Below are positions 1 through 64,000 of a DNA stretch of 64,000 nucleotides, one piece after another (positions within the stretch are counted from its first letter, which is position 1; each line of letters opens with the position of its first letter). The stretch comes from a virus: the IMG/VR virus record IMGVR_UViG_3300023278_003531, positions 35,631-99,630 of that record, one strand, 5' to 3'. A program made the translations under genes and the position numbers. The notes beneath the pieces were generated by a model that worked only from the letters and a program-made list of their open reading frames with translations, had not been told where the DNA came from and ran no database searches.

Positions 1-742
1 TCTCAGAGTTCTCTGTAGATTTGAAAACAACACCCTCTCCGGGCGTTACAAGTCCTGTACGTGGTTCCAAATAGAAAGAAGGCGCATCCGACCACCCCGC
101 AACAACAACCGTGCCTACGGGGAAGAAAGAACCACCTTCTGGATTTGTATCTGGATTCCCCACATCGTCTGGGAAAACATCATTTTTAATACGGATACCT
201 TTCACGGTCGTGACTTTACCGTCCGCATCTGTTAGTTCGATTGTATCAGGCCCGTCAATAATTGTAGTAAGGAGAAATTGGGTAGAGGATCCATTACCCT
301 CACTCCACCTGCAACACTTAGCAATCTCGGCCTGGATGTTACGAATTATTATATGGAAAGGTAGCTGCGTCTGATCTATACCCGTCACAGCCAGCCCACC
401 AGCTCGAATTTGGGGAGACCTCAGATCCTCATCAGAGAAGCCCTTAGAGAACTCTCGAAAAAAGTCCATAGGCGGAGAATGACTGATCCCCATGCGCGCG
501 CCTTCCCCATACCTATACTTAGTACAGGGCAGACATTTCCCCTCCCCATTACATCTACCGTCGTTAAAACAACTAATATCCAACGGGCTGAAATAATGAT
601 TAGCAATACACCTACCAGAGGTATCCTGAGAAATCAAAGGGGTGAAACTTTCATCTGGATTAGTTTCCTGTGTAGTGCTCCAATAAGCACAAACGGGTAT
701 CTTTTCACCATCATAAGATGTACCGGTCAAAAATTTAACCAC
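1..742 (-). CDS. Cys-rich putative virion/tail-tip protein, 3' end runs off the window (missed by the ORF track)
   Basis: GTG at 740-742 preceded by AAGGAGAAGG. The frame is open to base 1: VVKFLTGTSYDGEKIPVCAYW...CIANH...SCFNDGRCNGEGKCLPCTKY...KCCRW. Confidence 0.75.
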   Translation of the reverse strand, partial: MVKFLTGTSYDGEKIPVCAYWSTTQETNPDESFTPLISQDTSGRCIANHYFSPLDISCFNDGRCNGEGKCLPCTKYRYGEGARMGISHSPPMDFFREFSKGFSDEDLRSPQIRAGGLAVTGIDQTQLPFHIIIRNIQAEIAKCCRWSEGNGSSTQFLLTTIIDGPDTIELTDADGKVTTVKGIRIKNDVFPDDVGNPDTNPEGGSFFPVGTVVVAGWSDAPSFYLEPRTGLVTPGEGVVFKSTENSE

Positions 743-762
743 CTGTCACCTTCTCCTTTTCC

Positions 763-1110
763 TTAGTTAAACGGTTCTAGGTCATAGTTCATTTGGCCTG
801 TAGCCTCATCGACACGTATAATAACCTTACACTTCTCCTCCATATCATAATATCCAATGGTACGGGAGTGAATCCCTTGCGAGGTCCCTCCCGTACTAAC
901 ATCCACATATCCTTTTTTCTTTGGTACGATGTAGTGCTCTTTGTCGCAAAGATCCCAGATACGATCTTCCCATTTCAAAATCATCCGTTGGATGTTCTTC
1001 TTCTTGGGAACTTTTATCCACTGCATCTGGTCTTCGGTTATCACAGTGCCGTCATGAAACTGGACTATCCATCCACGCTTCATACGGACATCAACATCCC
1101 CGACCCTCAT
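763..1110 (-). CDS. hypothetical protein (115 aa)
   Basis: AGGAG RBS, co-oriented and tightly packed; no recognised motif. Confidence 0.7.
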   Translation of the reverse strand: MRVGDVDVRMKRGWIVQFHDGTVITEDQMQWIKVPKKKNIQRMILKWEDRIWDLCDKEHYIVPKKKGYVDVSTGGTSQGIHSRTIGYYDMEEKCKVIIRVDEATGQMNYDLEPFN

Positions 1111-1120
1111 AATATAACTC

Positions 1121-1489
1121 CTAATACTTTGATTTTAACATACCACACAGGCGCCTATGTAATTTCCGGGACGACTCAAAGGATGTATCGGTATGTTTAT
1201 ATTCTGGATCATATCTGATCTGCTCACTCAAACCCTTCAGCCGTTTATAGTCAGGAATAAATTTTGAACACTTACTCCTATATCCAAGCTCCGGACAATT
1301 ACTTAATGATTCTCGCCGGGCATCGTGGTTCCCGGAACGAGGCAATCCTTTATGTTCCACCAGATAACCCTCTAACAAAAGAACAACTGATTGATAAAAC
1401 CAAAAAATAGCTTCGTCTTTGTCGCCCCTGACTATAGCACGGTTTGCTTTTTCTTCATGTACCACAGAACGTTCTTTGTAAATACTCAC
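1121..1489 (-). CDS. HEPN-like protein
   Basis: 122 aa, predicted all-helical: A-x-F-x-x-Y-Q-x-V helix, RSGNH (R..H) motif and a C-terminal IRYDP motif typical of HEPN domains. Lies directly downstream of an MNT-like gene. Confidence 0.55.
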   Translation of the reverse strand: MSIYKERSVVHEEKANRAIVRGDKDEAIFWFYQSVVLLLEGYLVEHKGLPRSGNHDARRESLSNCPELGYRSKCSKFIPDYKRLKGLSEQIRYDPEYKHTDTSFESSRKLHRRLCGMLKSKY

Positions 1490-1501
1490 AAAAATTCCCC
1501 A

Positions 1502-1819
1502 CTATCGCACAAAATAACTGTTAAAATAATCTGCTGGAGACTCGCTATAATCTCTGCCCTGGTGCGCCCATGACACGACACAACCTTTAGGATATTTCTG
1601 GCGAATACTATATTCAAATTCTTCTAACTGCTCGTACGCTTCCTCTGTGTGTTCTTGAATCCACACAAACAAATCTAATCTGTCCCCGCTCCCTACTTTA
1701 CCAAAAACCGCATCAATACAATACAAGCGCTTTACCAAATCTTTGATAGATTCGCGCAGACCTCCAGTGTCCTCTCTTTGCATAGACATGGCACCTCCCG
1801 ACCTCTCCATTTGTTCCAT
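1502..1819 (-). CDS. minimal nucleotidyltransferase (MNT)-like protein, degenerate motif
   Basis: About 95-105 aa with IDAVFGKVGSGDRLDLFVWI, resembling the FGS...DxD MNT signature. GGAGG precedes the ATG at 1789/1783, so the true start is probably there. Confidence 0.45.
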   Translation of the reverse strand: MEQMERSGGAMSMQREDTGGLRESIKDLVKRLYCIDAVFGKVGSGDRLDLFVWIQEHTEEAYEQLEEFEYSIRQKYPKGCVVSWAHQGRDYSESPADYFNSYFVR

Positions 1820-1833
1820 CTCTTTGATCCTTT

Positions 1834-2610
1834 CTATCCTATTATAACCTTACCAGATGTGTCTATAATACCCAATCGTATTAGATCATCGCGGTAAAGA
1901 ACTATCAAATTATCTATCTGTGCTTTTATTGAATTAAGTTTGGACCTACCTTCCTCATCACAGAATCCTTTAATCTCCACAAGACAGGGGATCTTGGATA
2001 GGAACCCCTGGGGTAGATAAAAATCTGAGACATAGGTTCTGGTTTTACCATTGTGTATGTATTTAAATCTATACTTCTCATACTCCCAAACAATTCCTAG
2101 GGAATCTAAATAAACCGCAAAACCATATTCCCATTTGGAACGGAAAACCTCACCTTTATAATCCACCCTTGTTCCGTAGGGATTGCGGCTGGAAACAGAT
2201 AGGTTCTTTTTACCGTTGAAAACCACATCCGACATGAGATTTTTTGTTTCTTCCGAATGACCTACACCGTAAATAGGATTCAATTCTTTGATCCGAGCTT
2301 CGGATTTAGTACGTAAAGGTATGCCAAACTCTCTCATCTTCTTGGTCACTGTGTTTTTATGCGCCCCTAGTATTTTACCAATCTCCACAGGGTGCATCTT
2401 CTTATCCCAGTACATTTCTTTGAGTACGTGTTTATCAATATGAACCTCTTTGCGGGCATTACAGCCCCGCATTTTGACTCCTGCGGACGCTAGTCGCGTC
2501 TGTACGAGACTTACTGAGCACCCCAGCTGCTCTGCTACCTCTTTTCCAAGAAGGCCGCCCTCATACAATCCTATGATATCTTCTGTATTGATATCTTTTC
2601 TTTGAACCAT
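1834..2610 (-). CDS. HTH-repeat + PD-(D/E)xK endonuclease (homing-endonuclease-like)
   Basis: Two N-terminal HTH units (EVAEQLGCSVSLV; EIGKILGAHKNTV). C-terminal FRSKWE...YEKYRF...YVSDFYLP...VEIKGF. Confidence 0.75.
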   Translation of the reverse strand: MVQRKDINTEDIIGLYEGGLLGKEVAEQLGCSVSLVQTRLASAGVKMRGCNARKEVHIDKHVLKEMYWDKKMHPVEIGKILGAHKNTVTKKMREFGIPLRTKSEARIKELNPIYGVGHSEETKNLMSDVVFNGKKNLSVSSRNPYGTRVDYKGEVFRSKWEYGFAVYLDSLGIVWEYEKYRFKYIHNGKTRTYVSDFYLPQGFLSKIPCLVEIKGFCDEEGRSKLNSIKAQIDNLIVLYRDDLIRLGIIDTSGKVIIG

Positions 2611-2652
2611 CTAACCCCTCCTCCAAAGAATCTTCCGATCCTCCGTTGAAGA

Positions 2653-2681
2653 ATAATAGGATATCAAATAGAGTTTGTCAA
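2653..2681 (-). promoter_or_regulatory. sigma70-type promoter TTGACA-17-TATTAT
   Basis: Minus strand TTGACA (2681-2676), 17-nt spacer, TATTAT (2658-2653), intergenic and upstream of 1834..2610. Confidence 0.8.
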
Positions 2682-2719
2682 GTATAGAATGTTCTAAATA
2701 CTCTAAGTAGTTGATTTAT

Positions 2720-4354
2720 CTAAGAAAAGTCAAAGAACATTCTGTAATTTATAGTGCTATTAGCACCTGTCTCATCCGCTCCCAATCTAATACCCAACCA
2801 GATAATATCGCTCACCAAAGCACCTTGGTAATTACCAATTGCTTCAGCATTATCAGCGGAACTCACCACTGCAAGATCTGCCTTAGTGGCAAACAAATTG
2901 TTCGGAGAAGTATCACTATCAATATCTGTTGCTAGAATGTTTCCGAGGCCATCCCCATCAACAGAGAACTCTACCTGGTCGTTGGCAGTGGCACCAGAAC
3001 CTGCTGCGGAATTACCAGCACCTGCATTTCCGAAATAGAACTGAGTGTCGTTATTTCCCTGATCGTGATGTTGGAAAGTACCGTCACTCTGGAGACTGAA
3101 CTTAACAGTAGACATGGAGACTGCTCCACCTATAATCTCAAACCAAACAGCATTTACAGGGCTGTTGGTAGATACGGTAACATTACCGAAGTTCAACTGA
3201 GTGACCGGTTCGGTAAGGGGCTGAGGACCTCGACAAATCACCGAGATCATCTCTCCCGCTGCGTGAGTACCAGTAGCTTCGAAGCCCATGGTAACTCCCC
3301 GAGTACCAACCTGATTAGGAACAACATCAGTAGTCTTAGCGGCGATACCCTTGGCTTTGGAGGAGTCCCCTAACCACGAATCCCAAATATACTTAGAGGA
3401 TCCCGGAGAAGTACTTGCAATCGCGGCTCCCGAAGCAACAACATCGTACGAATCGCTACTTCCAAATACTGCGTCTGCCCATTTAACACGGGCTCCTAGA
3501 AGTCCCAAATCATACCAAGAATCTGCATATAGAAGCTCCACCGGCCCGCCATTGTCTGACACGGGGCTGGCAGTCCAACTCATCTGGGGAACATTCAAAG
3601 AACCCGCTCCCATAGAAGAACCATTAGTAGTGTCGATTGTGATTGTATAGGTAGTATCGGTTTGGCTAGTATGGTGATAAAGACCACCTGTTGTAAGATT
3701 ACTTACATTGTAAGTTGGAGAACCAACGGCGGTAGCGTCCATGATCACTTCATTATCAGAAAGTTCTAAGGTGTAGTAATCATCAAATTGGCCACCATAA
3801 GATCCCGAAACTGTGGAATCTCCGGTAAAAGAACTGGCTGCGAAAAGGGTTGCGAAATCCGCGCCGGCGGAATCGGTAGGAGCATCAAATCCCAAAGTGG
3901 CTCGTGCATCTCTGGAACCTAATGGAGTAAATACAGGCTCGTTGCTACCTGAATTACTTCCCAACTTACCTGTGTATATGATGAAATTATTGGTAGTGTT
4001 GGTACCTACAGGAACAAGTCCTTGACTACCATTTCGCCAATTACATTGGGCGAACTTCCAACTGTCATTAGACGGCTGGGCCTCATGGAGACGAAATTCA
4101 ATATCCCTCGCTACAAAACGAGGATCTAAATCAACTCCTGAGGTAAGAGTGATGGTGGAAGTACTACCTCCATTTATAGCGATCTGCAACTGATCATTGG
4201 AGTTGGTGGTGATTGTAAACGTATCAACACCCGCACCGAGATTGGAACCACGACTAAAACCTCGGGATCCCTTAGACGCTTCGTCATCAGAAGTACCTGT
4301 GGCGAATGTCTGTGCAGTCACTGAAAATTCTACGAATCTGCTTACAGCAACCAT
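2720..4354 (-). CDS. tail-associated structural protein (544 aa, G/S/T-rich, beta-rich)
   Basis: AAGGAGG RBS. The segment QLQIAINGG..TITLTSGVDLDPRFVARDIEFRL resembles one in 14811..15767. Confidence 0.7.
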   Translation of the reverse strand: MVAVSRFVEFSVTAQTFATGTSDDEASKGSRGFSRGSNLGAGVDTFTITTNSNDQLQIAINGGSTSTITLTSGVDLDPRFVARDIEFRLHEAQPSNDSWKFAQCNWRNGSQGLVPVGTNTTNNFIIYTGKLGSNSGSNEPVFTPLGSRDARATLGFDAPTDSAGADFATLFAASSFTGDSTVSGSYGGQFDDYYTLELSDNEVIMDATAVGSPTYNVSNLTTGGLYHHTSQTDTTYTITIDTTNGSSMGAGSLNVPQMSWTASPVSDNGGPVELLYADSWYDLGLLGARVKWADAVFGSSDSYDVVASGAAIASTSPGSSKYIWDSWLGDSSKAKGIAAKTTDVVPNQVGTRGVTMGFEATGTHAAGEMISVICRGPQPLTEPVTQLNFGNVTVSTNSPVNAVWFEIIGGAVSMSTVKFSLQSDGTFQHHDQGNNDTQFYFGNAGAGNSAAGSGATANDQVEFSVDGDGLGNILATDIDSDTSPNNLFATKADLAVVSSADNAEAIGNYQGALVSDIIWLGIRLGADETGANSTINYRMFFDFS

Positions 4355-4374
4355 ATTGGCTGACCTCCTTAAAT

Positions 4375-7300
4375 TTACTTATCTTGTATGATAAATGTAT
4401 GTGTAAAGCTGAGTCTATTACCTTCATTGTCGAAGACTTCAACTTCTATGTCTATAGTCTTGCCGTACTCAAAGTGTGTGCTCTGTGGATCTAGACTTGC
4501 GGGGAGATCCGCAATCTGGATATTGGATATGATAGATGCACCGAGATCCACATGTTGTAGACTCTCGGTGAGGAAATCATAGAATAAACTTGCCTCATTG
4601 AACTTCTTTCCGAAGTTCTTAACTTCAGACAAAACCTGAATGTTTGAGATGAATGGGAACACTTCCTCCGCGCCAGATCCCGTTCCTGTTGATCTGTTAG
4701 GCCAATCAACATCGTATCCTGCGTGTAGTAAGAAAGTCTGTTCCTTGATTACGGGGAATGGGCCTGGGAAATTATTCTCCGCATGAACAAATACAGAAAC
4801 ATCGAGGCGGTCCGTCATGACATTTTCGGAGGGGACGCTGTAAATCACCCTGTCTGGACCTAAACCGCTCGTAGTAATAACTAATCCTGAGGGAACTACC
4901 CCATCAACCAAGAAATCAGTACCACTAGTACTAACTCCATAAACAAGATCTTCAACGGCGACGGAAATTTCAGTACCCGTAGTAACCAAGATAGAAGAGC
5001 CCTGGTCGATAAAGAAATCGGTGATGGAGAGGGTGTCTGCAGGAGTTATTGTAAATTCATAATCTGTGCTTGTGGAATTACCCACGTTATCCGAAGCCTC
5101 TATGGTACCAGTCACCGTCTCGCCGAAAGTGAAAGGAGCGGCTGTGGTATATACGTAATCAAAGCCCCTGCCCGCATTAACTACCTTGCTAAATGAACCC
5201 GCTGTCGCTGCATCATTGACTATCTTCACCGAACCATTGATAAGGAGTCTAACAGAAACTGGATCCACACCCGAGGCATCGTCGGTAAGATTCCAGGACA
5301 GGGTCGTGTCTGGGGAAACCTGCGTGTCCAGATCCTCAGGATAAACAAGAGACAAGACCGGGGGATCGCCGTCGGCGGCTCCAGATATAGTAGCACTCAA
5401 AACACCCGATCCCAGGACGGAAAACTGGTATGTAGTAATGGACTGATTACTTACAGGGTCTGCAAGATCGGTCAGCTCACCACTAACCGTGACAATGGAC
5501 TGCTGGGGATAATCCTCATTACGTGTAAAGTCATATTGAATATCCCGTGGAGAAATAACAGTCCTATCACCTGAAGGCCACGTGGTACTAGTCTGCACCG
5601 TACTTGCATTTACTATCTGGACATCATCCACCCAAACATCTACATTGGATGTATCCAGACTAGAGTGCGTATCCTTGACATGGAAACTGAGAACGCCATC
5701 AGGAACATTATAGGTAGTTCCGGACACAGGCGCTGTCTCGTCAAAGAAAGGCGGAGTCTGGTCAATAGAATTCACTTCATCGAAATTAGTAATCGTGAAT
5801 GGAATTCCACTGGTTACTGGAGCATTAGTATTGACATGTGCAAAACTACTGGTCTGTAGTAAATGACTTGGGTCAATCGACACAGTAAGCGCAAACGCAT
5901 CCACGACTGACGTAACGTCAAGGAAGTCCGAAGAAACTATGTGCCAAATATCTACATTGTTGAATGTAAAAAAAGAATTCTCCGTATCCTGCTTCAGGTC
6001 ACGGGTGTATGCGGTTATTACATCTGCCGTACTACTAAGTCCTATACTCGCGGCAGGCCCCAGTGTTGTAAATCCTGAAGGATCTACAGGAGCACCTCCC
6101 GATCCATTATAGGTATATTGTAGATGATAAACATCTTCCCCATCATTACTGAAAACTAGGTTAGTGGAGTATTGCCTATCCCCCGAAAGGAAACTTGGCA
6201 TATGGTGCCAAAAGAACACATCTAGAATTGTAGATTCATAGTTTTGGGGCAAGACCACAGTCTGTCTAATATATTGCGATACGGTATCATCTGTATCAGG
6301 AGCAGCAACGTATGCAAAATAACTTCCCTCTTGGGGAAGTATCCCATCAGGGACAGACGCGAATGGAATATCAGTACTAGTAGTTACCACGTCTGTCAAA
6401 GTACCTGTACTTACTACCCACCCAGTAAAGTCACCAAGCTCAAAGCCTCCATTGATAACCTGATCGGAGGGAGCGAATGTGGCGTCTGCTATCTCCGGCC
6501 CCTTGACAGCGGTCAATGGCGCTGTACGTTCAGTAGATCTCCAATTCTCAAAAGTGCTGAGAAACGCATGACTGGATAGGTAGAAGGGTGTTACATCATG
6601 ACGATCCCGTTCGGTATTGGGGTCTAATTCCGTTGGGGTAAAGAAGAAAGGAGACCTGTCAAAATCTCTTTCGTAGGTTTCCAAAGTACCGATAACAGCA
6701 GAGAAGTTTCTTGAGCGCTGCTGCGACACAGTACTAATTGCATGTAGTGGTTCAGAGATACTTGTGGGAAACAACTCTAGTTGAGGCTGCCCGGTAGTAA
6801 TAACAAACCAATCCCAAAGAGTGTCGAATGTGGTCGGGAAGAGGGTATCTTCCATATCTGTAACTATCCACAACCTAATCTGGGTATATGAAAATGTAGA
6901 TGCAACATCGGTAAGGAGAAGCCTAGTAAAGGTTTGGAACTCGTCCGCACCGATCTGGGTAAGCCCAACTACCTTGTTGATGGTGGGAAATCCTGGCGGT
7001 CGTTTGGGAAGCTCACCCTCTGTAAAGTTATAGGCTATGGTATAAAAAGTAAGACCCGTATTGATAAACTCCACGGCCACCATGCCGTGCCTAGCTGCGG
7101 GACTACCAAAAAATGCAAAAGCGCTGTCAGATGCCACTGAAAACTGGAGGATGCCTAGTAACGAAGTGTGAGAAAACTCTTCAATGGTCTGAGACAGAGC
7201 TAGTGTTCCCGTCTCCCCATCCTTAAACATATGGAGCATGCGCTCACCATTAGGAACTGCAAGATCGGCCGGATCGCCATTGTCAAAACCCACCCCTTTG

Positions 7301-7707
7301 GGGAACTCAGAAACAACATTCACACCGTGTCTTTGTCCAGAAACTGTTGCATCTACGTGAAGCGTCCATCGGGAAGAGCCGCTCTCGAAACTCGGGTTCT
7401 GGACAACATTACTATAAACCAAAGGAACAAGTTGATTTTCGGAACCCTCAAGTTTGGCAACAATAATATCACCCTTGTTACCTGCCCCCTGGAACGCATG
7501 GAATGGCTCAGCGGTGGTATTGATATCGCCGGACTGAAGACCATCATTCTCTACAGTAAAACCCGTATAAGGCGTGGTGTGGGTGGCTCCGGTAACTATA
7601 CCCGACTGATTCTGATCGTTGGACGCTACGATACCAGAGCCAGCTACAACCGTTGTAGTCTGTGTTACGACAACTGGGGGAAAATCAAAGCCGGGAATGG
7701 AGGGCAA
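4375..7707 (-). CDS. large adhesin-like virion protein with two CBM-like and several Ig-like domains (1110 aa)
   Basis: NPSFESG and NGGFELGDFTGW (CBM4/9-like starts). Repeats PP-x6-P...D...GVD..S..x.IN/VD of Ig-like type. Confidence 0.65.
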   Translation of the reverse strand: MPSIPGFDFPPVVVTQTTTVVAGSGIVASNDQNQSGIVTGATHTTPYTGFTVENDGLQSGDINTTAEPFHAFQGAGNKGDIIVAKLEGSENQLVPLVYSNVVQNPSFESGSSRWTLHVDATVSGQRHGVNVVSEFPKGVGFDNGDPADLAVPNGERMLHMFKDGETGTLALSQTIEEFSHTSLLGILQFSVASDSAFAFFGSPAARHGMVAVEFINTGLTFYTIAYNFTEGELPKRPPGFPTINKVVGLTQIGADEFQTFTRLLLTDVASTFSYTQIRLWIVTDMEDTLFPTTFDTLWDWFVITTGQPQLELFPTSISEPLHAISTVSQQRSRNFSAVIGTLETYERDFDRSPFFFTPTELDPNTERDRHDVTPFYLSSHAFLSTFENWRSTERTAPLTAVKGPEIADATFAPSDQVINGGFELGDFTGWVVSTGTLTDVVTTSTDIPFASVPDGILPQEGSYFAYVAAPDTDDTVSQYIRQTVVLPQNYESTILDVFFWHHMPSFLSGDRQYSTNLVFSNDGEDVYHLQYTYNGSGGAPVDPSGFTTLGPAASIGLSSTADVITAYTRDLKQDTENSFFTFNNVDIWHIVSSDFLDVTSVVDAFALTVSIDPSHLLQTSSFAHVNTNAPVTSGIPFTITNFDEVNSIDQTPPFFDETAPVSGTTYNVPDGVLSFHVKDTHSSLDTSNVDVWVDDVQIVNASTVQTSTTWPSGDRTVISPRDIQYDFTRNEDYPQQSIVTVSGELTDLADPVSNQSITTYQFSVLGSGVLSATISGAADGDPPVLSLVYPEDLDTQVSPDTTLSWNLTDDASGVDPVSVRLLINGSVKIVNDAATAGSFSKVVNAGRGFDYVYTTAAPFTFGETVTGTIEASDNVGNSTSTDYEFTITPADTLSITDFFIDQGSSILVTTGTEISVAVEDLVYGVSTSGTDFLVDGVVPSGLVITTSGLGPDRVIYSVPSENVMTDRLDVSVFVHAENNFPGPFPVIKEQTFLLHAGYDVDWPNRSTGTGSGAEEVFPFISNIQVLSEVKNFGKKFNEASLFYDFLTESLQHVDLGASIISNIQIADLPASLDPQSTHFEYGKTIDIEVEVFDNEGNRLSFTHTFIIQDK

Positions 7708-7719
7708 GTTAGTCCCTCC

Positions 7720-10146
7720 TTATGTTTCCGTAACCGTGGCGGTGACGGTCGAGACGCCAACAGTGGCACCGACTGTGAATTGTGTGGTTGCGCGTCCTCC
7801 TGATATGGTAGTGTCTGTAGAAGGAGTAACCGCACCGTCTCCTGCAGTAACCTGGAAAGTGACATCCTTTCCATCCAAAGCCTCACCCCAAGCATTAATG
7901 ACGTCCGCATTTACCAGCGTGCTCTGCGCAGTGCCAGCTGGAAGGGTAGTGTCGTCAGCATTCACTGCCATGAACGCAGAGATTCTATCATCAAAATTAA
8001 ATGCTCTAAGATTGGTACCGTTATCGACGTAATACAGAGTATCAAAATCATTCTGGTCGTAGAACGTAGTATATGTGTTGGTCGAGTAATCAGAGATGTC
8101 TAGAAGAATCTCTTTATCGTCCGTCGTATTTAACAAAGTATCGTTATTTATAGTCTTGGTGTGGAGAATATCTAAACCAGATTCATACTCAAGGTAAGTC
8201 AAGAAAGGAGCGCCCCCGATGCTGGAGGTCTTAGTCCACGCAAAACTACTAGTACCGTCCTGAGGTATCTGATCTATTGTCGGAGAAATTACAGAGTTAG
8301 TACCAGATTCCGTAGAAAGAGCTACGTTATTAGCATACTTATAAAGAGTGCTATTGACCTTGATATAAACAAAACCTCCTCCTAATCCAGAGGCAGTGGT
8401 TGCTATCTGTACTCTCCCGTCCAGGAAGTCATTGTAGGTTTTACTCGGATCCCCAATAACATCAAATGACTCAATTAGGGGAACGCCCAGAACATCACCT
8501 TCACCATCTGTCTTCTCAACTGTCAATACAGCGATCTGAGGGAAAGTTTCAGTACCACTTACTACAAAATCATCCGCCTCTAACGTAATGGGACCATCGG
8601 CGTAACCGAAGATCTCTATGTTACACGCGTCTGTTACCACTGTAGGAGGTGAGCCTGGGCCTACCACCCCCTGCAACCCACTCCATGTAGTAGATATTCT
8701 CTCAATACCGATATCACCTACGGCCGGGGGCTCCTTGTGCCCGCTAGCAGTTACCAAATCAAAAGTAAATTGCTCGCCTGAATTAGGAGTAGAGGTAGTA
8801 GCAATTAGAAACTCTATAGGAGTATTAGGATCAACACCCTCATCGTAAAGAACACCGGTCTGTGCGTCTGTCAGAGCGCCTGTTAAAGTTCCAGAAACTT
8901 GCCAAGCAGAACCGGAAAACGCAACAGTAAATGCATCAGTACCTATCTGAGTATTGTGCCACAGAGGACGTCCTTCTCTCAAATCACCAGAAGAACTGTT
9001 ATCCGTCAGATTAGACATATAAGAAGCGAAGTACACGCCTGTGGTGGTGGGTGAAGTTTCTATACCTACCCCCTCACTCATGATTGTATTGTTATCCGAA
9101 TCAAGAGCGCGGATAGCAAACCATCTTTTCTTATTTGTGAGCGAGACAGGATTGACATTAATCTCTGCTCTAAAATCTCCAGCCATTGTATAGGTAGTTT
9201 CTAACTGTCCGTTCCCAACAGATACATTATGTGATATTAATTCAGATCCCTGATCTCTTAGGAACTGAGGGTTTGCTGTACTCTCAACCCAACGTGCGGG
9301 GTTGAAATTATTAGATCCTGCGGCGGAGCCGGCCTCGGCATCAGAGAAATCATCACCCAAATTAGTTTCCGTAGATCCCACATTATCTTCGTTGAATCGG
9401 ATAGTATAAAATCTATCATTGGGAGTATCAAAACATGCGTCTAGAATATTAGACTTTTCAAACTCAAATGCACCAGCGGCTGCACCGTCGGTGTCAAAAA
9501 AGGAAAGAACGGACACAAACGGTTGAAGCTCATCCTCACTATTAGTAATAACCTTGTCCTTCAGTGCCACTTCAGAAACGAATGCGAATGCGGCAGAATC
9601 ATCATGCAGGATTCTCCAGTAGGGCATTCCGTTTCCTGTCGCATTGATGGGGGGTGCGCTGAAATCGAGGAGGTATCGAAACTGATTACCTGCAGGAGTA
9701 GATATGACAGCCTCTCCGACTGTTGAGATAGTTGCTATGAAGTTGGTGGCGACGAATTCTGAATCTAGATTATTCAAACTTGTAGACACATGCCATTTAC
9801 CAGTAGTCGTGTCTATAGCTGCGGTGGAAAATATTATTATCTGGGTAGTGGATACCAATCGGCCGCCAAAATATACAATCATCATATCCGCAGGGGAAAT
9901 CGGACCGATAGTAGTATAAAGACCATCACGCCAACCCGGGACCTCTACTTGAGTATCAGGAGTCGAGGTCGCTGCGCCGAAAACGGCAGTAGCTTGAGGA
10001 TTTTGGAGAACTAGCCTTACAAATTGAGTACCATTATGTAGAGATCGATCGACATCGTCTATACTAGACACCACAGTATCACTGTAGTAACTCTCCATAT
10101 TCTTAGTTGTATCGGTAGAACCTAGCCTACCTTGTTGAACAGTCAC
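7720..10146 (-). CDS. virion protein with C-terminal Big-1 (invasin/intimin-type Ig) domain (808 aa)
   Basis: C-terminus STLVNADVINAWGEALDGKDVTFQVTAGDG...GRATTQFTVG..GVSTVTATV. Confidence 0.7.
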   Translation of the reverse strand: MTVQQGRLGSTDTTKNMESYYSDTVVSSIDDVDRSLHNGTQFVRLVLQNPQATAVFGAATSTPDTQVEVPGWRDGLYTTIGPISPADMMIVYFGGRLVSTTQIIIFSTAAIDTTTGKWHVSTSLNNLDSEFVATNFIATISTVGEAVISTPAGNQFRYLLDFSAPPINATGNGMPYWRILHDDSAAFAFVSEVALKDKVITNSEDELQPFVSVLSFFDTDGAAAGAFEFEKSNILDACFDTPNDRFYTIRFNEDNVGSTETNLGDDFSDAEAGSAAGSNNFNPARWVESTANPQFLRDQGSELISHNVSVGNGQLETTYTMAGDFRAEINVNPVSLTNKKRWFAIRALDSDNNTIMSEGVGIETSPTTTGVYFASYMSNLTDNSSSGDLREGRPLWHNTQIGTDAFTVAFSGSAWQVSGTLTGALTDAQTGVLYDEGVDPNTPIEFLIATTSTPNSGEQFTFDLVTASGHKEPPAVGDIGIERISTTWSGLQGVVGPGSPPTVVTDACNIEIFGYADGPITLEADDFVVSGTETFPQIAVLTVEKTDGEGDVLGVPLIESFDVIGDPSKTYNDFLDGRVQIATTASGLGGGFVYIKVNSTLYKYANNVALSTESGTNSVISPTIDQIPQDGTSSFAWTKTSSIGGAPFLTYLEYESGLDILHTKTINNDTLLNTTDDKEILLDISDYSTNTYTTFYDQNDFDTLYYVDNGTNLRAFNFDDRISAFMAVNADDTTLPAGTAQSTLVNADVINAWGEALDGKDVTFQVTAGDGAVTPSTDTTISGGRATTQFTVGATVGVSTVTATVTET

Positions 10147-10159
10147 AGGGCCTTCCTCC

Positions 10160-11488
10160 TTACGTAGTCCTTAGTATTCTGGGACGTACAAATACCTTAC
10201 GAAGCTTGTTATCCACTCTTACTTCTAGGGTAGAGATATCCACACCGTGTTCTACCCCATATACCTCAAAAGAGAGTCCGGTTCTGTTATCAACAAAAGA
10301 ATCACAAGGACCGGGCTCCATGTTTATGTATATGGGCTCATTACTTTCCTCCACATCAAACGCACAGACGAAGAGCGATCGGTTCTGGAGTTCGGAAAGA
10401 TCCCTTGCCTCCATGGAAAGGGTCACATTAGAATCATAATTCCAAGGAGCATCGGGGTGTGTATAAGTTACATGGTATCCAGTAGCGGTAGCGCCTATTG
10501 GGACTCCAGAGACAGTAGCAAAGTCCTGGATAGTTATTGCGTCTAAGGTCACACCACTGCAGACAGTGATTCCCTCCACCGACAGCCTAATAGAATCCGG
10601 ATCTACTCCCTCCCCGAAATCTAAAACATCGAAGGAAACAGGAGCAACTACGGATGCTCCCGATGATCCACATGAAGGGAGAATATTTCTGTAAAAGGGG
10701 GGTCGTACATCTGGAACCGTCTGCCATTCACAATGAATGAAGAAGGTATTTTCCGGCTCGGCGGTGTCGTCTATGGTAAGTTCTACCACCACCGTGGAGT
10801 CGTATAAGAAATTACTAGGGGGATCATAGAACAACTGGAGACCGTTAGGAATACTAGAAATAACGAACGTAGGACTATCCTGAACCTCGACCCCCTGCAC
10901 TTTAAATATAAGAGTATCGGCATCTAAAGGCGACCCGAAGTCGCGAATTCTCCAAAGAATGTTAGTATTTACTGCATTTTTTACACTCAAGCAGGGGGGA
11001 AATACCAACTCCAAAAAATCAAACTGGGTGATCTGAAACGAATTGCTAATCTCGGGCTCTTGTTGAATCGGCCTGCTTAAGGTACTACCAGCAGTAGTAA
11101 TACCAAACTGCTCTAAAGGCTGACCATCGTCCTCAAACCCCAGCTGCTGGACAGGGGTTTCGGGCTTGGTATCGTGGGTAGAATTAGGATGATTAGCAGT
11201 AACTAGAAGATGTTGCTGAATGGCGTGATCGTTCTCAGGATCAGGGAAACCGGCTGCAAATACTAAATCACCCAACTGCCGGATCGGCTTAGAATAAGAT
11301 CCCGTCGGATTGTTGTGCCCGTCGGGCCGAGTACGTACAGTAAGACGCTGTTCAATGGGTTCAGACTGGGTATTTAATTTGAGAGAGGTCTGAGTTATAG
11401 GCCTACTAACATCAGGCGTTATACCTCCAGGATTAGTGGTCAGATCACCTTTCTGAACGCTGATCGCTTCTAGTACTTGAGAGCCCAT
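10160..11488 (-). CDS. virion protein with three tandem Ig-like repeats (442 aa)
   Basis: Repeats WRIRDFGSPLDADTL, FDVLDFGEGVDPDSI and FEVYGVEHGVDISTL, the same type as in 4375..7707. Confidence 0.65.
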   Translation of the reverse strand: MGSQVLEAISVQKGDLTTNPGGITPDVSRPITQTSLKLNTQSEPIEQRLTVRTRPDGHNNPTGSYSKPIRQLGDLVFAAGFPDPENDHAIQQHLLVTANHPNSTHDTKPETPVQQLGFEDDGQPLEQFGITTAGSTLSRPIQQEPEISNSFQITQFDFLELVFPPCLSVKNAVNTNILWRIRDFGSPLDADTLIFKVQGVEVQDSPTFVISSIPNGLQLFYDPPSNFLYDSTVVVELTIDDTAEPENTFFIHCEWQTVPDVRPPFYRNILPSCGSSGASVVAPVSFDVLDFGEGVDPDSIRLSVEGITVCSGVTLDAITIQDFATVSGVPIGATATGYHVTYTHPDAPWNYDSNVTLSMEARDLSELQNRSLFVCAFDVEESNEPIYINMEPGPCDSFVDNRTGLSFEVYGVEHGVDISTLEVRVDNKLRKVFVRPRILRTT

Positions 11489-12822
11489 TAGGGCAGAACC
11501 TGCGCTTTGACATCCATCAGTAAGTCTATGGCAGTCACACTAGGAGTGAATTCTGAACTTGCTCTTCCCAAAATGTCCGTACCGCTAATTGCAGGATCCA
11601 TAGTACCTGGGATACCGGCGGCTCCTGCATTATTAACTGTAGTCGTGAATTGAATATCCTTTCCCAGAACTGGGAAATTATACTGGTCTCTAACTTCTGC
11701 GGTCACCGTAAATTTACGAGACTTAGGAGATGATAGAGAGATTGCAAACCTGGTGGGAGAAAAGTTCAGGGCAATAGATTTTATAAAAGAGAGATTGGTC
11801 TCCGTCTGGAAGTTATAATCCGGCGCTCGATTTATTGTAGTATAGGTTCCAGTAGGTATATCCTCAGTCGTCTCTTTCTGCTGCAACTTGTAATAGAGAT
11901 TATTATCCAAATCAGAAATGAGATCAAATGCCTCTATCAAGTTAGCTCTATCCGCCGCCATCAAGTTGATTGTGATGGAAGACTCTATAGCCCAAACAGG
12001 GGCGCCCAAATTAACGGTCAGCAACATCGGGCCTCTAATAAAAGAAAGACGGGTCTGATCAAAGTCTGCCGCCACCACCGCGTTATACTTTCTACCAGTA
12101 GTAGTAGTTAGGGGCGACTTGCTGGGATATTCAAAACTACTTAGAGACCCCTCATCATCCTCACCTCTCCCAGAAAAGGAATGATCATTGAAGACCCAAA
12201 TCTTCTTGGTCACACTTACAGGATCGGAGTTATTGTAGTTGCTGGCCAACCCTCCCTGTTTTAGGAACAAAACAGTATTGTTTAGCTGATTGAGTCCTCC
12301 AACAATGAGACTCTCCTCTTGTCCCTCAGACCCTGCAAAAGTACTGGGGCCCAGATATAACTCATCTCCCAATGCAATTTCAGAGATGTCATTAAGCTGT
12401 ATGGAGGAACTGCCTTGGGTTGTAGAACCTACAAGCTGTCTGTGATAGTGTTCTATCGCAAACGCTCTAGACTCATATACCGTATTTGGCTGATTGAGTA
12501 GGGTCAATTCATCTTGCCAACGCAGCTCGGAAGGAGATGCGGTGGGGAACAAATTGGTCTTGTGGGGAAAAAGTCTCCACTTCTTAATCACTATGCCTAA
12601 ATCAGAAGGTAATTCTTCCAAAGTCCAAAAGAAAGTACCGTCGTAATGCAACTCAATGACCGGATTTCTTAGCTGAGAAAGGGTAATGGGAAAAGTATCT
12701 ACCACATCTCCATCAGCTTCCACTTGGAACAATGCATCTACACTCTTGTTTATCGTGTAGAAAAAACCGGTCAGCGGGCCGAATGAAAAATTACCATCAT
12801 TGATGCTTATGTTATCTGGCAT
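11488..12822 (-). CDS. virion protein with C-terminal Big-1-like domain; paralogue of 12837..14183
   Basis: GFFY..YDGTFFWTLE N-terminus; C-terminal FTVTAEVRDQYNFPVLGKDIQFT...GRASSEFT. Confidence 0.7.
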   Translation of the reverse strand: MPDNISINDGNFSFGPLTGFFYTINKSVDALFQVEADGDVVDTFPITLSQLRNPVIELHYDGTFFWTLEELPSDLGIVIKKWRLFPHKTNLFPTASPSELRWQDELTLLNQPNTVYESRAFAIEHYHRQLVGSTTQGSSSIQLNDISEIALGDELYLGPSTFAGSEGQEESLIVGGLNQLNNTVLFLKQGGLASNYNNSDPVSVTKKIWVFNDHSFSGRGEDDEGSLSSFEYPSKSPLTTTTGRKYNAVVAADFDQTRLSFIRGPMLLTVNLGAPVWAIESSITINLMAADRANLIEAFDLISDLDNNLYYKLQQKETTEDIPTGTYTTINRAPDYNFQTETNLSFIKSIALNFSPTRFAISLSSPKSRKFTVTAEVRDQYNFPVLGKDIQFTTTVNNAGAAGIPGTMDPAISGTDILGRASSEFTPSVTAIDLLMDVKAQVLP

Positions 12823-12836
12823 GGAGTCCCCGCCCC

Positions 12837-14183
12837 CTAAATGCTAACCACCGCAGATATAGTAACCAGTCCCGCAGTATCACCTGCGGTATAAGTCACG
12901 GTCGCCTGACCGTTCGAGTCTAGGGAAATAGAACCAGTCTCTGAAAGACCAGAACCAGTACCACCCCCACTGGTCTGGAAAACAATAGTAGCTGCTGGTG
13001 TTTGTAGGTAAGGAAGTGCGTACTGATCGGTAACCGTAGCGGTAATGACCGAAGTAGAAATTTGATCCGCAGCCAAAATAGCAGGGGCCGAAGACAAAGC
13101 AATTGCGGTTGGGAAGGGCTTGAATGTGGCTAACTGGTAGTTGTAGGTAGATTCAGTAGATTCAGTACCATCAATGTTAAACTTCTGTTGAAGTCTGAAC
13201 AGAGTATCTTTTTCCAATGCGAAATCAAAAACGGTATATACTGTATTAGAATCCGGGCTTAGATTATTCTGAATAGCAGATAATTCCGTAATAAGTTGAG
13301 GGTCTAACGCATCTATGAAAAGGAGATTGTTGGTACGTATGAAAATAATATAACTACGCTTATTGAATTGAGACAACGACCCGTCAAATACTCCTCCCGA
13401 AGGATTACTAGGAGTAACACCCGCTTCGATAAGATCAACGAAAGTAGCAGCATCCACATCCTTATAAGCACCCCCTGAGGTTCTGGACAGAACAGTACCC
13501 TGTTGGATACTAATCTTATACAACGCCCCTGCATCCTGAGACTTCAAGTAATGCTGATTAAATACCCAGAGATTCTTACTAAATACTACCGTATCGCCCG
13601 CATTAAACCCTACGGTTTTGTCCGCAGAGAGCGTAACGACCTTAGTGGCAGGATTAGTTGAGGAAACAGTAACTCTAAGAGACTGCCCTGTGAAATCAGT
13701 AGGAGATGTCTTAGTACTAGGCCCAATGAACATAGTGGTTCCTGCGGTCAGTAATCCAAATATATTGGAATCTACAGAGTTATCGAAACTAACCGTTATA
13801 GTATCAGTATTCTCAGCACCGCCTGCAAGCACTGTACCTGTGTACATCTCCAGTGAAAATGCATTAGCTTCGAAATCATCAGTGGCATTGGACGCAAAAC
13901 TATATGATTGCTGCAATACCATAACAAAGTTGGAAATAACCCACCTCTTGATGATAAAACCATCAGACGCCGTAGCAGACAGATGCTCCATAGTCCACCA
14001 GCTTTCCCCATCGTATGTCATATCAATCACTTCTCGGGAAATAGATGTGTCCAGAGGATAAGCGAAAGCCAACGTACCATCATCCGTCTTCTGGATCATG
14101 GTATCCGTGGCCTGATCGAAGCTGTAAAAATAACCATCTACGCGAGTGACGTTGCCGTTAAGTAGGCGAACATTCTGAATCAT
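12837..14183 (-). CDS. virion protein with C-terminal Big-1 domain; paralogue of 11488..12822
   Basis: GYFY..YDGESWWTME N-terminus; C-terminal STSVITATVTDQYALP...NGQATVTYTAGDTAGLVTISA. Confidence 0.7.
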   Translation of the reverse strand: MIQNVRLLNGNVTRVDGYFYSFDQATDTMIQKTDDGTLAFAYPLDTSISREVIDMTYDGESWWTMEHLSATASDGFIIKRWVISNFVMVLQQSYSFASNATDDFEANAFSLEMYTGTVLAGGAENTDTITVSFDNSVDSNIFGLLTAGTTMFIGPSTKTSPTDFTGQSLRVTVSSTNPATKVVTLSADKTVGFNAGDTVVFSKNLWVFNQHYLKSQDAGALYKISIQQGTVLSRTSGGAYKDVDAATFVDLIEAGVTPSNPSGGVFDGSLSQFNKRSYIIFIRTNNLLFIDALDPQLITELSAIQNNLSPDSNTVYTVFDFALEKDTLFRLQQKFNIDGTESTESTYNYQLATFKPFPTAIALSSAPAILAADQISTSVITATVTDQYALPYLQTPAATIVFQTSGGGTGSGLSETGSISLDSNGQATVTYTAGDTAGLVTISAVVSI

Positions 14184-14192
14184 GTATCTCTC

Positions 14193-14807
14193 CTAGTTAT
14201 AGGATCTTTTGGGCCTGTATATTATCTGAAAATCAAACACATTTCCTCTAAACTCCACGGACTCTCCTGACTGCGCCACGCCACTTGTGATTATAGGAAA
14301 ACCATTCAACGTCATCTGAAGTGTGGATAAATCTAAACCTGAGGAAGGCAAAGGCTCGGTAATGCGATAAATAACATTAGACTGGATATGTACATCCGTG
14401 TTAGCGTCTAACGCGGGCTCTGCACTTTCGAGTTGGGGAGGTTTGTTATCGGGGAGTAAAGCAGTCCAAGCCACTCTATCACCAATTCTTCCCATAGCTG
14501 CCTGTATTTCTTCGTGGAATGTTTCTTCTGAAATAAGATTAACGAACTCCGGCGGGATAGGTTGTCCTGTATCCTTATCCAACTCATCTCGAGGAGGGGC
14601 TACCATCAACAACCATATGGAATCACCTTCCGGATCTGTTAGATTAGGAAATTCAATCCCGGACGCGGTCACCCCTGAAATAGTGGGGACCTGATCAGGC
14701 CTAACCGGGTTCTTAAAGGATTTTACAGGGTCTAGCTGGAGAGATACTGTAAGAGGAACAATTTTATCATCGGGAGCCCTACTATTTCGAAGATAAAATA
14801 CGACCAT
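14193..14807 (-). CDS. virion protein with C-terminal Ig-like domain
   Basis: PEGDSIW motif shared with 14811..15767; KPPQLESAEP...GLDLSTLQMTLNG Ig-like repeat. Confidence 0.65.
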   Translation of the reverse strand: MVVFYLRNSRAPDDKIVPLTVSLQLDPVKSFKNPVRPDQVPTISGVTASGIEFPNLTDPEGDSIWLLMVAPPRDELDKDTGQPIPPEFVNLISEETFHEEIQAAMGRIGDRVAWTALLPDNKPPQLESAEPALDANTDVHIQSNVIYRITEPLPSSGLDLSTLQMTLNGFPIITSGVAQSGESVEFRGNVFDFQIIYRPKRSYN

Positions 14808-14810
14808 TAA

Positions 14811-15767
14811 TTACGCCGAGAAGTCTATTTGATTTACGATGCTGTCGATCTGGAATCTGTAAAGCGCATCCAGTGTAGTAATAGCAGATACAGGAGATGC
14901 TGTTTCAATCTCGTGATACTTTCGTACCTGAGAACCTCCACTATAGGTCGTTGACAGTCCGGTAGTTATTCCTGAAGTCGTTACAAATCTAATCTCGGAC
15001 GCACTCAGCCCTCCGGTCACTCCCGCACCAGAAATGAGAACTATCTGGGAATTAACAGTGTCTCTGACCTCAAGCGCAGATCCTGCTGAGAAGCCCGCAG
15101 TGCTTACAACTTCTAGAAGATCTCCAGAAGAGTAGTCTGATGCTAAAGTGGTCTGGGCGATCTGACGAGCAGCAAGCAGCTCGCTGGAAACAAACAGGTG
15201 GAGTCCCAAAGTCTCTCTAATGTCAGTTCCTGAATCAGGAACATCGATTGCAACAGAACTCCTACCCGAGCCCGTGAATTTCTCAGTCACTGTTCCAGAC
15301 TCAATGCTGAATACACCATTAAGGAAACGTACCTGCGCATTGAGATAAGAAAGATTTCCTATCTTTGCGCCGCCGGCACCGATATCAGCCTCTAATCGAA
15401 GTTTATCTTCTATGTCCTGCGCAACGTCGGCCGGGAGAAGATTTGTCCCCACCTCTAGAGTGATATCCACTCCGGATCCGATTGCTTCGTCGAGCGCGAC
15501 CTTTAAACCACTAGACGCTCCGATATCTATTAGTGCGGTTGTGGGTGCCGTACCTCGCAAAAATCCTCTTACCATTTCGTTCTTGAATATGTTTTGGATT
15601 GCTCCCCCACCAGACGCGGTTGCAGTCGTGGTTGAAGAAGTAACCCAGATTTCGTCACCTTCCGGATTGCCACCATTAGGAACTACTTGCGCGATATCTA
15701 ATGTGATGGTCTTTGCTGTTCCGCCCGGGAAATTTACTATATCCTTCACTGTAACATTGATTGCCAT
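14811..15767 (-). CDS. tail-associated structural protein (318 aa)
   Basis: PEGDEIW motif; RBS supplied by the end of the upstream HNH gene (AGGAGG ATT TAA ATG). Confidence 0.7.
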   Translation of the reverse strand: MAINVTVKDIVNFPGGTAKTITLDIAQVVPNGGNPEGDEIWVTSSTTTATASGGGAIQNIFKNEMVRGFLRGTAPTTALIDIGASSGLKVALDEAIGSGVDITLEVGTNLLPADVAQDIEDKLRLEADIGAGGAKIGNLSYLNAQVRFLNGVFSIESGTVTEKFTGSGRSSVAIDVPDSGTDIRETLGLHLFVSSELLAARQIAQTTLASDYSSGDLLEVVSTAGFSAGSALEVRDTVNSQIVLISGAGVTGGLSASEIRFVTTSGITTGLSTTYSGGSQVRKYHEIETASPVSAITTLDALYRFQIDSIVNQIDFSA

Positions 15768-16364
15768 TTAAATCTCCTCCTTTTCTGCTAGGAATTCCTC
15801 AACAGTTTTTGTATGTTTTCTTAGATTACAAAAGGGACAGGACAAACATAGGTTTTTGTCATCATGAAGTCCTCCCCGGGAAACGGGAACCATGTACTCT
15901 AAATGCCATTTATCTAGTTTCTCCTGGCAATAGTAACACATACCATCCTGTTCTTTAGATAATTTTTCAATTATGTCTGGGGAAACCACACCCATCTGAT
16001 CTTTTAGACTTACATAGTATTTATGCTTGTATAGTCTACGTTTATCAGGATTACTATCCCACCATTCTCTGTGCTTCTTAGATATTTCAGTCTTGTTAAG
16101 TTGATACCATTCGGAAAGATATTTCTTTCTACGGTATCTGTTTTCTTCTTCCCAAGCGGCGCGATATTCCTTAAATCTTTCTCCATTTTCCTTAAGCCAT
16201 TCTCGTGATTTTCTGTCCTTGTGTTCTTTATTTCTAATATACCAATTTTTAGAAGATTTAGAAATACAATACTTACAATAACTGGTAAGACCATCTTTGT
16301 TACGAGAACATTTACTAAACTCATAGTCTCTTTTATCTTCTTTACATTTTCTACAATTCTTCAT
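15768..16364 (-). CDS. HNH endonuclease, catalytic His apparently replaced by Tyr
   Basis: Probable start ATG at 16364 (ATGA overlap with the upstream stop). CxxC...C N-terminal Zn finger; CYYC..HLEYMVPVSRGG..NL..CPFCN. Confidence 0.8.
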   Translation of the reverse strand: MKNCRKCKEDKRDYEFSKCSRNKDGLTSYCKYCISKSSKNWYIRNKEHKDRKSREWLKENGERFKEYRAAWEEENRYRRKKYLSEWYQLNKTEISKKHREWWDSNPDKRRLYKHKYYVSLKDQMGVVSPDIIEKLSKEQDGMCYYCQEKLDKWHLEYMVPVSRGGLHDDKNLCLSCPFCNLRKHTKTVEEFLAEKEEI

Positions 16365-16768
16365 ATCTGATAATACCTTGTGCCCGAAACTATTGTTCTG
16401 CCTTGCTCTAAAGCCTCCACCGTCCCAGAAACTGCAGGATCGGAATCGGCACACGCTGTGGAACCTGGAGTAGGTACAAACCGCCTCCCATGTTGTGTAA
16501 CTTCTGTCGTTGCGGTACCTATGTAATAAGGGCACCCGTTGTCTGCACAAACCCATCCCAGATAACCTCCTCCTAGGGAATAGGTGTGCATGCGGCCGCT
16601 GGTCTCATGATGATGTACCTTCTCGCCGCCCGGCACTTCAGCATTCTGATTATAGTCTGTTATCTGTGTCGAGTATGGACAGTATCGCCAAGTCTTAGCA
16701 CCTCTAACTTTACTTCCCGAAACTACCGGACCCGGCTCAAATATACCCCCCGATGGTAGAATTGTCAT
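16361..16768 (-). CDS. Cys-containing tail-tip protein (135 aa)
   Basis: Coupled to its neighbours; four Cys (RYCPY, VCADNGCPY, TAC). Confidence 0.65.
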   Translation of the reverse strand: MTILPSGGIFEPGPVVSGSKVRGAKTWRYCPYSTQITDYNQNAEVPGGEKVHHHETSGRMHTYSLGGGYLGWVCADNGCPYYIGTATTEVTQHGRRFVPTPGSTACADSDPAVSGTVEALEQGRTIVSGTRYYQI

Positions 16769-17182
16769 CTAGTACTTCCTCTCCCCTTCCTTCTTATGGA
16801 CTTCACTCCAGTAAACTAAAAGGTATGGATGCTTAGATTCTTCATGCTCTTTGCAATCAATCAGGATCCAATCATCATTCTCTAGTCTTTCTAAAACATT
16901 TACGTACTTACCTTGTACCCACACCTCTTTCAAAAAAACTTTGTCATCCCTGTAATTTACCCCTTTCCACTTCAGAACAGCCTGGTAATAGTCATCCATT
17001 GCCGCCAAAATAACGTGCTGCTTAGTCATATCCAACATAAGCTGATCGTCGTCATTGATCTGGGCGGCATCACTAAGAACAGGTCCTGTAAAATAAGCAC
17101 CCTTGAGTACTGCCTTGTCGTCCTGGGGATACTCTACCGAATCCCAGTGTAGTTCCAAACGATATTTCTTCAAAACATCCAT
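16769..17182 (-). CDS. hypothetical protein (137 aa)
   Basis: Abuts the downstream gene and reads as a globular protein; no recognised motif. Confidence 0.7.
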   Translation of the reverse strand: MDVLKKYRLELHWDSVEYPQDDKAVLKGAYFTGPVLSDAAQINDDDQLMLDMTKQHVILAAMDDYYQAVLKWKGVNYRDDKVFLKEVWVQGKYVNVLERLENDDWILIDCKEHEESKHPYLLVYWSEVHKKEGERKY

Positions 17183-17195
17183 ACTAAAACTCCGA

Positions 17196-17885
17196 TTAAA
17201 AGAAGATCAACTGGTGGGGAATGCTGGCGGAAGAAGTTCCTCGCTTTCCGTCCTCCTTACCCACACCGCCACCAATCTGGGTAGCCTTACCAAAATCCTG
17301 GTCGTCGTCCTGACCTAAACCAGGAGAACCTGCACTCACGTTTATGTTCCTTCCCGTGGCATCAACTAATCCTGGGGTACCTGTTGTACTATCTACCAGA
17401 ACCAGACCATCGTTAGAAACAATATCCGTTCCTGTAATTCTATTACCTTCAGAGAATCCCTGAATGTAAGCAATGTTACCCGTAAAGCCTGCAATCTGAG
17501 GCTTACCCGACAAGCTCCAACTCTCCTGTCCATATCCCTGGAAATCCTTTGAGTAGGAGAATCCAGTGATAAACAGCGCATTACTTCCTGTACGTGTAAT
17601 GGGAACGACTGAACCCGTGCAGGGGGCGGGAGTTATTGTGACATCCATCTTAGCAGTTGAATCTGCACAAGAGGTAGAGGGTGTAAGGGTAACAGGAGTC
17701 GAAGCTCCACCATAGCTAGAAATGCTGGAACTTTCCTGGGTAGTGACATTAGTGTCGAAAGCGTCGAAGCTCCCCAACTGAAACAAGCGTTCTACCTGAG
17801 GGGCTATGGTGAAACTAACAGACACAAATCCACTAGATATTTTATCAGATGTAACTGTGGTTCCCGCGCCGATTATAACCGCCAT
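17196..17885 (-). CDS. tail-tube-fold-like tail-tip protein (229 aa)
   Basis: FVSVSFTIAPQVERLFQLG resembles TEDIFELG / REPLFELS of the tail tube protein 39702..41582. Confidence 0.55.
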   Translation of the reverse strand: MAVIIGAGTTVTSDKISSGFVSVSFTIAPQVERLFQLGSFDAFDTNVTTQESSSISSYGGASTPVTLTPSTSCADSTAKMDVTITPAPCTGSVVPITRTGSNALFITGFSYSKDFQGYGQESWSLSGKPQIAGFTGNIAYIQGFSEGNRITGTDIVSNDGLVLVDSTTGTPGLVDATGRNINVSAGSPGLGQDDDQDFGKATQIGGGVGKEDGKRGTSSASIPHQLIFF

Positions 17886-18098
17886 CTATTCCTGTTCCTC
17901 CTTTTTGGGCTTGGGGTTCCCACAAATGGAACAAGGATCACCCATGGTCAGCGCATCGCAGGAAGTACATTTACCAATCTTACCAACAATCTCATCCGCC
18001 TTTGCGCGCTGGGCTGAAGAAAGATACGCATACTTCTGATAATATCCCGCAGCGCCGTCTTTATTCACCCTATTGTCTGGTCTTCCGCAGCAGCCCAT
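17886..18098 (-). CDS. small Zn-ribbon protein
   Basis: Probable start MGCCG at 18098 after AAGGAG; CTSC...CSIC motif. Confidence 0.65.
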   Translation of the reverse strand: MGCCGRPDNRVNKDGAAGYYQKYAYLSSAQRAKADEIVGKIGKCTSCDALTMGDPCSICGNPKPKKEEQE

Positions 18099-18109
18099 AT
18101 TATATCTCC

Positions 18110-18400
18110 TTAGGGGGTAGTTCCGCGAGGACAATCATCCGCGCAACCCGTCGCTATTAGTGTTATTTTATGTTCAAATACCGTAGGGATTGACGCTGGA
18201 ATTACTCCAGAACCTACCTCTGTAATATATCCTTTGAAATCCACGCCGCCAAAAGTTAATTCCGTGTAGTTGCGAGGGGGAGTGACCCCAGGCACCTGTT
18301 CTGTAGATACCACCGTAAAAGAAACTGTGGCTAATCCATTAGCCTGATACGTAATTGAAATCGTGGGACAATCTATAAACTCGAAAACCTCCGTAGCCAT
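18110..18400 (-). CDS. tail-tip/hub-like small protein (96 aa)
   Basis: TAATG coupling; beta-rich ATVSFTV...FKGYITEV. Confidence 0.65.
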   Translation of the reverse strand: MATEVFEFIDCPTISITYQANGLATVSFTVVSTEQVPGVTPPRNYTELTFGGVDFKGYITEVGSGVIPASIPTVFEHKITLIATGCADDCPRGTTP

Positions 18401-19194
18401 TAGAGTGCCTTCTTCCGTAACCTAGCTGCCGCAGAGTTTATTCGTAGGCAACTACGACACTGTCTTTGATTGGCTTTACCTGGAGGTACATACGTATTTT
18501 CCTTGCTCATCTTATGTCCATGTTTGCAAGTTTCACGAAGTATTCCTCTTTTTACTCTCTCCTGTGCGGACCTGGACATTTTTAACAGAGTCTCCTCACT
18601 ATAAGTTCTACCCAACATAGATTGTCGTATCTTATCTCTGATCTTCGTGGAAACTTGATGTCCTTTAGAAGACTCACTCATTTTTTGCTTACTCTTTTCT
18701 GCGTGTTTACGCCCCAACCAAAACTGTCTCATCTTCTCTATAGCAGCGGGCGACATCTTCTTACCTAAATTAATCCGCCTTAGTTTTTCTTTGGTTTCTT
18801 CAGAAGTTTTCCTACCTAAATTTACCTGACGCATATACTCTATTTGTTCTGGTGTTCTTTTTCTTCCTTTGTGGGCCATACCTATTTTTATTTTAGTCTC
18901 TTCGGCACAAGGTCCCCCACCCTCACCTCCTTCTTTTATATTATATCCAAGAGGCGTGCGAGAAGAAAGAATTTTAATCCAATATTTCTCCTTTTCATCC
19001 ATTTCCTTTTGACTAAAACATCTATCTATAACAGAGAAACTAAAATTAAACTGCCCGTGTTTGTTTATAGAATTTTGCAGAGCTGTACATCCACATTTAC
19101 CTCGACGGTGGGCAAGTTCCCGCTTACGTAAATTACGAGCCTGTCCTACATACACTTTATCATTAATTTCATTCTTCATTAAATAAATAAACAT
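18400..19194 (-). CDS. GIY-YIG homing endonuclease with NUMOD3 repeats
   Basis: FIYLMKN..KVYVGQA..R..H N-terminus, about seven 17-aa S-x-E-T-K-x-K-x repeats, C-terminal CKHGH...CRSC. Confidence 0.92.
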   Translation of the reverse strand: MFIYLMKNEINDKVYVGQARNLRKRELAHRRGKCGCTALQNSINKHGQFNFSFSVIDRCFSQKEMDEKEKYWIKILSSRTPLGYNIKEGGEGGGPCAEETKIKIGMAHKGRKRTPEQIEYMRQVNLGRKTSEETKEKLRRINLGKKMSPAAIEKMRQFWLGRKHAEKSKQKMSESSKGHQVSTKIRDKIRQSMLGRTYSEETLLKMSRSAQERVKRGILRETCKHGHKMSKENTYVPPGKANQRQCRSCLRINSAAARLRKKAL

Positions 19195-19196
19195 AA

Positions 19197-19535
19197 TTAA
19201 ATCAAAGACGCTCCCGGTACATCATCCTCGTTAATAATTACTCTATCGTAAGTCTCGGTGGCGGTAAAGACAATGCCTCCAGTGTCTGGATCCAGAAATC
19301 TTTGAGCAGAATAACTCGCAGAGACATAGTTTCCTCCCAGGCCAATCATATCCGTAGAACACAGGAGCTGAGCCTTATCCTCACAGGTATCTGTAATAAT
19401 CGACTCCGCTTTGAAGGTTTGCAGAACGAAACCTGAAATAGTCCCAGGAGTAGATGCTATGGAGGCACCGCAAGTATCAGACCGCGCCTGGGGACCGCTA
19501 GATCGCAATTTATAAGAGGTACTCCGCGTGACCAT
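19197..19535 (-). CDS. tail-tip structural protein (112 aa)
   Basis: TAATG coupling within the tail-tip cluster. Confidence 0.65.
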   Translation of the reverse strand: MVTRSTSYKLRSSGPQARSDTCGASIASTPGTISGFVLQTFKAESIITDTCEDKAQLLCSTDMIGLGGNYVSASYSAQRFLDPDTGGIVFTATETYDRVIINEDDVPGASLI

Positions 19536-20176
19536 TATAGAAGATCTCCTTCACATGAGGGAATTGAGTATTGAAAAGTATAACTATTAGTCGCGGCGGA
19601 AGGGGTAGTAACGGAGATGTTGAAACCAGTAAGTTTCACATCCAATCCCAAGATATTGAAATCCAGAGTATCCGCATCTGTAGTGTCGAATGTGAAGGGA
19701 GGTCCAGTCCAGATGAGATCTGAACCTAGGAACTTCTCAGTATCCACTACCCTGCTGGAAGGCCCCGACTGGGCATTAGCATTCACCGTACGGAAAGAAC
19801 AAAACTCATCCAAGAGCGTAATCCCGTCTATAGGGTCTCCCTCCCTAGATGCCTCTCCTGTTTTGGTTCTAATTATGCGGGTGATGTTATTTTCACAGTC
19901 GAAACGGTTCTGGGTGGGGAGGCTGACGCTCGCCTGAGAGGGACAGGATGTCCCCAGGAGCTTGTTTGTGGAACCTTGGAGGAAAGCATACGCGTTTATA
20001 CTCATCGTCCCTGTGGAGGGACCCTTGAGACGCTTACGGACATCGGTAAATACATTTGGAGCAGCATCGCATTGGCTCAGAATGTCAAGAAACTCTGAGG
20101 AACCAGTGAGACTGACAGAAACGATCCCGGTAAATCCTACCTCAAAAAGTCCCGCGACGACACATTCGCAAGCCAT
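19535..20176 (-). CDS. distal-tail/tube-fold-like protein (213 aa)
   Basis: AGGAGG RBS; beta-rich with GTMSINAY and a C-terminal VKLTGFNISVT..NSYTFQY. Confidence 0.6.
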   Translation of the reverse strand: MACECVVAGLFEVGFTGIVSVSLTGSSEFLDILSQCDAAPNVFTDVRKRLKGPSTGTMSINAYAFLQGSTNKLLGTSCPSQASVSLPTQNRFDCENNITRIIRTKTGEASREGDPIDGITLLDEFCSFRTVNANAQSGPSSRVVDTEKFLGSDLIWTGPPFTFDTTDADTLDFNILGLDVKLTGFNISVTTPSAATNSYTFQYSIPSCEGDLL

Positions 20177-20196
20177 GTATAATTTTTATCCTCCTA

Positions 20197-20225
20197 ATTA
20201 TACGCTATTGTCATTATAAATGCAA
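20197..20225 (-). promoter_or_regulatory. sigma70-type promoter TTGCAT-17-TATAAT
   Basis: Minus strand TTGCAT (20225-20220), 17 nt, TATAAT (20202-20197), in the 50-nt intergenic gap. Confidence 0.6.
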
Positions 20226-20226
20226 C

Positions 20227-21132
20227 CTACTCAGACCCATAAACCCCAAAGGCTGGCCCGCCTTGACCCAAGCTACTATGGTCATGAATCGGTGTACCAA
20301 CCGCAGTAGCGGTACCTGCATTACCTGCACTGTTATCCGTAAAAGTAATGACATTCTCTCCGAGGGCTATGTGGGTGTAGATTGCGGTTCCGTCTTGTCG
20401 ATCAATAATAGTACCAATTGTTGGGTCTGAGACCGTCCAGGAATCCCCCGCCGCGTAAGTGGCATTCACGACCAGGAATCTAACAGAACTACCTACCGGG
20501 ATTGCGATTGCTGCCGGGCGGATTCCTAAAACATTAGCGGTGCTTCCGCCAATATCTCTCTCGTCTTCCACCTCTTCTGGAAGTTTGGCATTTCTAAGAG
20601 GTGCCCAATGAGGTCTCTCCGTACTAACCAACTTGGAATTCTCTCTGAGGTCGGTGTCGGAGGCATGAACGGTGGCAGAACCACCCTGCCCTCCAATTTT
20701 CTTGTCATAAGAAATACCCTTCTGAGGCTTCTTGGTGACCTGGGTGATTGCCGCAAACGTCTGGGCGGCTCTAGTTCTTTGCCGGCGCGAAATATTCTTA
20801 CCCTCTAATTCCTGAAACTTGTCTGCGCCTGAGAGATTAACAACAAAGGACGAAGCCTTCTCAAATGCAGGATTGACTGTTACCGATCTTACAGATCCAG
20901 TAAATATAGTTTGTTCATTTCCTTCGGTCCCGGCTCTTATTACTACCTGTTCTCCAGTAGCAAATTTCTGAGTCAGGGGCACTTCTACAGACACACTGAA
21001 TGTAGATGCCAACTGAGATCGGGAACGGGTCACGTTGAAGGATTTTATATCCGGCGTAACAAAAGTTTTATCACCAATTGTAATTTCCGCCCGGATCTTT
21101 TCAATTGTAATGTTTGCGCAGGACGGAGACAT
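20227..21132 (-). CDS. baseplate hub-like protein with C-terminal Ig-like domain
   Basis: IKSFNVTRSRSQLASTFSVSV...IFTGSVRSVTV...LSGADKFQEL hub (gp27/gpD-like) pattern; C-terminal WTVSDPTIGTI..DGTAIY. Confidence 0.6.
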   Translation of the reverse strand: MSPSCANITIEKIRAEITIGDKTFVTPDIKSFNVTRSRSQLASTFSVSVEVPLTQKFATGEQVVIRAGTEGNEQTIFTGSVRSVTVNPAFEKASSFVVNLSGADKFQELEGKNISRRQRTRAAQTFAAITQVTKKPQKGISYDKKIGGQGGSATVHASDTDLRENSKLVSTERPHWAPLRNAKLPEEVEDERDIGGSTANVLGIRPAAIAIPVGSSVRFLVVNATYAAGDSWTVSDPTIGTIIDRQDGTAIYTHIALGENVITFTDNSAGNAGTATAVGTPIHDHSSLGQGGPAFGVYGSE

Positions 21133-21407
21133 TAAACCTCCCCCGAAACCATAGCTAGGTACTTATCGCTAAATACATACTCGCATTTCTTTGTTTTACC
21201 ATGACATTTATTACATAACGTAATTACATTACTCTCTTCCATTATACCATCCTTCAAATAATCAGATCTTTTTCTAATCTCTATTCCATATCTCTTTAGC
21301 CAAGTTCTGACTGTGGGTGCCGAACAACCTGCCTCTTTGGCAATAGCGTAAGAACTCAAACCACACTCCACGTATTTAGTGTGTAGCCAGGTTTCATCTT
21401 TATACAT
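21132..21407 (-). pseudogene. internally deleted HTH-HNH homing endonuclease remnant
   Basis: HTH (YAIAKEAGCSAPTVRTWL) joined directly to the second half of an HNH motif (SNVITLCNKCH); the H-H first half is absent. Confidence 0.6.
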
Positions 21408-21409
21408 GG

Positions 21410-23620
21410 TTATATCTTCTCCACTGGGTGATTGAATATCCTAACCTGACATTTATCTCCCACCGAGATATCTTCCAGAACAAAACTTAGAGCAACTAAC
21501 TCGTCTCCTCCCTGCACCCTAACTACATAAGACGCACCGTCGCCTCTGTCCTGAACAATTATACCTTCCTTGGTAACTTCCTCGGTCTGGAGCTGGTATG
21601 TAGAACTATTGAAACTACCCGCAGTCAAATACTTAGGACCCGTAGTCACGTTGATCAGATACTGACTAGCGTCTGCATATGAATAGTTGATCTCATTTAT
21701 GATGGAAGTATTACCATTGGAATCAGTAAATACATCTCCTAAACGCGGAGTCGAATCAGGACCAAGAACCACCGATGTGGATGTAACTACTTCATTTTGC
21801 TGCGCTAGAAAATTCTGGGCCATTTCCAAACACTCAATATCGTCAAGAAAGGGAAGTGTGATATCAATGGTACTTCCATTAGTATTGTCTTGTAAAATAG
21901 ACATCTCACTCTCATCAAAGTCCTGAGTAGTGGAGGGGTCATTGTCTCTAATACCGTCGGTCTGGTCTATAATACCAAAAGCATTTAAGGTTTTACCCCC
22001 ACCCCCTGTAGATTCATCTATACTCTGCAAAGAACTAGTAGATGCGTACGCTATGGGGGGTGGAAAATCTACCAAAACGATGGGAGTGTAGGTTATACTA
22101 ATACTGGCAGCGACACCCATCGCAGCACCTCGGGGGTCAAATATATCGATGCTGGGACGTCGTCGTTCAACAACAATACACATCTCGCCGCTAGCAACCT
22201 TATAACCAAGCGCGTCTCCAATAGAACAAATATAATCTCTAAACTGATTAGTAGATACAGTAAAGGTATTAGGTGTATCTTTAGTGGCCTCTCGGTATTC
22301 GAAACCGGCGGGTGGGGATGTGAAAGGATCATAAAATCTACAAATAGTTGATGCATACTCACTGTCTATGATACTAAATAGATCTATCTCTAGGTTTTCG
22401 TCAGCGTCTTGGGTCCATGTCCAGTTGCGACCATGCTGAAGACTTATCAATTCCTTGTGAGGATTAAGAATAGTTTTAGCAAATCCCGAGAAACCCCCTC
22501 CTCCTCCAAATTCTTGAAGCTGAAATACTTTCTGGCCAGAAAATACAATATCCGTGATCGAAAGAAAATCAGATTCCAACTGGCCAAACTTATTCAACCT
22601 CTTAAAACGATCTGCACCTATTGTGATTCGAGAACCCACTAAGGTCGTATTGGTTACAGTACATTCGCCTGTCTGCTCATTAACAGTGGTTATTGTGGCG
22701 GGAACTCCCGCTCCAAAACTACCGCCCGCGGATGCGCCCAATGCACGGCCCGCACCCAATTGCTGACTTACATCCTGAGCGCCTCTAAAGTTAGGTAAAA
22801 TTATACTACCATCTATCTTACTAACTTTAAAAAGTTCGGAATCAAAACGGATATATTCTTTCGTTGAATCTCCAAAAGATATTCTAAGACCGGGAACAGA
22901 CTCACTGTCCGCGGACACATCGAAATCTATAATGTAACCTAATAAACTCTCAAACGCGCCTATCTCATAAGAGTTAATAATGTCATCGTTGTAAGCCTGA
23001 TCCAGTGCGGGGTCATCATAGGAAATAGTTGCATATTTTGCATTATGATCCTGCTCACAGGTATCGACAGCACAGTCGTCGTAAGCCATAAATTCTTTAT
23101 TCTTAAGTCCGTCAAAGGATTCTCGGAGCTCACGCGTGATAGGAGGATCATACCCCCTAACGATAACCAAACTTGCTTCATTGGTAACCTGGCCAGTGGG
23201 AATACAATACCGGACATCTAAATTACTTGCGGTAGCAGACCCTACTATATAGAAACGGGCGATACCATCTGCGTCTATTTCTACCTCGGCAAAACCGCCC
23301 AAACCCGAGCGGCCCGATCCCTGCGGCGCGGAGTTCAAAAGCTCAGTAGATAATGCCAAACGTAACATCCCCGTAGCGTCTTGGTTACGGATGTCATATC
23401 CAGGCAGTGTCCCTCCCATCACAGGCTGGCTGAAAGGAATATTGTAGGTCTCTAATACCAATTGAGAAACAGGACGAGTGGGATCGGGATCTAATACCGA
23501 GTTTTGAGGAACAGTATTGCCGATGACCACACTTTGGTAATCCGGATTGTCATTTGGTATGATCGTATCTACCGCAGTTCCGGGATTAACTCCAAAGCCT
23601 GGGAAGTTAATAGCTGCCAT
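21410..23620 (-). CDS. tail-tip/baseplate hub (Tal-like) protein (736 aa)
   Basis: First gene after the TMP. C-terminal PRLGDVF..IINEINYSY and an OB-like GIIVQD..YVVRV...ISVGDKCQV. Confidence 0.6.
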   Translation of the reverse strand: MAAINFPGFGVNPGTAVDTIIPNDNPDYQSVVIGNTVPQNSVLDPDPTRPVSQLVLETYNIPFSQPVMGGTLPGYDIRNQDATGMLRLALSTELLNSAPQGSGRSGLGGFAEVEIDADGIARFYIVGSATASNLDVRYCIPTGQVTNEASLVIVRGYDPPITRELRESFDGLKNKEFMAYDDCAVDTCEQDHNAKYATISYDDPALDQAYNDDIINSYEIGAFESLLGYIIDFDVSADSESVPGLRISFGDSTKEYIRFDSELFKVSKIDGSIILPNFRGAQDVSQQLGAGRALGASAGGSFGAGVPATITTVNEQTGECTVTNTTLVGSRITIGADRFKRLNKFGQLESDFLSITDIVFSGQKVFQLQEFGGGGGFSGFAKTILNPHKELISLQHGRNWTWTQDADENLEIDLFSIIDSEYASTICRFYDPFTSPPAGFEYREATKDTPNTFTVSTNQFRDYICSIGDALGYKVASGEMCIVVERRRPSIDIFDPRGAAMGVAASISITYTPIVLVDFPPPIAYASTSSLQSIDESTGGGGKTLNAFGIIDQTDGIRDNDPSTTQDFDESEMSILQDNTNGSTIDITLPFLDDIECLEMAQNFLAQQNEVVTSTSVVLGPDSTPRLGDVFTDSNGNTSIINEINYSYADASQYLINVTTGPKYLTAGSFNSSTYQLQTEEVTKEGIIVQDRGDGASYVVRVQGGDELVALSFVLEDISVGDKCQVRIFNHPVEKI

Positions 23621-23635
23621 TCAAGTCTCCTTTTC

Positions 23636-26600
23636 CTAGTTTCCTCTGCCTGCCTGTGCGAGGGAGAGAGCCTGTGATGCCTGGGTAAGTGCAGTAGATG
23701 CTCTCTGACCGATCTCGCCCAGAAGCTGTTTATCTGACTTACGTGCGGTTTCTGCTGTTGTAATCTCTGTGTTAATCTGTCGGACTTCGGCCTCAATACC
23801 TTGCTTATTGTCCCCGACGGCAGTCGAGAGGTCGGTGATCTGCTCGGCAAGGACAGAGACATTTTCAGTTGCCGCGGTGGCTACGGTTGTAGCGGTAGCT
23901 GCGGCAGATGTCGCGGATGATGATGCCTCCGTGGCAAGAGTGGCGCTCTCGCTGGCAGCCTGGGAGGTCGTAGTTGCGAGTTCTATTGTCGTACTGAACG
24001 TAGAAACCTCGAGCGTGAGAGCGTCTAGATTACTAGTCGTAAGGGTTTGTTTTGATTCCAGTGTGGATACGTCCTCCTCCAAAGCTAGAATTGATTCATT
24101 GAGTGGTCCAGAAGTATCGGTCAGCCCCTCGACCGCATCCACCCTAACACCCAAAGCGGTAATGTCAGCCCCCGCAGCTCCTGTCGCAGCCTCAGTGGCA
24201 GCTACAGCCAGTTCATCGATGTTAGAAACTGTAACTGCAGGCTCGCCATCAATGGTGACTGTGAGGGTCTCACCCAAAGCTTCGGTAATATCAGAACCTA
24301 TGGATGCGATATCGGAACTGAAGGATTCAGGAAGGGTCACGCCCTGGCTTGCCAACCCACCTATAACCTCATTGAGCGACGCTATGGAGTCATTCAGAGC
24401 ACTTAGTGCCTCCGAGGAACCCCCATCGCCCGTACCACCCCTAGTAACTCTGTCTGCTGGATCATCTCTAGTACCCGGCGCAGAGCCATCTTCCTTTCTA
24501 ATAACATTGGAGGGACTAGCAGCGTCATCACCAAACCTGGCGCTAGCATTCGCCTCAGCAGCCAGGTTATTATTCGTAAGTCCTACCATGGGATTTATTC
24601 GGCGCATGCCTGCATTTAGATTTACGGTGCCGGTTCCTGCAAGCTCTGTGCTGGAGAGAACACCACTTTCCCTGCCTCGATAAACATGCTCGCCGCTATC
24701 GATACCCTTTTGAATAATCCTCATGGCACTTATCTGCTTTTCACCGGCAGTTAGTTCGGATCCGCGATCTGCTGCCTTTAACTGACCTGTGTAAGTACTT
24801 TCGCCAGGCCTGCCACCAGCGAGCTGTGCAAATGTTCCAGCGGTTGGGGGTTTTGTGCCGAAACCGCCCTGCATAGATAATCCTAAAGTCGGTCCAGTAG
24901 ATTTGGTACCAGGACCTGCTACCATAGCCGCCAACTCTTGCTCATTCCACTTGTTTTTGATAGTCTCAGGACCTGAGGTTGCAACTCCTCCGGGCGCGGG
25001 AATCGCGGACGCGCCCATTCTTATACCGGAGGTGGGATCCGCAGCCTTGTTAGTTAGCGTCTCAAGTGCGGATAATTGTTCTCTTTGTAATCCCACAGAG
25101 GTGGTTAGGATTGCATTCGTAGGGATCATCCCAGTAGCCATATCCTCTACTCCCGCCTGGCGCGCTGCCTTCTTTGACAGGTCTTGCGCTTCTTGAGTAA
25201 TGGAACCTGCAAACTTGGAGAGACCTTCCAGAGAAGGAAGTCCCTTGAAGAAAAGTTTATCATCGCGACCCTTCTTCGTCGCCTGTTCGGAGGTTGCCAA
25301 TTCCTCACCAAGGATATCAAAATACTTCTGAGCTTTAGCCTTCAAGTCATCACTCTGTCCCGGATCAAACATTACATCTGCAAGGGTTGATCGGACACGC
25401 TCCGCTTTCTGTTGCTGACTTCGTAGAGCCGTAGTTTCTATGCTCTGCTTCTGCTGAATGACAGCTTCCTTCTCATCAAAGTCAACGTCTTTCAGTGCTT
25501 GCTTCTTGGCGCGCATATCGGCCAACGTCGTTCGTCCACCACTACCAAATTGTTTCTCTATATCTCGTCTCTTGTTTTCGAAAGAAGTTCGGAAACCAGC
25601 TTGACCCACTCGGGCCATTGGACCATCCAAATCAGAATCTATCTTATTAATGATTTGAGAATCTGCTTTTTCGAAATCCCTAACCATGTCATTTAGAGTG
25701 GTAGCGAAGTTTATAGCAGCGTCCGCCAATCTAATAGCGGGAATATCTGCCTGCAACTTATTATTGCTGTCCTCTAGGGCCTTGATAGCCTTAGCTTGAG
25801 CTTCAAGATGGGATGCCCGTACTGAGTTCTCCCACTGAATGGACTTGGCCTTCGCCGCGTCAAGATCCTTGGAAGCCTTTAGCTGCTTCGCTGCTTTGGC
25901 CTTCGACATATCTTGGGGGCTGGATGATTTAATCATCTCCGTGGTAAGACCGGAGGCGGCCTTGCCATCATTCTCGAAGACCTCCGCCATTCTGTCCGCT
26001 AGATTTGACTGTAAATCCTTCTGACTCCAGAACTGCTGGGTAGGTTGACCATCGGCGGTGTCGGACAGAGGTACGTCTATCATTCCTCTACCCTCAAACT
26101 GCTGCATACCATTCATAAGTGCTACTATATTCTTCATCTGGGGATGGGAAGGAGCGTTAGCACCCGCTCTTAAATTACCATCGGCATCTGGAATTATGTT
26201 AAGAACCTTCTTGAAGACATCGTTCATCGCGCCGCCCCCAAGTACTTCTCCAAACGCGCTGGTCTTCTCTTTAAAGGACTTCTTGGACATAACGGAGGCA
26301 AAGGCTTCGGCCCTATCACCTTCCGGCAAGGACTGGATGTAGGTAAGTTCGTGCAGGGCTTCGAGCATGGAGTTTTGGACACTCAGCTGGCGACCCCCAA
26401 TATCGGTAAAGTCGTCAGCTAATTTATTCATACCCCTAATCATCTCAAGTTGGCCTGCTGAGGTTTTCTCTCCAGAGCCAGCTAGACGCTTCTTTTGCTC
26501 GGAGGTCATGGAGTCCCCGGCTTTGGCCATGTCCGTAACTGAAGTTTCGAAGTCAGACATCTGCTTCTCTATCTTATTGAGTGTGTCCAGATCTCGATTT

Positions 26601-29600
26601 CTTTTATCTGAGGTTCCTGCAGTCCCTCGAAGAAGTTTAGCAAACTCAGGCACTGCGACAGCTAGCTTCTCCAAACCACTGAGTTCTTTAAAGGACTTGC
26701 CGAGATCTATGCTGGGGACAGCGCCCATACCCTTCATCGCGCCGCCAGAGCCTGTTATAAATTTGTTCTTGTTAGCTTCGGCCCGTTCGTAGTCGGCAGC
26801 GGCCGTAGCTGCGTCTTTTAAGGTAATGTTAAGCTTCTCTTGCATCTTCTGGTAATTACCCAGAACAGAGAGGAAGAAACCCTCCTTCTGTAGTGTCGTT
26901 GCAAGCTGCAGAACTTCCTGAGTAACTACCTTTAGTGCCTTCCCGGAAGATGCTTGTCTCTTGTAAGTACCCTCAACATCCGTAAGTAGGTCTTCTCCGT
27001 ACTCCTTGGTGAGGGCATTGAATTCGGACTGAATGTCTGCCAACCTCTGCATGTCCTCTGGAAGAGAACGCATTACTCTCTGCTCCACAGACAGTTCTTT
27101 CTCACTGGCGGGTCCCAAGTTAGGCATCCCTCCCGTAGGAATACGAACTCCCGCCATAGCACCCGAGTACTGCATGGTCATAATCTTCTTAGTGTGTGCC
27201 TCAGCGGCATCCACTTCCTTCTTGGTCCAGGTCATGAAGTGGTGTGCGACATCTGCCTTTTCCAACTCCTTGACGACACCCTCCAATTCGGTGCCCATAA
27301 CACTGGAGAGAGCCCCGGTGCTGGTTCTAAATTGCCAAATAGCCTTCTCGGTGCCTTCTTCAAGCGAGGAGAAAAGTGTCGTGACTCCTCCCGTTTTCAG
27401 GTCTGCAGCTGCTTGGGAAATAACGGCCATCTGACCCGCCTTAACTGGTGCTCCAGCACTGCCCGTTACCGCGCCTGAGCCGCTTGTAGCACCTATTCCT
27501 CTAGACAGGAATGCATTTGCTATAAGTCCAGAAGACTGAGTGTTCTGATAATCCAGAACCCCACCCAGGCCGGACTGCTTACCCATGAACTGGGTCATTA
27601 CTGAACTACCAGTTGCCCCTCGACCGAAGGCACCCGCTTCCGCGGCATCGTTAATTTGACTTTGGAGTTGTGGGGTAATACTCCCCATAGCACTTTCCAA
27701 ATCACCGAACTCAGGAATAGATTCAAAAACCCGTTTCATCTCATTGGCGGTGGCCAGAACTGCCTCGCGCTCAGCGCCTTCCTGCGCCACCAATTCATTC
27801 ATTCTGGACTGGTTAACAAGGCTGTACTCACCAGACTTAGCCTGTTCGTTCATTATCTTCGAAAGTTTTTGAATTTCCTTTCTTGTGTCACGAAGCTTAC
27901 CCATACCGCTTTGATCTTCGTTCGCGCCAGCCATGCCTCCAGTTGCGAAATTTGCAAACTTAGCGAAGCCCTGCTTCATGTTATCCAGTATTCCCTCCGC
28001 AGTGGTTAGCTCCTCTGCGAATTTAGATATAACATCTACCTTGAAGGCAGTGGTTATAGCGTTCTGGGCATCTAATGCTGATACAGTAAGGGATTTGAAA
28101 TTAGAATCTATTCCCAGAATGTAGTCGCCAGAATCTGAAATACCCTGGACCTTGGTAGGGTCTAGTGAAGCCATGCTATTACCTATGTCAGCCATCATGT
28201 TGTTGTACGTCTGGGCCGCGGTGGCGGCTCCCTTGAAGCGACCTTCACCTAATGCTGTACTCATAGCGGCATCGTCCGCCATGGCTTCCTGAGCTTTCCC
28301 TACCTTAATAAAGGACAAAGCTAAACGATCAGCATTAACAGATTGGCTTCTTAGAGTCGACGCGGCGTCCTCGCTCCTCCCCATAACCTCCTCTACGGAC
28401 TGCTCGTAATCTTTGGCTGATTGGGAGGCTTTCTGGTATGCCATATATGCACCGCCAAGAGCGGCGACAACGGTCAGGATCGCGGCGGCGCCGACTGAGG
28501 TAACCATTGCGGCGCTGAAACCTTTCTGAGCGACGGTAGCGCCTAAGAATCCCTTTTCAGCCAACTTTGTTACAAGCGACGTTCCGAGAAGACTATTCCC
28601 CAAACCATCAACTGCTCTTCTGGTGAGATGGGCAGTACTAGCGAATTTAGTCATCTCCTCAGTGCGGCCAGTCCCAGCACCTGCGGCGTCCCAGCCAGTC
28701 TTAGCGCTTGATTTGATTCCCGAGAGCAACTTAAAGGTACTGCTTCTACCCCCGCCAGTAGTACTCACCTCGTTACCTGAGAAAACATCCATAGTATCTG
28801 CGATCAGGTCAGCAGCCTTGTGGAAAGCCAATCCCATCGCAACAGCACCCATGGTGCTCTTCATAATCATGGGGTGTAGATCACCGACGAGTCCAACTAG
28901 TTTGGAGACACTCTGAATTGCACCAGTTGCCAATCCGAGACCGGTCTTACCAAACTCTAGTACAAGACCCTTAACACTTTCCTTGAGAACCGTAACATTC
29001 TTGGTGAATGTTTGCATCGCCAATCGGTTCTTTCTCATAGCAAAGCCCTGCGAGTTAGCAGCGTCAGCGCTAGCAAGCAAGGCTTCGTCGAAGTTATTCA
29101 TCAAGACGATGAATGAGTTATAGTGTCTAATACCCGCCATTGCTTGAGCTAGATTGACTTGCTGTGCGCGAGTCATTCCGTCCCAAGAACCGGCTAATTC
29201 CTTGAGTATGCCCATAGCGGGTTTGAAATCACCGCCCACCTCCATACTACCAACGCCCATCTTGCCAAGTTCCTTCTGCGCAGTAGGCCGTCTCATCGCG
29301 CGGAACATGAACTTGGTGCTGGTTGCAACTTCCTTACCAGATTGTCGAGTTACAGCACCAATTGCAGTAACCACTCCCATGAAGTCTTCAAAACCCACAC
29401 CCGCCACTTGGGCGGCAGCACCGGAACGCTTAACCGCGTCTGCTAGATCCTTAGCTGTAATAGCGTGCCTGGCTGCAACAGCTGCCCAGGCATCAACAAA
29501 CTCAGCCGACCCTGACACAGAGTCCCCGAAAACTTTATGAGCTGCTGTGAGAGCTTCCGTAGCTTCTACGGAAGTCAGAGTGGTAACATTAACAGCGAGC

Positions 29601-32600
29601 ATGGTAGCGCGTGTGCGCTCCATGATCTTATTCATCTTCAAACCCTGCTGACCATAGACAACCATACCGTCTAATACATCTTCAATGCCAATTCCAAACT
29701 CGGATGCAAAATCAGATGCGGAATCCTGCATACGTTCGAAGTTGGTAACCGAGGTGTCCATCACCTTCTTCAACGCAGTGACCTTAGTCTCAACTTCGGT
29801 AATAACAGTGACCATTTGTCGAAAAGCTCTGATAGTACCATAAACGATACCGGTAGCAAATCCCCACTGAACCACTCTTCTCAGAGAGTTTCTCATATGT
29901 CCAGTAAATTCTTTAGCGGCACTACCTGCGTTAGTAAGAGACACTACGTACTCATCACCGAACCTACGAGCAGACATTGTCAGTTTTTCAAGAACCGTGT
30001 TGCTCTCCTGATCTACAATCGGAAAGGACCCCTCTTTGGAAATTCTATTACCACCAATAGGCTTGAATCCCTGCTTGTGCATGGCGGTTAGCTGCTTTCC
30101 CCACTGCTCAGCTTGCGCTTCAATGTCTCTTCTCTGCTTATCATAAGACGCCTTCAGATCCATCCCGCCTGTTGCAGCAGCTTGAATGGGGCGGGAATCA
30201 GCAGCAGCGCGTGCGTGCTCTTCCGTAGTTCTGGGAACGGTACCTAACTTCTCATATGCTTTGTGTGCCTTATTTGCCATGTCGGCCATTGCTTTGAGAA
30301 TGTTTACTTGTTCGGAGTCGGGGCCACTGATTGTACCCATGAGAGATGACATTGCTTTTAGAATCGAGGAAACCTTACCTAAGTTCTCTACAAGTGTCTC
30401 GGGGGACTGAGCAAGTTCATCCCAAATCTGAGTCCAAACCTTGGTCTTACTAATGCCAGCCTCAATCTGATCCTTGGCGCTCATCAAGGTTTCACCCAGG
30501 CCTCCAAATTTTTCTTTGCTCTCACCACGACCCGCACTCTGCTTGATGATATCAGACCATGCAGATTTTCCAGGCTGAATTCGTAATTCGTCCGCGGCGG
30601 TGGGGAGCATTGCGCCAGAACGGCCCATAGCAATACCTGTCTGTTTGAATGTACCAGGTAGTTTAGTCTGCCCTAAAACCGCATACATTTGCTGAATAGT
30701 GTTGTTGAAGTGCTCTAGTAGCTCGGCGAATTCGGGGGTATCTGCCGCTCCTGAATCCCGAACCTGCTTTATCATCTCTTGAAGACCCTTACCTTTGTTG
30801 ATATACATCTGAAGCTCGGCAGCTTGGAATTCCTGCATCGCCGAGAGATACGCCTCGTTTCCCCGACGACCACCACCACCTGCATCTTCGCCGACATCCT
30901 TCAATCCTTTCTTATATCCGAAAGCGGTTTCCTGGTAAATCTTCTTCATGTCTGCCATTCGGGCAGGATCTACCCCACCCTCCTGTCCCATCTCACTGAG
31001 CATCAATCGCATAGACTCGGCGGGGACTTCCATTCCCGAAATGTTCTCGCCGGGGAATGAGATAGGACCCGCAGTGCGGGTACGTCCACCTTTTCGCTCA
31101 CCGGCGACCAGCTTGAGATTATTACGTGCCTCCTTCAATGCCTGGTCAAATAATATCAACTCATCACTGAGCTTCCTATTGAGTTCTGCTCCGGGGTATC
31201 CTCCGGCAGAACGTATTTTATCCTGCGCCTCACCCCGGACCGTCTGTCCGTGGGTTTTAGTCACAGATGCTATCATACCGCCAGCCTGTTTAAGAATATT
31301 TCCAGAAATACCACCAACCGCCTCATCTAATTCAGAAAACATCTTCATTAGAGCTTTTTGTACTTCGTCGGGGATGTCTCCGAAGATCTCCATCCACTTG
31401 GATGGGTTAGTAAGATGGGCTAGCAGCTCTTCAGCGACCATCTCGAAGTATTTCGTACCCTGTGCCTGTATGGCTTCATCCGCAGTTTTACCTGCAAACT
31501 CTTTCAAATTACCTATACCAGAAACCTCAGCACCGCCACCACTCTCCCTTCGGATCTTACTCAACAGCTTTAATTTATCAGCGTTACGCCCTACCATTGT
31601 TAGTTGATTTGCCGCCTTTAGTATTAACGGCGCCGCCTGGCCTATAGCGGTACCACCATCGACGAGGGAGGCAGATATCTCATTGATACCAGATCTAACA
31701 GTCTTAGCACTCTTATGTATATTCTCATGAGCCAGTGTAGCACCCATATTGGATATAGCTTGGGTAACGAACTCTATACCTTTAGCAGTGGTCGGAATTT
31801 CCCCAGCGTCTATACGCCCAAGCATCTTCAGAGCCATTTCCAGAGGCTTCATTCGGGAGGTTGCGCCGACGCTGATCTTTCCCTCGCCGGGGGCAGTTCC
31901 TGGTTTCTCACGATAAACACCCGCAACCTTCTTAGGATCTAAACCACTAGCAATAAAAAGCTCGTCGCTAACTACACCGTACATTTGCTTGATATTAGCA
32001 ATCCATGCAGAAAGTTTATCTACTATCTCTTTACCCACAGCAATAGGTTTACCCGGATCTTCTTCCAGATCCACCCCACCCTTCAGCGCCTGGGCGGTGT
32101 CGCTAAACAGCGTGTTGAGAATCTTAGAAGCGCGATCCTCCAGAGGCAGCCCCTCCATCTCTCGGGTGCCCTTCCTTCTAGACAATGCATAGGATTCAGG
32201 AATAATCTCACGAGGATCTAATCCCTCTATCTTGCCTTGATTCTGGGCAGTTTTGGTAGTTCTTTGTCTGACGTACTCTGCAGCCGATGACGGGCTAGCG
32301 CCTTTATCTATCATGGCCTGGCGGGCATTCTCCTCCAGCATTTCCTGCATGCGTTTGAGCTGACCTCTAAGATCCATCTTATCCAACAACTGCTGAATGA
32401 CCTTCTCGTAATTACCCTTGTCTAATCCTTGACCCTCTTTGAGAACTCCCTCCTCAAGAGCCGTCTGTGTAAGTGCGGCTGGATCCTGAGACCTAAGCAT
32501 GGGCTCCATCTCGGCAAACATTTGCTTATTATAACGTCCCATTTTACCAAAAGTATCACCACCCCCAGCATCCATTCCTGCTATGATCCTAGCCATTCCG

Positions 32601-35600
32601 GAGGGTCCGGATGACAATGACTTTACAAGATCTTGTGGTCCCGCCATGTTGCCCGAACCGCTCTTAGCAGCTAAAGACTCATTAATGTTCATCATAATGT
32701 AATCGGAAGCTGTTGCAAATGCGTCTCCCGACATCTTAGCACCACCTACAACTGCGTTATAGAAAATGTTGAACACGTCCGAAAGAAGTCCTACAGAAAG
32801 CTTACCGCCGGTAAGTGCCAAGGTCTGCTCTCTTTCCGTTTCTGCGCTATCAGGCATGGCCACTGCGGCTTTATATGCATCCGGGCGCTTGGCGATTGCG
32901 CCGAATGCCTCGTTAGCGCCTTCCAAGCTAGAATAATCTTGATCTGCAGTTTCTATACTACCTATAATATTACGCATAGCGGACTGCATGGAGAAACCGG
33001 TCTGTAAATAAATCTCCTTAGCTGTCTTCATGGCGTGTGCTGACTCTATCGTCATTGCCCCAAACAGCTTAGTGGCGTCACCGTCGAAGTCTAGGTTCAT
33101 GGTTGCCGAATGAAAAGCATTAGTAAATTCATAAATAGCGCGGTTGGCTATTCCAAGATTCTTCCTAGCTTTGTCTGCGGCAGGACCCAGTCCGTTATTG
33201 GCTTTTATAACCTTCATAGAAGATGCCCGTAGGTCCTCAAAAGGTTTTTTTACCTTCTGAGCATCTTCGGTAGAGGACATTGCGAAGGTACCCGGAACAC
33301 CCATCTTACCTTCAGGTAGTCGCCCCGTCTTATCCTCCATTATTTTAACAATCTGCTGGCTCGCGCCTCCTGTAACAGGATCGCGAAGATGCATACCTCT
33401 TTCCATAACCTTGTCAAGATCCTTCCCGCTTAGCTTCTGTCCCATAGCCTTAGCTTGTTTCTTAGCCAGAGACCGCATCGTTGCGTAGTCTTTCTTGCTG
33501 AGAAGAATACCGTCTCGGGGGAGGACGTCCTTAGTCACCTGGAGAGACTTCATTCTATCCAGAGCCTCAAGCGCATCACTCGTATCCGCACCTGCCTTTC
33601 CTAAAGCCTTAAGATGTCTTTCCGCTCTCTTTATCTCGGAAGACATATCTACTGCATACTCAATAGCTTTAGAGTACTGCGCGTTGGCGAGACCCGAGCC
33701 ACGAGTCTGTGCTACCTTTCGAGACTCTTCAAATGCAGGAGTTCCTGAGGTTCTACCGAATCCCTGAGAGGTGACCTCTTGTAGGAGCTGTCCTTTTACC
33801 TGATCCTGTCTTTCCCATTGTTTTTCCGTAAAAGCAGGGTCTTCGGCAGAAGCTGTGCCTACACGCTTAAGTGCGGCTTCTACAAGATCTAAACTCTTAA
33901 ACAAACCACCTGTGCTTGCTATTGATCCGGTTTTTTTATTCTCCGCCCTGAAACCAAGCACGTCGCGCATTCTATTAATCTGTGCAACATCTCCCTTACC
34001 CCCACCCACATAATCTTCAGCGGACTGTCGATTAGTTTCTATCCTACCACCACGTCCAAAGTATTGTATACCAGATTTCATCCCAAGACCTTTCATAGCC
34101 TTAACGAGAGGCATAAAAGTGTTCTTGAACTCCTTAACCATAGACTTGCCTTCGTCTGTATCCGGTCCCGCTTTCTTAATATCAGATATCTGCTGGTTCA
34201 TTCTCTTAGTGAGGAATTCTGCAGATTCCCTATGCGCAGCCTCACTGTCTCTGGGAGTCAATTCTCCCCGGCCGCCTTTAATGTTCATGCTCTGCTGTCT
34301 AAGTTTTTCCAAAAGCCTGGTCAGTTTACTGGGATCCGCCAAACCTTCTTCGGTAGTACGCACATCCCGCTGGCCTACAGCCTTTCCCATTCCGGGGATA
34401 AAGAGCTCCTCTTGCCCTCCCCCTTTTTTAGGAAGCATCATACTAAAAGCCTGCTTCTGAAACTCAGGATCTGCTAGAGTACCTTTCATCATATCAGGTT
34501 CGGCGAATCCTCCCGGCATTGGTGAAAAATCTTCAGGTTTCATCTTCTTCAGGTTAGAAACGACGCTGGCACCAGCGCCGCTCATACTAAGAAGCATCTT
34601 GCGATAATCATCCTGCGCGGAGATTACATGTTTACTACTTTTGTTCTGGGCTGCCATTGCAAAGGATAGGGTTTCCGCTCTCTGCTCAAGAGCTTTCATT
34701 GCCACGGGGTCTATGAATCTATCACGCTCGATTGACTCTCCGGTCTGACCTTCCTTCTCGATTCGATTCCACGCTAACCTACCTGTAAGTACCTTACCGA
34801 TTCCACCCGCAGCCAGAGCACCTGAAGTTTTCTCGAATGCTGATTCGGGGTCAAGTCCTAACTCCTTACCCACCGCGCGGGCGGCGGGTGCCATCTCCAA
34901 CCCGGGAGTTGCTTTCATAGCACCGGTTATCTTATCAAATATTGTTTGCGCAGCTACCTTACCTCCAGAAGCCATGCTGGTAGAAATCATTGCGATGATG
35001 TCTTGTAGGTCAGCACGTCTAATGAAACCTTCTGCGCTGGTAATTACGTCAGTGTCTTTACCTGCGCCGAACTTTGCCATAGACTCGTCAGATACAACCT
35101 TAGCAATACTTTTACTTCCTGCAAAAGTTGAGAACTTAGAACCGGTAGTCGCTGCATTGAATTCATCGAAGACGATCTCGAACATCTTCCTACCATTTCT
35201 AAAGACCTGCTTTAATTCCTTGATCTCCGCATAAGACCCCTTAAGGTTAAACTCAATGTCTTTACCCGCAGCATCTATGCCTAATTTCTGACCCTTCTGT
35301 AATCCCATTCCTACGACTAGGTCTTCCGAAAGATTTGAAACCGTTTCTTTATCTTCCTTGTACATACCCGCACGTTTAGCTGCGGAAGCTCTCATCAAGA
35401 TCTGATCTTCGTGAAGCTCCGGTATGTGTTTTTGAGACACTGCTGCAGTTTTAAAATTCAATGACGACGCAGAAATCTGACCCTGCTTCAATAGCTGCTT
35501 CATTAGAGGGGACACAATGTCAGGCATCTCACCGCCTTCCACCTTAGCAAATCCCTTCATAAAGTTAGTACGCATCTGCTTACTAAACCCAGCACCACCT

Positions 35601-37300
35601 GCCAAGAGTTCGGCTACGGGCCTGGTCTGGACTTTACCTTGGACAGCCCCTCCCTCCGACAGACCACCAAGAGACTTAGCCATGTCAGCTGCGGCCTCCT
35701 CGGTGAGTCCAATCATGGAAACCACGTCGGCACCTGCGGCAACAAACTTACCGGAAGCGCGTGTCATGTCGTGGAGAATAGCAGCTATCTCACCGAGCTT
35801 ACCAGCATCGGTGTCATGTTTCATTATCTTCTCGGTCTGTTTCTTGGAGGGGGTCCATTGAAGTTGGGACTCTCCCCCCTTTATAAACTGACCCATAGAT
35901 TGATGTTTCTCATATCTAGACGCATCCCCGCCAATTCTCTTTCTAATCATCGAACGCGTCATCTGAACAGCAGTTTCTTGGGACCTGCCTGCTCTTCTGG
36001 CAATTACTTTAAGTTCACCCTCAACACCCTCCAGGGCGTGAGTAATACTATCAAGCCTTGTTACGTTGTTTCCCTGAATCTTAAGAACACTACCTATTAT
36101 CTTCTCTGAACCCGCACCTGTCTTAATGGTAGGGACGGAACCAGGAGCCACGCGTACATCCCCAGGAGAGGGCAACCCCAGAGCAGCCTGAAGATTTTTA
36201 CCTTTGAAACTAGGTAAAGCTGTTTCTATATCCTTACCTAAACGAACAAGAGCTTTGGATACCGTCTTAGCAGTCTGTTCTGCCTGTGCTTGGTAGTCAA
36301 CTCGACCCTGCGTCCCACGGGGAGGTGAAGTTCTAGCCTCCTCCCTCTTAACGGTAGCCTGCTTAGTTCCCCTGCTGTCTATTTTAGGAACACCAGTAAC
36401 AGACCGGGTCTGGGGAGTAACCAAACTACTATCTCTCCGGCCTCCCGTTTCACTACGAGTAGTTCTATCTCTTTGGATATTTCTGTTGGTGGCGCCCGCA
36501 GCGGGTTGGTTTTTGATAGTCTGTCTGGGGTCTCTCTGCGCTTTTCCAGCTCCAGAACCAACAATGCCGCCAGTCAGCGCGGCTCCCTGCTTATTTATCT
36601 TAGAGATAAATCGGGATCGCGCTGCGGCGGCAGTTCTTTCAGCGGCGGTCGAAGCTTCAATCGCCTTTATATTATCTAAAGTAGCTTTTCTTTTGCGCTC
36701 CTCCAGTCTTACATTCTGCTCCAGGATACGACTAACTTTAGCCTGGGCACGTTGTAATTTCCTGGAAGTCTCAGTAGATTTATCACCTGCTTTTATTTCA
36801 CGCGCAAGAGACTGGGCCCTCTTCTCAGCGGCTACGGCTGCTTTCTCGATACGCGCAACCCGTCCTGCTAAACCTGATTCTATTTTACCTAGAGTCTTGT
36901 CACTCTTAGAAGAGGACGCCTGTGCGGCAGTTCCAGCGCGCGATGGTGTAGATTTTACAGGTGTGGAAACTTGTGTCTTAGACTGGCGCTGCGACTTATT
37001 AAGTGCAGCAGTTAGAGAAGATAAAGCAGATGTCATTTCTTTGGTAGACGCTTCAAAGCTCTTGAATTCAGACCTAAGTACTTTACGTACATCCTTGGCA
37101 AAGTCTGCGCCCTTGACGCCTGTAGCCCCAGCTGCAGCTTTAACTGATCCAGAACTAGGACCGATAGCTCCAAGATTAACACCTTTAAGTGCGTTCTGGG
37201 TAGCGGACTTAACGGCTTTCTTTATTTGACCTTCTAGACCTTTGATACTAGTCTGATCAAGTTCTAGATCTATACCAATCTTAAACTTTTCTTCTACCAA
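23636..37300 (-). CDS. tail tape-measure protein fused to a two-barrel virion RNA polymerase and a zincin-like module (4554 aa)
   Basis: TTG start with GGAGG; position after tube and chaperones; TP901-type TMP core at aa ~2470-2780; RNAP motifs at aa ~610-1550; HExxH at aa 1858. Confidence 0.92.
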   Translation of the reverse strand: MVEEKFKIGIDLELDQTSIKGLEGQIKKAVKSATQNALKGVNLGAIGPSSGSVKAAAGATGVKGADFAKDVRKVLRSEFKSFEASTKEMTSALSSLTAALNKSQRQSKTQVSTPVKSTPSRAGTAAQASSSKSDKTLGKIESGLAGRVARIEKAAVAAEKRAQSLAREIKAGDKSTETSRKLQRAQAKVSRILEQNVRLEERKRKATLDNIKAIEASTAAERTAAAARSRFISKINKQGAALTGGIVGSGAGKAQRDPRQTIKNQPAAGATNRNIQRDRTTRSETGGRRDSSLVTPQTRSVTGVPKIDSRGTKQATVKREEARTSPPRGTQGRVDYQAQAEQTAKTVSKALVRLGKDIETALPSFKGKNLQAALGLPSPGDVRVAPGSVPTIKTGAGSEKIIGSVLKIQGNNVTRLDSITHALEGVEGELKVIARRAGRSQETAVQMTRSMIRKRIGGDASRYEKHQSMGQFIKGGESQLQWTPSKKQTEKIMKHDTDAGKLGEIAAILHDMTRASGKFVAAGADVVSMIGLTEEAAADMAKSLGGLSEGGAVQGKVQTRPVAELLAGGAGFSKQMRTNFMKGFAKVEGGEMPDIVSPLMKQLLKQGQISASSLNFKTAAVSQKHIPELHEDQILMRASAAKRAGMYKEDKETVSNLSEDLVVGMGLQKGQKLGIDAAGKDIEFNLKGSYAEIKELKQVFRNGRKMFEIVFDEFNAATTGSKFSTFAGSKSIAKVVSDESMAKFGAGKDTDVITSAEGFIRRADLQDIIAMISTSMASGGKVAAQTIFDKITGAMKATPGLEMAPAARAVGKELGLDPESAFEKTSGALAAGGIGKVLTGRLAWNRIEKEGQTGESIERDRFIDPVAMKALEQRAETLSFAMAAQNKSSKHVISAQDDYRKMLLSMSGAGASVVSNLKKMKPEDFSPMPGGFAEPDMMKGTLADPEFQKQAFSMMLPKKGGGQEELFIPGMGKAVGQRDVRTTEEGLADPSKLTRLLEKLRQQSMNIKGGRGELTPRDSEAAHRESAEFLTKRMNQQISDIKKAGPDTDEGKSMVKEFKNTFMPLVKAMKGLGMKSGIQYFGRGGRIETNRQSAEDYVGGGKGDVAQINRMRDVLGFRAENKKTGSIASTGGLFKSLDLVEAALKRVGTASAEDPAFTEKQWERQDQVKGQLLQEVTSQGFGRTSGTPAFEESRKVAQTRGSGLANAQYSKAIEYAVDMSSEIKRAERHLKALGKAGADTSDALEALDRMKSLQVTKDVLPRDGILLSKKDYATMRSLAKKQAKAMGQKLSGKDLDKVMERGMHLRDPVTGGASQQIVKIMEDKTGRLPEGKMGVPGTFAMSSTEDAQKVKKPFEDLRASSMKVIKANNGLGPAADKARKNLGIANRAIYEFTNAFHSATMNLDFDGDATKLFGAMTIESAHAMKTAKEIYLQTGFSMQSAMRNIIGSIETADQDYSSLEGANEAFGAIAKRPDAYKAAVAMPDSAETEREQTLALTGGKLSVGLLSDVFNIFYNAVVGGAKMSGDAFATASDYIMMNINESLAAKSGSGNMAGPQDLVKSLSSGPSGMARIIAGMDAGGGDTFGKMGRYNKQMFAEMEPMLRSQDPAALTQTALEEGVLKEGQGLDKGNYEKVIQQLLDKMDLRGQLKRMQEMLEENARQAMIDKGASPSSAAEYVRQRTTKTAQNQGKIEGLDPREIIPESYALSRRKGTREMEGLPLEDRASKILNTLFSDTAQALKGGVDLEEDPGKPIAVGKEIVDKLSAWIANIKQMYGVVSDELFIASGLDPKKVAGVYREKPGTAPGEGKISVGATSRMKPLEMALKMLGRIDAGEIPTTAKGIEFVTQAISNMGATLAHENIHKSAKTVRSGINEISASLVDGGTAIGQAAPLILKAANQLTMVGRNADKLKLLSKIRRESGGGAEVSGIGNLKEFAGKTADEAIQAQGTKYFEMVAEELLAHLTNPSKWMEIFGDIPDEVQKALMKMFSELDEAVGGISGNILKQAGGMIASVTKTHGQTVRGEAQDKIRSAGGYPGAELNRKLSDELILFDQALKEARNNLKLVAGERKGGRTRTAGPISFPGENISGMEVPAESMRLMLSEMGQEGGVDPARMADMKKIYQETAFGYKKGLKDVGEDAGGGGRRGNEAYLSAMQEFQAAELQMYINKGKGLQEMIKQVRDSGAADTPEFAELLEHFNNTIQQMYAVLGQTKLPGTFKQTGIAMGRSGAMLPTAADELRIQPGKSAWSDIIKQSAGRGESKEKFGGLGETLMSAKDQIEAGISKTKVWTQIWDELAQSPETLVENLGKVSSILKAMSSLMGTISGPDSEQVNILKAMADMANKAHKAYEKLGTVPRTTEEHARAAADSRPIQAAATGGMDLKASYDKQRRDIEAQAEQWGKQLTAMHKQGFKPIGGNRISKEGSFPIVDQESNTVLEKLTMSARRFGDEYVVSLTNAGSAAKEFTGHMRNSLRRVVQWGFATGIVYGTIRAFRQMVTVITEVETKVTALKKVMDTSVTNFERMQDSASDFASEFGIGIEDVLDGMVVYGQQGLKMNKIMERTRATMLAVNVTTLTSVEATEALTAAHKVFGDSVSGSAEFVDAWAAVAARHAITAKDLADAVKRSGAAAQVAGVGFEDFMGVVTAIGAVTRQSGKEVATSTKFMFRAMRRPTAQKELGKMGVGSMEVGGDFKPAMGILKELAGSWDGMTRAQQVNLAQAMAGIRHYNSFIVLMNNFDEALLASADAANSQGFAMRKNRLAMQTFTKNVTVLKESVKGLVLEFGKTGLGLATGAIQSVSKLVGLVGDLHPMIMKSTMGAVAMGLAFHKAADLIADTMDVFSGNEVSTTGGGRSSTFKLLSGIKSSAKTGWDAAGAGTGRTEEMTKFASTAHLTRRAVDGLGNSLLGTSLVTKLAEKGFLGATVAQKGFSAAMVTSVGAAAILTVVAALGGAYMAYQKASQSAKDYEQSVEEVMGRSEDAASTLRSQSVNADRLALSFIKVGKAQEAMADDAAMSTALGEGRFKGAATAAQTYNNMMADIGNSMASLDPTKVQGISDSGDYILGIDSNFKSLTVSALDAQNAITTAFKVDVISKFAEELTTAEGILDNMKQGFAKFANFATGGMAGANEDQSGMGKLRDTRKEIQKLSKIMNEQAKSGEYSLVNQSRMNELVAQEGAEREAVLATANEMKRVFESIPEFGDLESAMGSITPQLQSQINDAAEAGAFGRGATGSSVMTQFMGKQSGLGGVLDYQNTQSSGLIANAFLSRGIGATSGSGAVTGSAGAPVKAGQMAVISQAAADLKTGGVTTLFSSLEEGTEKAIWQFRTSTGALSSVMGTELEGVVKELEKADVAHHFMTWTKKEVDAAEAHTKKIMTMQYSGAMAGVRIPTGGMPNLGPASEKELSVEQRVMRSLPEDMQRLADIQSEFNALTKEYGEDLLTDVEGTYKRQASSGKALKVVTQEVLQLATTLQKEGFFLSVLGNYQKMQEKLNITLKDAATAAADYERAEANKNKFITGSGGAMKGMGAVPSIDLGKSFKELSGLEKLAVAVPEFAKLLRGTAGTSDKRNRDLDTLNKIEKQMSDFETSVTDMAKAGDSMTSEQKKRLAGSGEKTSAGQLEMIRGMNKLADDFTDIGGRQLSVQNSMLEALHELTYIQSLPEGDRAEAFASVMSKKSFKEKTSAFGEVLGGGAMNDVFKKVLNIIPDADGNLRAGANAPSHPQMKNIVALMNGMQQFEGRGMIDVPLSDTADGQPTQQFWSQKDLQSNLADRMAEVFENDGKAASGLTTEMIKSSSPQDMSKAKAAKQLKASKDLDAAKAKSIQWENSVRASHLEAQAKAIKALEDSNNKLQADIPAIRLADAAINFATTLNDMVRDFEKADSQIINKIDSDLDGPMARVGQAGFRTSFENKRRDIEKQFGSGGRTTLADMRAKKQALKDVDFDEKEAVIQQKQSIETTALRSQQQKAERVRSTLADVMFDPGQSDDLKAKAQKYFDILGEELATSEQATKKGRDDKLFFKGLPSLEGLSKFAGSITQEAQDLSKKAARQAGVEDMATGMIPTNAILTTSVGLQREQLSALETLTNKAADPTSGIRMGASAIPAPGGVATSGPETIKNKWNEQELAAMVAGPGTKSTGPTLGLSMQGGFGTKPPTAGTFAQLAGGRPGESTYTGQLKAADRGSELTAGEKQISAMRIIQKGIDSGEHVYRGRESGVLSSTELAGTGTVNLNAGMRRINPMVGLTNNNLAAEANASARFGDDAASPSNVIRKEDGSAPGTRDDPADRVTRGGTGDGGSSEALSALNDSIASLNEVIGGLASQGVTLPESFSSDIASIGSDITEALGETLTVTIDGEPAVTVSNIDELAVAATEAATGAAGADITALGVRVDAVEGLTDTSGPLNESILALEEDVSTLESKQTLTTSNLDALTLEVSTFSTTIELATTTSQAASESATLATEASSSATSAAATATTVATAATENVSVLAEQITDLSTAVGDNKQGIEAEVRQINTEITTAETARKSDKQLLGEIGQRASTALTQASQALSLAQAGRGN
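28950..29890 (-). other. tape-measure core domain (PhageMin_Tail/TP901-like) within the TMP
   Basis: VQWGFATGIVYGTIRAF..VTALKKV..ASEFGIG..ATEALTA..ITAKDLADAVKRSGAAAQVAGVGFEDFMGVVTAIGAVTRQSGKEVATSTK. Confidence 0.9.
32600..35500 (-). other. single-chain double-psi-beta-barrel RNA polymerase core within the TMP
   Basis: HEDQILM (E631-D632), GSKFSTFAGSKS (K722, K730), DVITSAEGFIRRAD (D751, R762), LRDP (R1306), EGKMGV, NLDFDGD (aa 1402-1408; 33077..33097), in the same order as the bacterial beta then beta-prime motifs. Confidence 0.88.
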
Positions 37301-37327
37301 TTGTCCGTGTCCTCCACCGTTAGATTA

Positions 37328-38416
37328 TCATCTAGAGCCGCCCCTCATGGCAGACTTAGACTTAGCCCTTGAGCGTCTGTTCCTAGAACGACGACTATTA
37401 GGGTTAATAACTTCCACCTCTGAGGTTCCTTCAGCGATCTTTAGTCTTTCTTCACTATACGCTAATTTCATATACTCAGGATGGGATGGTGTGATAATCA
37501 ACTCCTCGCCTCTCTCCCATGCGTTTAACTTACCGCCCTTATTGCCTCCTCGACCTGCTGCCTTTCCTTCTGTCTTTTCCTGTTCTCTATTCTTAAAGTA
37601 ATCACCCATGTACTCATCAAGCTTCTCGTCATCTTCTATTATTTCTTGAGAAGGCTGATCGTCTGGGAGCATCTCATAAATGGACTGGTAATAATTACTC
37701 CAATATAAGAGAGACATTTGATCGGGGGTCAGGTCCAACAATCCATCTTGGAATAACTGCTGACCCATCTTAGTAGCTGCAGTGTATCTTATACGCCACA
37801 GACTATGACGCGCTAAAAAGCGAATGGATTTGGAGGGCAACCCCACGTTAAATTTAGTAAAGTTTTCAAAAAGAGAAGCTCTCAAATCATGTCGAGTCTC
37901 GTCTTCAAATTCCTTAAAAGTATCCCAAAAACGTTCTCCAGTTACTGCGTAAGTGGAAGCCCAGGTCAAGAATATAAAAGACTCCTCGTCCGCCTTCCTC
38001 TCCTGCGAAAGATAAAGAATATTATGAACCTTATTCTGAAGCGGCGCTGCTTGATCTTGGAGGCGCTCTATGTTTTCCTGGATCTGATCTTTACGGGCAT
38101 CAATTGATGTCATCTCCAGAACAGACGTCTGGGCCTCGATCTTCTCCTGTATCTCTTTCAGCGTATCCTTATCTTCTTGAGTAGTTACCTTTTCAGACAA
38201 CCCCTCTGCTTCTTCGAGAGTGGGAAGACCTTCCTCCTGCGCTGTGAGCAAAGCCTTGTCTCTCATATAGCGACTGAGAAGTAAATCTTGCGCTTTAGGA
38301 AAACAAAATATTATAAATTCTACTCCTCCAATGTAGTCTAGACGGGTAAGACGTTTGTTGGAAATTATAGAATCAAGCAAAGCCTCTATTTCCTGAAAAG
38401 GAAGCTCCTCAATCAT
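37328..38416 (-). CDS. tail assembly chaperone 2 (GT-like)
   Basis: Immediately before the TMP; C-terminal half LWRIRY..LTPDQMSLLYWSNYYQSIYE; N-terminal half is paralogous to 38419..39291. Confidence 0.7.
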   Translation of the reverse strand: MIEELPFQEIEALLDSIISNKRLTRLDYIGGVEFIIFCFPKAQDLLLSRYMRDKALLTAQEEGLPTLEEAEGLSEKVTTQEDKDTLKEIQEKIEAQTSVLEMTSIDARKDQIQENIERLQDQAAPLQNKVHNILYLSQERKADEESFIFLTWASTYAVTGERFWDTFKEFEDETRHDLRASLFENFTKFNVGLPSKSIRFLARHSLWRIRYTAATKMGQQLFQDGLLDLTPDQMSLLYWSNYYQSIYEMLPDDQPSQEIIEDDEKLDEYMGDYFKNREQEKTEGKAAGRGGNKGGKLNAWERGEELIITPSHPEYMKLAYSEERLKIAEGTSEVEVINPNSRRSRNRRSRAKSKSAMRGGSR

Positions 38417-38418
38417 TA

Positions 38419-39291
38419 TTAAGCCTTGGGAGTTTCCTCAGGAGCGGGCTCTTCCTTCTTCTTTCGAGGACGTCCTCGCTTCTTAGGTGCCGGCTTCACA
38501 GCAGCGGCTTTCTTCTTAGGAGCTTTCTTCTTCTTTGGTTTCGCATCTACTGCGTCCAAAGATAGCTCCTCAGAAGTATCTTCCTCCACGTCAGCGTCAG
38601 CATCAGGATTTTCCTCTTCTGCTTCTGCTCTTGCAGTGTCAATGGCACGGGTTAGTCTATCCTGTGCTATGTCTCTAAGAGCAGACTGCTCAGGGGTATT
38701 CTCTAGGAAATTACTTTCTAATCCCTGAATCCAAAGCATGACTTCGAATCTGGACTTTACGGAAAGTGCGGAGTTCTCTTCATTCTGGTAAGAATCAAAG
38801 TCTTCCCAAAGAACAGAACCATCCTTCTCCTGGACAATACGGGATGTTAGATACTCGTTACGGGCGTCGTCTGCCAGATTCTCACAGGTGTTTCCCATAG
38901 GACCATTCACCTGCTGGTTAAGAGAAAACAACTCGTCGCGCAATCTAGCTATCTCAAGTGCTAGTCCCTCACGTTCTAGTTCGGGGGCGGTATCACTAAC
39001 GTTTTCTAGTTTAAATAGTTCGGAAGCTAGTCCGATCCTGGTACTCTCCACCTTCATCGCGTAGTCCTCGGAAAGAATACCCTTCTCTCTTAGAACATCC
39101 ACCATCTGTGCTTGGGTAAGAAACCCATCTACGATGGCTTGGTTATAAATCTTAGAGTATTGCCAGTCTGCCTTTCGAACATCAGCAGCGCTTGGCTGTG
39201 CGATGAAGAAAGAAACATCTTCACCCTCCACGGGTGCGGTAAATTCACGTCTAGAATCCAGAACGTCTTTAACGTTTTTGGCAGTTGCCAT
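38419..39291 (-). CDS. tail assembly chaperone 1 (G-like) with Lys-rich AT-hook tail
   Basis: Lies between tube and TMP; FFIAQPSAAD..; acidic then basic tail KPKKKKAPKKK..KKRGRPRKK. Confidence 0.7.
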   Translation of the reverse strand: MATAKNVKDVLDSRREFTAPVEGEDVSFFIAQPSAADVRKADWQYSKIYNQAIVDGFLTQAQMVDVLREKGILSEDYAMKVESTRIGLASELFKLENVSDTAPELEREGLALEIARLRDELFSLNQQVNGPMGNTCENLADDARNEYLTSRIVQEKDGSVLWEDFDSYQNEENSALSVKSRFEVMLWIQGLESNFLENTPEQSALRDIAQDRLTRAIDTARAEAEEENPDADADVEEDTSEELSLDAVDAKPKKKKAPKKKAAAVKPAPKKRGRPRKKKEEPAPEETPKA

Positions 39292-39310
39292 TTTATATTC
39301 TCCTTTTCCT

Positions 39311-39601
39311 TTAAGCCTTCCTATTTGAACCTATTACGGGACGCTGGATTTCAATAACGTCCTCATTAGTAGGAACAAATAGTACCCGGTAATACATGTC
39401 AAGGTTTTTCTTAACGTCACGCACCGCGTTATTTGCAGATCTAAGTACCTTAGATCGGACAATCTTATAACGTTCAGGATCTCCAATTGCTACTTCAACA
39501 ATGTTGAGGATCTCGTCGGCGCTTCCCAGAACATTAACCTCTACCTCTTTCTTTAGTTTGTCTCTGGACCTCTCCAGAACTACATCTTCCTGTGAATTCA
39601 T
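39311..39601 (-). CDS. hypothetical protein (96 aa)
   Basis: GGGAAGGAG RBS, co-oriented. Confidence 0.7.
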   Translation of the reverse strand: MNSQEDVVLERSRDKLKKEVEVNVLGSADEILNIVEVAIGDPERYKIVRSKVLRSANNAVRDVKKNLDMYYRVLFVPTNEDVIEIQRPVIGSNRKA

Positions 39602-39633
39602 TAGGTAGCATCTCCTTCCCTTTTAATCCTATT

Positions 39634-39689
39634 CCTCCGGAAAGATCCGGAAGTCTGGTTACTGCCCTAGGATATACCCAGAACAGTAA
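39634..39689 (-). other. two stem-loops after the tail-tube gene (no U tract)
   Basis: TTACTGTTCTGGG-TATAT-CCTAGGGCAGTAA and CTTCCGGA-TCTT-TCCGGAGG. Confidence 0.55.
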
Positions 39690-39701
39690 TTAAGAATTGC
39701 C

Positions 39702-41582
39702 TTACGAAATTCGAGGTGCGTTCGGATTAATTTCGAATCCGGGGTCGGCGACGAGGTCACCAACATCAACTTCACCAAGAATGGCGAATACTCGATTGGT
39801 GCCTCGGAAACCGTAGGTCTGACTTGCATTCTCTCCAAGGGAGAGATTGAATGCTTCGTCAGTGATTCGAAGATCCTTAGCAAGGACCGTCTTCAACGGT
39901 CGCTCACGATGTGTGTTAGTCTTAGAAGGTACTGCGGGGATTTCCGTCGGCGAACCGGACGGATCACCATCAGGGTCTTCCGCGAGTCCATCATAATAAT
40001 TGTATCGCGTTCCTCTCTGATAGTACTCATCTCCTACCATCTCACGAGTAACAACACGTCGTTCAGACCCAACACCACCAGCTTCCTCATCAGTCTGCTG
40101 GTAAATAAGTACTGCGAGATCAAGTCGCTGGTTAGCAGTCATGAAGTCAAAGATGGAAATTTCGTCGGTGGTTAGAGCGGTAAAGCCTGCCTTCTTAGAA
40201 GCAAAGGTGGCATACTCAGTAAGATCACCAGCGGTGGTTTCCATCGTTACAGTAAATGGAATTGGGAATGTTAGGGATCGATCATAAGGCCTTAGATGCG
40301 AGAGTTCGAAAAGAGGCTCACGAGTGAGATCTGCAGCAATAGTCACAGATTGTACTCGAAGAGCAATCTCGCCATCGAGATCAAAACCAGGGCCTAGAAC
40401 ATCTTTATCAATGAGGTAAATCTCAACTTGACCCTGTCGGACCGCTCCGACGTCCTCTGGCTTAGCAGCGGGGTCAATTTCGATCGGTGAGAAATATTCA
40501 GCATCACGTCGCGTAGCCATGTTGGAAGCAGCTGCAGTACTATTTCTAGCGGTCTGCGTAGTTCCATCCAACTGACTGAAGGTGCTTGCAAAAGCGTTTG
40601 CGGCGTAAATTACGAACAGGATATCACCAGCGGACTTTACGTCTCCGTTCAAAAAAGCAACGTTAGATGAAAGATCGGTGGGATCAAATAACTCATTCGT
40701 AGAACTGTCATATACATATTTACCCGCCGTTGCTGCTGCTCCCGCCTCTACTGGAACTTCGAAAGAAGTCAAAGTAGAGTTGTTGAAGTAGCGAACAGAC
40801 GGAGTACCAAAGGAATCGAATCTTAAGAATGACAACTGACCAGTAGAGCGGGTCGAAACCAACTCGGGGACGGTTGCGTTCTCATCGAGTCCAATGAACA
40901 CGGACGCCGAGGCCTTATCGACCTTGAGTCCCGTTCCGCCAGTAACACCACTGTTGGCGTCGGTCTCACCAGCGGCATCTGCATACACAAATTCCTCATT
41001 TGAAACAAATTTACCATCATTGACAAACCAGAACTTAGAGTCTGTCTCTGCGCCGAAGTTCTCGGCAGCATTTGCCCCAGCTGAATATGTCCATTCAATA
41101 GAATTGATGAACACACGAGGCAGGTACATCGTCTGATCAATTGCATCATTCGAAGTACCAAGAGAGCACTCGCTCTGGATTGGTGCCCAAATCTCAACAG
41201 CCGAACCTGTCTCGCAGCCGGAAAGACCAAAATCGGTCAGGGCAATACCATGATAATAAGCAATTTCTACTGCAGCGTCTCCAATACCACTTACAACGGT
41301 CAAGTGACCAGAAGCGGTAGTGGCACCTTTGTTAACAACACCGTCGAACTCAAGGTTCGCTAGGTGATAAAGATTAGACACTGAACCGAACTCGTCGGTC
41401 TCGAGGGTGACTGCGACAGTCGGGGAATCATCCACGACGTCGATGACTTTAAGCTGACCCAACTCGAAGATATCTTCAGTGTTGAAGGTCGTAGTAGAGC
41501 CAAAAGTCATCACCCGATACAGTACATTACCATTTGCCCATACCGAATTACTTGGATATATAATTCGATTTCGTCTTGCCAT
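39702..41582 (-). CDS. major tail tube protein with an internal duplication (626 aa)
   Basis: Follows the tail terminator; very strong RBS; two copies of the LxRV.S....T.E..FEL tube motif. Confidence 0.82.
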   Translation of the reverse strand: MARRNRIIYPSNSVWANGNVLYRVMTFGSTTTFNTEDIFELGQLKVIDVVDDSPTVAVTLETDEFGSVSNLYHLANLEFDGVVNKGATTASGHLTVVSGIGDAAVEIAYYHGIALTDFGLSGCETGSAVEIWAPIQSECSLGTSNDAIDQTMYLPRVFINSIEWTYSAGANAAENFGAETDSKFWFVNDGKFVSNEEFVYADAAGETDANSGVTGGTGLKVDKASASVFIGLDENATVPELVSTRSTGQLSFLRFDSFGTPSVRYFNNSTLTSFEVPVEAGAAATAGKYVYDSSTNELFDPTDLSSNVAFLNGDVKSAGDILFVIYAANAFASTFSQLDGTTQTARNSTAAASNMATRRDAEYFSPIEIDPAAKPEDVGAVRQGQVEIYLIDKDVLGPGFDLDGEIALRVQSVTIAADLTREPLFELSHLRPYDRSLTFPIPFTVTMETTAGDLTEYATFASKKAGFTALTTDEISIFDFMTANQRLDLAVLIYQQTDEEAGGVGSERRVVTREMVGDEYYQRGTRYNYYDGLAEDPDGDPSGSPTEIPAVPSKTNTHRERPLKTVLAKDLRITDEAFNLSLGENASQTYGFRGTNRVFAILGEVDVGDLVADPGFEINPNAPRIS

Positions 41583-41717
41583 ATCAGGTCTTCCTCCTTT
41601 TACGAGAATTTATTTGCCACATCATTGGGGGTAAAGTGTGACACCACTAAAGTGAGGCTACTTTGGTGGAATAAAAAAGGCCTATACCATACCTGGACGC
41701 TTCTGCGTCCGTATTTG

Positions 41718-42557
41718 CTACAGAGAGTTGAAATCCAAACCCATTCTGTAAGATTCTGCCATGAAAGTTACCTTAGAACGCCATTGATTAAGATCACTCC
41801 ATTCCTGCCTAAAACTAATAGGCTCCGCTCTTACATTTCTGAAATGAAAAAGAGCATCATCGTTTCCATTGACCTGGAGAACATCTCCGGCCCAACCAGT
41901 ATTATAAGTACCATCATAGTTGAGAGGCTCACCCTCTCTAAAGTCCATAACGGTTAAGTGTCTATTATACAAAGCATCATAAATAAACTCAGTAAGATCA
42001 TCCCGTTCAGAGCTGGAGGTAGCAAAGACATGGATGATCATGTTTCTGCGCGAGATTCTACCAGGCCCGATCTGATAAGGATCTTTCTGGTATGCACCCA
42101 TCTCCACCGCCACAATTGGACCATCTGGAGGATTAGTGCCAGGCCATCCATCAATTACAGATACGTAGTTTTGACTAAAATCAACCAGGGTAGGAACTCC
42201 GTCCGGAGTAGTAGTACCCCCACTGGCGACGAGTGCACCGTCAAGATAATTTATTGTGTAGTAGGAGCTGTCTATCACCCCTCCCACTTCGTTATATACA
42301 GTTACTCTGGTGGTTTGTTCGGTATTGGGAATCCCTGTCGTACAGAGAGAGTCCTGACCGTAAGCGTCAAAATAAACCCAACCCCGACCCTCGTCTAGAA
42401 AATTAGGGAGCCAGGTTATTGCTGCTTCAAACCGTGTCTTATCTGCGTTGTAGCTGAGGGGCGCATTAACAATGTTCTCTACCCACTTCATGGGGAGAAG
42501 AACACCCTTCAACCAGTGCTGCAACGACTGGTCTTCCATGCGGGCTAGAGTTACCAT
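41718..42557 (-). CDS. tail terminator-like protein
   Basis: GPIVAVEMG..YQIG..RRNMIIHVFATSSSERDDLTEFIYDAL; sits just before the tube gene. Confidence 0.7.
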   Translation of the reverse strand: MVTLARMEDQSLQHWLKGVLLPMKWVENIVNAPLSYNADKTRFEAAITWLPNFLDEGRGWVYFDAYGQDSLCTTGIPNTEQTTRVTVYNEVGGVIDSSYYTINYLDGALVASGGTTTPDGVPTLVDFSQNYVSVIDGWPGTNPPDGPIVAVEMGAYQKDPYQIGPGRISRRNMIIHVFATSSSERDDLTEFIYDALYNRHLTVMDFREGEPLNYDGTYNTGWAGDVLQVNGNDDALFHFRNVRAEPISFRQEWSDLNQWRSKVTFMAESYRMGLDFNSL

Positions 42558-43210
42558 TATAAACGCTTTCCCTCCCTTGCGGATTTGATTGCTTTAGTAA
42601 TGAATGGTTTTAATTTAAATTCATTAATCGCCTCGGTAAAAATATCCAAAGGAGAAAGTCCAGAAAAGGGATGCCTGACGGAAGCAAATGAGGTGAATTT
42701 ACTCCACCCCTCCCTATCGAACTCATCACGGCTAATCATAAACCCTTCCTGGAATCTACCAGGAGTAGGAGGGGAACCTCCCTTCTGGGCGTAAAGTTCA
42801 GGAGTAATAAAAGCCCACTCTCCCAACAATCCCTCTATATAGAACACCACCCAGTCGAGCGGATTAAAACTTTTAGGATCCCAATTACCATCCTCCGAAT
42901 AACCTAAAAACTCCTTTTCTCCTAAACGAACTATAAGTCCTCGATCAGTAACCAGCAAGTTGTGTTCCAGGTCTTGCTCAAGTTTTGTCTTAAATTCTGT
43001 TCTCCAATAAGCGGGGTTAGTAGGATCTTCAGGCATACCCGACATTCTAGAAGAAAGATCATCATACCCATCCATAATCATGTCAATTAGATGAGGCATA
43101 GCCTCCGTTCTAATAACCGTGACTACATTATGGTGGATGAGCTCCTGCCTCTTCTTGAGGATTCTACTTAATCCAGACGTATCTATATTTAGATTTGCCT
43201 TAAACCCCAC
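42557..43210 (-). CDS. neck/tail-completion protein
   Basis: Position in the neck cluster; C-terminal PFITKAIK resembles HK97 gp10-like ends. Confidence 0.55.
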   Translation of the reverse strand: MGFKANLNIDTSGLSRILKKRQELIHHNVVTVIRTEAMPHLIDMIMDGYDDLSSRMSGMPEDPTNPAYWRTEFKTKLEQDLEHNLLVTDRGLIVRLGEKEFLGYSEDGNWDPKSFNPLDWVVFYIEGLLGEWAFITPELYAQKGGSPPTPGRFQEGFMISRDEFDREGWSKFTSFASVRHPFSGLSPLDIFTEAINEFKLKPFITKAIKSAREGKRL

Positions 43211-43890
43211 TATCTGCCTCCCAGACGGCCCCGCTGGTCAAGAATATCAGAGGCATTCTTGATTCTCTTTCTAGGATCATCATCTCTACTTAGTTTGTCA
43301 CCACTTCCATAATTACCACTGGTACGCTGACCCTCATCTACTGTTTGCATCAGCGTCTCACACACAGCGTCCTCACCACCAAGTCCTCTAAGGAAAGGGG
43401 GCTTAAACTTGGCGAGCTTTACGTTGGTGTTTATAAAAAATATTTCATTGTTCAGAAGCAGCTCGTAGTTACAAGGGAGCGTCTTGATGATTACCAGACT
43501 AACTCCCTCCTTACCAGCAGCTTCACTTTGAAAAGAACCCCTTCTTCCCGTCTCAGAGAAGAAATTAACCATTGACTTGATGCAAATCTCCTTGTTAGTA
43601 AAGATCTGACCCTCTCCGATACATACCGGGCATCTCCCCTCTGTAAAACTGATAGGACTCAGGAGTCTAGAATCACTGGTACCTGCGAAGATGGTCGTGG
43701 GGGTAACGAATGTAGAATCAAAAACATTAGAAGAGTTCTTGTTGATGGAATCCCAAATACAGTTGGGGCAATCCACGAACATAGGACTCTCCTGGACTAC
43801 AACCAGATCCTGAGATAGGTCAGTTACCAGCTGCTGAACCTTCCTCTTATAATCCTTCTTCATCTTGCTAGTTACTAGTTTTCTCGGCAT
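43210..43890 (-). CDS. head-closure (stopper)-like protein with Zn finger
   Basis: CPNC...CPVC.GEG motifs; follows the adaptor. Confidence 0.6.
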   Translation of the reverse strand: MPRKLVTSKMKKDYKRKVQQLVTDLSQDLVVVQESPMFVDCPNCIWDSINKNSSNVFDSTFVTPTTIFAGTSDSRLLSPISFTEGRCPVCIGEGQIFTNKEICIKSMVNFFSETGRRGSFQSEAAGKEGVSLVIIKTLPCNYELLLNNEIFFINTNVKLAKFKPPFLRGLGGEDAVCETLMQTVDEGQRTSGNYGSGDKLSRDDDPRKRIKNASDILDQRGRLGGR

Positions 43891-44846
43891 TAGTCTATCC
43901 TAACGCCAGTAATATTGTATGAAGATGCATATCTAGCACACTCAACCAGGTAGTCTATCTTTCTCTTAAGATCAGATAAATCCTCCGTTCGAGATCTAAT
44001 CATCGCACTATTGTCGTAGGTGGTATCCCCATCAACGATCTTGAATGCTCCCTGTGAGACTTCTCTAATTTCCCCCTCAAGTAGAAGGATGGCTGCTTGC
44101 ATGATTCTCATCTCAGTGGTTATTTGCGTCGCGGTGAGCCCACAACTGACTAGCAGATTCGCCGAGCGGTCATACGCCAGTAGGATCTCACGGTCAGAGA
44201 ACCTGAAGTGATTATAATAAACGTCTAGAGACCCTGTAATGCACGGGCTAGTGCCACTAAAAGACAAAAAGCGGTAACCAATAACCTGAGGGTCAGCGAT
44301 ATCGGTCTTTTCAATACCATTGAGAAGTACCTTTTGAGGCCAAGCCTTCCACTCATTCATCTCCCAAGTACATCCATTGGGATCGATCTGGGTGGCACAG
44401 GCGGCATTTGATTGTACATCAGAGGAGTCGTAAATGTCTCTCTCGATCAGACCACTGTCGCCTAGGGTAAGACGCAAAGACTCCACGATCTCCCTGTCAT
44501 CGTCACTGAGGGCGATCTCCGGGGGATATGTAGCGGTAGTAGTAGGTACGGTGTATTCGGAAAAGATCCCAGTCTCCTGGGCCACTTCTGAGAATACACT
44601 GGAGATCAGGGTGCTGGTATTGTAATACTGCGCCTTGTAATACAGTGCCGGCGTACTAGTCAAATCGCAATAGACAACAGAAGAAGAGACAGCCACCTCA
44701 GCGAGGAGACTGTAAGGTCCATTCACATCGGTAGCTCTAAATATTCGCACCACATCGAAAAGAGTCCCCACTGCGGTAACGGAAGTCGCGGTTATTGTTA
44801 AAGTACCATTAACTATACTATCAATAACTGGCTTGAGTACTGACAT
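43890..44846 (-). CDS. head-tail adaptor/connector with N-terminal Ig/FN3-like domain
   Basis: VRIFRATDVNGPYSLL..YYKAQY FN3-like N-terminus; FSDREIL..AAILLL..KIVDGDTTYD adaptor-like C-terminus. Confidence 0.65.
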   Translation of the reverse strand: MSVLKPVIDSIVNGTLTITATSVTAVGTLFDVVRIFRATDVNGPYSLLAEVAVSSSVVYCDLTSTPALYYKAQYYNTSTLISSVFSEVAQETGIFSEYTVPTTTATYPPEIALSDDDREIVESLRLTLGDSGLIERDIYDSSDVQSNAACATQIDPNGCTWEMNEWKAWPQKVLLNGIEKTDIADPQVIGYRFLSFSGTSPCITGSLDVYYNHFRFSDREILLAYDRSANLLVSCGLTATQITTEMRIMQAAILLLEGEIREVSQGAFKIVDGDTTYDNSAMIRSRTEDLSDLKRKIDYLVECARYASSYNITGVRID

Positions 44847-44883
44847 GTGTTAGGACTCCTCCTTCTTATTAGTGACGCACACT

Positions 44884-45414
44884 CTAATAAACTTCCTCCA
44901 GTCTTTTCATAACGAGGCGTCTATGTTCTTCTTTATTAGAAAAATGATTAGTCATGCTCAATGCTCTCTTCAAGATCTTACGGTCATTTGTATTATTGAT
45001 TAGCGACTTGGCGTCTTCGATACTCGATTCAACTATTAGGCCTGACGTTACCTTTGCTCTCTCGTTTGCATCCTTAGTTCGAGTAAATTTCTTTCCGGCC
45101 CCTTTCCCAGGTGTTACCTTCTTACGAACTTTAGGTACAGAAACTACTACTTCTGGTTCCCCCTTCTTGACTTCTACTGCAGTCTCTCTATCTTCCTTGA
45201 AAAAAGGAACTCCTTCTTCTTTGTAAAAATTCCACCCATCGGCGGAGAAGTAGTTTTCCTTCAACCACTTGGCAAAAGCGACCCCCTTTTTCAAACCGCT
45301 ACGCTCACCAACAGTTAGATACGCGTTATCTAGTGAGAGGATGCCGTTTATTGGTAAGGGCCTCTGTAGTTTAAAAATAGATCTATTTGTCTCGTTCTTA
45401 ACAAAACCTTTCAT
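44884..45414 (-). CDS. hypothetical protein (176 aa)
   Basis: AAGGAG RBS, co-oriented. Confidence 0.7.
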   Translation of the reverse strand: MKGFVKNETNRSIFKLQRPLPINGILSLDNAYLTVGERSGLKKGVAFAKWLKENYFSADGWNFYKEEGVPFFKEDRETAVEVKKGEPEVVVSVPKVRKKVTPGKGAGKKFTRTKDANERAKVTSGLIVESSIEDAKSLINNTNDRKILKRALSMTNHFSNKEEHRRLVMKRLEEVY

Positions 45415-45424
45415 AAAATACTCC

Positions 45425-45769
45425 TTAATCCTTTATAATATTAACATACCTCTGGTCATAATATTTATCCGTCCATTTATCAACGATGTTGTGGATAACA
45501 TTAGATAGTCTTTGGACTATGAACAAAGTAAAGAATAGATCCAAGTAACCGTTACCGGACATGGGCACAACAGGTCTCGCTACGCAAACCACTACGGCTG
45601 CAACCCAAAAAGAAAAACAATAACCACAACTGAGTAATTCCCCAAACCAACTACCCCATTTAGAAACTACAGCGCGAAGGGGTTTAAAGAGAACAGATTT
45701 AATTACTAGTTCCGTTAGCGCCTCAGTAATGAAAGCTGCTGCTAAAATATGTAAAAATATAAGACCCAT
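45425..45769 (-). CDS. DUF1360-like membrane protein
   Basis: Hydrophobic segments and ELLSCGYCFSFWVA (CxxC..W) motif. Confidence 0.7.
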   Translation of the reverse strand: MGLIFLHILAAAFITEALTELVIKSVLFKPLRAVVSKWGSWFGELLSCGYCFSFWVAAVVVCVARPVVPMSGNGYLDLFFTLFIVQRLSNVIHNIVDKWTDKYYDQRYVNIIKD

Positions 45770-45778
45770 GTAATTCTC

Positions 45779-46081
45779 CTATTCGTATATAATAGTAACG
45801 TCTATGTCCGCACTTAAAACCAACGTTAATCCGTTGTTTAGTGGGATGTCGAAACCAATACTCTTCTTGAAAGCATTTCCTGTGCCGATGGTGGATTGAT
45901 AAACAATATCGCCCGAGGCGGCGCCGTTATTATACACTGTAATAGTGCTGCTGTTGGGATTAGAATTAATCGAAATCTGGTGGAGCCATGCCTTAGCGCC
46001 CGTCTCGCGCAGTACGGTGGTGGACGCGAGGTCAACTCGGAACCATTTTCTAGCATCTCTGTAGTGGACAGTATTTGTCAT
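45779..46081 (-). CDS. small beta-rich virion protein, paralogue 3 of 3
   Basis: RKW..LRETGAKAWLHQI..ITVYNNGAASGD..FDIPLNNGLTLV..IYE. Confidence 0.8.
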   Translation of the reverse strand: MTNTVHYRDARKWFRVDLASTTVLRETGAKAWLHQISINSNPNSSTITVYNNGAASGDIVYQSTIGTGNAFKKSIGFDIPLNNGLTLVLSADIDVTIIYE

Positions 46082-46090
46082 TTGTACCTC

Positions 46091-46393
46091 CTACTCATAT
46101 ATAACGGTTAAATCTAACCCACCGCTACCAACTACAGTAAGACCCTTATCAAGTAATACATTAAAGTCAAACACACGTGATTGGTTAGAGGCGAACCCGA
46201 CATTAAGCACTGAGACGGGATCAGATGACTCTCCGGAACTATTATAAATCACAACCGTGGCCGGGTCGAAGGCCGTGTTAATTATAATTCTGTGCAGCCG
46301 TGCTGAATTACCATCACCCCTAATAACAGTGGTCCCTGCGGTACTAATACGTATCCATTTTCTATTTTCTCTATTAGGTTCTTCCATCCTCAA
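46091..46393 (-). CDS. small beta-rich virion protein, paralogue 2 of 3
   Basis: RKW..IRGDGNSARLHRI..VVIYNSSG..FNVLLDKGLTVV..IYE. Confidence 0.8.
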   Translation of the reverse strand: MRMEEPNRENRKWIRISTAGTTVIRGDGNSARLHRIIINTAFDPATVVIYNSSGESSDPVSVLNVGFASNQSRVFDFNVLLDKGLTVVGSGGLDLTVIYE

Positions 46394-46398
46394 ACTCC

Positions 46399-46695
46399 CT
46401 ACTCGTATACCACTGTTAGGTTCATCGGGGCACTCAAGACAATGGTTAGTCCGCTATCTAATCTAACATCAAACAGAAACGGGTTCCTAAGAGCGGCTGT
46501 ATCCGTTAAAGTAATTAACGCAAAGACATCACCAGACGCTGCTCCATTATTATAAATTGTAACAGTTCCGGGTGCGGGATCACCTGGTATAATGGAATGA
46601 AGCCATGCAGTATTACCAGTGGCTCTTAGTATATTAGTACCTGAGGTCAATCGTGCCCATTTCCTACCTTCCCTGTAGAGTGGATTATCTGTCAT
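46399..46695 (-). CDS. small beta-rich virion protein, paralogue 1 of 3
   Basis: RKW..LRATGNTAWLHSI..VTIYNNGAASGD..FDVRLDSGLTIV..VYE. Confidence 0.8.
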   Translation of the reverse strand: MTDNPLYREGRKWARLTSGTNILRATGNTAWLHSIIPGDPAPGTVTIYNNGAASGDVFALITLTDTAALRNPFLFDVRLDSGLTIVLSAPMNLTVVYE

Positions 46696-46712
46696 TTATC
46701 TTTTCCTTGTTG

Positions 46713-47225
46713 TTAAATTTCAGACATAAATTCTTCTGCGGTCTTAGTGTGTTTCCTAAGATTACAACTAGGACACGCAAGGCATAAATTAGACCAAGTG
46801 TGCTTACCTCCCCTAGAAAGGGGCAGTTTGTGATCTAAATGAGAATTTTCTTCAATAGAAACACTGCAATAAAAACACATCTTATCTTGTACACACGAGA
46901 GTAGTTCTATCATGCCACTAAAAATAAATCCTAAATTATTATCCTTAAGTGCTCGTCTTTTTTGGGCATATTCTCTAAATTTAAGTTTATTAGATTTCTG
47001 ATATTCAGATTGTTTTGATGGATATTTATCCCTATAAGATTCACTATATTCTCTGTGCATTATTTTCTTTCTCTCTATGTTGCACTTATAATACTTATTA
47101 TTTCTAAGTTTATCTATCTCCGATACACACTCTTTACACTGAGATTTAAATCCATTTTTAGAAGAACTATTTTTATAGAATTCATTCTTTCTCTTTAGCA
47201 CCTTGCATGTACTACATATTTTCAT
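46713..47225 (-). CDS. HNH homing endonuclease
   Basis: CSTC..CKEC Zn finger; CFYC..HLDHKLPLSRGG.H..NL..CPSCN. Confidence 0.9.
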   Translation of the reverse strand: MKICSTCKVLKRKNEFYKNSSSKNGFKSQCKECVSEIDKLRNNKYYKCNIERKKIMHREYSESYRDKYPSKQSEYQKSNKLKFREYAQKRRALKDNNLGFIFSGMIELLSCVQDKMCFYCSVSIEENSHLDHKLPLSRGGKHTWSNLCLACPSCNLRKHTKTAEEFMSEI

Positions 47226-47400
47226 AAATACCTCTTGTAGCTAGAACGTAGGGACAGTTAGCGGGGAGACTAACCTTTTTTAGATGCCTAGGCTATAGGA
47301 ACCCACGCTCTAGCTTTTAATATTATGGGACCTAAAAAACCTACAAGAGCATTGTTTATCTAATCCCTACCTACCGCGGGTCCCCTTATTACTTGCTCCC

Positions 47401-47432
47401 AAAAGGAGAAAGACGCTTACGCGCCTCCCCCC
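47401..47432 (-). terminator. intrinsic terminator after the major capsid gene
   Basis: GGGGGGAGGCGC-GTAA-GCGTCTTTCTCC stem (with G-U pairs) followed by TTTT. Confidence 0.7.
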
Positions 47433-47451
47433 TAAGGGATTAACGCGATGA

Positions 47452-48519
47452 TTAACTTCGGTCAATAACACCAAGCTGGGTCATTCGAGAGTCGAGAAGG
47501 GCGAACCCTACCTCTTCCCATCCGAAGAATCCCTGCTTCTGCTGTCGAAGCAAGCTCGGGTCATCGTGCGCCTCGAACTCCTTTCGTACAGGCATAACAA
47601 GCGAATCATTAACGGAGAGATCAAATCCATAGACCTGGGTCTCACCTGCAGTGGTAACGTTTCCGTTAGCATCCACGGTGTTAATGTTCGTTGGGGTGTA
47701 ATCATTGAAGTCGCCGGAACCATCTACCTGGAAGATACCATAAGAAGCGCCGTTCTGGTTGATGTTGAATCGACCAGTAGCACCAAGCTGGAATACCTCA
47801 TGTAGATTTACGTTCCAGATTCGACCCATACCAGCAGCCGTGAAAATCTCTCGGCGGGTGATCGGATCAACCTGAGTATCGGTCCACTCACGAATGTCAG
47901 CGGCGTCCTCAGGGGAAATGTATAGGTCAGTAAGGGAGCGTCGAACTCTCTTCATTCCTACCATCATCAGGTTCAGGAGCTCCTTCGAGAGGAACTTCTC
48001 ACCGGTAGATCCGGAGGGAACCTGGAAAACAGGAGCATTGCGAGCGCCAAGGAGACCCTGGCCTGCGAAGTCAGTAGTAGCACCGGGGACAATTACTCGC
48101 CATCCGGACTCCTCTTCGTAGTCTGCAATAGATCGTGCTGCGTTTCGAGCTGCTCGCTCGGGGATATCAATGCGTGAGTCGCGTGCGTAGGTTACCTTCC
48201 AATCCGCAGATACTGCGATGGAGAAAGTAGGTACGTACACTTCCTCACCAACACCCTCAACGAAGTTCTGTGCGATATATCCGAGTCCCGGAAGTACGAA
48301 TACCGGAACGTCGAAGTCGTCAGCAACTGGATATACAGCCTGTGCGCCTGGCGCCAATCGCTCAACAGCAAAGAGCTGTCGCATGATGGACGCGTCTCGA
48401 ATCTCCTGGAGAATCGGGACAGTAAGAGCCTGCGCAAAGGCTTTGTATGCTTCAACACCCTCGGGAGTGTCGATAGCTGCAGTTGCTTGGAACATTTCCT
48501 GTAGCTTTGTTCTATCCAT
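47452..48519 (-). CDS. major capsid protein (HK97 fold)
   Basis: 355 aa after scaffold and decoration genes; SIMRQLFAVERL, FSIAV..RIDI..RA..SIA.YEE, LYISPE...DIREW, C-terminal GFFGWEEVGFALLD. Confidence 0.9.
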   Translation of the reverse strand: MDRTKLQEMFQATAAIDTPEGVEAYKAFAQALTVPILQEIRDASIMRQLFAVERLAPGAQAVYPVADDFDVPVFVLPGLGYIAQNFVEGVGEEVYVPTFSIAVSADWKVTYARDSRIDIPERAARNAARSIADYEEESGWRVIVPGATTDFAGQGLLGARNAPVFQVPSGSTGEKFLSKELLNLMMVGMKRVRRSLTDLYISPEDAADIREWTDTQVDPITRREIFTAAGMGRIWNVNLHEVFQLGATGRFNINQNGASYGIFQVDGSGDFNDYTPTNINTVDANGNVTTAGETQVYGFDLSVNDSLVMPVRKEFEAHDDPSLLRQQKQGFFGWEEVGFALLDSRMTQLGVIDRS

Positions 48520-48538
48520 GATAGAAACCTCCTTTGGG

Positions 48539-49045
48539 TTAGATTAGTAGTTTAATCCTGAGAGACGATCCTGCCGCTACAGCAGTCGCATCCAGGGTAT
48601 TTTGGGCAACAGCAACAACGTTCTGCGTGGCAATGTTAATGCCATTCTTTGAATCAAAATCGACGGCGTCGCCATCGTCGGCAGGAATAACCCTACCAGC
48701 CTCGGTAACACCTAAAAGGTCACCGAACGCGTAAGTTGCTGATGTATCATAAAAAGTAGTATCATACAGACCAAGGTGAGCGACGGCAACCGGATCACCG
48801 GTAAACGCGTCAGAACTGCCCAGATCACCAGGGAGTCGAAAACCCGTGGGGTGAGCCGAAGACTCAGCCTTCACGTTCTGCATGAGGAAACCATAAGGGT
48901 ACGTATCGCTACCACTAACCACCATTACTTTTTCACTGGCGGATAGGGAAACAACAGCACCTGCGGTCGCAGTAGCATTTCCATTGGTCGAGTCGTGCAC
49001 CAGGAACTGGTTCTGCGAAACTGGGTCGCGTGGAATGAATACCAT
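48539..49045 (-). CDS. head decoration/cement protein
   Basis: Directly upstream of the MCP; AGAVV..PYGFLMQNV..GDPVAV..GLYDT..GDLL pattern. Confidence 0.7.
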   Translation of the reverse strand: MVFIPRDPVSQNQFLVHDSTNGNATATAGAVVSLSASEKVMVVSGSDTYPYGFLMQNVKAESSAHPTGFRLPGDLGSSDAFTGDPVAVAHLGLYDTTFYDTSATYAFGDLLGVTEAGRVIPADDGDAVDFDSKNGINIATQNVVAVAQNTLDATAVAAGSSLRIKLLI

Positions 49046-49059
49046 GTTTCATTTCCTCC

Positions 49060-49941
49060 TTATTCGGATTTATTTTCGTTACGCGCTGCGTAACGATCCT
49101 CCCATGCTTGGGCAAGCTCATTCTTTAATGTGGGGTTAGCCACAATTTCCTGATCCACAGACTTGGCAATTGCTTCGCCGAGAGAAAGCTTCTTAGAAGC
49201 AACTTCCTTAAGAGGCGCCTCTTCCTTCACAACTGCCTCTTCGGCATCAGCGTTCGCTTCCTCAGCAACTTCAGAAGCTGACGGGACTCGCCGCTCTCGG
49301 GTGACTTGCGCCATCTTCTGAGCAACATCGCGTACCATAGATACACACTTTTCGTCTTTCGGATCACAACCAAGGCTTTCTGCGATAGAAGCAACTTCCT
49401 TCTCATCGAGTTCTGCCTCGGTATCTTCTCCTGCTTCTTCGGAAGAGGATGCGTACTTAGTCTTAAGAGCCACAAGTTCACTCTTGTACGCTTCAAAAGA
49501 TTCGTCATCAAAACTTCGAACCTTAGCATACTGACGCTCGGCCTCGTCACCCTCAAGGGCAACACCTGCGTCTTCCAGGTCGGACATACGTCCGGCGGCA
49601 GTTTCCTCACGAGCGAGCGTCTCCAAAGCGGCCTCGGCCACCTCGGCTCGGCGAGATAGTGTTTCAATCTGCGCCTCAAGTTCAACGGTTCTCTCATTAG
49701 CTGCAACCTCTGCCTCAGATGGGGCAGTGGTGTCCAGCTGCGCAAGAGCTTCCTCGTACTCGGCAATCTTAGCGTCCTTCGCCTCAAGGGCCGCTCGTAG
49801 CTTCGCAAAAGTATCTCGTGCTTCAGTGAGAGCTTCCTCGGCTGCGGTTCGTGCGTGTGCCTCTTCGCGAGAAGATAGCACCTCATCGACCTTAGCCTGG
49901 ACAGCATTGTTGAACTCTTCAGGAGTCATTTCCTTTGTCAT
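49060..49941 (-). CDS. capsid scaffolding protein
   Basis: Acidic, Ala/Glu-rich coiled coil upstream of the decoration and MCP genes. Confidence 0.75.
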   Translation of the reverse strand: MTKEMTPEEFNNAVQAKVDEVLSSREEAHARTAAEEALTEARDTFAKLRAALEAKDAKIAEYEEALAQLDTTAPSEAEVAANERTVELEAQIETLSRRAEVAEAALETLAREETAAGRMSDLEDAGVALEGDEAERQYAKVRSFDDESFEAYKSELVALKTKYASSSEEAGEDTEAELDEKEVASIAESLGCDPKDEKCVSMVRDVAQKMAQVTRERRVPSASEVAEEANADAEEAVVKEEAPLKEVASKKLSLGEAIAKSVDQEIVANPTLKNELAQAWEDRYAARNENKSE

Positions 49942-50197
49942 GGTCGCTCTTCCTCCTTTAATAGAGTTTATATTGGCTTTGAAGTTTCGTCCCCCAACGT
50001 AACTTGTTATCTGCCGTGGCGTGCGCTTTGTGTCACGCTTCCTCTCATCTACTCCGTATCCTATTCCTTGGTTTTAATCCAGTAAACCAATTACTTAATA
50101 CCTAATACCTAGTGTCTTCGAAGACAATCTAGAAACCGTGTCAAACACGGCCTTGTGGTAACAGAGGCGCACCCCTGTTACCGAATACTTGTGGTAA

Positions 50198-50722
50198 TTA
50201 ACTAGGTAAATCCATTCCCAATAACTTAATAGAAATACTATCAGCGCTGGTTCCTGAAGAGAGAACTGTAGTAGTACTTCCAAACTTGAAACTGATCGAT
50301 ACAATATTGTTTGTTGCGTCAGTATAAGCCTGGTTAAGAATCAAAGTAGAATCTGCCACATTATTACCATCGGTTCCACAGGCCACAAACTGTCCCCTGT
50401 AGGTCTTTTTAGCACCCGCAGAGCCGACCGACTCAAGGCCACCCGAAAAGTCCACCGCACTACCATCAACAGGCAACTCCACACAATTAATACCATCAAA
50501 ATCAGAGGTGCTGTCCATAAGTCTGTAATTAGATTTAGTGTCGTCTAGATTATACTGAGCGATGATAGAACCTCTACCGGAACCCTCGGTTGCAATCTTC
50601 ACTTCCTTACCCTTGACAACAAGTTTAAGCATGTCGTGGGCAGTGTATCCCGAAACCGTAACTTCGTTCGTCGAGGTCAAAGATCCCTCTGTACTAGCTA
50701 GAACTTCCCATTCTCCTACCAT
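50198..50722 (-). CDS. hypothetical virion protein (174 aa)
   Basis: AAGGAGG RBS; beta-rich. Confidence 0.7.
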   Translation of the reverse strand: MVGEWEVLASTEGSLTSTNEVTVSGYTAHDMLKLVVKGKEVKIATEGSGRGSIIAQYNLDDTKSNYRLMDSTSDFDGINCVELPVDGSAVDFSGGLESVGSAGAKKTYRGQFVACGTDGNNVADSTLILNQAYTDATNNIVSISFKFGSTTTVLSSGTSADSISIKLLGMDLPS

Positions 50723-50770
50723 ACGTAATACCTCCTTTTAGTTTATTTTTTATTAAATAAACAAAGAAAG

Positions 50771-50796
50771 TAAAACGGCCCCTATAGGGTGGGGCC
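50771..50796 (-). terminator. intrinsic terminator
   Basis: GGCCCC-ACCCTATA-GGGGCC then GTTTTACTTTCTTT. Confidence 0.6.
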
Positions 50797-50867
50797 CGGC
50801 CCTAATAAATATTACGACGCTCATAACTTCAAAGTGTGGTTATTTGAACTATTTAATAACTAAATGG

Positions 50868-51068
50868 TTAAGGTAACAGAACCGCTATACCACTAGTAAC
50901 CACATCTACATACACACCACCAACAGGTACACCACTCGCAGTAGCATCGAGAGGACCATTAGCAGTTAAAAGACCGTTAAATGCAAGTGCTAATCCAAGT
51001 TTACCATCATCTCGGTACAGCTGTCCCACAGGGGTTACTGTAACGTTCTGCTGATCTGGCTTTGCCAT
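50868..51068 (-). CDS. small virion protein (66 aa)
   Basis: GGAGG RBS; ATASGVPVGGVY motif seen in phage structural proteins. Confidence 0.65.
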   Translation of the reverse strand: MAKPDQQNVTVTPVGQLYRDDGKLGLALAFNGLLTANGPLDATASGVPVGGVYVDVVTSGIAVLLP

Positions 51069-51080
51069 AACCTTCCTCCT

Positions 51081-51296
51081 TTATTCAGACTTTCTTGTAA
51101 AAATCAGCTGATCTTTTGTTATTTTAAATTCACCAATACTCGCTACAGCCTTCGATAAGAAGACAATAGTATCTTGCCTATTAAGAAGCTCAACGGCTTG
51201 CTCAACGGCACGTTCCCGATCATCGCCGGCATCCACTATAGTAGGGCCAGATCCGACGAGTAAAAGAAAACCAGAAGCTTTCTTGCGGTCAGCCAT
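51081..51296 (-). CDS. 71-aa ORF; probable frameshift extension of the prohead protease
   Basis: No good RBS. The frame is open upstream to the A10 run (51408..51417) at the protease 3' end. Confidence 0.6.
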   Translation of the reverse strand: MADRKKASGFLLLVGSGPTIVDAGDDRERAVEQAVELLNRQDTIVFLSKAVASIGEFKITKDQLIFTRKSE

Positions 51297-51400
51297 AGGA
51301 TTTAACTCGTGAGCTTTCCTAAATGCGTCTATTTTGTGTCTGAATCTTTCGACAGAGTTGTCGGAAATTACGGAAGAAGCGTCAATTGACTGGCTGCTAA

Positions 51401-52816
51401 TTACGAATTTTTTTTTTCAGTCTCAATCACAAAATCCCTAAGAGAGTTTCGGAGAGACTGCGCCTCGTCATGAAGTCGAACAATTTGATCTTGTCGTTCC
51501 GTTAGGGGCTCTACCGATGCGTCTACTTTATTAGTAACTGCGGGCAGAACAAGATCAGTGGTAAAACTATTACCCGGTGTATTAGACAAGAATTCACGTA
51601 CGGTCTTAGTAAATGCACCAGTGTCATCGGGGTTATTGGTCATAGAGTTTTTCTGATTTCGAAGACACTCGGGAGCTTTGGCGGTAGCACCAATAACAGG
51701 GCAGTGCTCCTCGAACAGAGCACAATAATGCTCCTGAATGACAGCACCTTCGGATTGATCTAGTGCGTTGTACTTGGTCAGTCTCTTCTTGAAACTTACA
51801 CAGGTACCGTCAATATTGCTCCCCACATAACCTGGACCAGGAAGACCACCCCCACTCCAACGAGCGGCTACTTCCTTATTAGGGCTAACCGTAAGTACTC
51901 TGCTGATTCCTCCGGTCTCCTCATCAAGCTCGAGATAAAGTTTAGGGGCATCTTCGTCCGTCTGAACTGTAGAAACCTCTACTAAATTATCTGCCATTTC
52001 GACCTCCTTGTCAACCTGGGTTTCCCCTGCGGTTTCAGAAAGTACTACTTTGTGTCCTCGGAGATTATCAATCATTTCTAGATCCACAACCTGCTCTCCC
52101 TTCTCCATCTGCTCACGTCGAGCTGCTGTCTCCATGATGATAGAGTGGGGGTTTGCAGGATTCTTAACAATACCCATCCCACTAAAGGTAATATGTCGAA
52201 GAACCCGCGCGACCTGTCGGACACCCATCTCCCTATGACCCGCCATTACCTTTACAAAACCACCTACCAGCTCATCAGGATCATACCCCAACGCCTGGGC
52301 CTCGTCACGTGTGATGATAGTATTGCCGATCTTAATGTCGAAGTCTTTAAAGAAACACTCCATGCTAACCTTCCACGCGCCTGCAGAAATTTCCTCTGCA
52401 TACTCGGGGAAGCGCATCTTGTGGATAACACCTGCTACTGCAATGTCCATATCCACACCATCCAGATCCTGGGAAGCTTTTTCATAATCTGCCATAACTA
52501 CCAGAGGATCAAACTGGCTACCATCCTTATACATATAAGCACATTCATAGATATGGCCGATGACCTTATCTTCCTCATGCTCGATATCAATGGCTTTATG
52601 CACTACAGTGTTGTGTGCCTTCATCATCTCTGATGGCAAGAAATGTGCACCATTCTTGTTAGTCCCTGCCGAGACCAGACAAGAGCGCATATATTGAAGA
52701 TCCTGCTGCTTTTCATCAGGAAAAGCGAGCACGGCAGCTTTCTCCATCGCAGCCTTCTCTACCTCCTGCTCCACCTCAATGGGTGCATATACTCTAATCT
52801 TATTCTCTTCGACCAT
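51401..52816 (-). CDS. prohead protease (HK97/assemblin-like) with Cys-containing C-terminal extension
   Basis: VSAGTNKNG, IDIEH (His), WKVSMEC (Ser), FSGMGIVKNPA; lies between portal and scaffold. Confidence 0.8.
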   Translation of the reverse strand: MVEENKIRVYAPIEVEQEVEKAAMEKAAVLAFPDEKQQDLQYMRSCLVSAGTNKNGAHFLPSEMMKAHNTVVHKAIDIEHEEDKVIGHIYECAYMYKDGSQFDPLVVMADYEKASQDLDGVDMDIAVAGVIHKMRFPEYAEEISAGAWKVSMECFFKDFDIKIGNTIITRDEAQALGYDPDELVGGFVKVMAGHREMGVRQVARVLRHITFSGMGIVKNPANPHSIIMETAARREQMEKGEQVVDLEMIDNLRGHKVVLSETAGETQVDKEVEMADNLVEVSTVQTDEDAPKLYLELDEETGGISRVLTVSPNKEVAARWSGGGLPGPGYVGSNIDGTCVSFKKRLTKYNALDQSEGAVIQEHYCALFEEHCPVIGATAKAPECLRNQKNSMTNNPDDTGAFTKTVREFLSNTPGNSFTTDLVLPAVTNKVDASVEPLTERQDQIVRLHDEAQSLRNSLRDFVIETEKKNS

Positions 52817-53014
52817 TTATTGTCCTCCCAACTCGGCTTCAGCTATTGCCGTGGCGGTATTCTCTTCTGAGTTTTCTTCGTCCTCTTTGAGAACCTTGTA
52901 AAGCTCATCTAACTTTTCTAAAGTCTGCTCACTTCTACGCTTAGTCTTTTGCTTAATCTCTGCTACTGTGGCTTCCATTGATTCTAGGTTTTGCATCGGA
53001 TTTCTATCCTCCAC
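52817..53014 (-). CDS. small coiled-coil protein
   Basis: Abuts both neighbours; GGAGG RBS. Confidence 0.6.
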   Translation of the reverse strand: MEDRNPMQNLESMEATVAEIKQKTKRRSEQTLEKLDELYKVLKEDEENSEENTATAIAEAELGGQ

Positions 53015-53257
53015 TTAGTCTGAATTCCGTTTAAAGACCTTTATCAAAAGATCTATTGAATCGTCCAGTTTGTGAGCGAGCTCTTCATAGCGTTCTTTGC
53101 TCTCGGTCACATCACTGATTCTCTCACGGTAGAGAGTTAGCAACTGATCTTGTAACTTATTTTTTTCTTGATAAAGATAATAAATAACACTACATAGTCC
53201 GACTCCTATTAGAGCAAAAAGACCATGCGCCTTAAATATTTCATTTAAGAGATCCAT
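53015..53257 (-). CDS. single-TM + coiled-coil protein (BhlA/UviB holin-like topology)
   Basis: GLFALIGVGLCSVIYYLY helix followed by a coiled coil; 80 aa. Confidence 0.5.
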   Translation of the reverse strand: MDLLNEIFKAHGLFALIGVGLCSVIYYLYQEKNKLQDQLLTLYRERISDVTESKERYEELAHKLDDSIDLLIKVFKRNSD

Positions 53258-53275
53258 AAGACTTCTGCCCTCCTA

Positions 53276-53533
53276 TTATGCTTGTGATATTGGGGATTCC
53301 GGCGCGCAAAGGCCTAAGTTATTTAAAATAAATCCCTCAGGGCACTCAAGAGTGCCTACCGGTTCAGCCCCCTCCACATTAGTAATAGGGATACAAGAAC
53401 CCGATTTCGGATCAAAGACTTCCTCAGGTCTACACTGCGGATGGAACTCCTGAGGATCAGTTATCTGACTTTTGTCAGACCATCCTCTTAGGATTTTCCC
53501 AAGTTGGCCGCGATGATCTGGCGAGCATGCCAC
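53276..53533 (-). CDS. probable -1 frameshift extension of 53488..55830 carrying two more Cys repeats
   Basis: CRPEEVFDPKSGSC and CPEGFILNNLGLC; slippery G GGA AAA at 53494..53500. Confidence 0.7.
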   Translation of the reverse strand: MACSPDHRGQLGKILRGWSDKSQITDPQEFHPQCRPEEVFDPKSGSCIPITNVEGAEPVGTLECPEGFILNNLGLCAPESPISQA

Positions 53534-55830
53534 AAAAGATGTTCCTGAGCATCAGCGACTGCCTGGTCTGCATACCCATCTATCTTAGACGACCTGGCCA
53601 ATGCATTTCGCAATCTTGCAACATCCACAGATGCGGTATCGTAAGAATCCTCTACATCTGGGGTATGGTGCATTAGATTACGTCGAGTATGTCCGACTAG
53701 GGAAGGAGGAAAAGCCTCGTTGGGTAGGTCCTTAGCGGCTACCTTGGACTTCTCCTTGTTTCCTTCCTCTGTCTCGTTTAGAATAACATCAAGAGCAGAG
53801 ATTATCTTAGCAAGAGACATGTTACCCACAGTGTCTCCTACCGAGGCAGTGTTTCCTGGATTTTGAGGGCTGGAACCAGCAGGGCGACTTTTGTCCATGC
53901 TGTCCAGTGGGCGACAAATTTTATTCTTAGCATCCCAAATAGTGTCCTTAGGACAATCACTGGGGAGATTAAGTTTGCCAGCTGGAGCATCAACCAGTCC
54001 TTCTCTGTTTCCTGGGTTGGCATCAGCACTCTCATCTTCCGACTTACCCTTAAACGCACCCTTACGAGGCATGCACTTTTTGGTAACAGGGTTCACGAAC
54101 TGTCCCTCAGGACAACCAGGACCTCCCTTGTTACCCGGACCAGACGTGGTAGTCTGAGCCTCGTCCTCGGCGGACTTGGCTTTCTTCTTTTTCTTATTGT
54201 CTTTCTTGTCGTCTTTCTTATCTCCGTCTTTGCCCTTTTTCTTATCCAACATCTTCTGGATGAAGGGAGGTATGAATGCATCTTCCTCACTGGACTTCGT
54301 ATTCTTACTGGAGTCTAGAGGATCACAATCTTGCTTATCCGCATTCCAGATAGTACCCTTAGGGCAATCCTGAGGCAGTCTAGCAGGTCTTCCCTCAGGC
54401 AAGGGAGTGATGTCTCTCTTAGCTGCTTTGCTAGTATCCATTTCGATGCACTTACGTGCACCGAAGTTGTACATCTGGCCGGGAGGACACTGGAAATTAA
54501 CAGGGTCTCTTCGACCCTCAGGCTGAACAGCCTGCTCTGTCTTGACAGCATCGTAAAATCCCTGCACCTTAGAGCAATTCTTAGACTCGGAACTCCATTC
54601 CATTCCAGGAGGGCAGGGTCCTTGATTTACCTCAGAAGACTGCTCCTTCTCATAGGAAGACATCCTCGCCGCAACAATCTCCTCACGAATAGGACGCATT
54701 AGGTCATTGATTACTTCAGCAAAATCTAAAGAAGTTTCAGCCTTAGCAAAATTATTGACCTCAATCTCACATGCCTTGGCACGTGCTAGAATCTTTCGTC
54801 TAAGTGATGCCTTCTCTGAGGAGGAGAGACCCTTCGCCTGGTTGAATCTGGACATCGCGTTTCTAACACGAGCGCAGGTGTCTAACGGAAACTTCCTCTT
54901 TCCAGGAACACCGAACGCACTGTCAGGCAGAGCATTACGCTGAGCGGATTTAATGGGCGCTGCAGACTCATTACCTACCAAACTAGGAGAATCAACTGCG
55001 GTCGGGTCGTCGCCATACTCATAAACTTCCTGAGGAAGTGCGTGTCCAAAGTGCTGGGACTTATATCCCTTACCAGAAAACTCCTCAACTATATAACCAG
55101 CTACATCGTGAGAATGTACCTCGTCCCCATAACCCTCGACGGAAGTCTTACCATTACCAGACGCATCTAGTGTTACTAGATGGGTGTGGCCGTGAAGGGG
55201 ATCGGGGGAAGTCATAGCAACCTTACCACTCAGATAACGTGCCAGCTCCTGCTTCTCATCCTCAGTAAGTGCTGCGGATGACATCAGGGTGTCCTTGTTT
55301 AGAGGGATACACTGCCTAAGCTTAAAATCAAAAAGCTGCTTAGGGGGGCACTGGAAATTAACAGTGTCTCGGCGGCCCTCAGGATCCATATTAACAATCT
55401 CCTGATGTCCCCCAGTTCCTGGAGCAGCTGCTTCTTCTACTACATACTCGTTAGCCTCAGTCATTGCAAACTCATCGCTAGTCTCAGACTCTGCTTCTTC
55501 CAGAGTAACACATCGTCTCTGGATAAAAGAAAAAGTCGTGCCCGCTGAGCACGACTCCGGTTCATCCATATCATCTGCGTCAATTGCGACCTCGGTCTGG
55601 GACAGAACCTCCACAGACGCGGTACCTCGCCACTCAGGGCCGTGATCAACATTCACACTTCGGCTCTCCAACGTGTGATCAATGCTGCCCATGGGAAGAC
55701 ATCGACCACTTGCAGGATCCTTACGATGTCCTTCGGGACAGTCTTCGTTCAACTCAATAGCGAACTCTCTCATCTCTGTAAGAAAATCTAAAGGATTATT
55801 TCCCTCGTTTGATTTATTATTGTCGGTCAT
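53488..55830 (-). CDS. head-associated protein with eight C-x12-C repeats, a His-rich motif and two DUF6582-like units (780 aa)
   Basis: Repeats CP-x-G-x2-aromatic-x6-C; HGHTH..HSH; LPDSAFGVPGKRKFPL..RVRNAMSRF and LPNEAF..HH..RLRNALAR. Confidence 0.75.
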   Translation of the reverse strand: MTDNNKSNEGNNPLDFLTEMREFAIELNEDCPEGHRKDPASGRCLPMGSIDHTLESRSVNVDHGPEWRGTASVEVLSQTEVAIDADDMDEPESCSAGTTFSFIQRRCVTLEEAESETSDEFAMTEANEYVVEEAAAPGTGGHQEIVNMDPEGRRDTVNFQCPPKQLFDFKLRQCIPLNKDTLMSSAALTEDEKQELARYLSGKVAMTSPDPLHGHTHLVTLDASGNGKTSVEGYGDEVHSHDVAGYIVEEFSGKGYKSQHFGHALPQEVYEYGDDPTAVDSPSLVGNESAAPIKSAQRNALPDSAFGVPGKRKFPLDTCARVRNAMSRFNQAKGLSSSEKASLRRKILARAKACEIEVNNFAKAETSLDFAEVINDLMRPIREEIVAARMSSYEKEQSSEVNQGPCPPGMEWSSESKNCSKVQGFYDAVKTEQAVQPEGRRDPVNFQCPPGQMYNFGARKCIEMDTSKAAKRDITPLPEGRPARLPQDCPKGTIWNADKQDCDPLDSSKNTKSSEEDAFIPPFIQKMLDKKKGKDGDKKDDKKDNKKKKKAKSAEDEAQTTTSGPGNKGGPGCPEGQFVNPVTKKCMPRKGAFKGKSEDESADANPGNREGLVDAPAGKLNLPSDCPKDTIWDAKNKICRPLDSMDKSRPAGSSPQNPGNTASVGDTVGNMSLAKIISALDVILNETEEGNKEKSKVAAKDLPNEAFPPSLVGHTRRNLMHHTPDVEDSYDTASVDVARLRNALARSSKIDGYADQAVADAQEHLLWHARQIIAANLGKS

Positions 55831-55847
55831 TTTCTAATGTCCTCCGT

Positions 55848-57725
55848 TTAACTAGATTTACTTGGCTTTGTTGGTTTTGTGTTTGGTTTTGTAGATTTAG
55901 CTCGGGGCTTACCCCGTCCCTTTCGAGGCCGACCCTCGCTCGGAGTTCCCGTAGGGGTTCTCTGAATGTTCTGAATATTCTTCTGCAGGGATTGGATCTG
56001 ATCTTGCATGTTTTTCTGGAAATCTTTAAGATCATCTTCTGTAACTGTAGTAGGCTTACCCCCCGGAGTACCATCGCTCGTAGGTGCAACAGCCCCGGGT
56101 GCAACCTTGGGGTTGTACGGAGATCCAATAATGCCCAGAACTCCTGCTTGAACTGCGGGCGACTCCTGGAGCATGTTAGCATACTCGTTAGAGAAGTCGA
56201 AACCAAGCTTCTCAATACCGGTTTCATAAGAAATGATTCTTCGATCAATCATACCCTGGATGACGCTCATTAACATAATCTCATCCTTCAGAGTGTTCTC
56301 ATCGAACCTAACCTTGGGATAACGATCGAAGCCCATTGCAAGTGCAACCTCTTCGTATTCGTGATCTATCCAACGTGTAACCACACGCCGGGCGTAATTA
56401 ATCTCCTCAGCAAATGCCTTAGTGGCTGCCTCTATTGCCTTTGCGTTACCTGAAACCTCACCATCAATAAGGGCCCTAGTGACTCCCATGGACTGGCTTA
56501 GATCATCATTGACTTGTTCGAATTTACTCTGTCCTAGAATATTGTCAATCTCGGGAAAGGTGATCTTCTCTACCTCCAGGGTGTGGTTCCACACGACATC
56601 AAAACTCTTACTAGAAGTATCGAACAACTGAGCGATTGCTTCTAACTGGGACTGATCAGTAACCGGATGCTCATCATTACCAATAGTTATCTTAAGAATA
56701 TAGTTTGTAATTCCATCCAAGGTGGAGAAATCTGCCTTCTTTAATTCTTCCTTGTAGCGAATATCATCCAAAGCCCTAGAAAGCTTAGGCTTGGGGTACC
56801 GCTCATAATCCTGACGTCGATAATCACACTTTCCTACCAACTCCGGTGGAAGCAGCACAGGTTTGTCCTTCTTTACCTGATCTTTAAGTTCTTTAGGTAG
56901 GCTGTTAAGAAAAGCCTTCTGCTCTTTAGTCAGCTTAGAAGTATTCTTAAGCATTTTTTTCAACTCTTTGAAAGCTTGAGGCTTAAGTAGAGTTTCTGTC
57001 TGGTTAAATAACAAAGGACCTTGGATAACTACTAATCTAGGATCTAGAATTGTGTATTGTAAGGGTATAAAAGCCTTAGACCATATTTTCTTAGCAGCGC
57101 CCCATTCCGTATGTGCTTGTAATTTCTGTAGATCAGAGGTAGTTGAGAACATATTAGCTTTGGCTACGCGCTTGATCGTCTTATCAAAATCTTCTGGCTT
57201 CAACTTAGGCGCAAACTTACCCGCAATCTTGAAGGTCCTTACAAGTCCTACTCTAAAGAAGTCAAAGAATATCTTCTCAACAGTTTCATGGAATCCAATC
57301 TCCCTAGTCCATGTATCATAAAAAAGTTTAATGGCGGGATCATCTATATCATTCTTAAAGCCCTTCGCGGCAAAGTTGGTTAGTGTGTCAATGACGGTGC
57401 CGATGTGTCCTTGAGAATGATAGGTATTAATTGCTGTATCGTAAAGCTGCTCGGGTCGTGCCTGTGTTACTTGCGGCTTACCAATAAGTAGATCAACATC
57501 TACACGTCGAAGCCAATCTCGAGAAATATTACGACCGCCCGTCCAAAACTTCATAGGATGTGGGTCTCCGTCTTTTCCTGTAAGAAACGCTAACTCCTTA
57601 ACACCCCTACCCTCGGGACCAACATCAATCTCCATGGAATGAGAACCATCACCATTATCCTCATAGGAGAGAACTTCAGCATTTTCTAGACCCGCATTAA
57701 GCTTCTCTTTAACATCGTCGGACAT
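55848..57725 (-). CDS. portal protein
   Basis: Directly after TerL; GTVIDTLTNFAAKG, YTILDP, DYRRQDYERY..P, LKITIG, VRFDE..L; basic C-terminal tail. Confidence 0.85.
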   Translation of the reverse strand: MSDDVKEKLNAGLENAEVLSYEDNGDGSHSMEIDVGPEGRGVKELAFLTGKDGDPHPMKFWTGGRNISRDWLRRVDVDLLIGKPQVTQARPEQLYDTAINTYHSQGHIGTVIDTLTNFAAKGFKNDIDDPAIKLFYDTWTREIGFHETVEKIFFDFFRVGLVRTFKIAGKFAPKLKPEDFDKTIKRVAKANMFSTTSDLQKLQAHTEWGAAKKIWSKAFIPLQYTILDPRLVVIQGPLLFNQTETLLKPQAFKELKKMLKNTSKLTKEQKAFLNSLPKELKDQVKKDKPVLLPPELVGKCDYRRQDYERYPKPKLSRALDDIRYKEELKKADFSTLDGITNYILKITIGNDEHPVTDQSQLEAIAQLFDTSSKSFDVVWNHTLEVEKITFPEIDNILGQSKFEQVNDDLSQSMGVTRALIDGEVSGNAKAIEAATKAFAEEINYARRVVTRWIDHEYEEVALAMGFDRYPKVRFDENTLKDEIMLMSVIQGMIDRRIISYETGIEKLGFDFSNEYANMLQESPAVQAGVLGIIGSPYNPKVAPGAVAPTSDGTPGGKPTTVTEDDLKDFQKNMQDQIQSLQKNIQNIQRTPTGTPSEGRPRKGRGKPRAKSTKPNTKPTKPSKSS

Positions 57726-59570
57726 TTATCTCCCCTTCTTCTTCTTCGGCTTAGGTTTCAAAACTGCGGCTCCGCTTAGACGTACCTTCTTATCGTTCCC
57801 CGCCTCTGACATAACTCTTCTCTTGAAGGCATCGGGATCACGGGCTATTTCCATCTTATCCATTATAGCCTGAGGAATAACTCCTCCAAAAGCATCTTCC
57901 ATCTCTAAGGATTCTTTATCGCGGCTTCGACCACGTACCACCCCTCCGTGGTGCATGATGTCCTCTGGCATATCCTCTGTCCAGATCAAATCATAAATAC
58001 AACGAGCTGCTAGAAAAAAAGCGGTGTAAAGATCCTTCTTCTGCTTCCCGTGACCTCCACCTTTAGGAACATCGAAATGCTGTTTTCCAGTAGGAGTCTC
58101 AGTAAGCTCGATAGATTGCATCTGGTTCTTCATATCCCTAATCGTGTGCCAAGAGTCCTCTTCAGGAATGGTACCGTCCGTTAATGCTTTCAGTTTTTCA
58201 CTCTGGGGAACCGATGGGAATAGAATGTCTCGATGCTCTAGTAACCGTAAAGCGTCGTAATTAGATTCCGCAATGAACTCAGCAGAAAAATTGCACATCG
58301 TTAGCATATCACGACCTGCTTTTAACTGGTGAACCTCATCCTCGGGATCAAGTATGGGACCTGCTGTATGGTTGGTGGGATTCTCTGCAAGAATGTCTTT
58401 GATGGCGAGGCCGCCACCCTGGGAATCCATATAGATATGGGTAACATTGAATGCTGAGCAAAGGTCTTCGATGGTTTGGGCCATCTTGGGAAAGGGTTGA
58501 TTATGAATTTCTAATGCGTGAACGACTTTAGCGGGCTGTCCAATCTCTACAACCGCAATGGCAAAAGAGTCTTCACTTCTAGCAGGATCTATACCTAAAC
58601 AATAAGACTTACCGGGAGATCCCGCAACCTGAGTTGAGAAAGATTTACTACTACATGCTTCCAACAGCGACGCTCTGTAAAAAGCATCTGTGTCGGGAAT
58701 AAAAGCAGCCTCGTATTCCATCCGGAACTCAAGGCTAGACATTTCTTTTCTTGCGGACTCAACGTTATCTTTATCGAGGAATCCGGTCTCTAGTAATTTA
58801 TACGGAACTCTAAAAGCTGCGTACTTAGGATTACCTGCACGCATCTCATCACGGTAGATCTTGTACAGATCATACATGTGATTAAAAGTGAAATAACCAG
58901 ATGATGTAATTATAATTTGGTTGGCGCTGCTGTCAGCGTCCAGCTCCTCTTGGGTGATCAACCCACGCTTAAGAAGCTCCTTCTGCCTTTTGATCCTCTC
59001 TACATTCTCCATAGGATTGGCTACGGTAGCTGCCATAGGACGAATGACCATGTTAAAAATCTCGGGTGGAATGTGGGGAAACTCATCACAAACAATAGTA
59101 AAGAAACGTGAACCACGAATCTTAGTACCGTCGCCTAGAGGTATCGCTTGTATTAACGACCCCGGCTTACCCGCCACTGACTTAAATCTAATATAACAAT
59201 TGTCTGATTGCTGGGTAGGTTTCTTCTCACACGCAGCTCGTAGGATCGGAGACCCTTGATACAAGCGCGTGCACTCATCAAAAATAAACTTAGATTGACG
59301 AAAAGTGGGTGCAATTAATCCTATCTTGTGTCCTGGATACAACATCCCTTTCAGTACAGCAAGCACAGCTTGGAGAAATGTTTTACCTGAACCACGACAC
59401 ATAATGGCGATGACGTTGCTCTTAGACCACATAGAGCGCAAGACTACTTTTTGGATTTTTGAAAGCTTGAGTCCCAATAGGTCTTCTGCTGCCATCTCGG
59501 GATATTCTCTATAGAACTCAATCAGCTCTGCTGCAGCTGATCTTAATTCCGGATCATCTTCGTTTAGCAT
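57726..59570 (-). CDS. terL: terminase large subunit
   Basis: Walker A MCRGSGKT, GLIAPTFRQS, Walker B IVCDEF, ITSSG, FRMEYEA.F, nuclease LGIDPARSED, KKDLYTA. Confidence 0.95.
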   Translation of the reverse strand: MLNEDDPELRSAAAELIEFYREYPEMAAEDLLGLKLSKIQKVVLRSMWSKSNVIAIMCRGSGKTFLQAVLAVLKGMLYPGHKIGLIAPTFRQSKFIFDECTRLYQGSPILRAACEKKPTQQSDNCYIRFKSVAGKPGSLIQAIPLGDGTKIRGSRFFTIVCDEFPHIPPEIFNMVIRPMAATVANPMENVERIKRQKELLKRGLITQEELDADSSANQIIITSSGYFTFNHMYDLYKIYRDEMRAGNPKYAAFRVPYKLLETGFLDKDNVESARKEMSSLEFRMEYEAAFIPDTDAFYRASLLEACSSKSFSTQVAGSPGKSYCLGIDPARSEDSFAIAVVEIGQPAKVVHALEIHNQPFPKMAQTIEDLCSAFNVTHIYMDSQGGGLAIKDILAENPTNHTAGPILDPEDEVHQLKAGRDMLTMCNFSAEFIAESNYDALRLLEHRDILFPSVPQSEKLKALTDGTIPEEDSWHTIRDMKNQMQSIELTETPTGKQHFDVPKGGGHGKQKKDLYTAFFLAARCIYDLIWTEDMPEDIMHHGGVVRGRSRDKESLEMEDAFGGVIPQAIMDKMEIARDPDAFKRRVMSEAGNDKKVRLSGAAVLKPKPKKKKGR

Positions 59571-60244
59571 TAGTACCCGTCATCTTCCAGAACTTTATTT
59601 AGTTGCGCGGCGGTGTCATCCACCTCAGAAAGTAGTGACTGAACCCTGGCTTGCTGCTCACTCTTCTGCTGACGGTCGAACTGAACTACCAAATCAACGA
59701 TGTTAACGTCTGAGTTGATTTTAGAATCTTTACGATCTACTCTCCGGCTGGACAGATTCTCTTTAGATATTTGCTTACGTTTCCAAATCTTCTCTAGCGA
59801 TTGCGATACTGCAATATGTGCCTGAGGGTCATTCTTTGTAGCCTGAAGCAATCTCATTTCCATTACGTCGCTTTTGGCTATTTCGAAGATATCATCCACA
59901 TCGGCTGCGGTGGGCTCCTCGTTCTTGAAATCTGTCAGATAACTTACGACTATTCCTGTGAATCTCTTCTTCTCGGCAGGAGTGAAGACACCCCTCTGTG
60001 GAACAAGTCTCTTGATTAGATCGGGACTTAATTTGCGGCCCGCCGTAATTTCCTGCGCCTGGGCCTGATCCTCACCTTCCTCACCTAGGAGTTCGGGAAC
60101 TAGAGGACCATCCTTTTGATACTGCTTTAGATTACTCCGGCTGTTAGCATTATTATAATTCTTACTGCCAGGATCTTTTTCTGCCTTTTTATCTAAATCT
60201 TTTTCGTCAATTTTAGGTTTCTTTGTCATAGGTTTGTCCGGCAC
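59570..60244 (-). CDS. putative terminase small subunit
   Basis: Overlaps the terL start; helical C-terminal half. Assignment is by position; the start may be the ATG at 60229. Confidence 0.55.
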   Translation of the reverse strand: MPDKPMTKKPKIDEKDLDKKAEKDPGSKNYNNANSRSNLKQYQKDGPLVPELLGEEGEDQAQAQEITAGRKLSPDLIKRLVPQRGVFTPAEKKRFTGIVVSYLTDFKNEEPTAADVDDIFEIAKSDVMEMRLLQATKNDPQAHIAVSQSLEKIWKRKQISKENLSSRRVDRKDSKINSDVNIVDLVVQFDRQQKSEQQARVQSLLSEVDDTAAQLNKVLEDDGY

Positions 60245-60313
60245 AAACAGGTGTGAGAGGGAACTGTAGACAGCTCGCCTCTCATCTAACTTACAATTTT
60301 TTTAATAGTTATT

Positions 60314-60811
60314 TCAACAAGGAGAGTGTCGGATTCGCTCTGTATGTCCTCTTTTCTCCAATTCCTTAATCAACTTATCCTTCTCTTCGGGAGAACGCTG
60401 AATTAATTTAGTTGTCTTTGCCTTGTAACGTAAAAGCGGAGAATTAAAATCTAAAACCTTAACATATTCTATCACCGACTGTATACGTTTTATAACACCC
60501 TCAATGTCACTAAAGACAGCACCTGCGGAGACCCTTAGAACTAAAATACCCGCATCTTCCCACAAACGTCGATCTCTATCCGAATCCCTACGCCTATTCA
60601 CGGAAGATTTGTGCCAATTACCGTCTACCTCAACCGCTAGGTTTAGTTCTGGGGAATAAAAATCTAAAATCCAATTAAGTACAGGTTCCTGAGATCTAAA
60701 CGAATAACCCTCTAAACCCCGGGATAAGATATTCCAAAGTTTAGCCTCGGGGGGAGTTAGATTTTCACGATATTTCGCTGCCATCTTTTCATTCCTACTA
60801 AAATATTTCAC
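60314..60811 (-). CDS. DUF559/Vsr-like endonuclease
   Basis: LTPPEAKLW..FRSQ..ILDF..LAVEVDG.WH..DRDR.L..G..VLR. Confidence 0.88.
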   Translation of the reverse strand: MKYFSRNEKMAAKYRENLTPPEAKLWNILSRGLEGYSFRSQEPVLNWILDFYSPELNLAVEVDGNWHKSSVNRRRDSDRDRRLWEDAGILVLRVSAGAVFSDIEGVIKRIQSVIEYVKVLDFNSPLLRYKAKTTKLIQRSPEEKDKLIKELEKRGHTERIRHSPC

Positions 60812-60871
60812 TTATTCCCCCCTCCACGTCCTAGAGGTAAGTTAATTAAAACCATGTATTTTTCAATGTTA

Positions 60872-61360
60872 TCAATGGGATACAGCATTTTCAGCGGAGA
60901 CGAATTTTTTCAAAAGGTGGACGCTGTCCAATAATTCTATTACTAGATCCTCCTGTGCGAAGATGGAGCTGCTGCTGTATTGGTATTTTATACACTCCTC
61001 GGGAACCGCTTCGATGGGTGTCGTCTCTATATATTTTCTAATATCCCGTAATTCCTTTTCGGACCTAACGTCCCGCATTGCTTGAAGTAATTTGACTTTA
61101 TTCTTATCAAAAAATTCTTCAAAACCCGGATACTCCGATCTAATGGAAATAAAACGATCTAGACACTTCTGTTCCAATCCAAGAAGGCTTTCGGACAGTG
61201 CTGCGCGGTGTGCCACAGATTTGGATTTACCAGACATTGATTCACTAATTTTCTTTTTGGTACTGGGATCTTGTACCTGCCCCGTATGGGACACACTAAT
61301 TTTATTTTTAGTTTCTTTAGAATGCTTGTAGCCGGGCTTACGCCCTTTAGCTCTAGTCAT
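60872..61360 (-). CDS. NUMOD3-repeat DNA-binding protein without an evident nuclease domain
   Basis: Probable start MTRAKG at 61360 (track start 61459); KHSKETKNKIS..STKKKISES..AHRAALSES. Confidence 0.7.
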   Translation of the reverse strand: MTRAKGRKPGYKHSKETKNKISVSHTGQVQDPSTKKKISESMSGKSKSVAHRAALSESLLGLEQKCLDRFISIRSEYPGFEEFFDKNKVKLLQAMRDVRSEKELRDIRKYIETTPIEAVPEECIKYQYSSSSIFAQEDLVIELLDSVHLLKKFVSAENAVSH

Positions 61361-61361
61361 T

Positions 61362-61895
61362 TTAGATATCCTGTACGACGGTATTTTGCAATTCACTCTT
61401 CCGCTCCACAAGGTCCTCCTTAAGGTCCTGATCCACCCCTTTACCCAAAAGCTGGGCACCTACTCGAACCTTGACCATTCCACCGCCGACGGATTTTACC
61501 TTCGCCTCAAAACCAGCGAAAGGCCCCTCGAGCAGAACTACAGTATCACCTTTCCTATACCTACTGGTCTTAATGTCCACAAGAAGTTTACCTTGGTTCT
61601 CTTCCATAATACGAATTTCATCCTCGGCAACGATACCGGGGTGATGGGTTGTTATCCAAGGACACTGACTCATTTTATGAAAAACTTGATCAGGATTATC
61701 ATATCTGACAAAGAGATACCCCTCATATAGGGGGCTATCCTTAACTCTAACCCCCCGCTTGGTCACGATCTCCTGCTTTATCTGGGGGTAAAAATACTTA
61801 TCTATTTCGGGGACATTCTTCCGTATGTGCGCGATAACGTTCTCGTATCTGTTCCTCTTGATTGACCAGGAATGCCATCGTTTTGCAGTATCCAT
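61362..61895 (-). CDS. NusG-family transcription elongation/antitermination factor (paralogue)
   Basis: NGN motif PLYEGYLFV and KOW motif GDTVVLLEGPFAGFEAKV; 177 aa. Confidence 0.9.
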   Translation of the reverse strand: MDTAKRWHSWSIKRNRYENVIAHIRKNVPEIDKYFYPQIKQEIVTKRGVRVKDSPLYEGYLFVRYDNPDQVFHKMSQCPWITTHHPGIVAEDEIRIMEENQGKLLVDIKTSRYRKGDTVVLLEGPFAGFEAKVKSVGGGMVKVRVGAQLLGKGVDQDLKEDLVERKSELQNTVVQDI

Positions 61896-61920
61896 ATCTA
61901 TCTCCCCGTCTCTAAAAACA

Positions 61921-61949
61921 ATTATAATAGGTATTTACGAAATACGCAA
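61921..61949 (-). promoter_or_regulatory. sigma70-type promoter TTGCGT-17-TATAAT
   Basis: Minus strand TTGCGT (61949-61944), 17 nt, TATAAT (61926-61921), upstream of the NusG-like gene. Confidence 0.75.
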
Positions 61950-61957
61950 GCCAATTA

Positions 61958-62464
61958 TTACTTTTTCTTGTTTTCTTCTGCGGATTTACGATTCTCACGC
62001 ATGTTTAGTATGTCCGTCGCGGATGCTAAAAAGCCCGGAATGAAGTCCCTATCCTCCCCGCGGGCCTCAGCTTCGGGGTTAGCTACCTTAGTGGATTTAC
62101 CACAGTCTTCACAATATTTCATGTAAGTATGCTCTGATCCATAACTCTCATGTCCACATTCCGCACACGCTACTAGAACATTGGTTCTGTGAGAACGAAC
62201 TACCCTCTTCTTGGGAAACGTGAAAGGTAGTCTATCCAGGATATGCTTATTCTTATCATTATGCTCATGTATCATATTCTTGTACTTGGAAGAACCCATC
62301 TCCTGCTCAAGGGCGGATTCTCTGCGAGAGATTCCCGGATCCAGCTCTTTACCCATAAGTTCCGGATTCGACTTAGCGATCTGCTCGCCAACCTTTTTAG
62401 AATCTCTCTTTATAGCATCTACGTTAATCGTAGTCTTGGGTTTATTACTCTTCTTCTTGGGCAC
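61958..62464 (-). CDS. Zn-ribbon-containing hypothetical protein
   Basis: CAECG...CEDCG motifs; AAGGAG RBS. Confidence 0.7.
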   Translation of the reverse strand: MPKKKSNKPKTTINVDAIKRDSKKVGEQIAKSNPELMGKELDPGISRRESALEQEMGSSKYKNMIHEHNDKNKHILDRLPFTFPKKRVVRSHRTNVLVACAECGHESYGSEHTYMKYCEDCGKSTKVANPEAEARGEDRDFIPGFLASATDILNMRENRKSAEENKKK

Positions 62465-62474
62465 GAAATACTCC

Positions 62475-63323
62475 TTAAGTAACGTTCACAGAAATGGTTG
62501 AAATACCTTCCGGTGTCCTAAGATACTGAGAAGGGTCTATCTCCAGCTGGGGGTTGGTAGCAGACGTGGATCCTAGACGTCCTATCCGTCCGTCCTGGGA
62601 ACTAACACCCCCTCGAAACTGACCTTCGAAATCATTGATAGCATCATCAAGAATGACTCCTTGGGCGGAGGTTTCTAAATTGAAAACTCTCGCCTCTATA
62701 GACATGGATCCCAGAGCCTGATCGCTAGGAATATTATAAAGGAAAGTAAAGACAGTAGCCTTAGTAATCCCCTGCTCGCCTCGTGGGAGATTTCGGCGAT
62801 CGACCGCGGTACCGCTCACGTACAAAGTACAGGACATAATCGACTGGAGGGCGGTAGCCTCCACTCTAATAGTTATTTGACTTCCACGAGAAACTGAAAC
62901 CCCAGGAGCAGGTTCTAAAATTCTAGAAGTAGGAAATAGAGCTTGGAAATCAGAAGCAACCAGTTGTTCTCTTTCTAGAATCTGCGCCGCTTCAATTGCG
63001 GCGGCGTCAATAGATCGGGGCGGCGCTTCTGGTCTTAGATCTTTAATACTACCCACCCGAATAACTCGAACAGGATTCAGAGGGTCTTGACCTTCAATGG
63101 GTACCAGACCCTTATATGATCTGAAGATATCACCTTTCTGGTCTGGACGCTCTTGCTCATTCCAATCTATTTCTCGTCCTCGAGGATTATCTCCAAGAGG
63201 GTAAGTAGGGCGTCTCTTAGTAAATTGATTACCTTCAGCCGTACCACGCTCTACATTATCTGCTGCGAAGCTGTGACCAAGCCCACGCCCGTCAGTATCG
63301 GTTTTATCTCTTCTCTCTACCAT
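62475..63323 (-). CDS. protein with disordered N-terminus and an Ig-like domain
   Basis: RILEPAPGVSVSRGSQITIRVEA..TLYVSG..FTFLYNIP..IEARVF. Confidence 0.65.
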   Translation of the reverse strand: MVERRDKTDTDGRGLGHSFAADNVERGTAEGNQFTKRRPTYPLGDNPRGREIDWNEQERPDQKGDIFRSYKGLVPIEGQDPLNPVRVIRVGSIKDLRPEAPPRSIDAAAIEAAQILEREQLVASDFQALFPTSRILEPAPGVSVSRGSQITIRVEATALQSIMSCTLYVSGTAVDRRNLPRGEQGITKATVFTFLYNIPSDQALGSMSIEARVFNLETSAQGVILDDAINDFEGQFRGGVSSQDGRIGRLGSTSATNPQLEIDPSQYLRTPEGISTISVNVT

Positions 63324-63993
63324 TAGACAACTCCTTAAGAACTTTTATAAATTCCGCATCAGTTTTTGTATGTTTCTTTAAATTACAATTAGGACACGTT
63401 AAAACAATATTCTTAATAAAGTTATTCCCACCCCTACTCAGGGGTATTTTATGGTCTCTATGAAATCCTTGCGAAATATCAACTCTACAATAATAACACT
63501 CACCCTGCTGCTCAGAATAAATATTTACTATCTCTTGCTGGGTATACCTACCTTTCGCGTTTTTAATAAGTGCACGTCTGTTGGCGCAGTAGGTGGCTTG
63601 ATATTCTTTAGTGTGCGATAACCCGTGTGTACGAGAACGTATTCCTGTCAGTTCAGCACCGTAGCAGCCGCAGCTCACAGAACTTCCATTTCTAAGTTTA
63701 GTACCCCGCACCACTCCCATATTACCACATTCACAAACACAGCGGTATGTTAGTTCATTACCTCTACCATCCCGACGCCTATTAACTATTTGTTCCTTAA
63801 CTACCCATCGACCAAACTTAGTACCAAGTTTAATTTCTTTCCTGGCGGTTTCCACAACTAAGCAACCGCAACTTGCAACGTTTCCTACCTTGAGATGGGA
63901 ACTTTTGGCAGAGTGTAAATTACCGCAGTCACAAATACATTCCCATCTAATATGCTTACCGCCCCCTCCCGAAGTCAAAATCCTACTCAGCAC
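63304..63993 (-). CDS. HNH homing endonuclease (5' end probably beyond the window)
   Basis: WECICDCGN / CVCECGN repeats with SCGC; CYYC..HRDHKIPLSRGG..NI..CPNCN; frame open to the window edge. Confidence 0.88.
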   Translation of the reverse strand: MLSRILTSGGGGKHIRWECICDCGNLHSAKSSHLKVGNVASCGCLVVETARKEIKLGTKFGRWVVKEQIVNRRRDGRGNELTYRCVCECGNMGVVRGTKLRNGSSVSCGCYGAELTGIRSRTHGLSHTKEYQATYCANRRALIKNAKGRYTQQEIVNIYSEQQGECYYCRVDISQGFHRDHKIPLSRGGNNFIKNIVLTCPNCNLKKHTKTDAEFIKVLKELSNGREKR

Positions 63994-64000
63994 AACGAGT

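Follow-up and report, generated by a model that had tools for sequence, protein, structure and literature searches.

The ORF list and the translation revealed, on the minus strand of the window (the whole stretch of 64,000 nucleotides analysed), a giant uninterrupted open reading frame, P0001, which starts at a TTG codon with a GGAGGA Shine-Dalgarno sequence about 10 nt upstream (Table 1). The phage is an uncultured jumbo phage of ~298 kb with its own sigma factor and a NusG-like protein. In its structural module, the terminase gene is followed by the genes for the major head protein and a probable tube protein, two small genes and P0001. From its N-terminus, the P0001 product is ordered as an N-terminal segment, a basic linker, an RNA polymerase (RNAP) module, a helical linker with an HExxH motif, a tape measure protein (TMP) core and a long C-terminal part, the RNAP module lying in the front third of the protein.

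The TMP core matched Pfam PF10145 (E 5e-25, aa 2525-2723) and PHROG tape-measure families (PHROG 4211 at E 3e-79, aa 2438-2973), and a tblastn search against annotated TMPs retrieved those of Bacillus phage Stills (E 1e-31) and also of the Lactococcus 949 group. It is the best-conserved part of P0001 in the family alignment (0.6-0.84 identity). The PF10145 core, the hydrophobic segment and a gene position between the tube/chaperone genes and the distal tail genes are all present, as in a TP901-family TMP. Bacillus and Lactococcus siphophages have a terminase and a TMP core similar to those found here; weak ties to SPbeta-like phages exist as well for the TMP core and the tube protein. Upstream of the core, the HExxH motif of the helical linker is accompanied by a further invariant Glu at E1957/E1958 (23 homologues), and a zincin fold was not confirmed, the AF2 model of this linker (mbbeb421f7c8a) having no significant PDB match. 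The basic linker is variable in the family alignment, with weak conservation and many gaps.

Chimeras occur at times among the giant ORFs of metagenome assemblies, and an assembly or frame error could in principle have fused neighbouring RNAP and TMP genes. We regard such an artefact as extremely improbable: the frame runs for 13.7 kb without any stop, and the same uninterrupted architecture was found in more than 20 independent assemblies (JGI, ENA, NCBI, Logan). At least 22 further full-length proteins, 4,000-5,400 aa long and encoded on independent metagenome contigs, show the fusion collinearly and align with P0001 from residue 1 to ~4050; the fusion is kept across ~30 sequence clusters.

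Table 1. Features of the P0001 gene and its predicted product (window positions).
Feature	Residues (aa)	Position	Strand	Basis
Giant tape measure gene P0001	4,554 aa	23636..37300	-	ORF list, translation, TTG + RBS, homologue collinearity
Conserved N-terminal segment	~100 aa	37001..37300	-	aligned from residue 1 in most homologues; mean column identity 0.34-0.39
Basic linker	~101-340	36281..37000	-	composition: 21% K+R, Ala/Ser/Thr-rich, low-complexity
Predicted single-chain two-barrel RNAP module	~530-1700	32201..35713	-	AF2, Foldseek PDB, VIA-align whole-PDB
Beta/Rpb2-like half: predicted DPBB-B with E631/D632, K722/K730, R762		34730..35710	-	VIA, hhalign
HEDQ	630-633	35402..35413	-	translation
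TGSKFSTFAGSKS	719-731	35108..35146	-	translation
EGFIRR	757-762		-	translation
Connector, predicted clamp-like domain	~888-1202	33695..34639	-	VIA vs archaeal RNAP clamp 3qqc_A
Predicted beta-prime-like DPBB-A, R1306-x-P1308-x-TGG, ~50-aa helical insert	~1206-1420	33041..33685	-	VIA, hhalign
RDPVTGGAS	1306-1314	33359..33385	-	translation
NLDFDGD metal-binding loop, D1404/D1406/D1408	1402-1408	33077..33097	-	invariance, signature filter, hhalign
Candidate bridge helix and trigger loop start (inferred assignment)	1486-1547	32660..32845	-	long helices, conservation
HExxH motif H1858, E1859, H1862, in helical linker aa 1700-2437		31715..31729	-	invariant in 23 homologues
TP901-type tape measure core	2438-2973	28382..29989	-	Pfam, PHROG, tblastn
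Hydrophobic TM-like segment, within core	2927-2955	28436..28522	-	hydropathy

The sequence-only reading had placed a two-barrel RNAP inside the tape measure on the strength of beta-like and beta-prime-like motifs at 32600-35500. This span covers aa ~601-1567, which make up the catalytic core of the longer module. Translation confirmed that all the motifs it quoted are present, collinear and at the residue numbers it gave, with LTGRLAWNRI and RFIDPVAMKALE read between the others. When 23 full-length homologues, with identity down to ~22%, were aligned with MAFFT, only 45 positions were invariant from aa 340 to 1750. They include E631, D632, K722, K730 and R762 in the beta-like half, as well as R1306, P1308, T1310, G1311, S1314, N1402, D1404, D1406, G1407 and D1408. 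The module also carries the signature [RK]xPx{20,100}DxDxD, the filter of Chaban et al. (2024, PMC10770324).

The same genome encodes a free RNAP, P0012 (1,054 aa, genome positions 26734-29898), which scores above the Pfam thresholds for Rpb2_6 and Rpb1_2. BLASTP matched aa 546-957 of P0001 to P0012 at E 3e-10, and hhalign aligned the beta-like half with the family of this nvRNAP at a probability of 99.7% (E 4e-26), further runs of the fused module against P0012 giving E 7e-11 and 9e-24. In these alignments E631/D632, K722/K730 and R762 correspond to FEDQ, GFK..GNKG and an Arg of P0012, and via P0012 to bacterial beta. An additional collinear match was obtained on the RxP strand (probability 73.5%, E 3e-5), and the DFDGD loop matched locally the NLDFDGD of the nvRNAP (E 5e-5). 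On four related viral contigs, P0012 likewise matched the ORFs that encode giant TMPs (E 4e-6 to 5e-12). Taken with the invariance, the BLASTP and profile links to the phage's own RNAP indicate that the motif match is far beyond chance. For the beta-prime half, sequence support is limited to the two short collinear motifs, and the assignment otherwise comes from the predicted structure. With the fused module as query, no Pfam RNAP model passed, and no significant sequence match was found in the PDB, gp96 of Thermus phage P23-45 included.

The one complete relative examined (G004) encodes both the fused and the free RNAP. Between the two genomes, the free RNAPs are 70% identical, against ~30% for the fused modules. 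Sequence comparison indicates that the fused module is a fast-evolving paralogue of the free enzyme. This much faster evolution, and the drift below all Pfam RNAP thresholds, could also suggest a polymerase-derived, catalytically dead domain, kept as a plug or DNA binder by which the end of the genome is held or guided inside the tail. However, the three Asp, the two Lys, R762, E631/D632 and the RxP motif are among the few invariant sites in ~1,400 residues. Since the catalytic positions are invariant, the pattern is that predicted by selection for catalysis, and loss of activity appears very unlikely.

The AF2 model of the module (mbaf06911ee73, 1,181 residues; pLDDT 85.4, pTM 0.77) gave at least 368 Foldseek matches in the PDB at E<=1e-3, of which the best 50 were all RNAP second-largest subunits (Rpb2/beta, E ~1e-8). 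When analysed with VIA, the beta half matched AR9 nvRNAP (7s00_C, Z 18.9), PhiKZ nvRNAP (8que_C, Z 18.6) and Pol I (4c2m_B, Z 17.3). A flap-like insert was located at aa ~645-715, the beta-flap domains 3tbi_B and 3woe_A matching model residues 126-196. About 440 aa separate the two predicted barrels, and the predicted clamp-like domain within them aligned with 3qqc_A over 144 residues (Z 9.2, rmsd 3.0). The alignments of beta-prime/Rpb1 chains to the model begin at the N-terminal clamp of those chains and extend to the model end at aa 1700, with Z ~9 for the beta-prime-like half. The predicted DPBB-A (model 687-900) matched 7dww_A (Z 6.4, 83/86 residues, rmsd 2.1) and also the DPBB of 7dbo_B. 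The most conserved block after DPBB-A is aa 1486-1547, where identity within the RNAP module peaks (0.58); it contains the invariant K1500 and N1540 (23 homologues), helices are predicted at model 967-999 and 1007-1028, and we propose it as a candidate bridge helix and start of the trigger loop.

Single-chain enzymes could be superposed on the model as single rigid fits across both halves. QDE-1 gave the best score among them (Z 9.7, 390 residues), followed by P74-26 gp62 (Z 9.3, 323 residues) and P23-45 gp96 (Z 8.0 and 7.6). Along with the pTM, these fits are indirect support for barrels that may face each other across one active site, on which the DFDGD loop and K722/K730 would converge. The structural comparisons agreed with the earlier proposal, the model matching beta, beta-prime, QDE-1, gp62 and gp96. 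The fold, the homology to the Pfam-verified RNAP of the same phage and the TP901-type core in the same polypeptide together bear out, at the level of computation, a complete two-barrel RNAP of the cellular type inside the tape measure.

The only experimental demonstration of a tape-measure-fused RNAP comes from one group of Thermus phages; the principle was published in 2024 (Chaban et al. 2024, PMC10770324). Fragments of P23-45 gp96 are active RNAPs; in the virion this RNAP is carried by the full-length TMP, and it transcribes the pre-early genes (PMC10770324). The sequence-only reading was thus right to cite gp96 as a TMP-fused virion RNAP. By analogy with P23-45 gp96/gp64, we infer polymerase activity, virion presence and early transcription for the present protein. 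It is likely, in our view, that aa ~530-1700 of the TMP form a catalytically intact single-chain two-barrel DNA-dependent RNAP which is injected for early transcription. As a segment of the TMP, the enzyme would be assembled into the virion, leave via the tail during infection immediately before the DNA and remain tethered to the TMP channel in the envelope. From there it would transcribe the pre-early genes as the genome enters, independently of host RNAP. The free RNAP would then take over the early and middle genes, and the late structural operon would probably be read by host RNAP, redirected by the phage sigma factor and the NusG-like protein. As a folded, clamp-bearing polymerase of ~130 kDa cannot pass the lumen of a siphophage tail, an unfolded or extended state followed by later refolding must be assumed. 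If this is true, viral transcription is started by an RNAP injected with the DNA.

An active polymerase might instead have been fused to the TMP for another job, such as priming DNA replication at the end that enters first, synthesis on an RNA template like that of QDE-1, or work in the infected cell ahead of assembly, with co-regulation as the sole purpose of the fusion. The best single-chain match to the whole module is indeed an RNA/DNA-dependent polymerase. The present data would allow another template or timing, and a quick k-mer hunt for a phage-specific promoter motif recovered the RBS alone. Against such a role, the nearest relative of the module is the phage's own enzyme of the Rpb2_6/Rpb1_2 type, the only TMP fusion studied is a DNA-dependent transcriptase, and a free paralogue is already available in the genome for intracellular work. 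We consider another job unlikely and retain an RNAP injected for early transcription.

No publication of this phage lineage was found. Among known systems, the best structural matches were the multisubunit beta/beta-prime enzymes (AR9 7S00, PhiKZ 8QUE/7OGP; beta half Z 17-19 over 260-300 residues), in which the flap insertion occupies the equivalent position, after the ED and before the KxxxxxxxK motif. The present module differs in having both catalytic halves in one chain fused to a tail protein, in missing most peripheral domains and in falling below the Pfam thresholds. QDE-1, a eukaryotic RNA-silencing enzyme of Neurospora, shares the single-chain two-barrel organisation and gave the best whole-module superposition. 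In the Bacillus prophage SPbeta, a large siphophage, the single-chain two-barrel RNAP YonO is a free enzyme and, unlike the present module, has no tail protein attached; tblastn of both RNAPs of our phage against 50,697 phage records gave no match. The gp66 protein of crAss-like phage phi14:2 is part of a podovirus-like cargo protein, not of a tape measure. It is also a single-chain two-barrel polymerase and resembles the present proposal in that a very large protein contains an RNAP delivered with the virion (PMC10770324); it was absent among the structural matches listed.

The closest parallel in architecture is gp96 (structures 8H2M and 8H2N; homologues in P74-26, G20c and TSP4). In both cases one giant polypeptide (5,002 aa for gp96) carries the RNAP module on the N-terminal side of the TMP core, DFDGD and the [RK]xPx{20,100}DxDxD signature are present, the TMP has hydrophobic segments and a motif of the HExxH or metallopeptidase type further along, and the genome encodes a second, free two-barrel RNAP. 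Sequence homology was not detected: a 32-sequence profile aligned by hhalign with gp96 aa 1-1250 reached a probability of 1.5%, on the DFDGD loop only, and no PDB sequence match to 8H2M or 8H2N was obtained. DFDGD lies at aa 1404 here and at aa 779 in gp96, the present protein having ~520 extra N-terminal residues. Whereas gp96 is clampless and flat, a proposed adaptation, with ~66 disordered residues between its barrels (PMC10770324), the long inter-barrel region here is predicted to be clamp-like, and the beta half is recognisably canonical. The Thermus phage genome is 84 kb, far below the size found here. The hhalign result and the Bacillus/Lactococcus siphophage-like structural genes support the earlier view that this lineage is not that of the Thermus phages. 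P23-45 gp64/P74-26 gp62 (PDB 8F5M) is a single-chain two-barrel enzyme with a clamp, as is predicted for the present module; it is far smaller (616 aa), and hhalign found no significant similarity to either RNAP of our phage. The role of the gp64/gp62 nvRNAP in the Thermus phages is probably played here by P0012.

The giant tape measure protein (TMP) is encoded in a long structural block of co-directional genes. The window represents bases 136730-200729 of an IMG/VR virus record of 297,725 bp, complete according to CheckV. Its gene is a single open frame starting with TTG, with GGAGGA about 10 nt 5' of the start codon, and the preceding gene ends 27 nt away. The 626-aa protein encoded upstream gave no match in Pfam, PHROG or tblastn searches. 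It is probably an oversized tail tube protein, since Phage_tube_2 (0.91) and YomU_Tube (0.80) were found among its protein-language-model neighbours. Its gene is followed by two small genes, the giant TMP gene, a gene for a 736-aa protein and more tail genes; a JGI contig carrying a 50%-identical TMP homologue has the same neighbour genes. No tail sheath gene was recognised. The GC content of the TMP gene (48-50% over 24001-36000, against 43-46% across most of the window) fits its Ala/Gly-rich composition rather than a foreign origin. Three endonuclease-type genes directly upstream of the terminase gene are probably homing-endonuclease-like insertions. One head-module protein has a Pfam match to a peritrophin-A chitin-binding domain, unusual in a phage structural gene.

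Coordinates of the main features (window positions unless genome positions are indicated)
Feature	Position	Strand	Remarks
Giant TMP gene	23636-37300	minus	4,554 codons
HExxH motif	31715-31729	minus	aa 1858-1862 of the giant protein, in linker aa 1700-2437
Probable tail tube protein	39702-41582	minus	626 aa, two genes upstream of the TMP gene
Major head protein	47452-48519	minus	structural block
Head-module protein	53488-55830	minus	780 aa; Pfam CBM_14 and DUF6582
Large terminase	57726-59570	minus	structural block
Endonuclease-type genes	60314-60811, 60872-61459, 63304-63993	minus	DUF559/Vsr-like, NUMOD3-motif and HNH
NusG-like protein	61362-61895	minus	Pfam NusG NGN domain and KOW, both above cut-off
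P0012, free single-chain two-barrel RNAP	genome G000:C1:26734-29898 (locus L002:735-3899)	plus	1,054 aa; outside the window
Sigma-70-family factor	genome G000:C1:44172-44303	plus	in a 315-aa ORF; Pfam Sigma70_r2, 34 bits, above cut-off; outside the window

Translation of the giant frame contained every RNA polymerase (RNAP) motif quoted in the sequence-only reading, with the residues and in the order stated there. Relatives numbered 11 and 30 in the database searches, and nearly all were proteins of 4,000-5,400 aa with a PF10145 domain, encoded on contigs as long as 312 kb. When 23 full-length members were aligned, with identities of 22-60% in the linker and 25-68% in the polymerase part, only 45 sites between aa 340 and 1750 proved invariant. 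Among them were E631, D632, K722, K730, R762, R1306, P1308, T1310, G1311, S1314, N1402, D1404, D1406, G1407 and D1408. As judged from the alignment, these residues make up the catalytic set of a two-barrel RNAP. The segment aa 1306-1408 also matches the filter used by Chaban et al., [RK]xPx{20,100}DxDxD.

Searches with the fused module (aa 520-1700) in Pfam, RNAP models included, in PHROG and in PDB sequences did not reveal anything significant. The only strong PDB matches of the family profile were designed helical repeats aligned on the C-terminal helices, which we judged spurious. No match was detected when the fused RNAP part and P0012 were compared by tblastn with 50,697 phage genomes, or when 12 kb was compared by megablast with isolated phages. 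P0012, the free-standing RNAP of the same genome, carries the motifs FEDQILV, GFKITNQHGNKG, GNKG, RFPCLG and NLDFDGD, scores above the Pfam Rpb2_6 and Rpb1_2 thresholds, and matches bacterial beta subunits in the PDB. It has at least 239 homologues, mostly on 100-330-kb contigs and annotated as 'hypothetical'. BLASTP aligned aa 546-957 of the giant protein with aa 200-606 of P0012 (E 3e-10), and a profile-profile comparison using 11 sequences gave an E value of 7e-11 for the fused module. With a 29-sequence profile, the beta half matched the P0012 family alignment at E 4e-26 (probability 99.7%), pairing HEDQ with FEDQ, K722 and K730 with two P0012 lysines, and R762 with the P0012 arginine that aligns to beta R1106. 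The beta-prime half gave only two short collinear matches to P0012, one at the RxP strand with E 3e-5 and the other at the DFDGD loop with E 5e-5. In the reverse search, P0012 retrieved giant tail ORFs from four related viral contigs (E 4e-6 to 5e-12). At the sequence level, these comparisons show that the fused module and P0012 are paralogues.

In order to examine the fold, as the earlier reading had proposed, aa 520-1700 were modelled with AF2 from a 32-sequence alignment (mean pLDDT 85.4, pTM 0.77). Foldseek returned at least 368 PDB matches at E<=1e-3, the top 50 all being second-largest RNAP subunits. Model residues were then compared with 48,161 representative chains by VIA-align, an exhaustive search independent of Foldseek. 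Residues 12-338 resembled beta/Rpb2 (AR9 nvRNAP, Z 18.9; Pol I, Z 17.3; PhiKZ nvRNAP, Z 15.9), and an insert resembling the beta flap separates the ED pair from the lysines, as it does in bacterial beta. Residues 388-1181 resembled Rpb1/beta-prime (Z about 9), residues 687-900 minimal DPBB domains (Z about 6, rmsd 2.1), and residues 369-683 an isolated archaeal clamp (Z 9.2, rmsd 3.0). The fused module thus seems, in the model, to keep a clamp. Both halves were covered in a single superposition by QDE-1 (Z 9.7, 390 residues), by the free RNAP gp62 of P74-26 (Z 9.3) and by gp96, the TMP-fused RNAP of Thermus phage P23-45 (Z 8.0 and 7.6). These superpositions and the pTM lend indirect support to the convergence of the DFDGD loop and K722/K730 on which the sequence-only reading had rested its check. 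On a second look, 660 of Foldseek's 1,000 best chains had Z>=8. In BFVD, giant-virus and pox RNAPs were matched, together with an uncultured-siphovirus protein that UniProt labels 'Minor tail protein', aligned over 1,146 columns, which suggests another unannotated RNAP fusion.

Further along, the giant protein has a tape measure core. PF10145 (PhageMin_Tail) matched aa 2525-2723 (E 5e-25) and PHROG tape-measure families matched aa 2438-2973 (E 3e-79). With aa 1700-4554, tblastn retrieved the annotated TMPs of Bacillus phage Stills (E 1e-31), of the Lactococcus 949 group and of SPbeta-like staphylococcal phages. This core is the best-conserved block of the protein (column identity 0.6-0.84) and its residues 2927-2955 are strongly hydrophobic. 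The motifs, the homology to P0012, the AF2 fold and the PF10145/PHROG core, all in one ORF, confirm that an RNAP is embedded in the TMP. In the linker, the HExxH motif and a downstream glutamate (E1957/E1958) were invariant across 23 homologues. The surrounding region (aa 1690-2440) was predicted with confidence to fold as helical bundles, and its model gave no significant match in the PDB to a peptidase or any other fold. The region is a candidate zincin protease, a lead at the motif level, and this module might perhaps release or remodel the fused polymerase.

We propose that the polymerase would be built into the tail as a segment of the TMP, be expelled at infection and transcribe the first genes of the incoming DNA without host RNAP. 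In the siphophages studied, the N-terminal end of the TMP lies nearest the head, and the polymerase would therefore leave last, beside the DNA end. Because the module seems to keep its clamp, such a crab-claw enzyme would have to be unfolded on its way through the tail and fold again once inside the cell. P0012 is probably the non-virion RNAP of this phage; free and fused enzymes were both present in each of the two complete genomes that were examined. The phage sigma-70-family gene implies that host RNAP is also used, and the NusG-like gene lies at the upstream end, or head, of the structural block. The presence of the free RNAP, sigma-70-family and NusG-like genes suggests a three-stage transcription programme ending with redirected host RNAP. 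It points to three tiers in a jumbo siphophage-like virus: an injected RNAP, a free phage RNAP, and host RNAP working with the sigma and NusG of the phage. In a search for promoters, exact 12-mers in intergenic DNA did not exceed shuffled controls except for the AAGGAG ribosome-binding site, which was likewise the sole signal when the DNA upstream of 124 genes was scanned for 9-mers allowing one mismatch.

Among prokaryote genome contigs, the only match was a 36%-identical TMP-RNAP on a 49.6-kb contig of a Candidatus Altiarchaeales MAG (WJJK01000045.1:42317-49586). The contig most likely comes from a phage and was mis-binned, and it was given no weight as evidence for a host. About 30 sequence clusters make up the lineage, none with an annotation beyond 'tape measure' or 'minor tail protein'.

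In P23-45, aa 1-1200 of the 5,002-aa TMP gp96 form an active RNAP, found in virions within the full-length protein, which transcribes pre-early genes, among them the gene for the free RNAP gp64; gp96 is clampless and clusters with gp64 (PMC10770324). The genome survey of Chaban et al. lists the gp96 profile in Thermus phages only (PMC10770324), and our full-text literature searches found no report of TMP-fused RNAPs beyond them; a paper on the 'moraphage' jumbo lineage proved unrelated. By hhalign, the family profile matched gp96 aa 1-1250 with a probability of 1.5% and only at the DFDGD loop, and no relationship to gp64 beyond DFDGD was detected. The terminase and TMP core point to relatives among large Bacillus, Lactococcus and Microcystis siphophages and not to Oshimavirus, which bears out the non-Thermus lineage proposed in the sequence-only reading.

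The fused module resembles P0012 of its own phage much more than it does gp96, and gp96 in turn groups with gp64. As each fused enzyme is nearest to the free RNAP of its own phage, the data at face value indicate that RNAP duplication and attachment to the TMP took place independently in each lineage, the fusion having arisen more than once. We hold this view tentatively, at somewhat less than an even chance. Between this genome and its complete relative G004 (IMGVR_UViG_3300022719_000329; 295,848 bp, terminal repeats), which keeps both enzymes (loci L009 and L011) and has a 4,651-aa TMP, the free RNAP is 70% identical and the TMP about 30%. The fused copy therefore evolves fast, so that its lost similarity to gp96 is weak evidence on origin. 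If independent origins are true, tail-delivered transcription would be a recurrent solution in long-tailed phages, ~300-kb jumbo phages included.

Until now the TMP-fused virion RNAP was a curiosity restricted to four Thermus phages that are close relatives of one another, and the same design is now found in an unrelated, uncultured ~300-kb phage lineage. This well-conserved family can serve to test host-independent early transcription, how transcription is coupled to the entry of the DNA, and which stretch of a TMP measures tail length. A clamp retained as modelled would undercut a flat, clampless shape as a requirement for tail passage, and the case sharpens the question of how a ~130-kDa clamp-bearing enzyme could be stored in the tail tube and expelled through its lumen. 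The giant protein and gp96 are alike in their N-terminal RNAP, TMP core, second free paralogue, HExxH motif and hydrophobic segments. The giant protein departs from gp96 in an N-terminal extension of about 520 residues, made up of 100 conserved leading residues and a low-complexity basic linker. About 440 residues separate its barrels and are predicted to form a clamp, whereas gp96 is without one. Its polymerase core is much more canonical than that of gp96, with a far more canonical beta half. The evidence supports the view that the giant protein is a new, sequence-unrelated and architecturally distinct form of TMP-fused virion RNAP in a jumbo-phage lineage.

Follow-up and report, generated by a model that had tools for sequence, protein, structure and literature searches.

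The 4,554-aa tail protein encoded in the window (the whole 64,000-nucleotide stretch of phage DNA that was analysed) carries, at aa about 1750-1985, what is on balance probably a divergent zincin-like metallopeptidase (MPTase) domain, which after ejection would cut the polyprotein and thereby free the polymerase. Upstream of the module is an invariant NLDFDGD region and downstream is the tape-measure core recognized by Pfam and PHROGs, and the module contains the sole HExxH motif (HENIH) in all 4,554 aa. This is the position, between an RNA polymerase (RNAP)-like part and a tape measure, that an earlier sequence-only reading of the DNA had assigned to it.

The RNAP-tape-measure gene comes from an uncultured phage with a genome of 298 kb and, according to the ORF list and translation, begins with a TTG start codon on the minus strand. 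Its principal parts are:

23636..37300, minus strand: whole gene, 4,554 aa, with RNAP-like front part, HExxH module, tape-measure core, and long C-terminal part (ORF list, translation, homologues)
33077..33091, minus strand: DFDGD, aa 1404-1408, inside the invariant NLDFDGD; the motif that binds metal in two-barrel RNA polymerases, with HExxH following 454 aa downstream
28382..29989, minus strand: tape-measure core, aa 2438-2973 (Pfam PF10145 and PHROG 4211)

Pfam PF10145 matches aa 2525-2723 (E 5.4e-25) and PHROG 4211 matches aa 2438-2973 (E 2.9e-79), so that one polypeptide has a DxDGD motif (DFDGD, aa 1404) N-terminal to a tape-measure core. Besides this core, nothing in the whole protein is matched by Pfam or PHROGs, and a profile search of the PDB with the alignment of the polymerase-like part (A2) gives no match. 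The homologues are 3,841-5,285 aa long and have the same motif order, with NLDFDGD-to-HExxH spacing of 437-470 aa in every homologue for which there is enough upstream sequence. The neighbouring genes are conserved in three other contigs; ten neighbouring genes lack a PHROG match.

The following features, all on the minus strand, make up the module and its surroundings:

32045..32113, minus strand: upstream linker, aa 1730-1752, low-confidence and poorly conserved (pLDDT <50, identity 0.22)
31346..32053, minus strand: predicted zincin-like (MPTase-type) domain, aa about 1750-1985, ~235 residues (AF2 model, alignments A1 and A3, weak zincin neighbours in fold searches)
31987..32047, minus strand: N-terminal helix of the domain, aa about 1752-1771 (DSSP on the AF2 model, H3-24 in trimmed numbering, gives a helix at aa 1752-1773)
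31865..31921, minus strand: beta-hairpin GVYRE ... GKISVG, aa 1794-1812, strands 2 and 3, with G1794 and G1807 nearly invariant (alignment and AF2)
31709..31786, minus strand: predicted active-site helix, aa 1839-1864; HENIH is close to the C-terminal end of this helix (AF2)
31715..31729, minus strand: HENIH, aa 1858-1862, with putative Zn ligands H1858 and H1862 and putative general base E1859; invariant in 12/12 sequences
31484..31708, minus strand: variable helical insert, aa 1865-1939, separating the HExxH and Glu helices (alignment, AF2)
31415..31483, minus strand: Glu helix, aa 1940-1962, with invariant E1958 as putative third Zn ligand (alignment and AF2)
31178..31231, minus strand: downstream low-confidence segment, aa 2024-2041 (pLDDT <50, identity 0.20)

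Conservation is concentrated on the putative metal site. From the composition of the protein, in which His accounts for 0.7% of residues, 0.017 HExxH motifs would be expected per protein. When 1.84 billion proteins (representatives) were searched with HMMER independently of the motif, ten relatives at 20-38% identity were recovered, and H1858, E1859, H1862, and E1958 are kept in 10/10 of them. One more relative with the H, E, H, and E1958 residues is present on an IMG/VR contig of 295,848 bp, although this locus is not unbiased, having been found by a scan with alignment A3 using a pattern that itself contains HExxH. Alignment A1 has only six invariant columns, four of which are H1858, E1859, H1862, and E1958, and the module belongs to the less conserved parts of the protein (0.19-0.36 identity). 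Among homologues, the second His and the Glu are 60-168 aa apart, and P1966, just after the Glu helix, is nearly invariant.

Several details of the sequence-only reading can be judged against these data. Its residue numbers and coordinates for HENIH are exact, and its expectation that homologues would conserve HExxH is borne out in all relatives, which keep the downstream Glu as well. It had proposed that MVAEELLAH, through E1957 or E1958, could supply the third ligand; this segment does form the C-terminal end of the predicted helix at aa 1940-1962, and E1958 (codon at window 31427-31429) is invariant, but E1957 varies among relatives (E/N/T). The interval it had assigned to the module, 31427-31729, contains both HExxH and E1958 but is narrower than the whole domain, and the GxY-containing stretch it described as beta-rich, although predicted to form strands at GVYRE and GKISVG, lies upstream of that interval.

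The AF2 model of aa 1750-1982 is confident (pLDDT 90, pTM 0.84) and mixed alpha/beta, and is not that of a coiled spacer. Its elements run in the order N-terminal helix, three-stranded sheet (aa 1774-1777, 1794-1798, and 1807-1812), HExxH helix, variable helical insert, and Glu helix. This order matches that of the MPTase domains of phage "polyvalent" proteins, which are zincin-like metallopeptidases (Iyer, Burroughs, Anand, de Souza, Aravind 2017, J Bacteriol; PMC5512222). An additional helix predicted at aa 1813-1831, between strand 3 and the HExxH helix, is unusual. In one homologue, a helix-hairpin-helix DNA-binding insert (HHH_5, E 4.2e-9) is located between the HExxH and Glu helices.

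The earlier designation of the module as zincin-like is supported by the gluzincin/MPTase element order of the model and by the conserved putative ligands, but there is no statistically significant sequence or fold match of the module to any peptidase. Tox-MPTase2 (Pfam) falls on the HExxH helix in 5/10 members, with E 0.04-0.19, below the cut-off. Shape neighbours in the ESM-Atlas include M48, M78, DA1-like, ATLF/M90, U49, Zincin_1, and M10/M57; the 30 rows of Swiss-Prot model neighbours include HtpX six times, ATP23 four times, and GCNA once; and BFVD gives weak neighbours with peptidase, IrrE, and SprT-like names. Zincins thus recur throughout these weak matches and make up most of the neighbours in these three sets, but their rows have TM-scores of 0.13-0.54 and E >0.8, and because Foldseek scoring includes residue identity, the enrichment of zincin names partly reflects the HExxH motif itself. 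No zincin above noise was found by Foldseek (PDB with both models, AFDB clusters, BFVD) or by VIA-align (48,161 chains, both models), and the best fold-search rows are helical bundles (Z 6.3-8.6). An ESM-Atlas feature search with aa 1750-1975 returned unnamed viral clusters and tape-measure families, at a level of recognition below what is useful. A PDB profile search with A1 likewise gave no peptidase, its one borderline match (FliG-like) lying downstream of the domain.

Searches for further copies gave little beyond the relatives above. With aa 1700-2100 as query, tblastn gave no match in 50,697 phage records, and a word-indexed search with the same residues among proteins of 2,504-7,970 aa returned the query itself only. 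Among proteins of 106-532 aa, a word-indexed search with A3 returned only the fragment P0009. The IMG/VR pattern scan yielded nothing with aa 1350-2100 and one locus with A3. A free-standing gene for the module was considered and rejected: where P0003 lacks its front part there is a scaffold gap of Ns, and NLDFDGD is found in the preceding frame; P0009 lies on a contig of 1,035 bp; and P0008 comes from a contig of 2,990 bp, colinear with the giants, that shows three frame changes within seamless homology, the closest relative of P0008 being a single open frame in a 296-kb contig.

For zinc binding, catalysis, substrate, and timing, we infer the following mechanism. A zinc ion would be held by H1858 and H1862 from one helix together with E1958 from a later one; E1859 would serve as general base, and the three-stranded sheet with its GVYRE/GKISVG hairpin would line the opposite side of the substrate cleft. 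The carrier tail protein would be ejected into the host before the DNA enters. As long as the tape is kept in the tail, the domain would be inactive; it would fold after ejection close to the entering DNA, and then cut the polyprotein in the poorly conserved flanking linkers, freeing the polymerase from about 2,500 residues of tape. The helix-hairpin-helix insert of the one homologue would fit a site of action beside DNA. Self-cleavage of the polyprotein to release the polymerase, as the sequence-only reading had suggested, is plausible. The low confidence and poor conservation of the flanking linkers were counted for cleavage; counted against self-cleavage were the packaging of the coliphage N4 virion RNAP (vRNAP) in unprocessed form, the fact that gp96 of Thermus phage P23-45 works without any HExxH, and the proposal of the P23-45 authors that the fused polymerase is never released from the tape pore.

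Other readings of the motif differ in what they make of the same residues. A chance HExxH in a helical tape-measure spacer is hardly credible: the protein is long and helical, and many motifs were scanned for, but the compositional expectation is far below one, the H, E, H, and distant E are invariant in 12/12 sequences where surrounding identity is about 30%, and the predicted fold is a confident alpha/beta one, so that the conservation already contradicts this reading. It is decidedly unlikely that HExxH...E binds metal in a mainly structural or regulatory role (polymerase docking or particle loading), with no proteolysis. N4 offers precedents for such a role, as its vRNAP is packaged unprocessed together with its MPTase and the region including the MPTase is required for encapsidation (PMC5512222), and in cryo-EM the C-terminal domain packs against the polymerase (PMC13434306); the lack of a significantly matched peptidase family here is also consistent with it. 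A purely structural site, however, would not need E1859, which is invariant in 12/12 sequences at 20-38% identity while the remainder of the domain is free to vary; the invariance of this non-ligand Glu points to catalysis.

Two further readings retain an active zinc protease with another substrate. One, which we regard as unlikely, is that the domain is delivered with the polymerase and cuts host proteins, disabling host defence proteins or transcription factors right as infection begins. It draws on the same catalytic-residue evidence, host targets are listed as a possible role of polyvalent-protein MPTases (Iyer et al., PMC5512222), the N4 vRNAP retains its MPTase yet is packaged uncut, and the weak Pfam neighbour Tox-MPTase2 is a toxin-type metallopeptidase. 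Conversely, none of the virion-RNAP-linked MPTases has a known target, the reach of a domain tethered in a trimeric tape would be limited, and the sequence gives no pointer to a substrate. The other, a cell-wall peptidase that helps the tape to cross peptidoglycan, is very improbable. Tape-measure proteins often carry muralytic motifs, which counts in its favour, but the C-terminal end exits the tail first in lambda gpH and T5 pb2, and the module, about 2,600 residues from that end, would therefore arrive late. The known muralytic peptidase families M23 and M15 are unmatched (Pfam), and the DNA-binding helix-hairpin-helix insert in one homologue fits the cytoplasm, not the periplasm. Peptidoglycan digestion has nevertheless been offered, next to RNAP activation by cleavage, as a possible role for the zincin-like domain of gp65 of the Cellulophaga crAss-like phage phi14:2 (bioRxiv 10.1101/2020.03.07.982082).

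Release of the polymerase by cleavage of the polyprotein, the reading that we prefer, bears on more than this lineage. A HExxH domain directly behind an injected RNAP occurs in three unrelated phage kinds, with polymerases that are T7-type (N4-like podoviruses), two-barrel (crAss-like phages), and tape-fused (the present jumbo-phage lineage), and its function is putative in all three. A polymerase tied to about 2,500 tape residues either works tethered, as proposed for P23-45, which is without the domain, or is cut loose; the answer for the tape-fused case also bears on how the zincin domains that abound in phage polyvalent proteins work generally. As a tentative and itself doubtful extension, the domain may be a DNA-triggered release switch, silent in the tail and folding beside the entering genome, in one lineage with a helix-hairpin-helix DNA clamp of its own, so that a single cut yields a free two-barrel RNAP, with the N4-like and crAss-like MPTases doing the same job. 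If this were true, "polymerase plus release protease" would be a general module of injected transcription machines.

Among individual peptidase families, HtpX/M48 and ATP23/M76 are the commonest names in the weak structural neighbourhood of the module. Both have HExxH, a Glu ligand tens of residues downstream, and inserted helices between. They differ in being membrane-embedded or mitochondrial proteases without phage context, and their rows have E >0.8 and TM 0.13-0.32.

The N4 system is alike in placement and in layout. The MPTase of the N4 vRNAP gp50 spans aa 2130-2448 (PMC5512222) and the C1 subdomain (PDB 9PNR) aa 2124-2375, with the HExxH/MPTase right behind the polymerase (PMC13434306); the RNAP occupies aa 998-2103 and HELVH follows at 2228. 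For the N4 domain, a match to 4dv8 with P 4e-4 is given in PMC5512222. As here, the domain belongs to a giant virion protein ejected into the host and follows the virion RNAP directly on its C-terminal side. The N4/polyvalent MPTases also share a helix and three-stranded sheet ahead of the HExxH helix, a variable insert, and a later Glu helix, as well as local motifs (xTLxHExxH; E-x-x-A-aromatic followed by (T/S)-N). The distance from strand to HExxH, in contrast, is about 12 aa in N4 and about 48 aa here, with an extra helix, and N4 has a T7-like single-subunit polymerase and a short tail with no tape measure, whereas the present protein has a two-barrel DFDGD motif on a tape-measure carrier.

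The crAss-like phages do pair a zincin-like domain with their virion RNAP, as the sequence-only reading had stated: phi14:2 gp65 is an "RNA polymerase associated protein" with such a domain, and a gp65-type protein is fused to the RNAP in some crAss-like phages (bioRxiv 10.1101/2020.03.07.982082). The phi14:2 gene order is RNAP gp66 (g066) then gp65 (g065), that is, a two-barrel virion RNAP followed by a HExxH domain, as here. In gp65, HEIMH is followed about 55 aa later by a Glu helix ending S-N-P, which resembles E-E-L-L-A-H-L-T-N-P in the present module; gp65, however, is a separate protein of 1,421 aa in a podovirus-like particle and has no significant sequence similarity to the module (no tblastn match in the phage collection, hhalign weak). 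The N4-like and crAss-like domains match each other (gp65 vs. Presley vRNAP, E 2e-5), but the present module, unlike gp65, has no detectable relation to N4-like vRNAP. With hhalign, A3 aligned to the N4-like alignment over the motif only (probability 7%), and the merged N4-like and crAss-like alignment gave a colinear strand, HExxH, and Glu helix (probability 3.6%, P 0.012); overall, values against these domains (probability 3.6-7%, P 0.005-0.012) are not significant. Comparisons with single sequences (N4 C1; P23-45 gp96) were uninformative.

The one tape-fused RNAP characterised so far is that of P23-45 gp96 (Chaban et al. 2024, PMC10770324), a tape-measure protein of 5,002 aa that has a virion RNAP on its N-terminal side; its authors propose that the polymerase remains joined to the tape pore. 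Like the present protein, gp96 has a DFDGD-type polymerase N-terminal in a giant virion-delivered tape-measure protein, although BLASTP detects no similarity of gp96 to the present protein and gives no match at E 0.01 among the eight giant homologues. It differs in being without any HExxH, and relative to gp96 the present lineage has the MPTase module as its own specific addition. Against P23-45, the claim of a distinctive three-part order stands, but it needs narrowing, as RNAP and MPTase are already known as a pair in N4-like and crAss-like phages. With an MPTase behind the RNAP known from those phages and gp96 free of HExxH, the order RNAP-MPTase-tape is new, and constitutes a new variant on a known theme.

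The giant protein carries a single HExxH motif, HENIH, between its RNA polymerase-like front and its tape-measure core. The residue numbering and coordinates assigned to this motif and to the downstream glutamate by the sequence-only reading are exact:

23636-37300, minus strand: giant gene, TTG start, 4,554 codons
31715-31729, minus strand: H1858-E-N-I-H1862, from translation of the giant gene
31427-31429, minus strand: E1958, from translation of the giant gene

Because histidine makes up just 0.7% of the residues, only 0.017 HExxH occurrences are expected from the composition of the 4,554-aa protein. The source of the window is a 297,725-bp IMG/VR virus record rated complete by CheckV.

When aa 1730-2060 were searched with HMMER against 1.84 billion representative proteins, independently of the motif, 10 relatives were recovered (E 2.5e-56 to 4.8e-5; 20-38% identity), all of which have HExxH at the aligned position. 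The alignment has six invariant columns, four of which are H1858, E1859, H1862, and E1958. Of the two residues proposed as third zinc ligand, E1958 is retained and E1957 varies among homologues. The spacing from the second histidine to the glutamate ranges from 60 to 168 residues. The module is among the less conserved parts of the giant protein (0.19-0.36 identity with the query in 50-residue windows, vs. 0.6-0.85 in the tape-measure core), which makes the four invariant residues conspicuous. A twelfth sequence, on a jumbo-size viral contig of nearly the same length (IMGVR_UViG_3300022719_000329; 295,848 bp), keeps the H, E, H, and downstream Glu, with DFDGD 460 residues upstream of HExxH in one open frame; it was found with an HExxH-containing pattern, and so is no independent test of motif conservation. 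The contig could act as a comparison genome.

AlphaFold2, run with an 11-sequence alignment, gave pLDDT 80 for aa 1730-2060, and pLDDT 90 with pTM 0.84 for aa 1750-1982. The predicted elements are:

aa 1730-1752 and 2024-2041: low-confidence flanks of the domain
aa 1752-1773: long helix
aa 1774-1777: strand 1
aa 1794-1798: strand 2, GVYRE
aa 1807-1812: strand 3, GKISVG
aa 1813-1831: helix after strand 3
aa 1839-1864: HExxH helix, with HENIH close to its C-terminal end
between helices 1839-1864 and 1940-1962: helical insert
aa 1940-1962: Glu helix with E1958

The order of these modeled elements matches that described for zincin-like metallopeptidase (MPTase) domains, in which HExxH sits on the first C-terminal helix and the Glu on the second, separated by variable inserts (Iyer et al.; PMC5512222). 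In one homologue (P0003), a helix-hairpin-helix DNA-binding unit (HHH_5; Pfam E 4.2e-9; aa about 455-540) falls in the insert that separates the HExxH and Glu helices, which suggests that the domain acts beside DNA. Directly after the Glu helix, a helical stretch (NPSKWMEIFGDIPDEVQ...; aa 1965-2060, window about 31120-31405) has a borderline profile match to FliG middle/C-terminal helical repeats (PDB 4fhr, 1lkv; E 1e-4), which may reflect merely a common helical repeat.

No significant fold match to a known zincin was found by Foldseek (PDB, AFDB clusters, BFVD) or by VIA-align on 48,161 PDB chains; the rows listed were helical bundles at noise level. The weak structural neighbors are mostly zincins: ESM-Atlas shape neighbors (TM 0.27-0.54 for both models) were M48, M78, DA1-like, ATLF/M90, U49, and DUF885 for the long model, and ATLF/M90, M78/U49, Zincin_1, and M10/M57 for the short model. 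The 30 Swiss-Prot model rows included HtpX (six), ATP23 (four), and a SprT-like GCNA (one), every E above 0.8, and names in BFVD rows included peptidase, IrrE, and SprT-like. Pfam Tox-MPTase2 fell on the HExxH helix in five of 10 members, below cut-off (E 0.04-0.19). This enrichment of zincin names may stem partly from the motif itself. The proposed zincin identity is supported by motif, conservation, and predicted topology, although not by a significant match to any known zincin; the module probably forms a zincin-type metal site, and the prediction that it is an active peptidase is slightly favored.

The tape-measure core occupies aa 2438-2973 (Pfam PF10145, E 5.4e-25; PHROG 4211, E 2.9e-79). 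Two motifs upstream of the module do not vary among eight homologues: NLDFDGD (aa 1402-1408) and an R-x-P-x-T-G-G-x-S block (aa 1306-1314). DFDGD lies 437-470 residues ahead of HExxH in every relative with sufficient upstream sequence. Scaled from the DFDGD of Thermus phage P23-45 gp96, the putative polymerase core is expected to reach to about aa 1750, the start of the HExxH domain. Synteny around the giant gene extends to three other contigs (window 37328-39291 and 20227-23620), with neighbors of about 290 and 360 aa upstream and about 735 and 300 aa downstream; none of 10 window neighbor genes tested had a PHROG match.

Three homologues were rejected as stand-alone modules: P0003 starts behind a stretch of Ns in its scaffold, with NLDFDGD in the preceding frame; P0009 is on a contig of just 1 kb; and P0008 is on a 3-kb contig colinear with the giant proteins, with seamless homology across three frame changes. 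These changes divide the latter contig (JGI Ga0452210_485919; 2,990 bp) into four ORFs, one of which is exactly the HExxH module, its ATG four bases past the preceding stop. We read the frame changes as assembly error, although this may be a truly split form. Every copy that could be interpreted lies inside the chain, with the DFDGD region on one side and the tape core on the other.

We hypothesize a processing role for the module. If it is an active peptidase, self-release of the polymerase from the tape ranks first, albeit tentatively. The module's location between polymerase and tape, the flexible linkers on both flanks, and the invariant general base are consistent with self-processing, as is the proposal that MPTases free polyvalent-protein domains after injection (PMC5512222). 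However, the virion RNA polymerase (vRNAP) of N4 is packaged uncut (PMC5512222), and P23-45 does without such a domain, its authors preferring a model in which the polymerase remains bound to the tape pore (PMC10770324). A host-directed protease ranks next, followed by a non-proteolytic docking or packaging role; cell-wall digestion is least likely, as the helix-hairpin-helix insert favors action beside DNA in the cytoplasm.

In P23-45 gp96, polymerase activity resides in aa 1-1200 (crystallized core aa 327-1124; PMC10770324), with DFDGD at 779; unlike the giant protein, gp96 lacks HExxH throughout. Its GenBank note nevertheless reads 'contains metalopeptidase domain', presumably meaning another peptidase type. 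The sequence-only reading was correct that zincin domains accompany crAss-like polymerase polyproteins: phage phi14:2 has one in gp65, which is fused to the polymerase gp66 in some relatives and has proposed roles in polymerase activation or wall digestion (bioRxiv 10.1101/2020.03.07.982082). In phi14:2, gp65 directly follows gp66 in gene order, and encodes HEIMH with a Glu helix further on. N4 vRNAP has its HExxH domain immediately behind the polymerase (C1 subdomain, aa 2124-2375; PMC13434306); Iyer et al. joined this domain to zincins by HHpred, and reported that N4-like polymerases always carry fused MPTase domains (PMC5512222). The gp65 HExxH region matches the vRNAP of the N4-like Acinetobacter phage Presley (tblastn E 2e-5; 36% identity over 73 aa), and the crAss-like and N4-like domains align well over strand, HExxH, and Glu helix; by sequence, the polymerase-linked MPTase domains of Crassvirales and Schitoviridae look homologous, despite different polymerase types. 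By hhalign, the module matched the N4-like alignment at the motif alone (probability 7%), and a merged N4-like and crAss-like alignment colinearly over strand, HExxH, and Glu helix, at a non-significant P of 0.012; membership of the module in this family is not demonstrable from such profiles. The pairing of polymerase and MPTase is already known; the new element is its occurrence in a polymerase fused to a tape measure, a variation on that pairing.

Follow-up and report, generated by a model that had tools for sequence, protein, structure and literature searches.

Phages are known to extend some of their structural proteins at the C-terminus by programmed −1 ribosomal frameshifting (−1 PRF), and the described cases include gene 10 of T7 and T3, the head protein of A2, and the coat proteins of Listeria phages (PMC5009743). 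In the Lactobacillus phage A2, the −1 PRF event of the major head protein is located near the end of the capsid gene (Garcia et al. 2004, PMC355979, as cited in PMC10885494). Frameshifting is also reported to append Ig-like domains to structural proteins of phages (Fraser et al. 2006, as cited in PMC5009743). The G_GG.A_AA.A and A_AA.A_AA.A heptamers are both used in −1 PRF by bacterial IS elements (PMC4066793). The locus described here, at the end of a 780-residue Cys-repeat gene of an uncultured phage, displays the features of a canonical frameshift cassette, namely an in-frame heptamer, a spacer in the ~5-9-nt range followed by a structure, and a conserved overlapping −1 ORF that is often devoid of a start codon. 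From this evidence, all of it sequence-based, we consider it very probable that the 780-residue protein is extended by a programmed −1 ribosomal frameshift at G GGA AAA.

The head module and the 780-residue protein

The window, i.e. the whole stretch of 64,000 nucleotides that was analysed, covers bases 136730-200729 of a 297,725-bp IMG/VR virus record that is rated complete. The genes of its head module described here are all encoded on the minus strand. The large terminase (59570..57726), assigned by PHROG terminase matches, is followed by a portal-like protein of 625 residues (57725..55848), and the Cys-repeat gene (P0001; 55830..53488, 780 residues) comes directly after the latter. Two small ORFs of 80 and 65 residues, and then a putative prohead protease of 471 residues, lie downstream of the 780-residue gene, and the major head protein (48519..47452) is found further along the module. 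The first-pass annotation had placed the 780-residue gene between portal and protease. The portal half of this statement holds, with an Atlas feature score of 0.97 and a TM of 0.68 to portal clusters that include Portal_Mu; the protease half comes down to a weak Peptidase_S78 lead only. ARAGORN analysis of the phage's own genome reports 29 tRNA genes, at both genome ends, with Lys(UUU) and Lys(CUU) present and no Gly. One tRNA outside the window (G000:C1 1116-1192) exhibits an enlarged anticodon loop with an anticodon reported as 'ttca', and may act as an opal suppressor or read a quadruplet codon.

The 780-residue protein comprises eight C-x12-C β-hairpin units, a His-rich β domain, two DUF6582-like helical units, and a Lys/Asp-rich patch. 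Its 79 protein homologues span 608-931 residues, and DUF6582 and partial CBM_14 matches are returned for all of them. The assignment of the Cys units to the chitin-binding CBM_14 domain was rejected: the matches cover profile positions ~27-49 of 53 only, with two Cys per unit against a six-Cys pattern, and the units also match cEGF, TIL, and DUF4215 tails in other proteins. Since the matches are confined to the final ~20 positions of CBM_14 and comparable Cys-rich models, the units are not chitin-binding domains in the family sense, and their residue pattern identifies them as generic two-Cys hairpins rather than CBM_14 domains.

The AlphaFold2 model of the 780-residue protein (44 sequences) is of low confidence (mean pLDDT 59, pTM 0.25) and depicts beads on a string, in which the Cys units form β hairpins, the DUF6582 units form helices, and the linkers are disordered. 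Foldseek analysis of this model against BFVD returned TM values of 0.04-0.09, which are meaningless, the searches of the protein against PHROGs, NCBIfam, and PDB sequences gave nothing useful, and ESM Atlas gave no usable match. Because these fold and family searches are uninformative, the function is deduced from position only. The position after a Mu/SPP1-type portal would fit a MuF / SPP1 gp7 protein (Phage_Mu_F), but this candidate was rejected with a Phage_Mu_F match in 0/44 family members. The place of the gene after a Mu-type portal, together with a module that the family has in common with portal/MuF-like proteins (see below), suggests a portal-proximal minor head protein.

The slippery heptamer and its conservation

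The 780-residue gene ends, on the minus strand, with TTG (53502-53500) GGA AAA (53496-53494 for the Lys codon) TCC TAA (53490-53488), and its zero-frame product terminates with ...ANLGKS. The slippery heptamer G GGA AAA (53500-53494, minus strand), in the X XXY YYZ phase of the zero frame, reads exactly as the first-pass annotation had described it ahead of the stop. It is followed by the spacer TCCTAA (53493-53488, minus strand), 6 nt that consist of one sense codon (TCC) and the zero-frame stop TAA. The long minus-strand ORFs of the window contain 0.0037 in-frame XXXYYYZ heptamers per codon. Over the whole genome, a heptamer at most 5 codons away from the stop and followed by at least 50 open −1 codons is observed in 4 out of the 265 ORFs of at least 150 residues, and one of these four was rejected as a slip site.

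Homologues were collected from IMG/VR, public metagenomes, and a protein collection, which provided the 79 proteins and 20 homologous DNA loci containing the gene end; identity amounts to 52-81% over the last 181 residues. Neither blastn nor tblastn against 50,697 GenBank phage records found a relative of the 780-residue gene, the sole matches being DUF6582 stretches of 60-70 residues in a non-structural region of Streptomyces phages. Conservation of both heptamer and stem in related phages had been proposed as a check on the frameshift. As regards the heptamer, it is found in the same place, in frame and ending exactly 3 nt (one codon) before the stop, in 20 out of 21 loci, window included, that stem from independent metagenome assemblies. 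It reads GGGAAAA in 13 loci and AAAAAAA in 7 (window counted), and the A-site position is A AAA in 20/20 of them. The phage encodes its own tRNA-Lys(UUU) and tRNA-Lys(CUU). The codons flanking the heptamer differ among loci and the sense codon of the spacer varies (TCC, GCG, TTC, GAG, AAA, among others); the spacer length and the stop position are invariant in the 20 loci. Locus L023 possesses an additional overlapping A AAA AAG, the form preferred in E. coli, that adjoins the stop.

At the protein level, 77 of the 79 homologues end with G-K or K-K plus one residue, and in-frame continuation into the extension is observed in none of the 79. A search of 1.84 billion representative proteins with the extension profile did not report any in-frame fusion within the 780-residue protein family; it retrieved short −1-ORF fragments, Cys-repeat proteins that are unrelated, and a small number of portal/MuF-like proteins. 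Only L020, a 3.9-kb contig (region 3200-3560), lacks the heptamer: its zero frame ends with ...HLLYHVMIKKRLRPR*, and it carries the conserved extension in the −1 frame with no slippery site. Its gene end resembles the result of a deletion spanning the junction, either in a defective variant or through an assembly error.

A slip could also occur during transcription, RNA polymerase adding an A within the A run so that some mRNAs would encode the fusion directly. Polymerase slippage usually needs 9 or more A, however, and the window and 12 other loci have just four to six. The AAAAAAA-type relatives have runs of 7-8 A, and long A runs are a cause of polymerase slippage (PMC5009743, PMC4066793). 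Against this stand the strict heptamer frame, the fixed 6-nt spacer, and a structure with suppressed synonymous change (see below), which are features of ribosomal slippage. We judge transcriptional slippage very unlikely at this site and favor a slip of the ribosome.

The −1 frame extension

After the slip, the −1 frame reads GK|ILRGWSDK..., with a predicted junction ...AANLGK-ILRGWSD. The extension comprises 72 codons (ILRGWSDKSQITDPQEFHPQCRPEEVFDPKSGSCIPITNVEGAEPVGTLECPEGFILNNLGLCAPESPISQA; codons 53494..53279, minus strand) followed by a stop (53278-53276), and SQITDPQEFHPQCRPEEVFDPK is one of its tryptic peptides. The predicted long form has 779 + 72 = 851 residues, and the unshifted product 780. 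The −1 frame is open from 53533 to 53276: that it continues had been correctly noted, with a length of about 70 codons that is now set at exactly 72. The earlier statement that it encodes two more copies of the protein's own Cys repeat is likewise confirmed, the two units being C-x12-C and C-x11-C, as compared with eight C-x12-C in the main frame. Pfam analysis of the extension returns no match of the Ig type (I-set, FN3, BIG2), and the two short Cys hairpin units are found instead. An Ig-like accessory domain added by frameshift was rejected as a candidate on this lack of a Pfam Ig match; the logic is similar, but the extension is not a member of that group.

Substitutions follow the −1 frame. 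The pairwise differences at its codon positions 1, 2, and 3 amount to 1512, 1084, and 3212, respectively (58 ungapped codons, 15 loci), and 2081 codon differences are synonymous versus 1779 non-synonymous. The same bases read in the other two frames yield 422/3533 and 199/3641 synonymous/non-synonymous differences, with 30 and 102 stops. By this pattern of change, the −1 frame is protein-coding. Between the window and its nearest relatives, the pN/pS of the 72-codon extension is 0.13-0.20 (0.13 versus L006), and that of the last 72 main-frame codons is 0.15-0.21; as the values are equal in the two segments, the short extension is under the same purifying selection as the main protein.

A coding −1 frame might instead be a separate small gene, translated from its own start (GTG 53533, 85 residues) or by re-initiation after the TAA. 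The window and the L001-like clade do have a −1-frame GTG, 43 nt ahead of the stop, at the position where the first-pass annotation had given an ATG, which is mistaken, and gene callers did call such fragments as short ORFs. However, half of the loci (10/20) offer no ATG, GTG, or TTG when the −1 frame is followed from the stop that precedes it through to 90 nt beyond the zero-frame stop, and in L006, the closest relative, this frame opens just 13 nt before the stop. Because the first −1 codon after the heptamer varies among loci (ATC, AGC, AGA, AAG, and others), no unusual start codon is conserved either. A separate gene would also leave a heptamer of fixed position, in two sequence forms, without reason. 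This explanation is highly improbable, and we retain the fusion of the −1 frame to the 780-residue protein by frameshifting.

The frame break itself might be artificial, resulting from an assembly or sequencing indel within a true, continuous 851-residue frame, or the extension might be the decaying remnant of a recently broken gene. One extra A in the run would join the frames, and this phage has the family's shortest extension, without the terminal module described below. Yet 20 independent assemblies and the 77 homologues mentioned above all have the break at the very same codon, the pN/pS of the extension between the window and L006 is as low as that of the main frame, and both the heptamer and the structure are intact. 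An error or a broken gene is scarcely credible under these circumstances, and a programmed frameshift remains the preferred reading.

RNA structure downstream of the heptamer

The two-part stem-loop described in the first-pass annotation after the 6-nt spacer is present, as is the spacer itself. This local hairpin, GAGGAT-GG-TCTGAC-AAAA-GTCAGA-TAACTG-ATCCTC (53487-53452, minus strand), consists of an outer stem (GAGGAT/ATCCTC) and an inner stem (TCTGAC/GTCAGA) closed by an AAAA loop. The 66-nt region folds at −24.4 kcal/mol (z = −3.7), 1 out of 200 dinucleotide shuffles being as good, and pairing is predicted with a probability of 0.87 in the outer and 0.99 in the inner stem. In the set of the nine closest sequences, the third-position diversity drops to 0.12 in the 12 hairpin codons; the remainder of the extension has 0.39, the 46 upstream zero-frame codons have 0.42, and the overall diversity is at its minimum from +6 to +54 nt after the heptamer.

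The first bases after the stop may also pair further downstream. In the window, GAGGATGG (53487-53480) can form 7 out of 8 pairs, with one A.G mismatch, with CCATCCGC (53444-53437, minus strand), the 3' arm of a long-range stem that lies within the F-H-P-Q codons of the extension. A stem that begins with the base immediately following the stop and has its 3' arm in the F-H-P-Q-C codons is observed in 16 out of 19 loci in two registers of unrelated sequence. Register one is GCGGATGG/CCATCCGC, with GAGGATGG in the clade of the window and GCGGGTGGAA/TTCCACCCGC in L023. Register two is GCACTGAGG/CCTCAGTGC, with GCGCTGTGGG/CCCACAGTGC in L016. The long-range stem and the local outer stem use a common 5' arm. 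In the window, both folds are nominally at −14.8 kcal/mol, with ensemble shares of 0.87 for the local and 0.12 for the long-range one.

With regard to the stem, the proposed conservation check has a mixed outcome. The local hairpin is kept in the subclade of the window and partly in L017, L023, and L025, with 85.6% of cells paired and two compensatory pairs, and it is absent in more distant relatives; the longer-range stem is the one kept across the family. No significant structure was found in L013, L015, and L019. In a pair-count shuffle control, which is lenient for related sequences, 138 out of 500 shuffles reach the observed score for the long-range stem, and 3 out of 500 for the local stem. 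RNAalifold analysis of the mixed 12-sequence alignment A2 did not find a consensus structure (−1.74 kcal/mol), which is explained by the two stem registers failing to align. Both RNA structures have thin covariation support. A putative 3' stimulator starting 6 nt after the heptamer is nonetheless a conserved feature of the family. In the window phage, it is most likely the local two-part hairpin, possibly in alternation with the long-range stem on the same 5' arm.

Proposed mechanism

The −1 PRF reading proposed in the first-pass annotation agrees with the presence of the heptamer in 20/21 loci, the absence of in-frame fusions, the frequent lack of a −1 start, the purifying selection on the extension, and the low synonymous variation over the structure. 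The slip itself is what we infer from the signal, its conservation, and the coding −1 frame. Most ribosomes would read GGA AAA TCC and terminate at the TAA, giving the 780-residue major form. A fraction of them would pause while GGA occupies the P site and AAA the A site, as the RNA structure 6 nt downstream is proposed to resist unwinding. A tandem slip back by one base to GGG AAA could then take place, tRNA-Gly on GGA re-pairing with GGG and tRNA-Lys on AAA with AAA, and decoding would continue with AUC CUA AGA, adding 72 residues that contain two more disulfide-type Cys hairpin units. The expected outcome is an 851-residue minor form beside the 780-residue major form, with the RNA signal setting the ratio of the two. 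The slip efficiency is probably low to moderate, since G_GG.A_AA.A is a weaker heptamer than G_GG.A_AA.G in E. coli (PMC4066793). We further infer a location in the head for both forms, either at the portal or close to it.

Extension modules and other candidate slip sites

The content of the extension differs within the family. In this phage and L006, it consists of nothing but Cys units, and a Lys-rich tail is found in the L001 clade. In most relatives, the extension ends with a terminal module of ~45 residues, K[ML]ERC..VK..LRK...KS.A.AIC.S.LK (L014, L016-L019, L013, L015, L023, and L025), that does not match any Pfam family. The same module constitutes the in-frame C-terminus of four proteins from other phages (P0105, P0117, P0118, and P0113; 518-822 residues), which display sub-threshold Phage_portal and Phage_Mu_F matches and a MuF-type H-x-x-C-x-C motif. 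A search of the whole genome of the window phage did not find the terminal module, and L006 is likewise devoid of it. As a consequence of this absence, the added function of the extension in this phage is less obvious.

A separate ferritin/Dps-like gene directly follows the extension in L019 (9143-9637), L023 (4565-5083), and L024 (4225-4746), and a ferritin domain is located inside the main protein of the homologue P0030 (residues 504-643). The whole genome of the window phage did not return any ferritin match.

Other gene ends of this phage also carry runs or heptamers. The putative protease gene (471 residues) ends with GAA AAA AAA AAT TCG TAA, which contains an A10 run (51417-51408; region 51081-51417, minus strand). 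A run of A9-A10, 1-3 codons before the stop, is present in 10/10 loci checked (window, L001, L006, L007, L011, L013-L015, L017, and L019), and the −1 frame continues for 106-116 conserved codons (..SIDASSV..VERFRHKIDAFKKAQ..TKDQLILTRK). This A10 site would represent a second conserved recoding site of the head module, for which transcriptional slippage is a serious alternative given the 9-10 A. A GGGAAAG heptamer, two codons before the stop of a 217-residue ORF (43210..42557; 42557-42575, minus strand) and followed by 282 open −1 codons, was rejected as a slip site. It lies within the AGGGAGG Shine-Dalgarno of the following gene, whose own ATG is part of a TAATG overlap, and these two features make it a case of ordinary translational coupling. 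Outside the window, an ORF of 235 residues (G000:C1 232693-233400, minus strand) exhibits an in-frame AAAGGGG three codons before its stop, followed by 128 open −1 codons.

A broader role can be put forward only tentatively. The slip site might be a conserved 'joint' where C-terminal modules are swapped on a carrier protein next to the portal in this clade of ~300-kb phages, and which, together with the A10 slip, might set the proportions of head-assembly proteins; we regard this as a possible, though rather doubtful, reading. If it were true, a fixed small fraction of the copies would bring a cargo or anchoring module into the capsid.

Comparison with known systems

The long product predicted here escapes gene callers. 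All 79 homologues are annotated to end at the stop, and the extension appears as orphan fragments or falls in unannotated space. Recognizing the putative slip would correct the proteome throughout a clade of uncultured ~300-kb phages. The family also offers a natural series, with two heptamer types, two stem registers, and a fixed 6-nt spacer that contains the stop, which could show how bacterial frameshift stimulators evolve.

The T7 10A/10B pair, gene 10 of T3, and the A2 head gene resemble this locus in that a −1 slip near the stop of a head gene yields a minor, C-terminally extended form beside the major one, the long form being a prediction in the present case. Two differences are apparent. 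The extension is an accessory fold in T3 and A2, whereas here it is made of the protein's own two-Cys units and has no Ig-like domain. In T7, T3, and A2, the gene concerned is that of the capsid, whereas here it is a 780-residue DUF6582/Cys-repeat gene by the portal, and the major capsid protein is encoded elsewhere (48519..47452).

The lambda G/GT system (Levin, Hendrix and Casjens 1993; Xu et al. 2004, both as cited in PMC5009743) uses G GGA AAG, as compared with G GGA AAA here. The two systems are alike in the location of the site at the 3' end of the upstream frame, in its conserved position among divergent relatives, and in the logic of a fixed short/long ratio. They differ in that lambda G/GT belongs to the tail module and to another protein family, and in that a downstream RNA structure is apparently selected here. 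The role of lambda GT in tail assembly cannot be transferred to the long form of the 780-residue protein. The IS3/IS1 transposase frameshifts (A AAA AAG/A, G GGA AAA; PMC4066793) share the heptamer classes, an early zero-frame stop, and a downstream stem-loop or pseudoknot stimulator. They serve the fusion of transposase domains, which is unrelated biology to the extension of a structural protein proposed here.

The −1 PRF mechanism is therefore not new in itself; it is the gene family and the content of the extension that differ from the known cases, and this locus would add a firmly conserved −1 PRF example outside the tail-chaperone and major-capsid genes.
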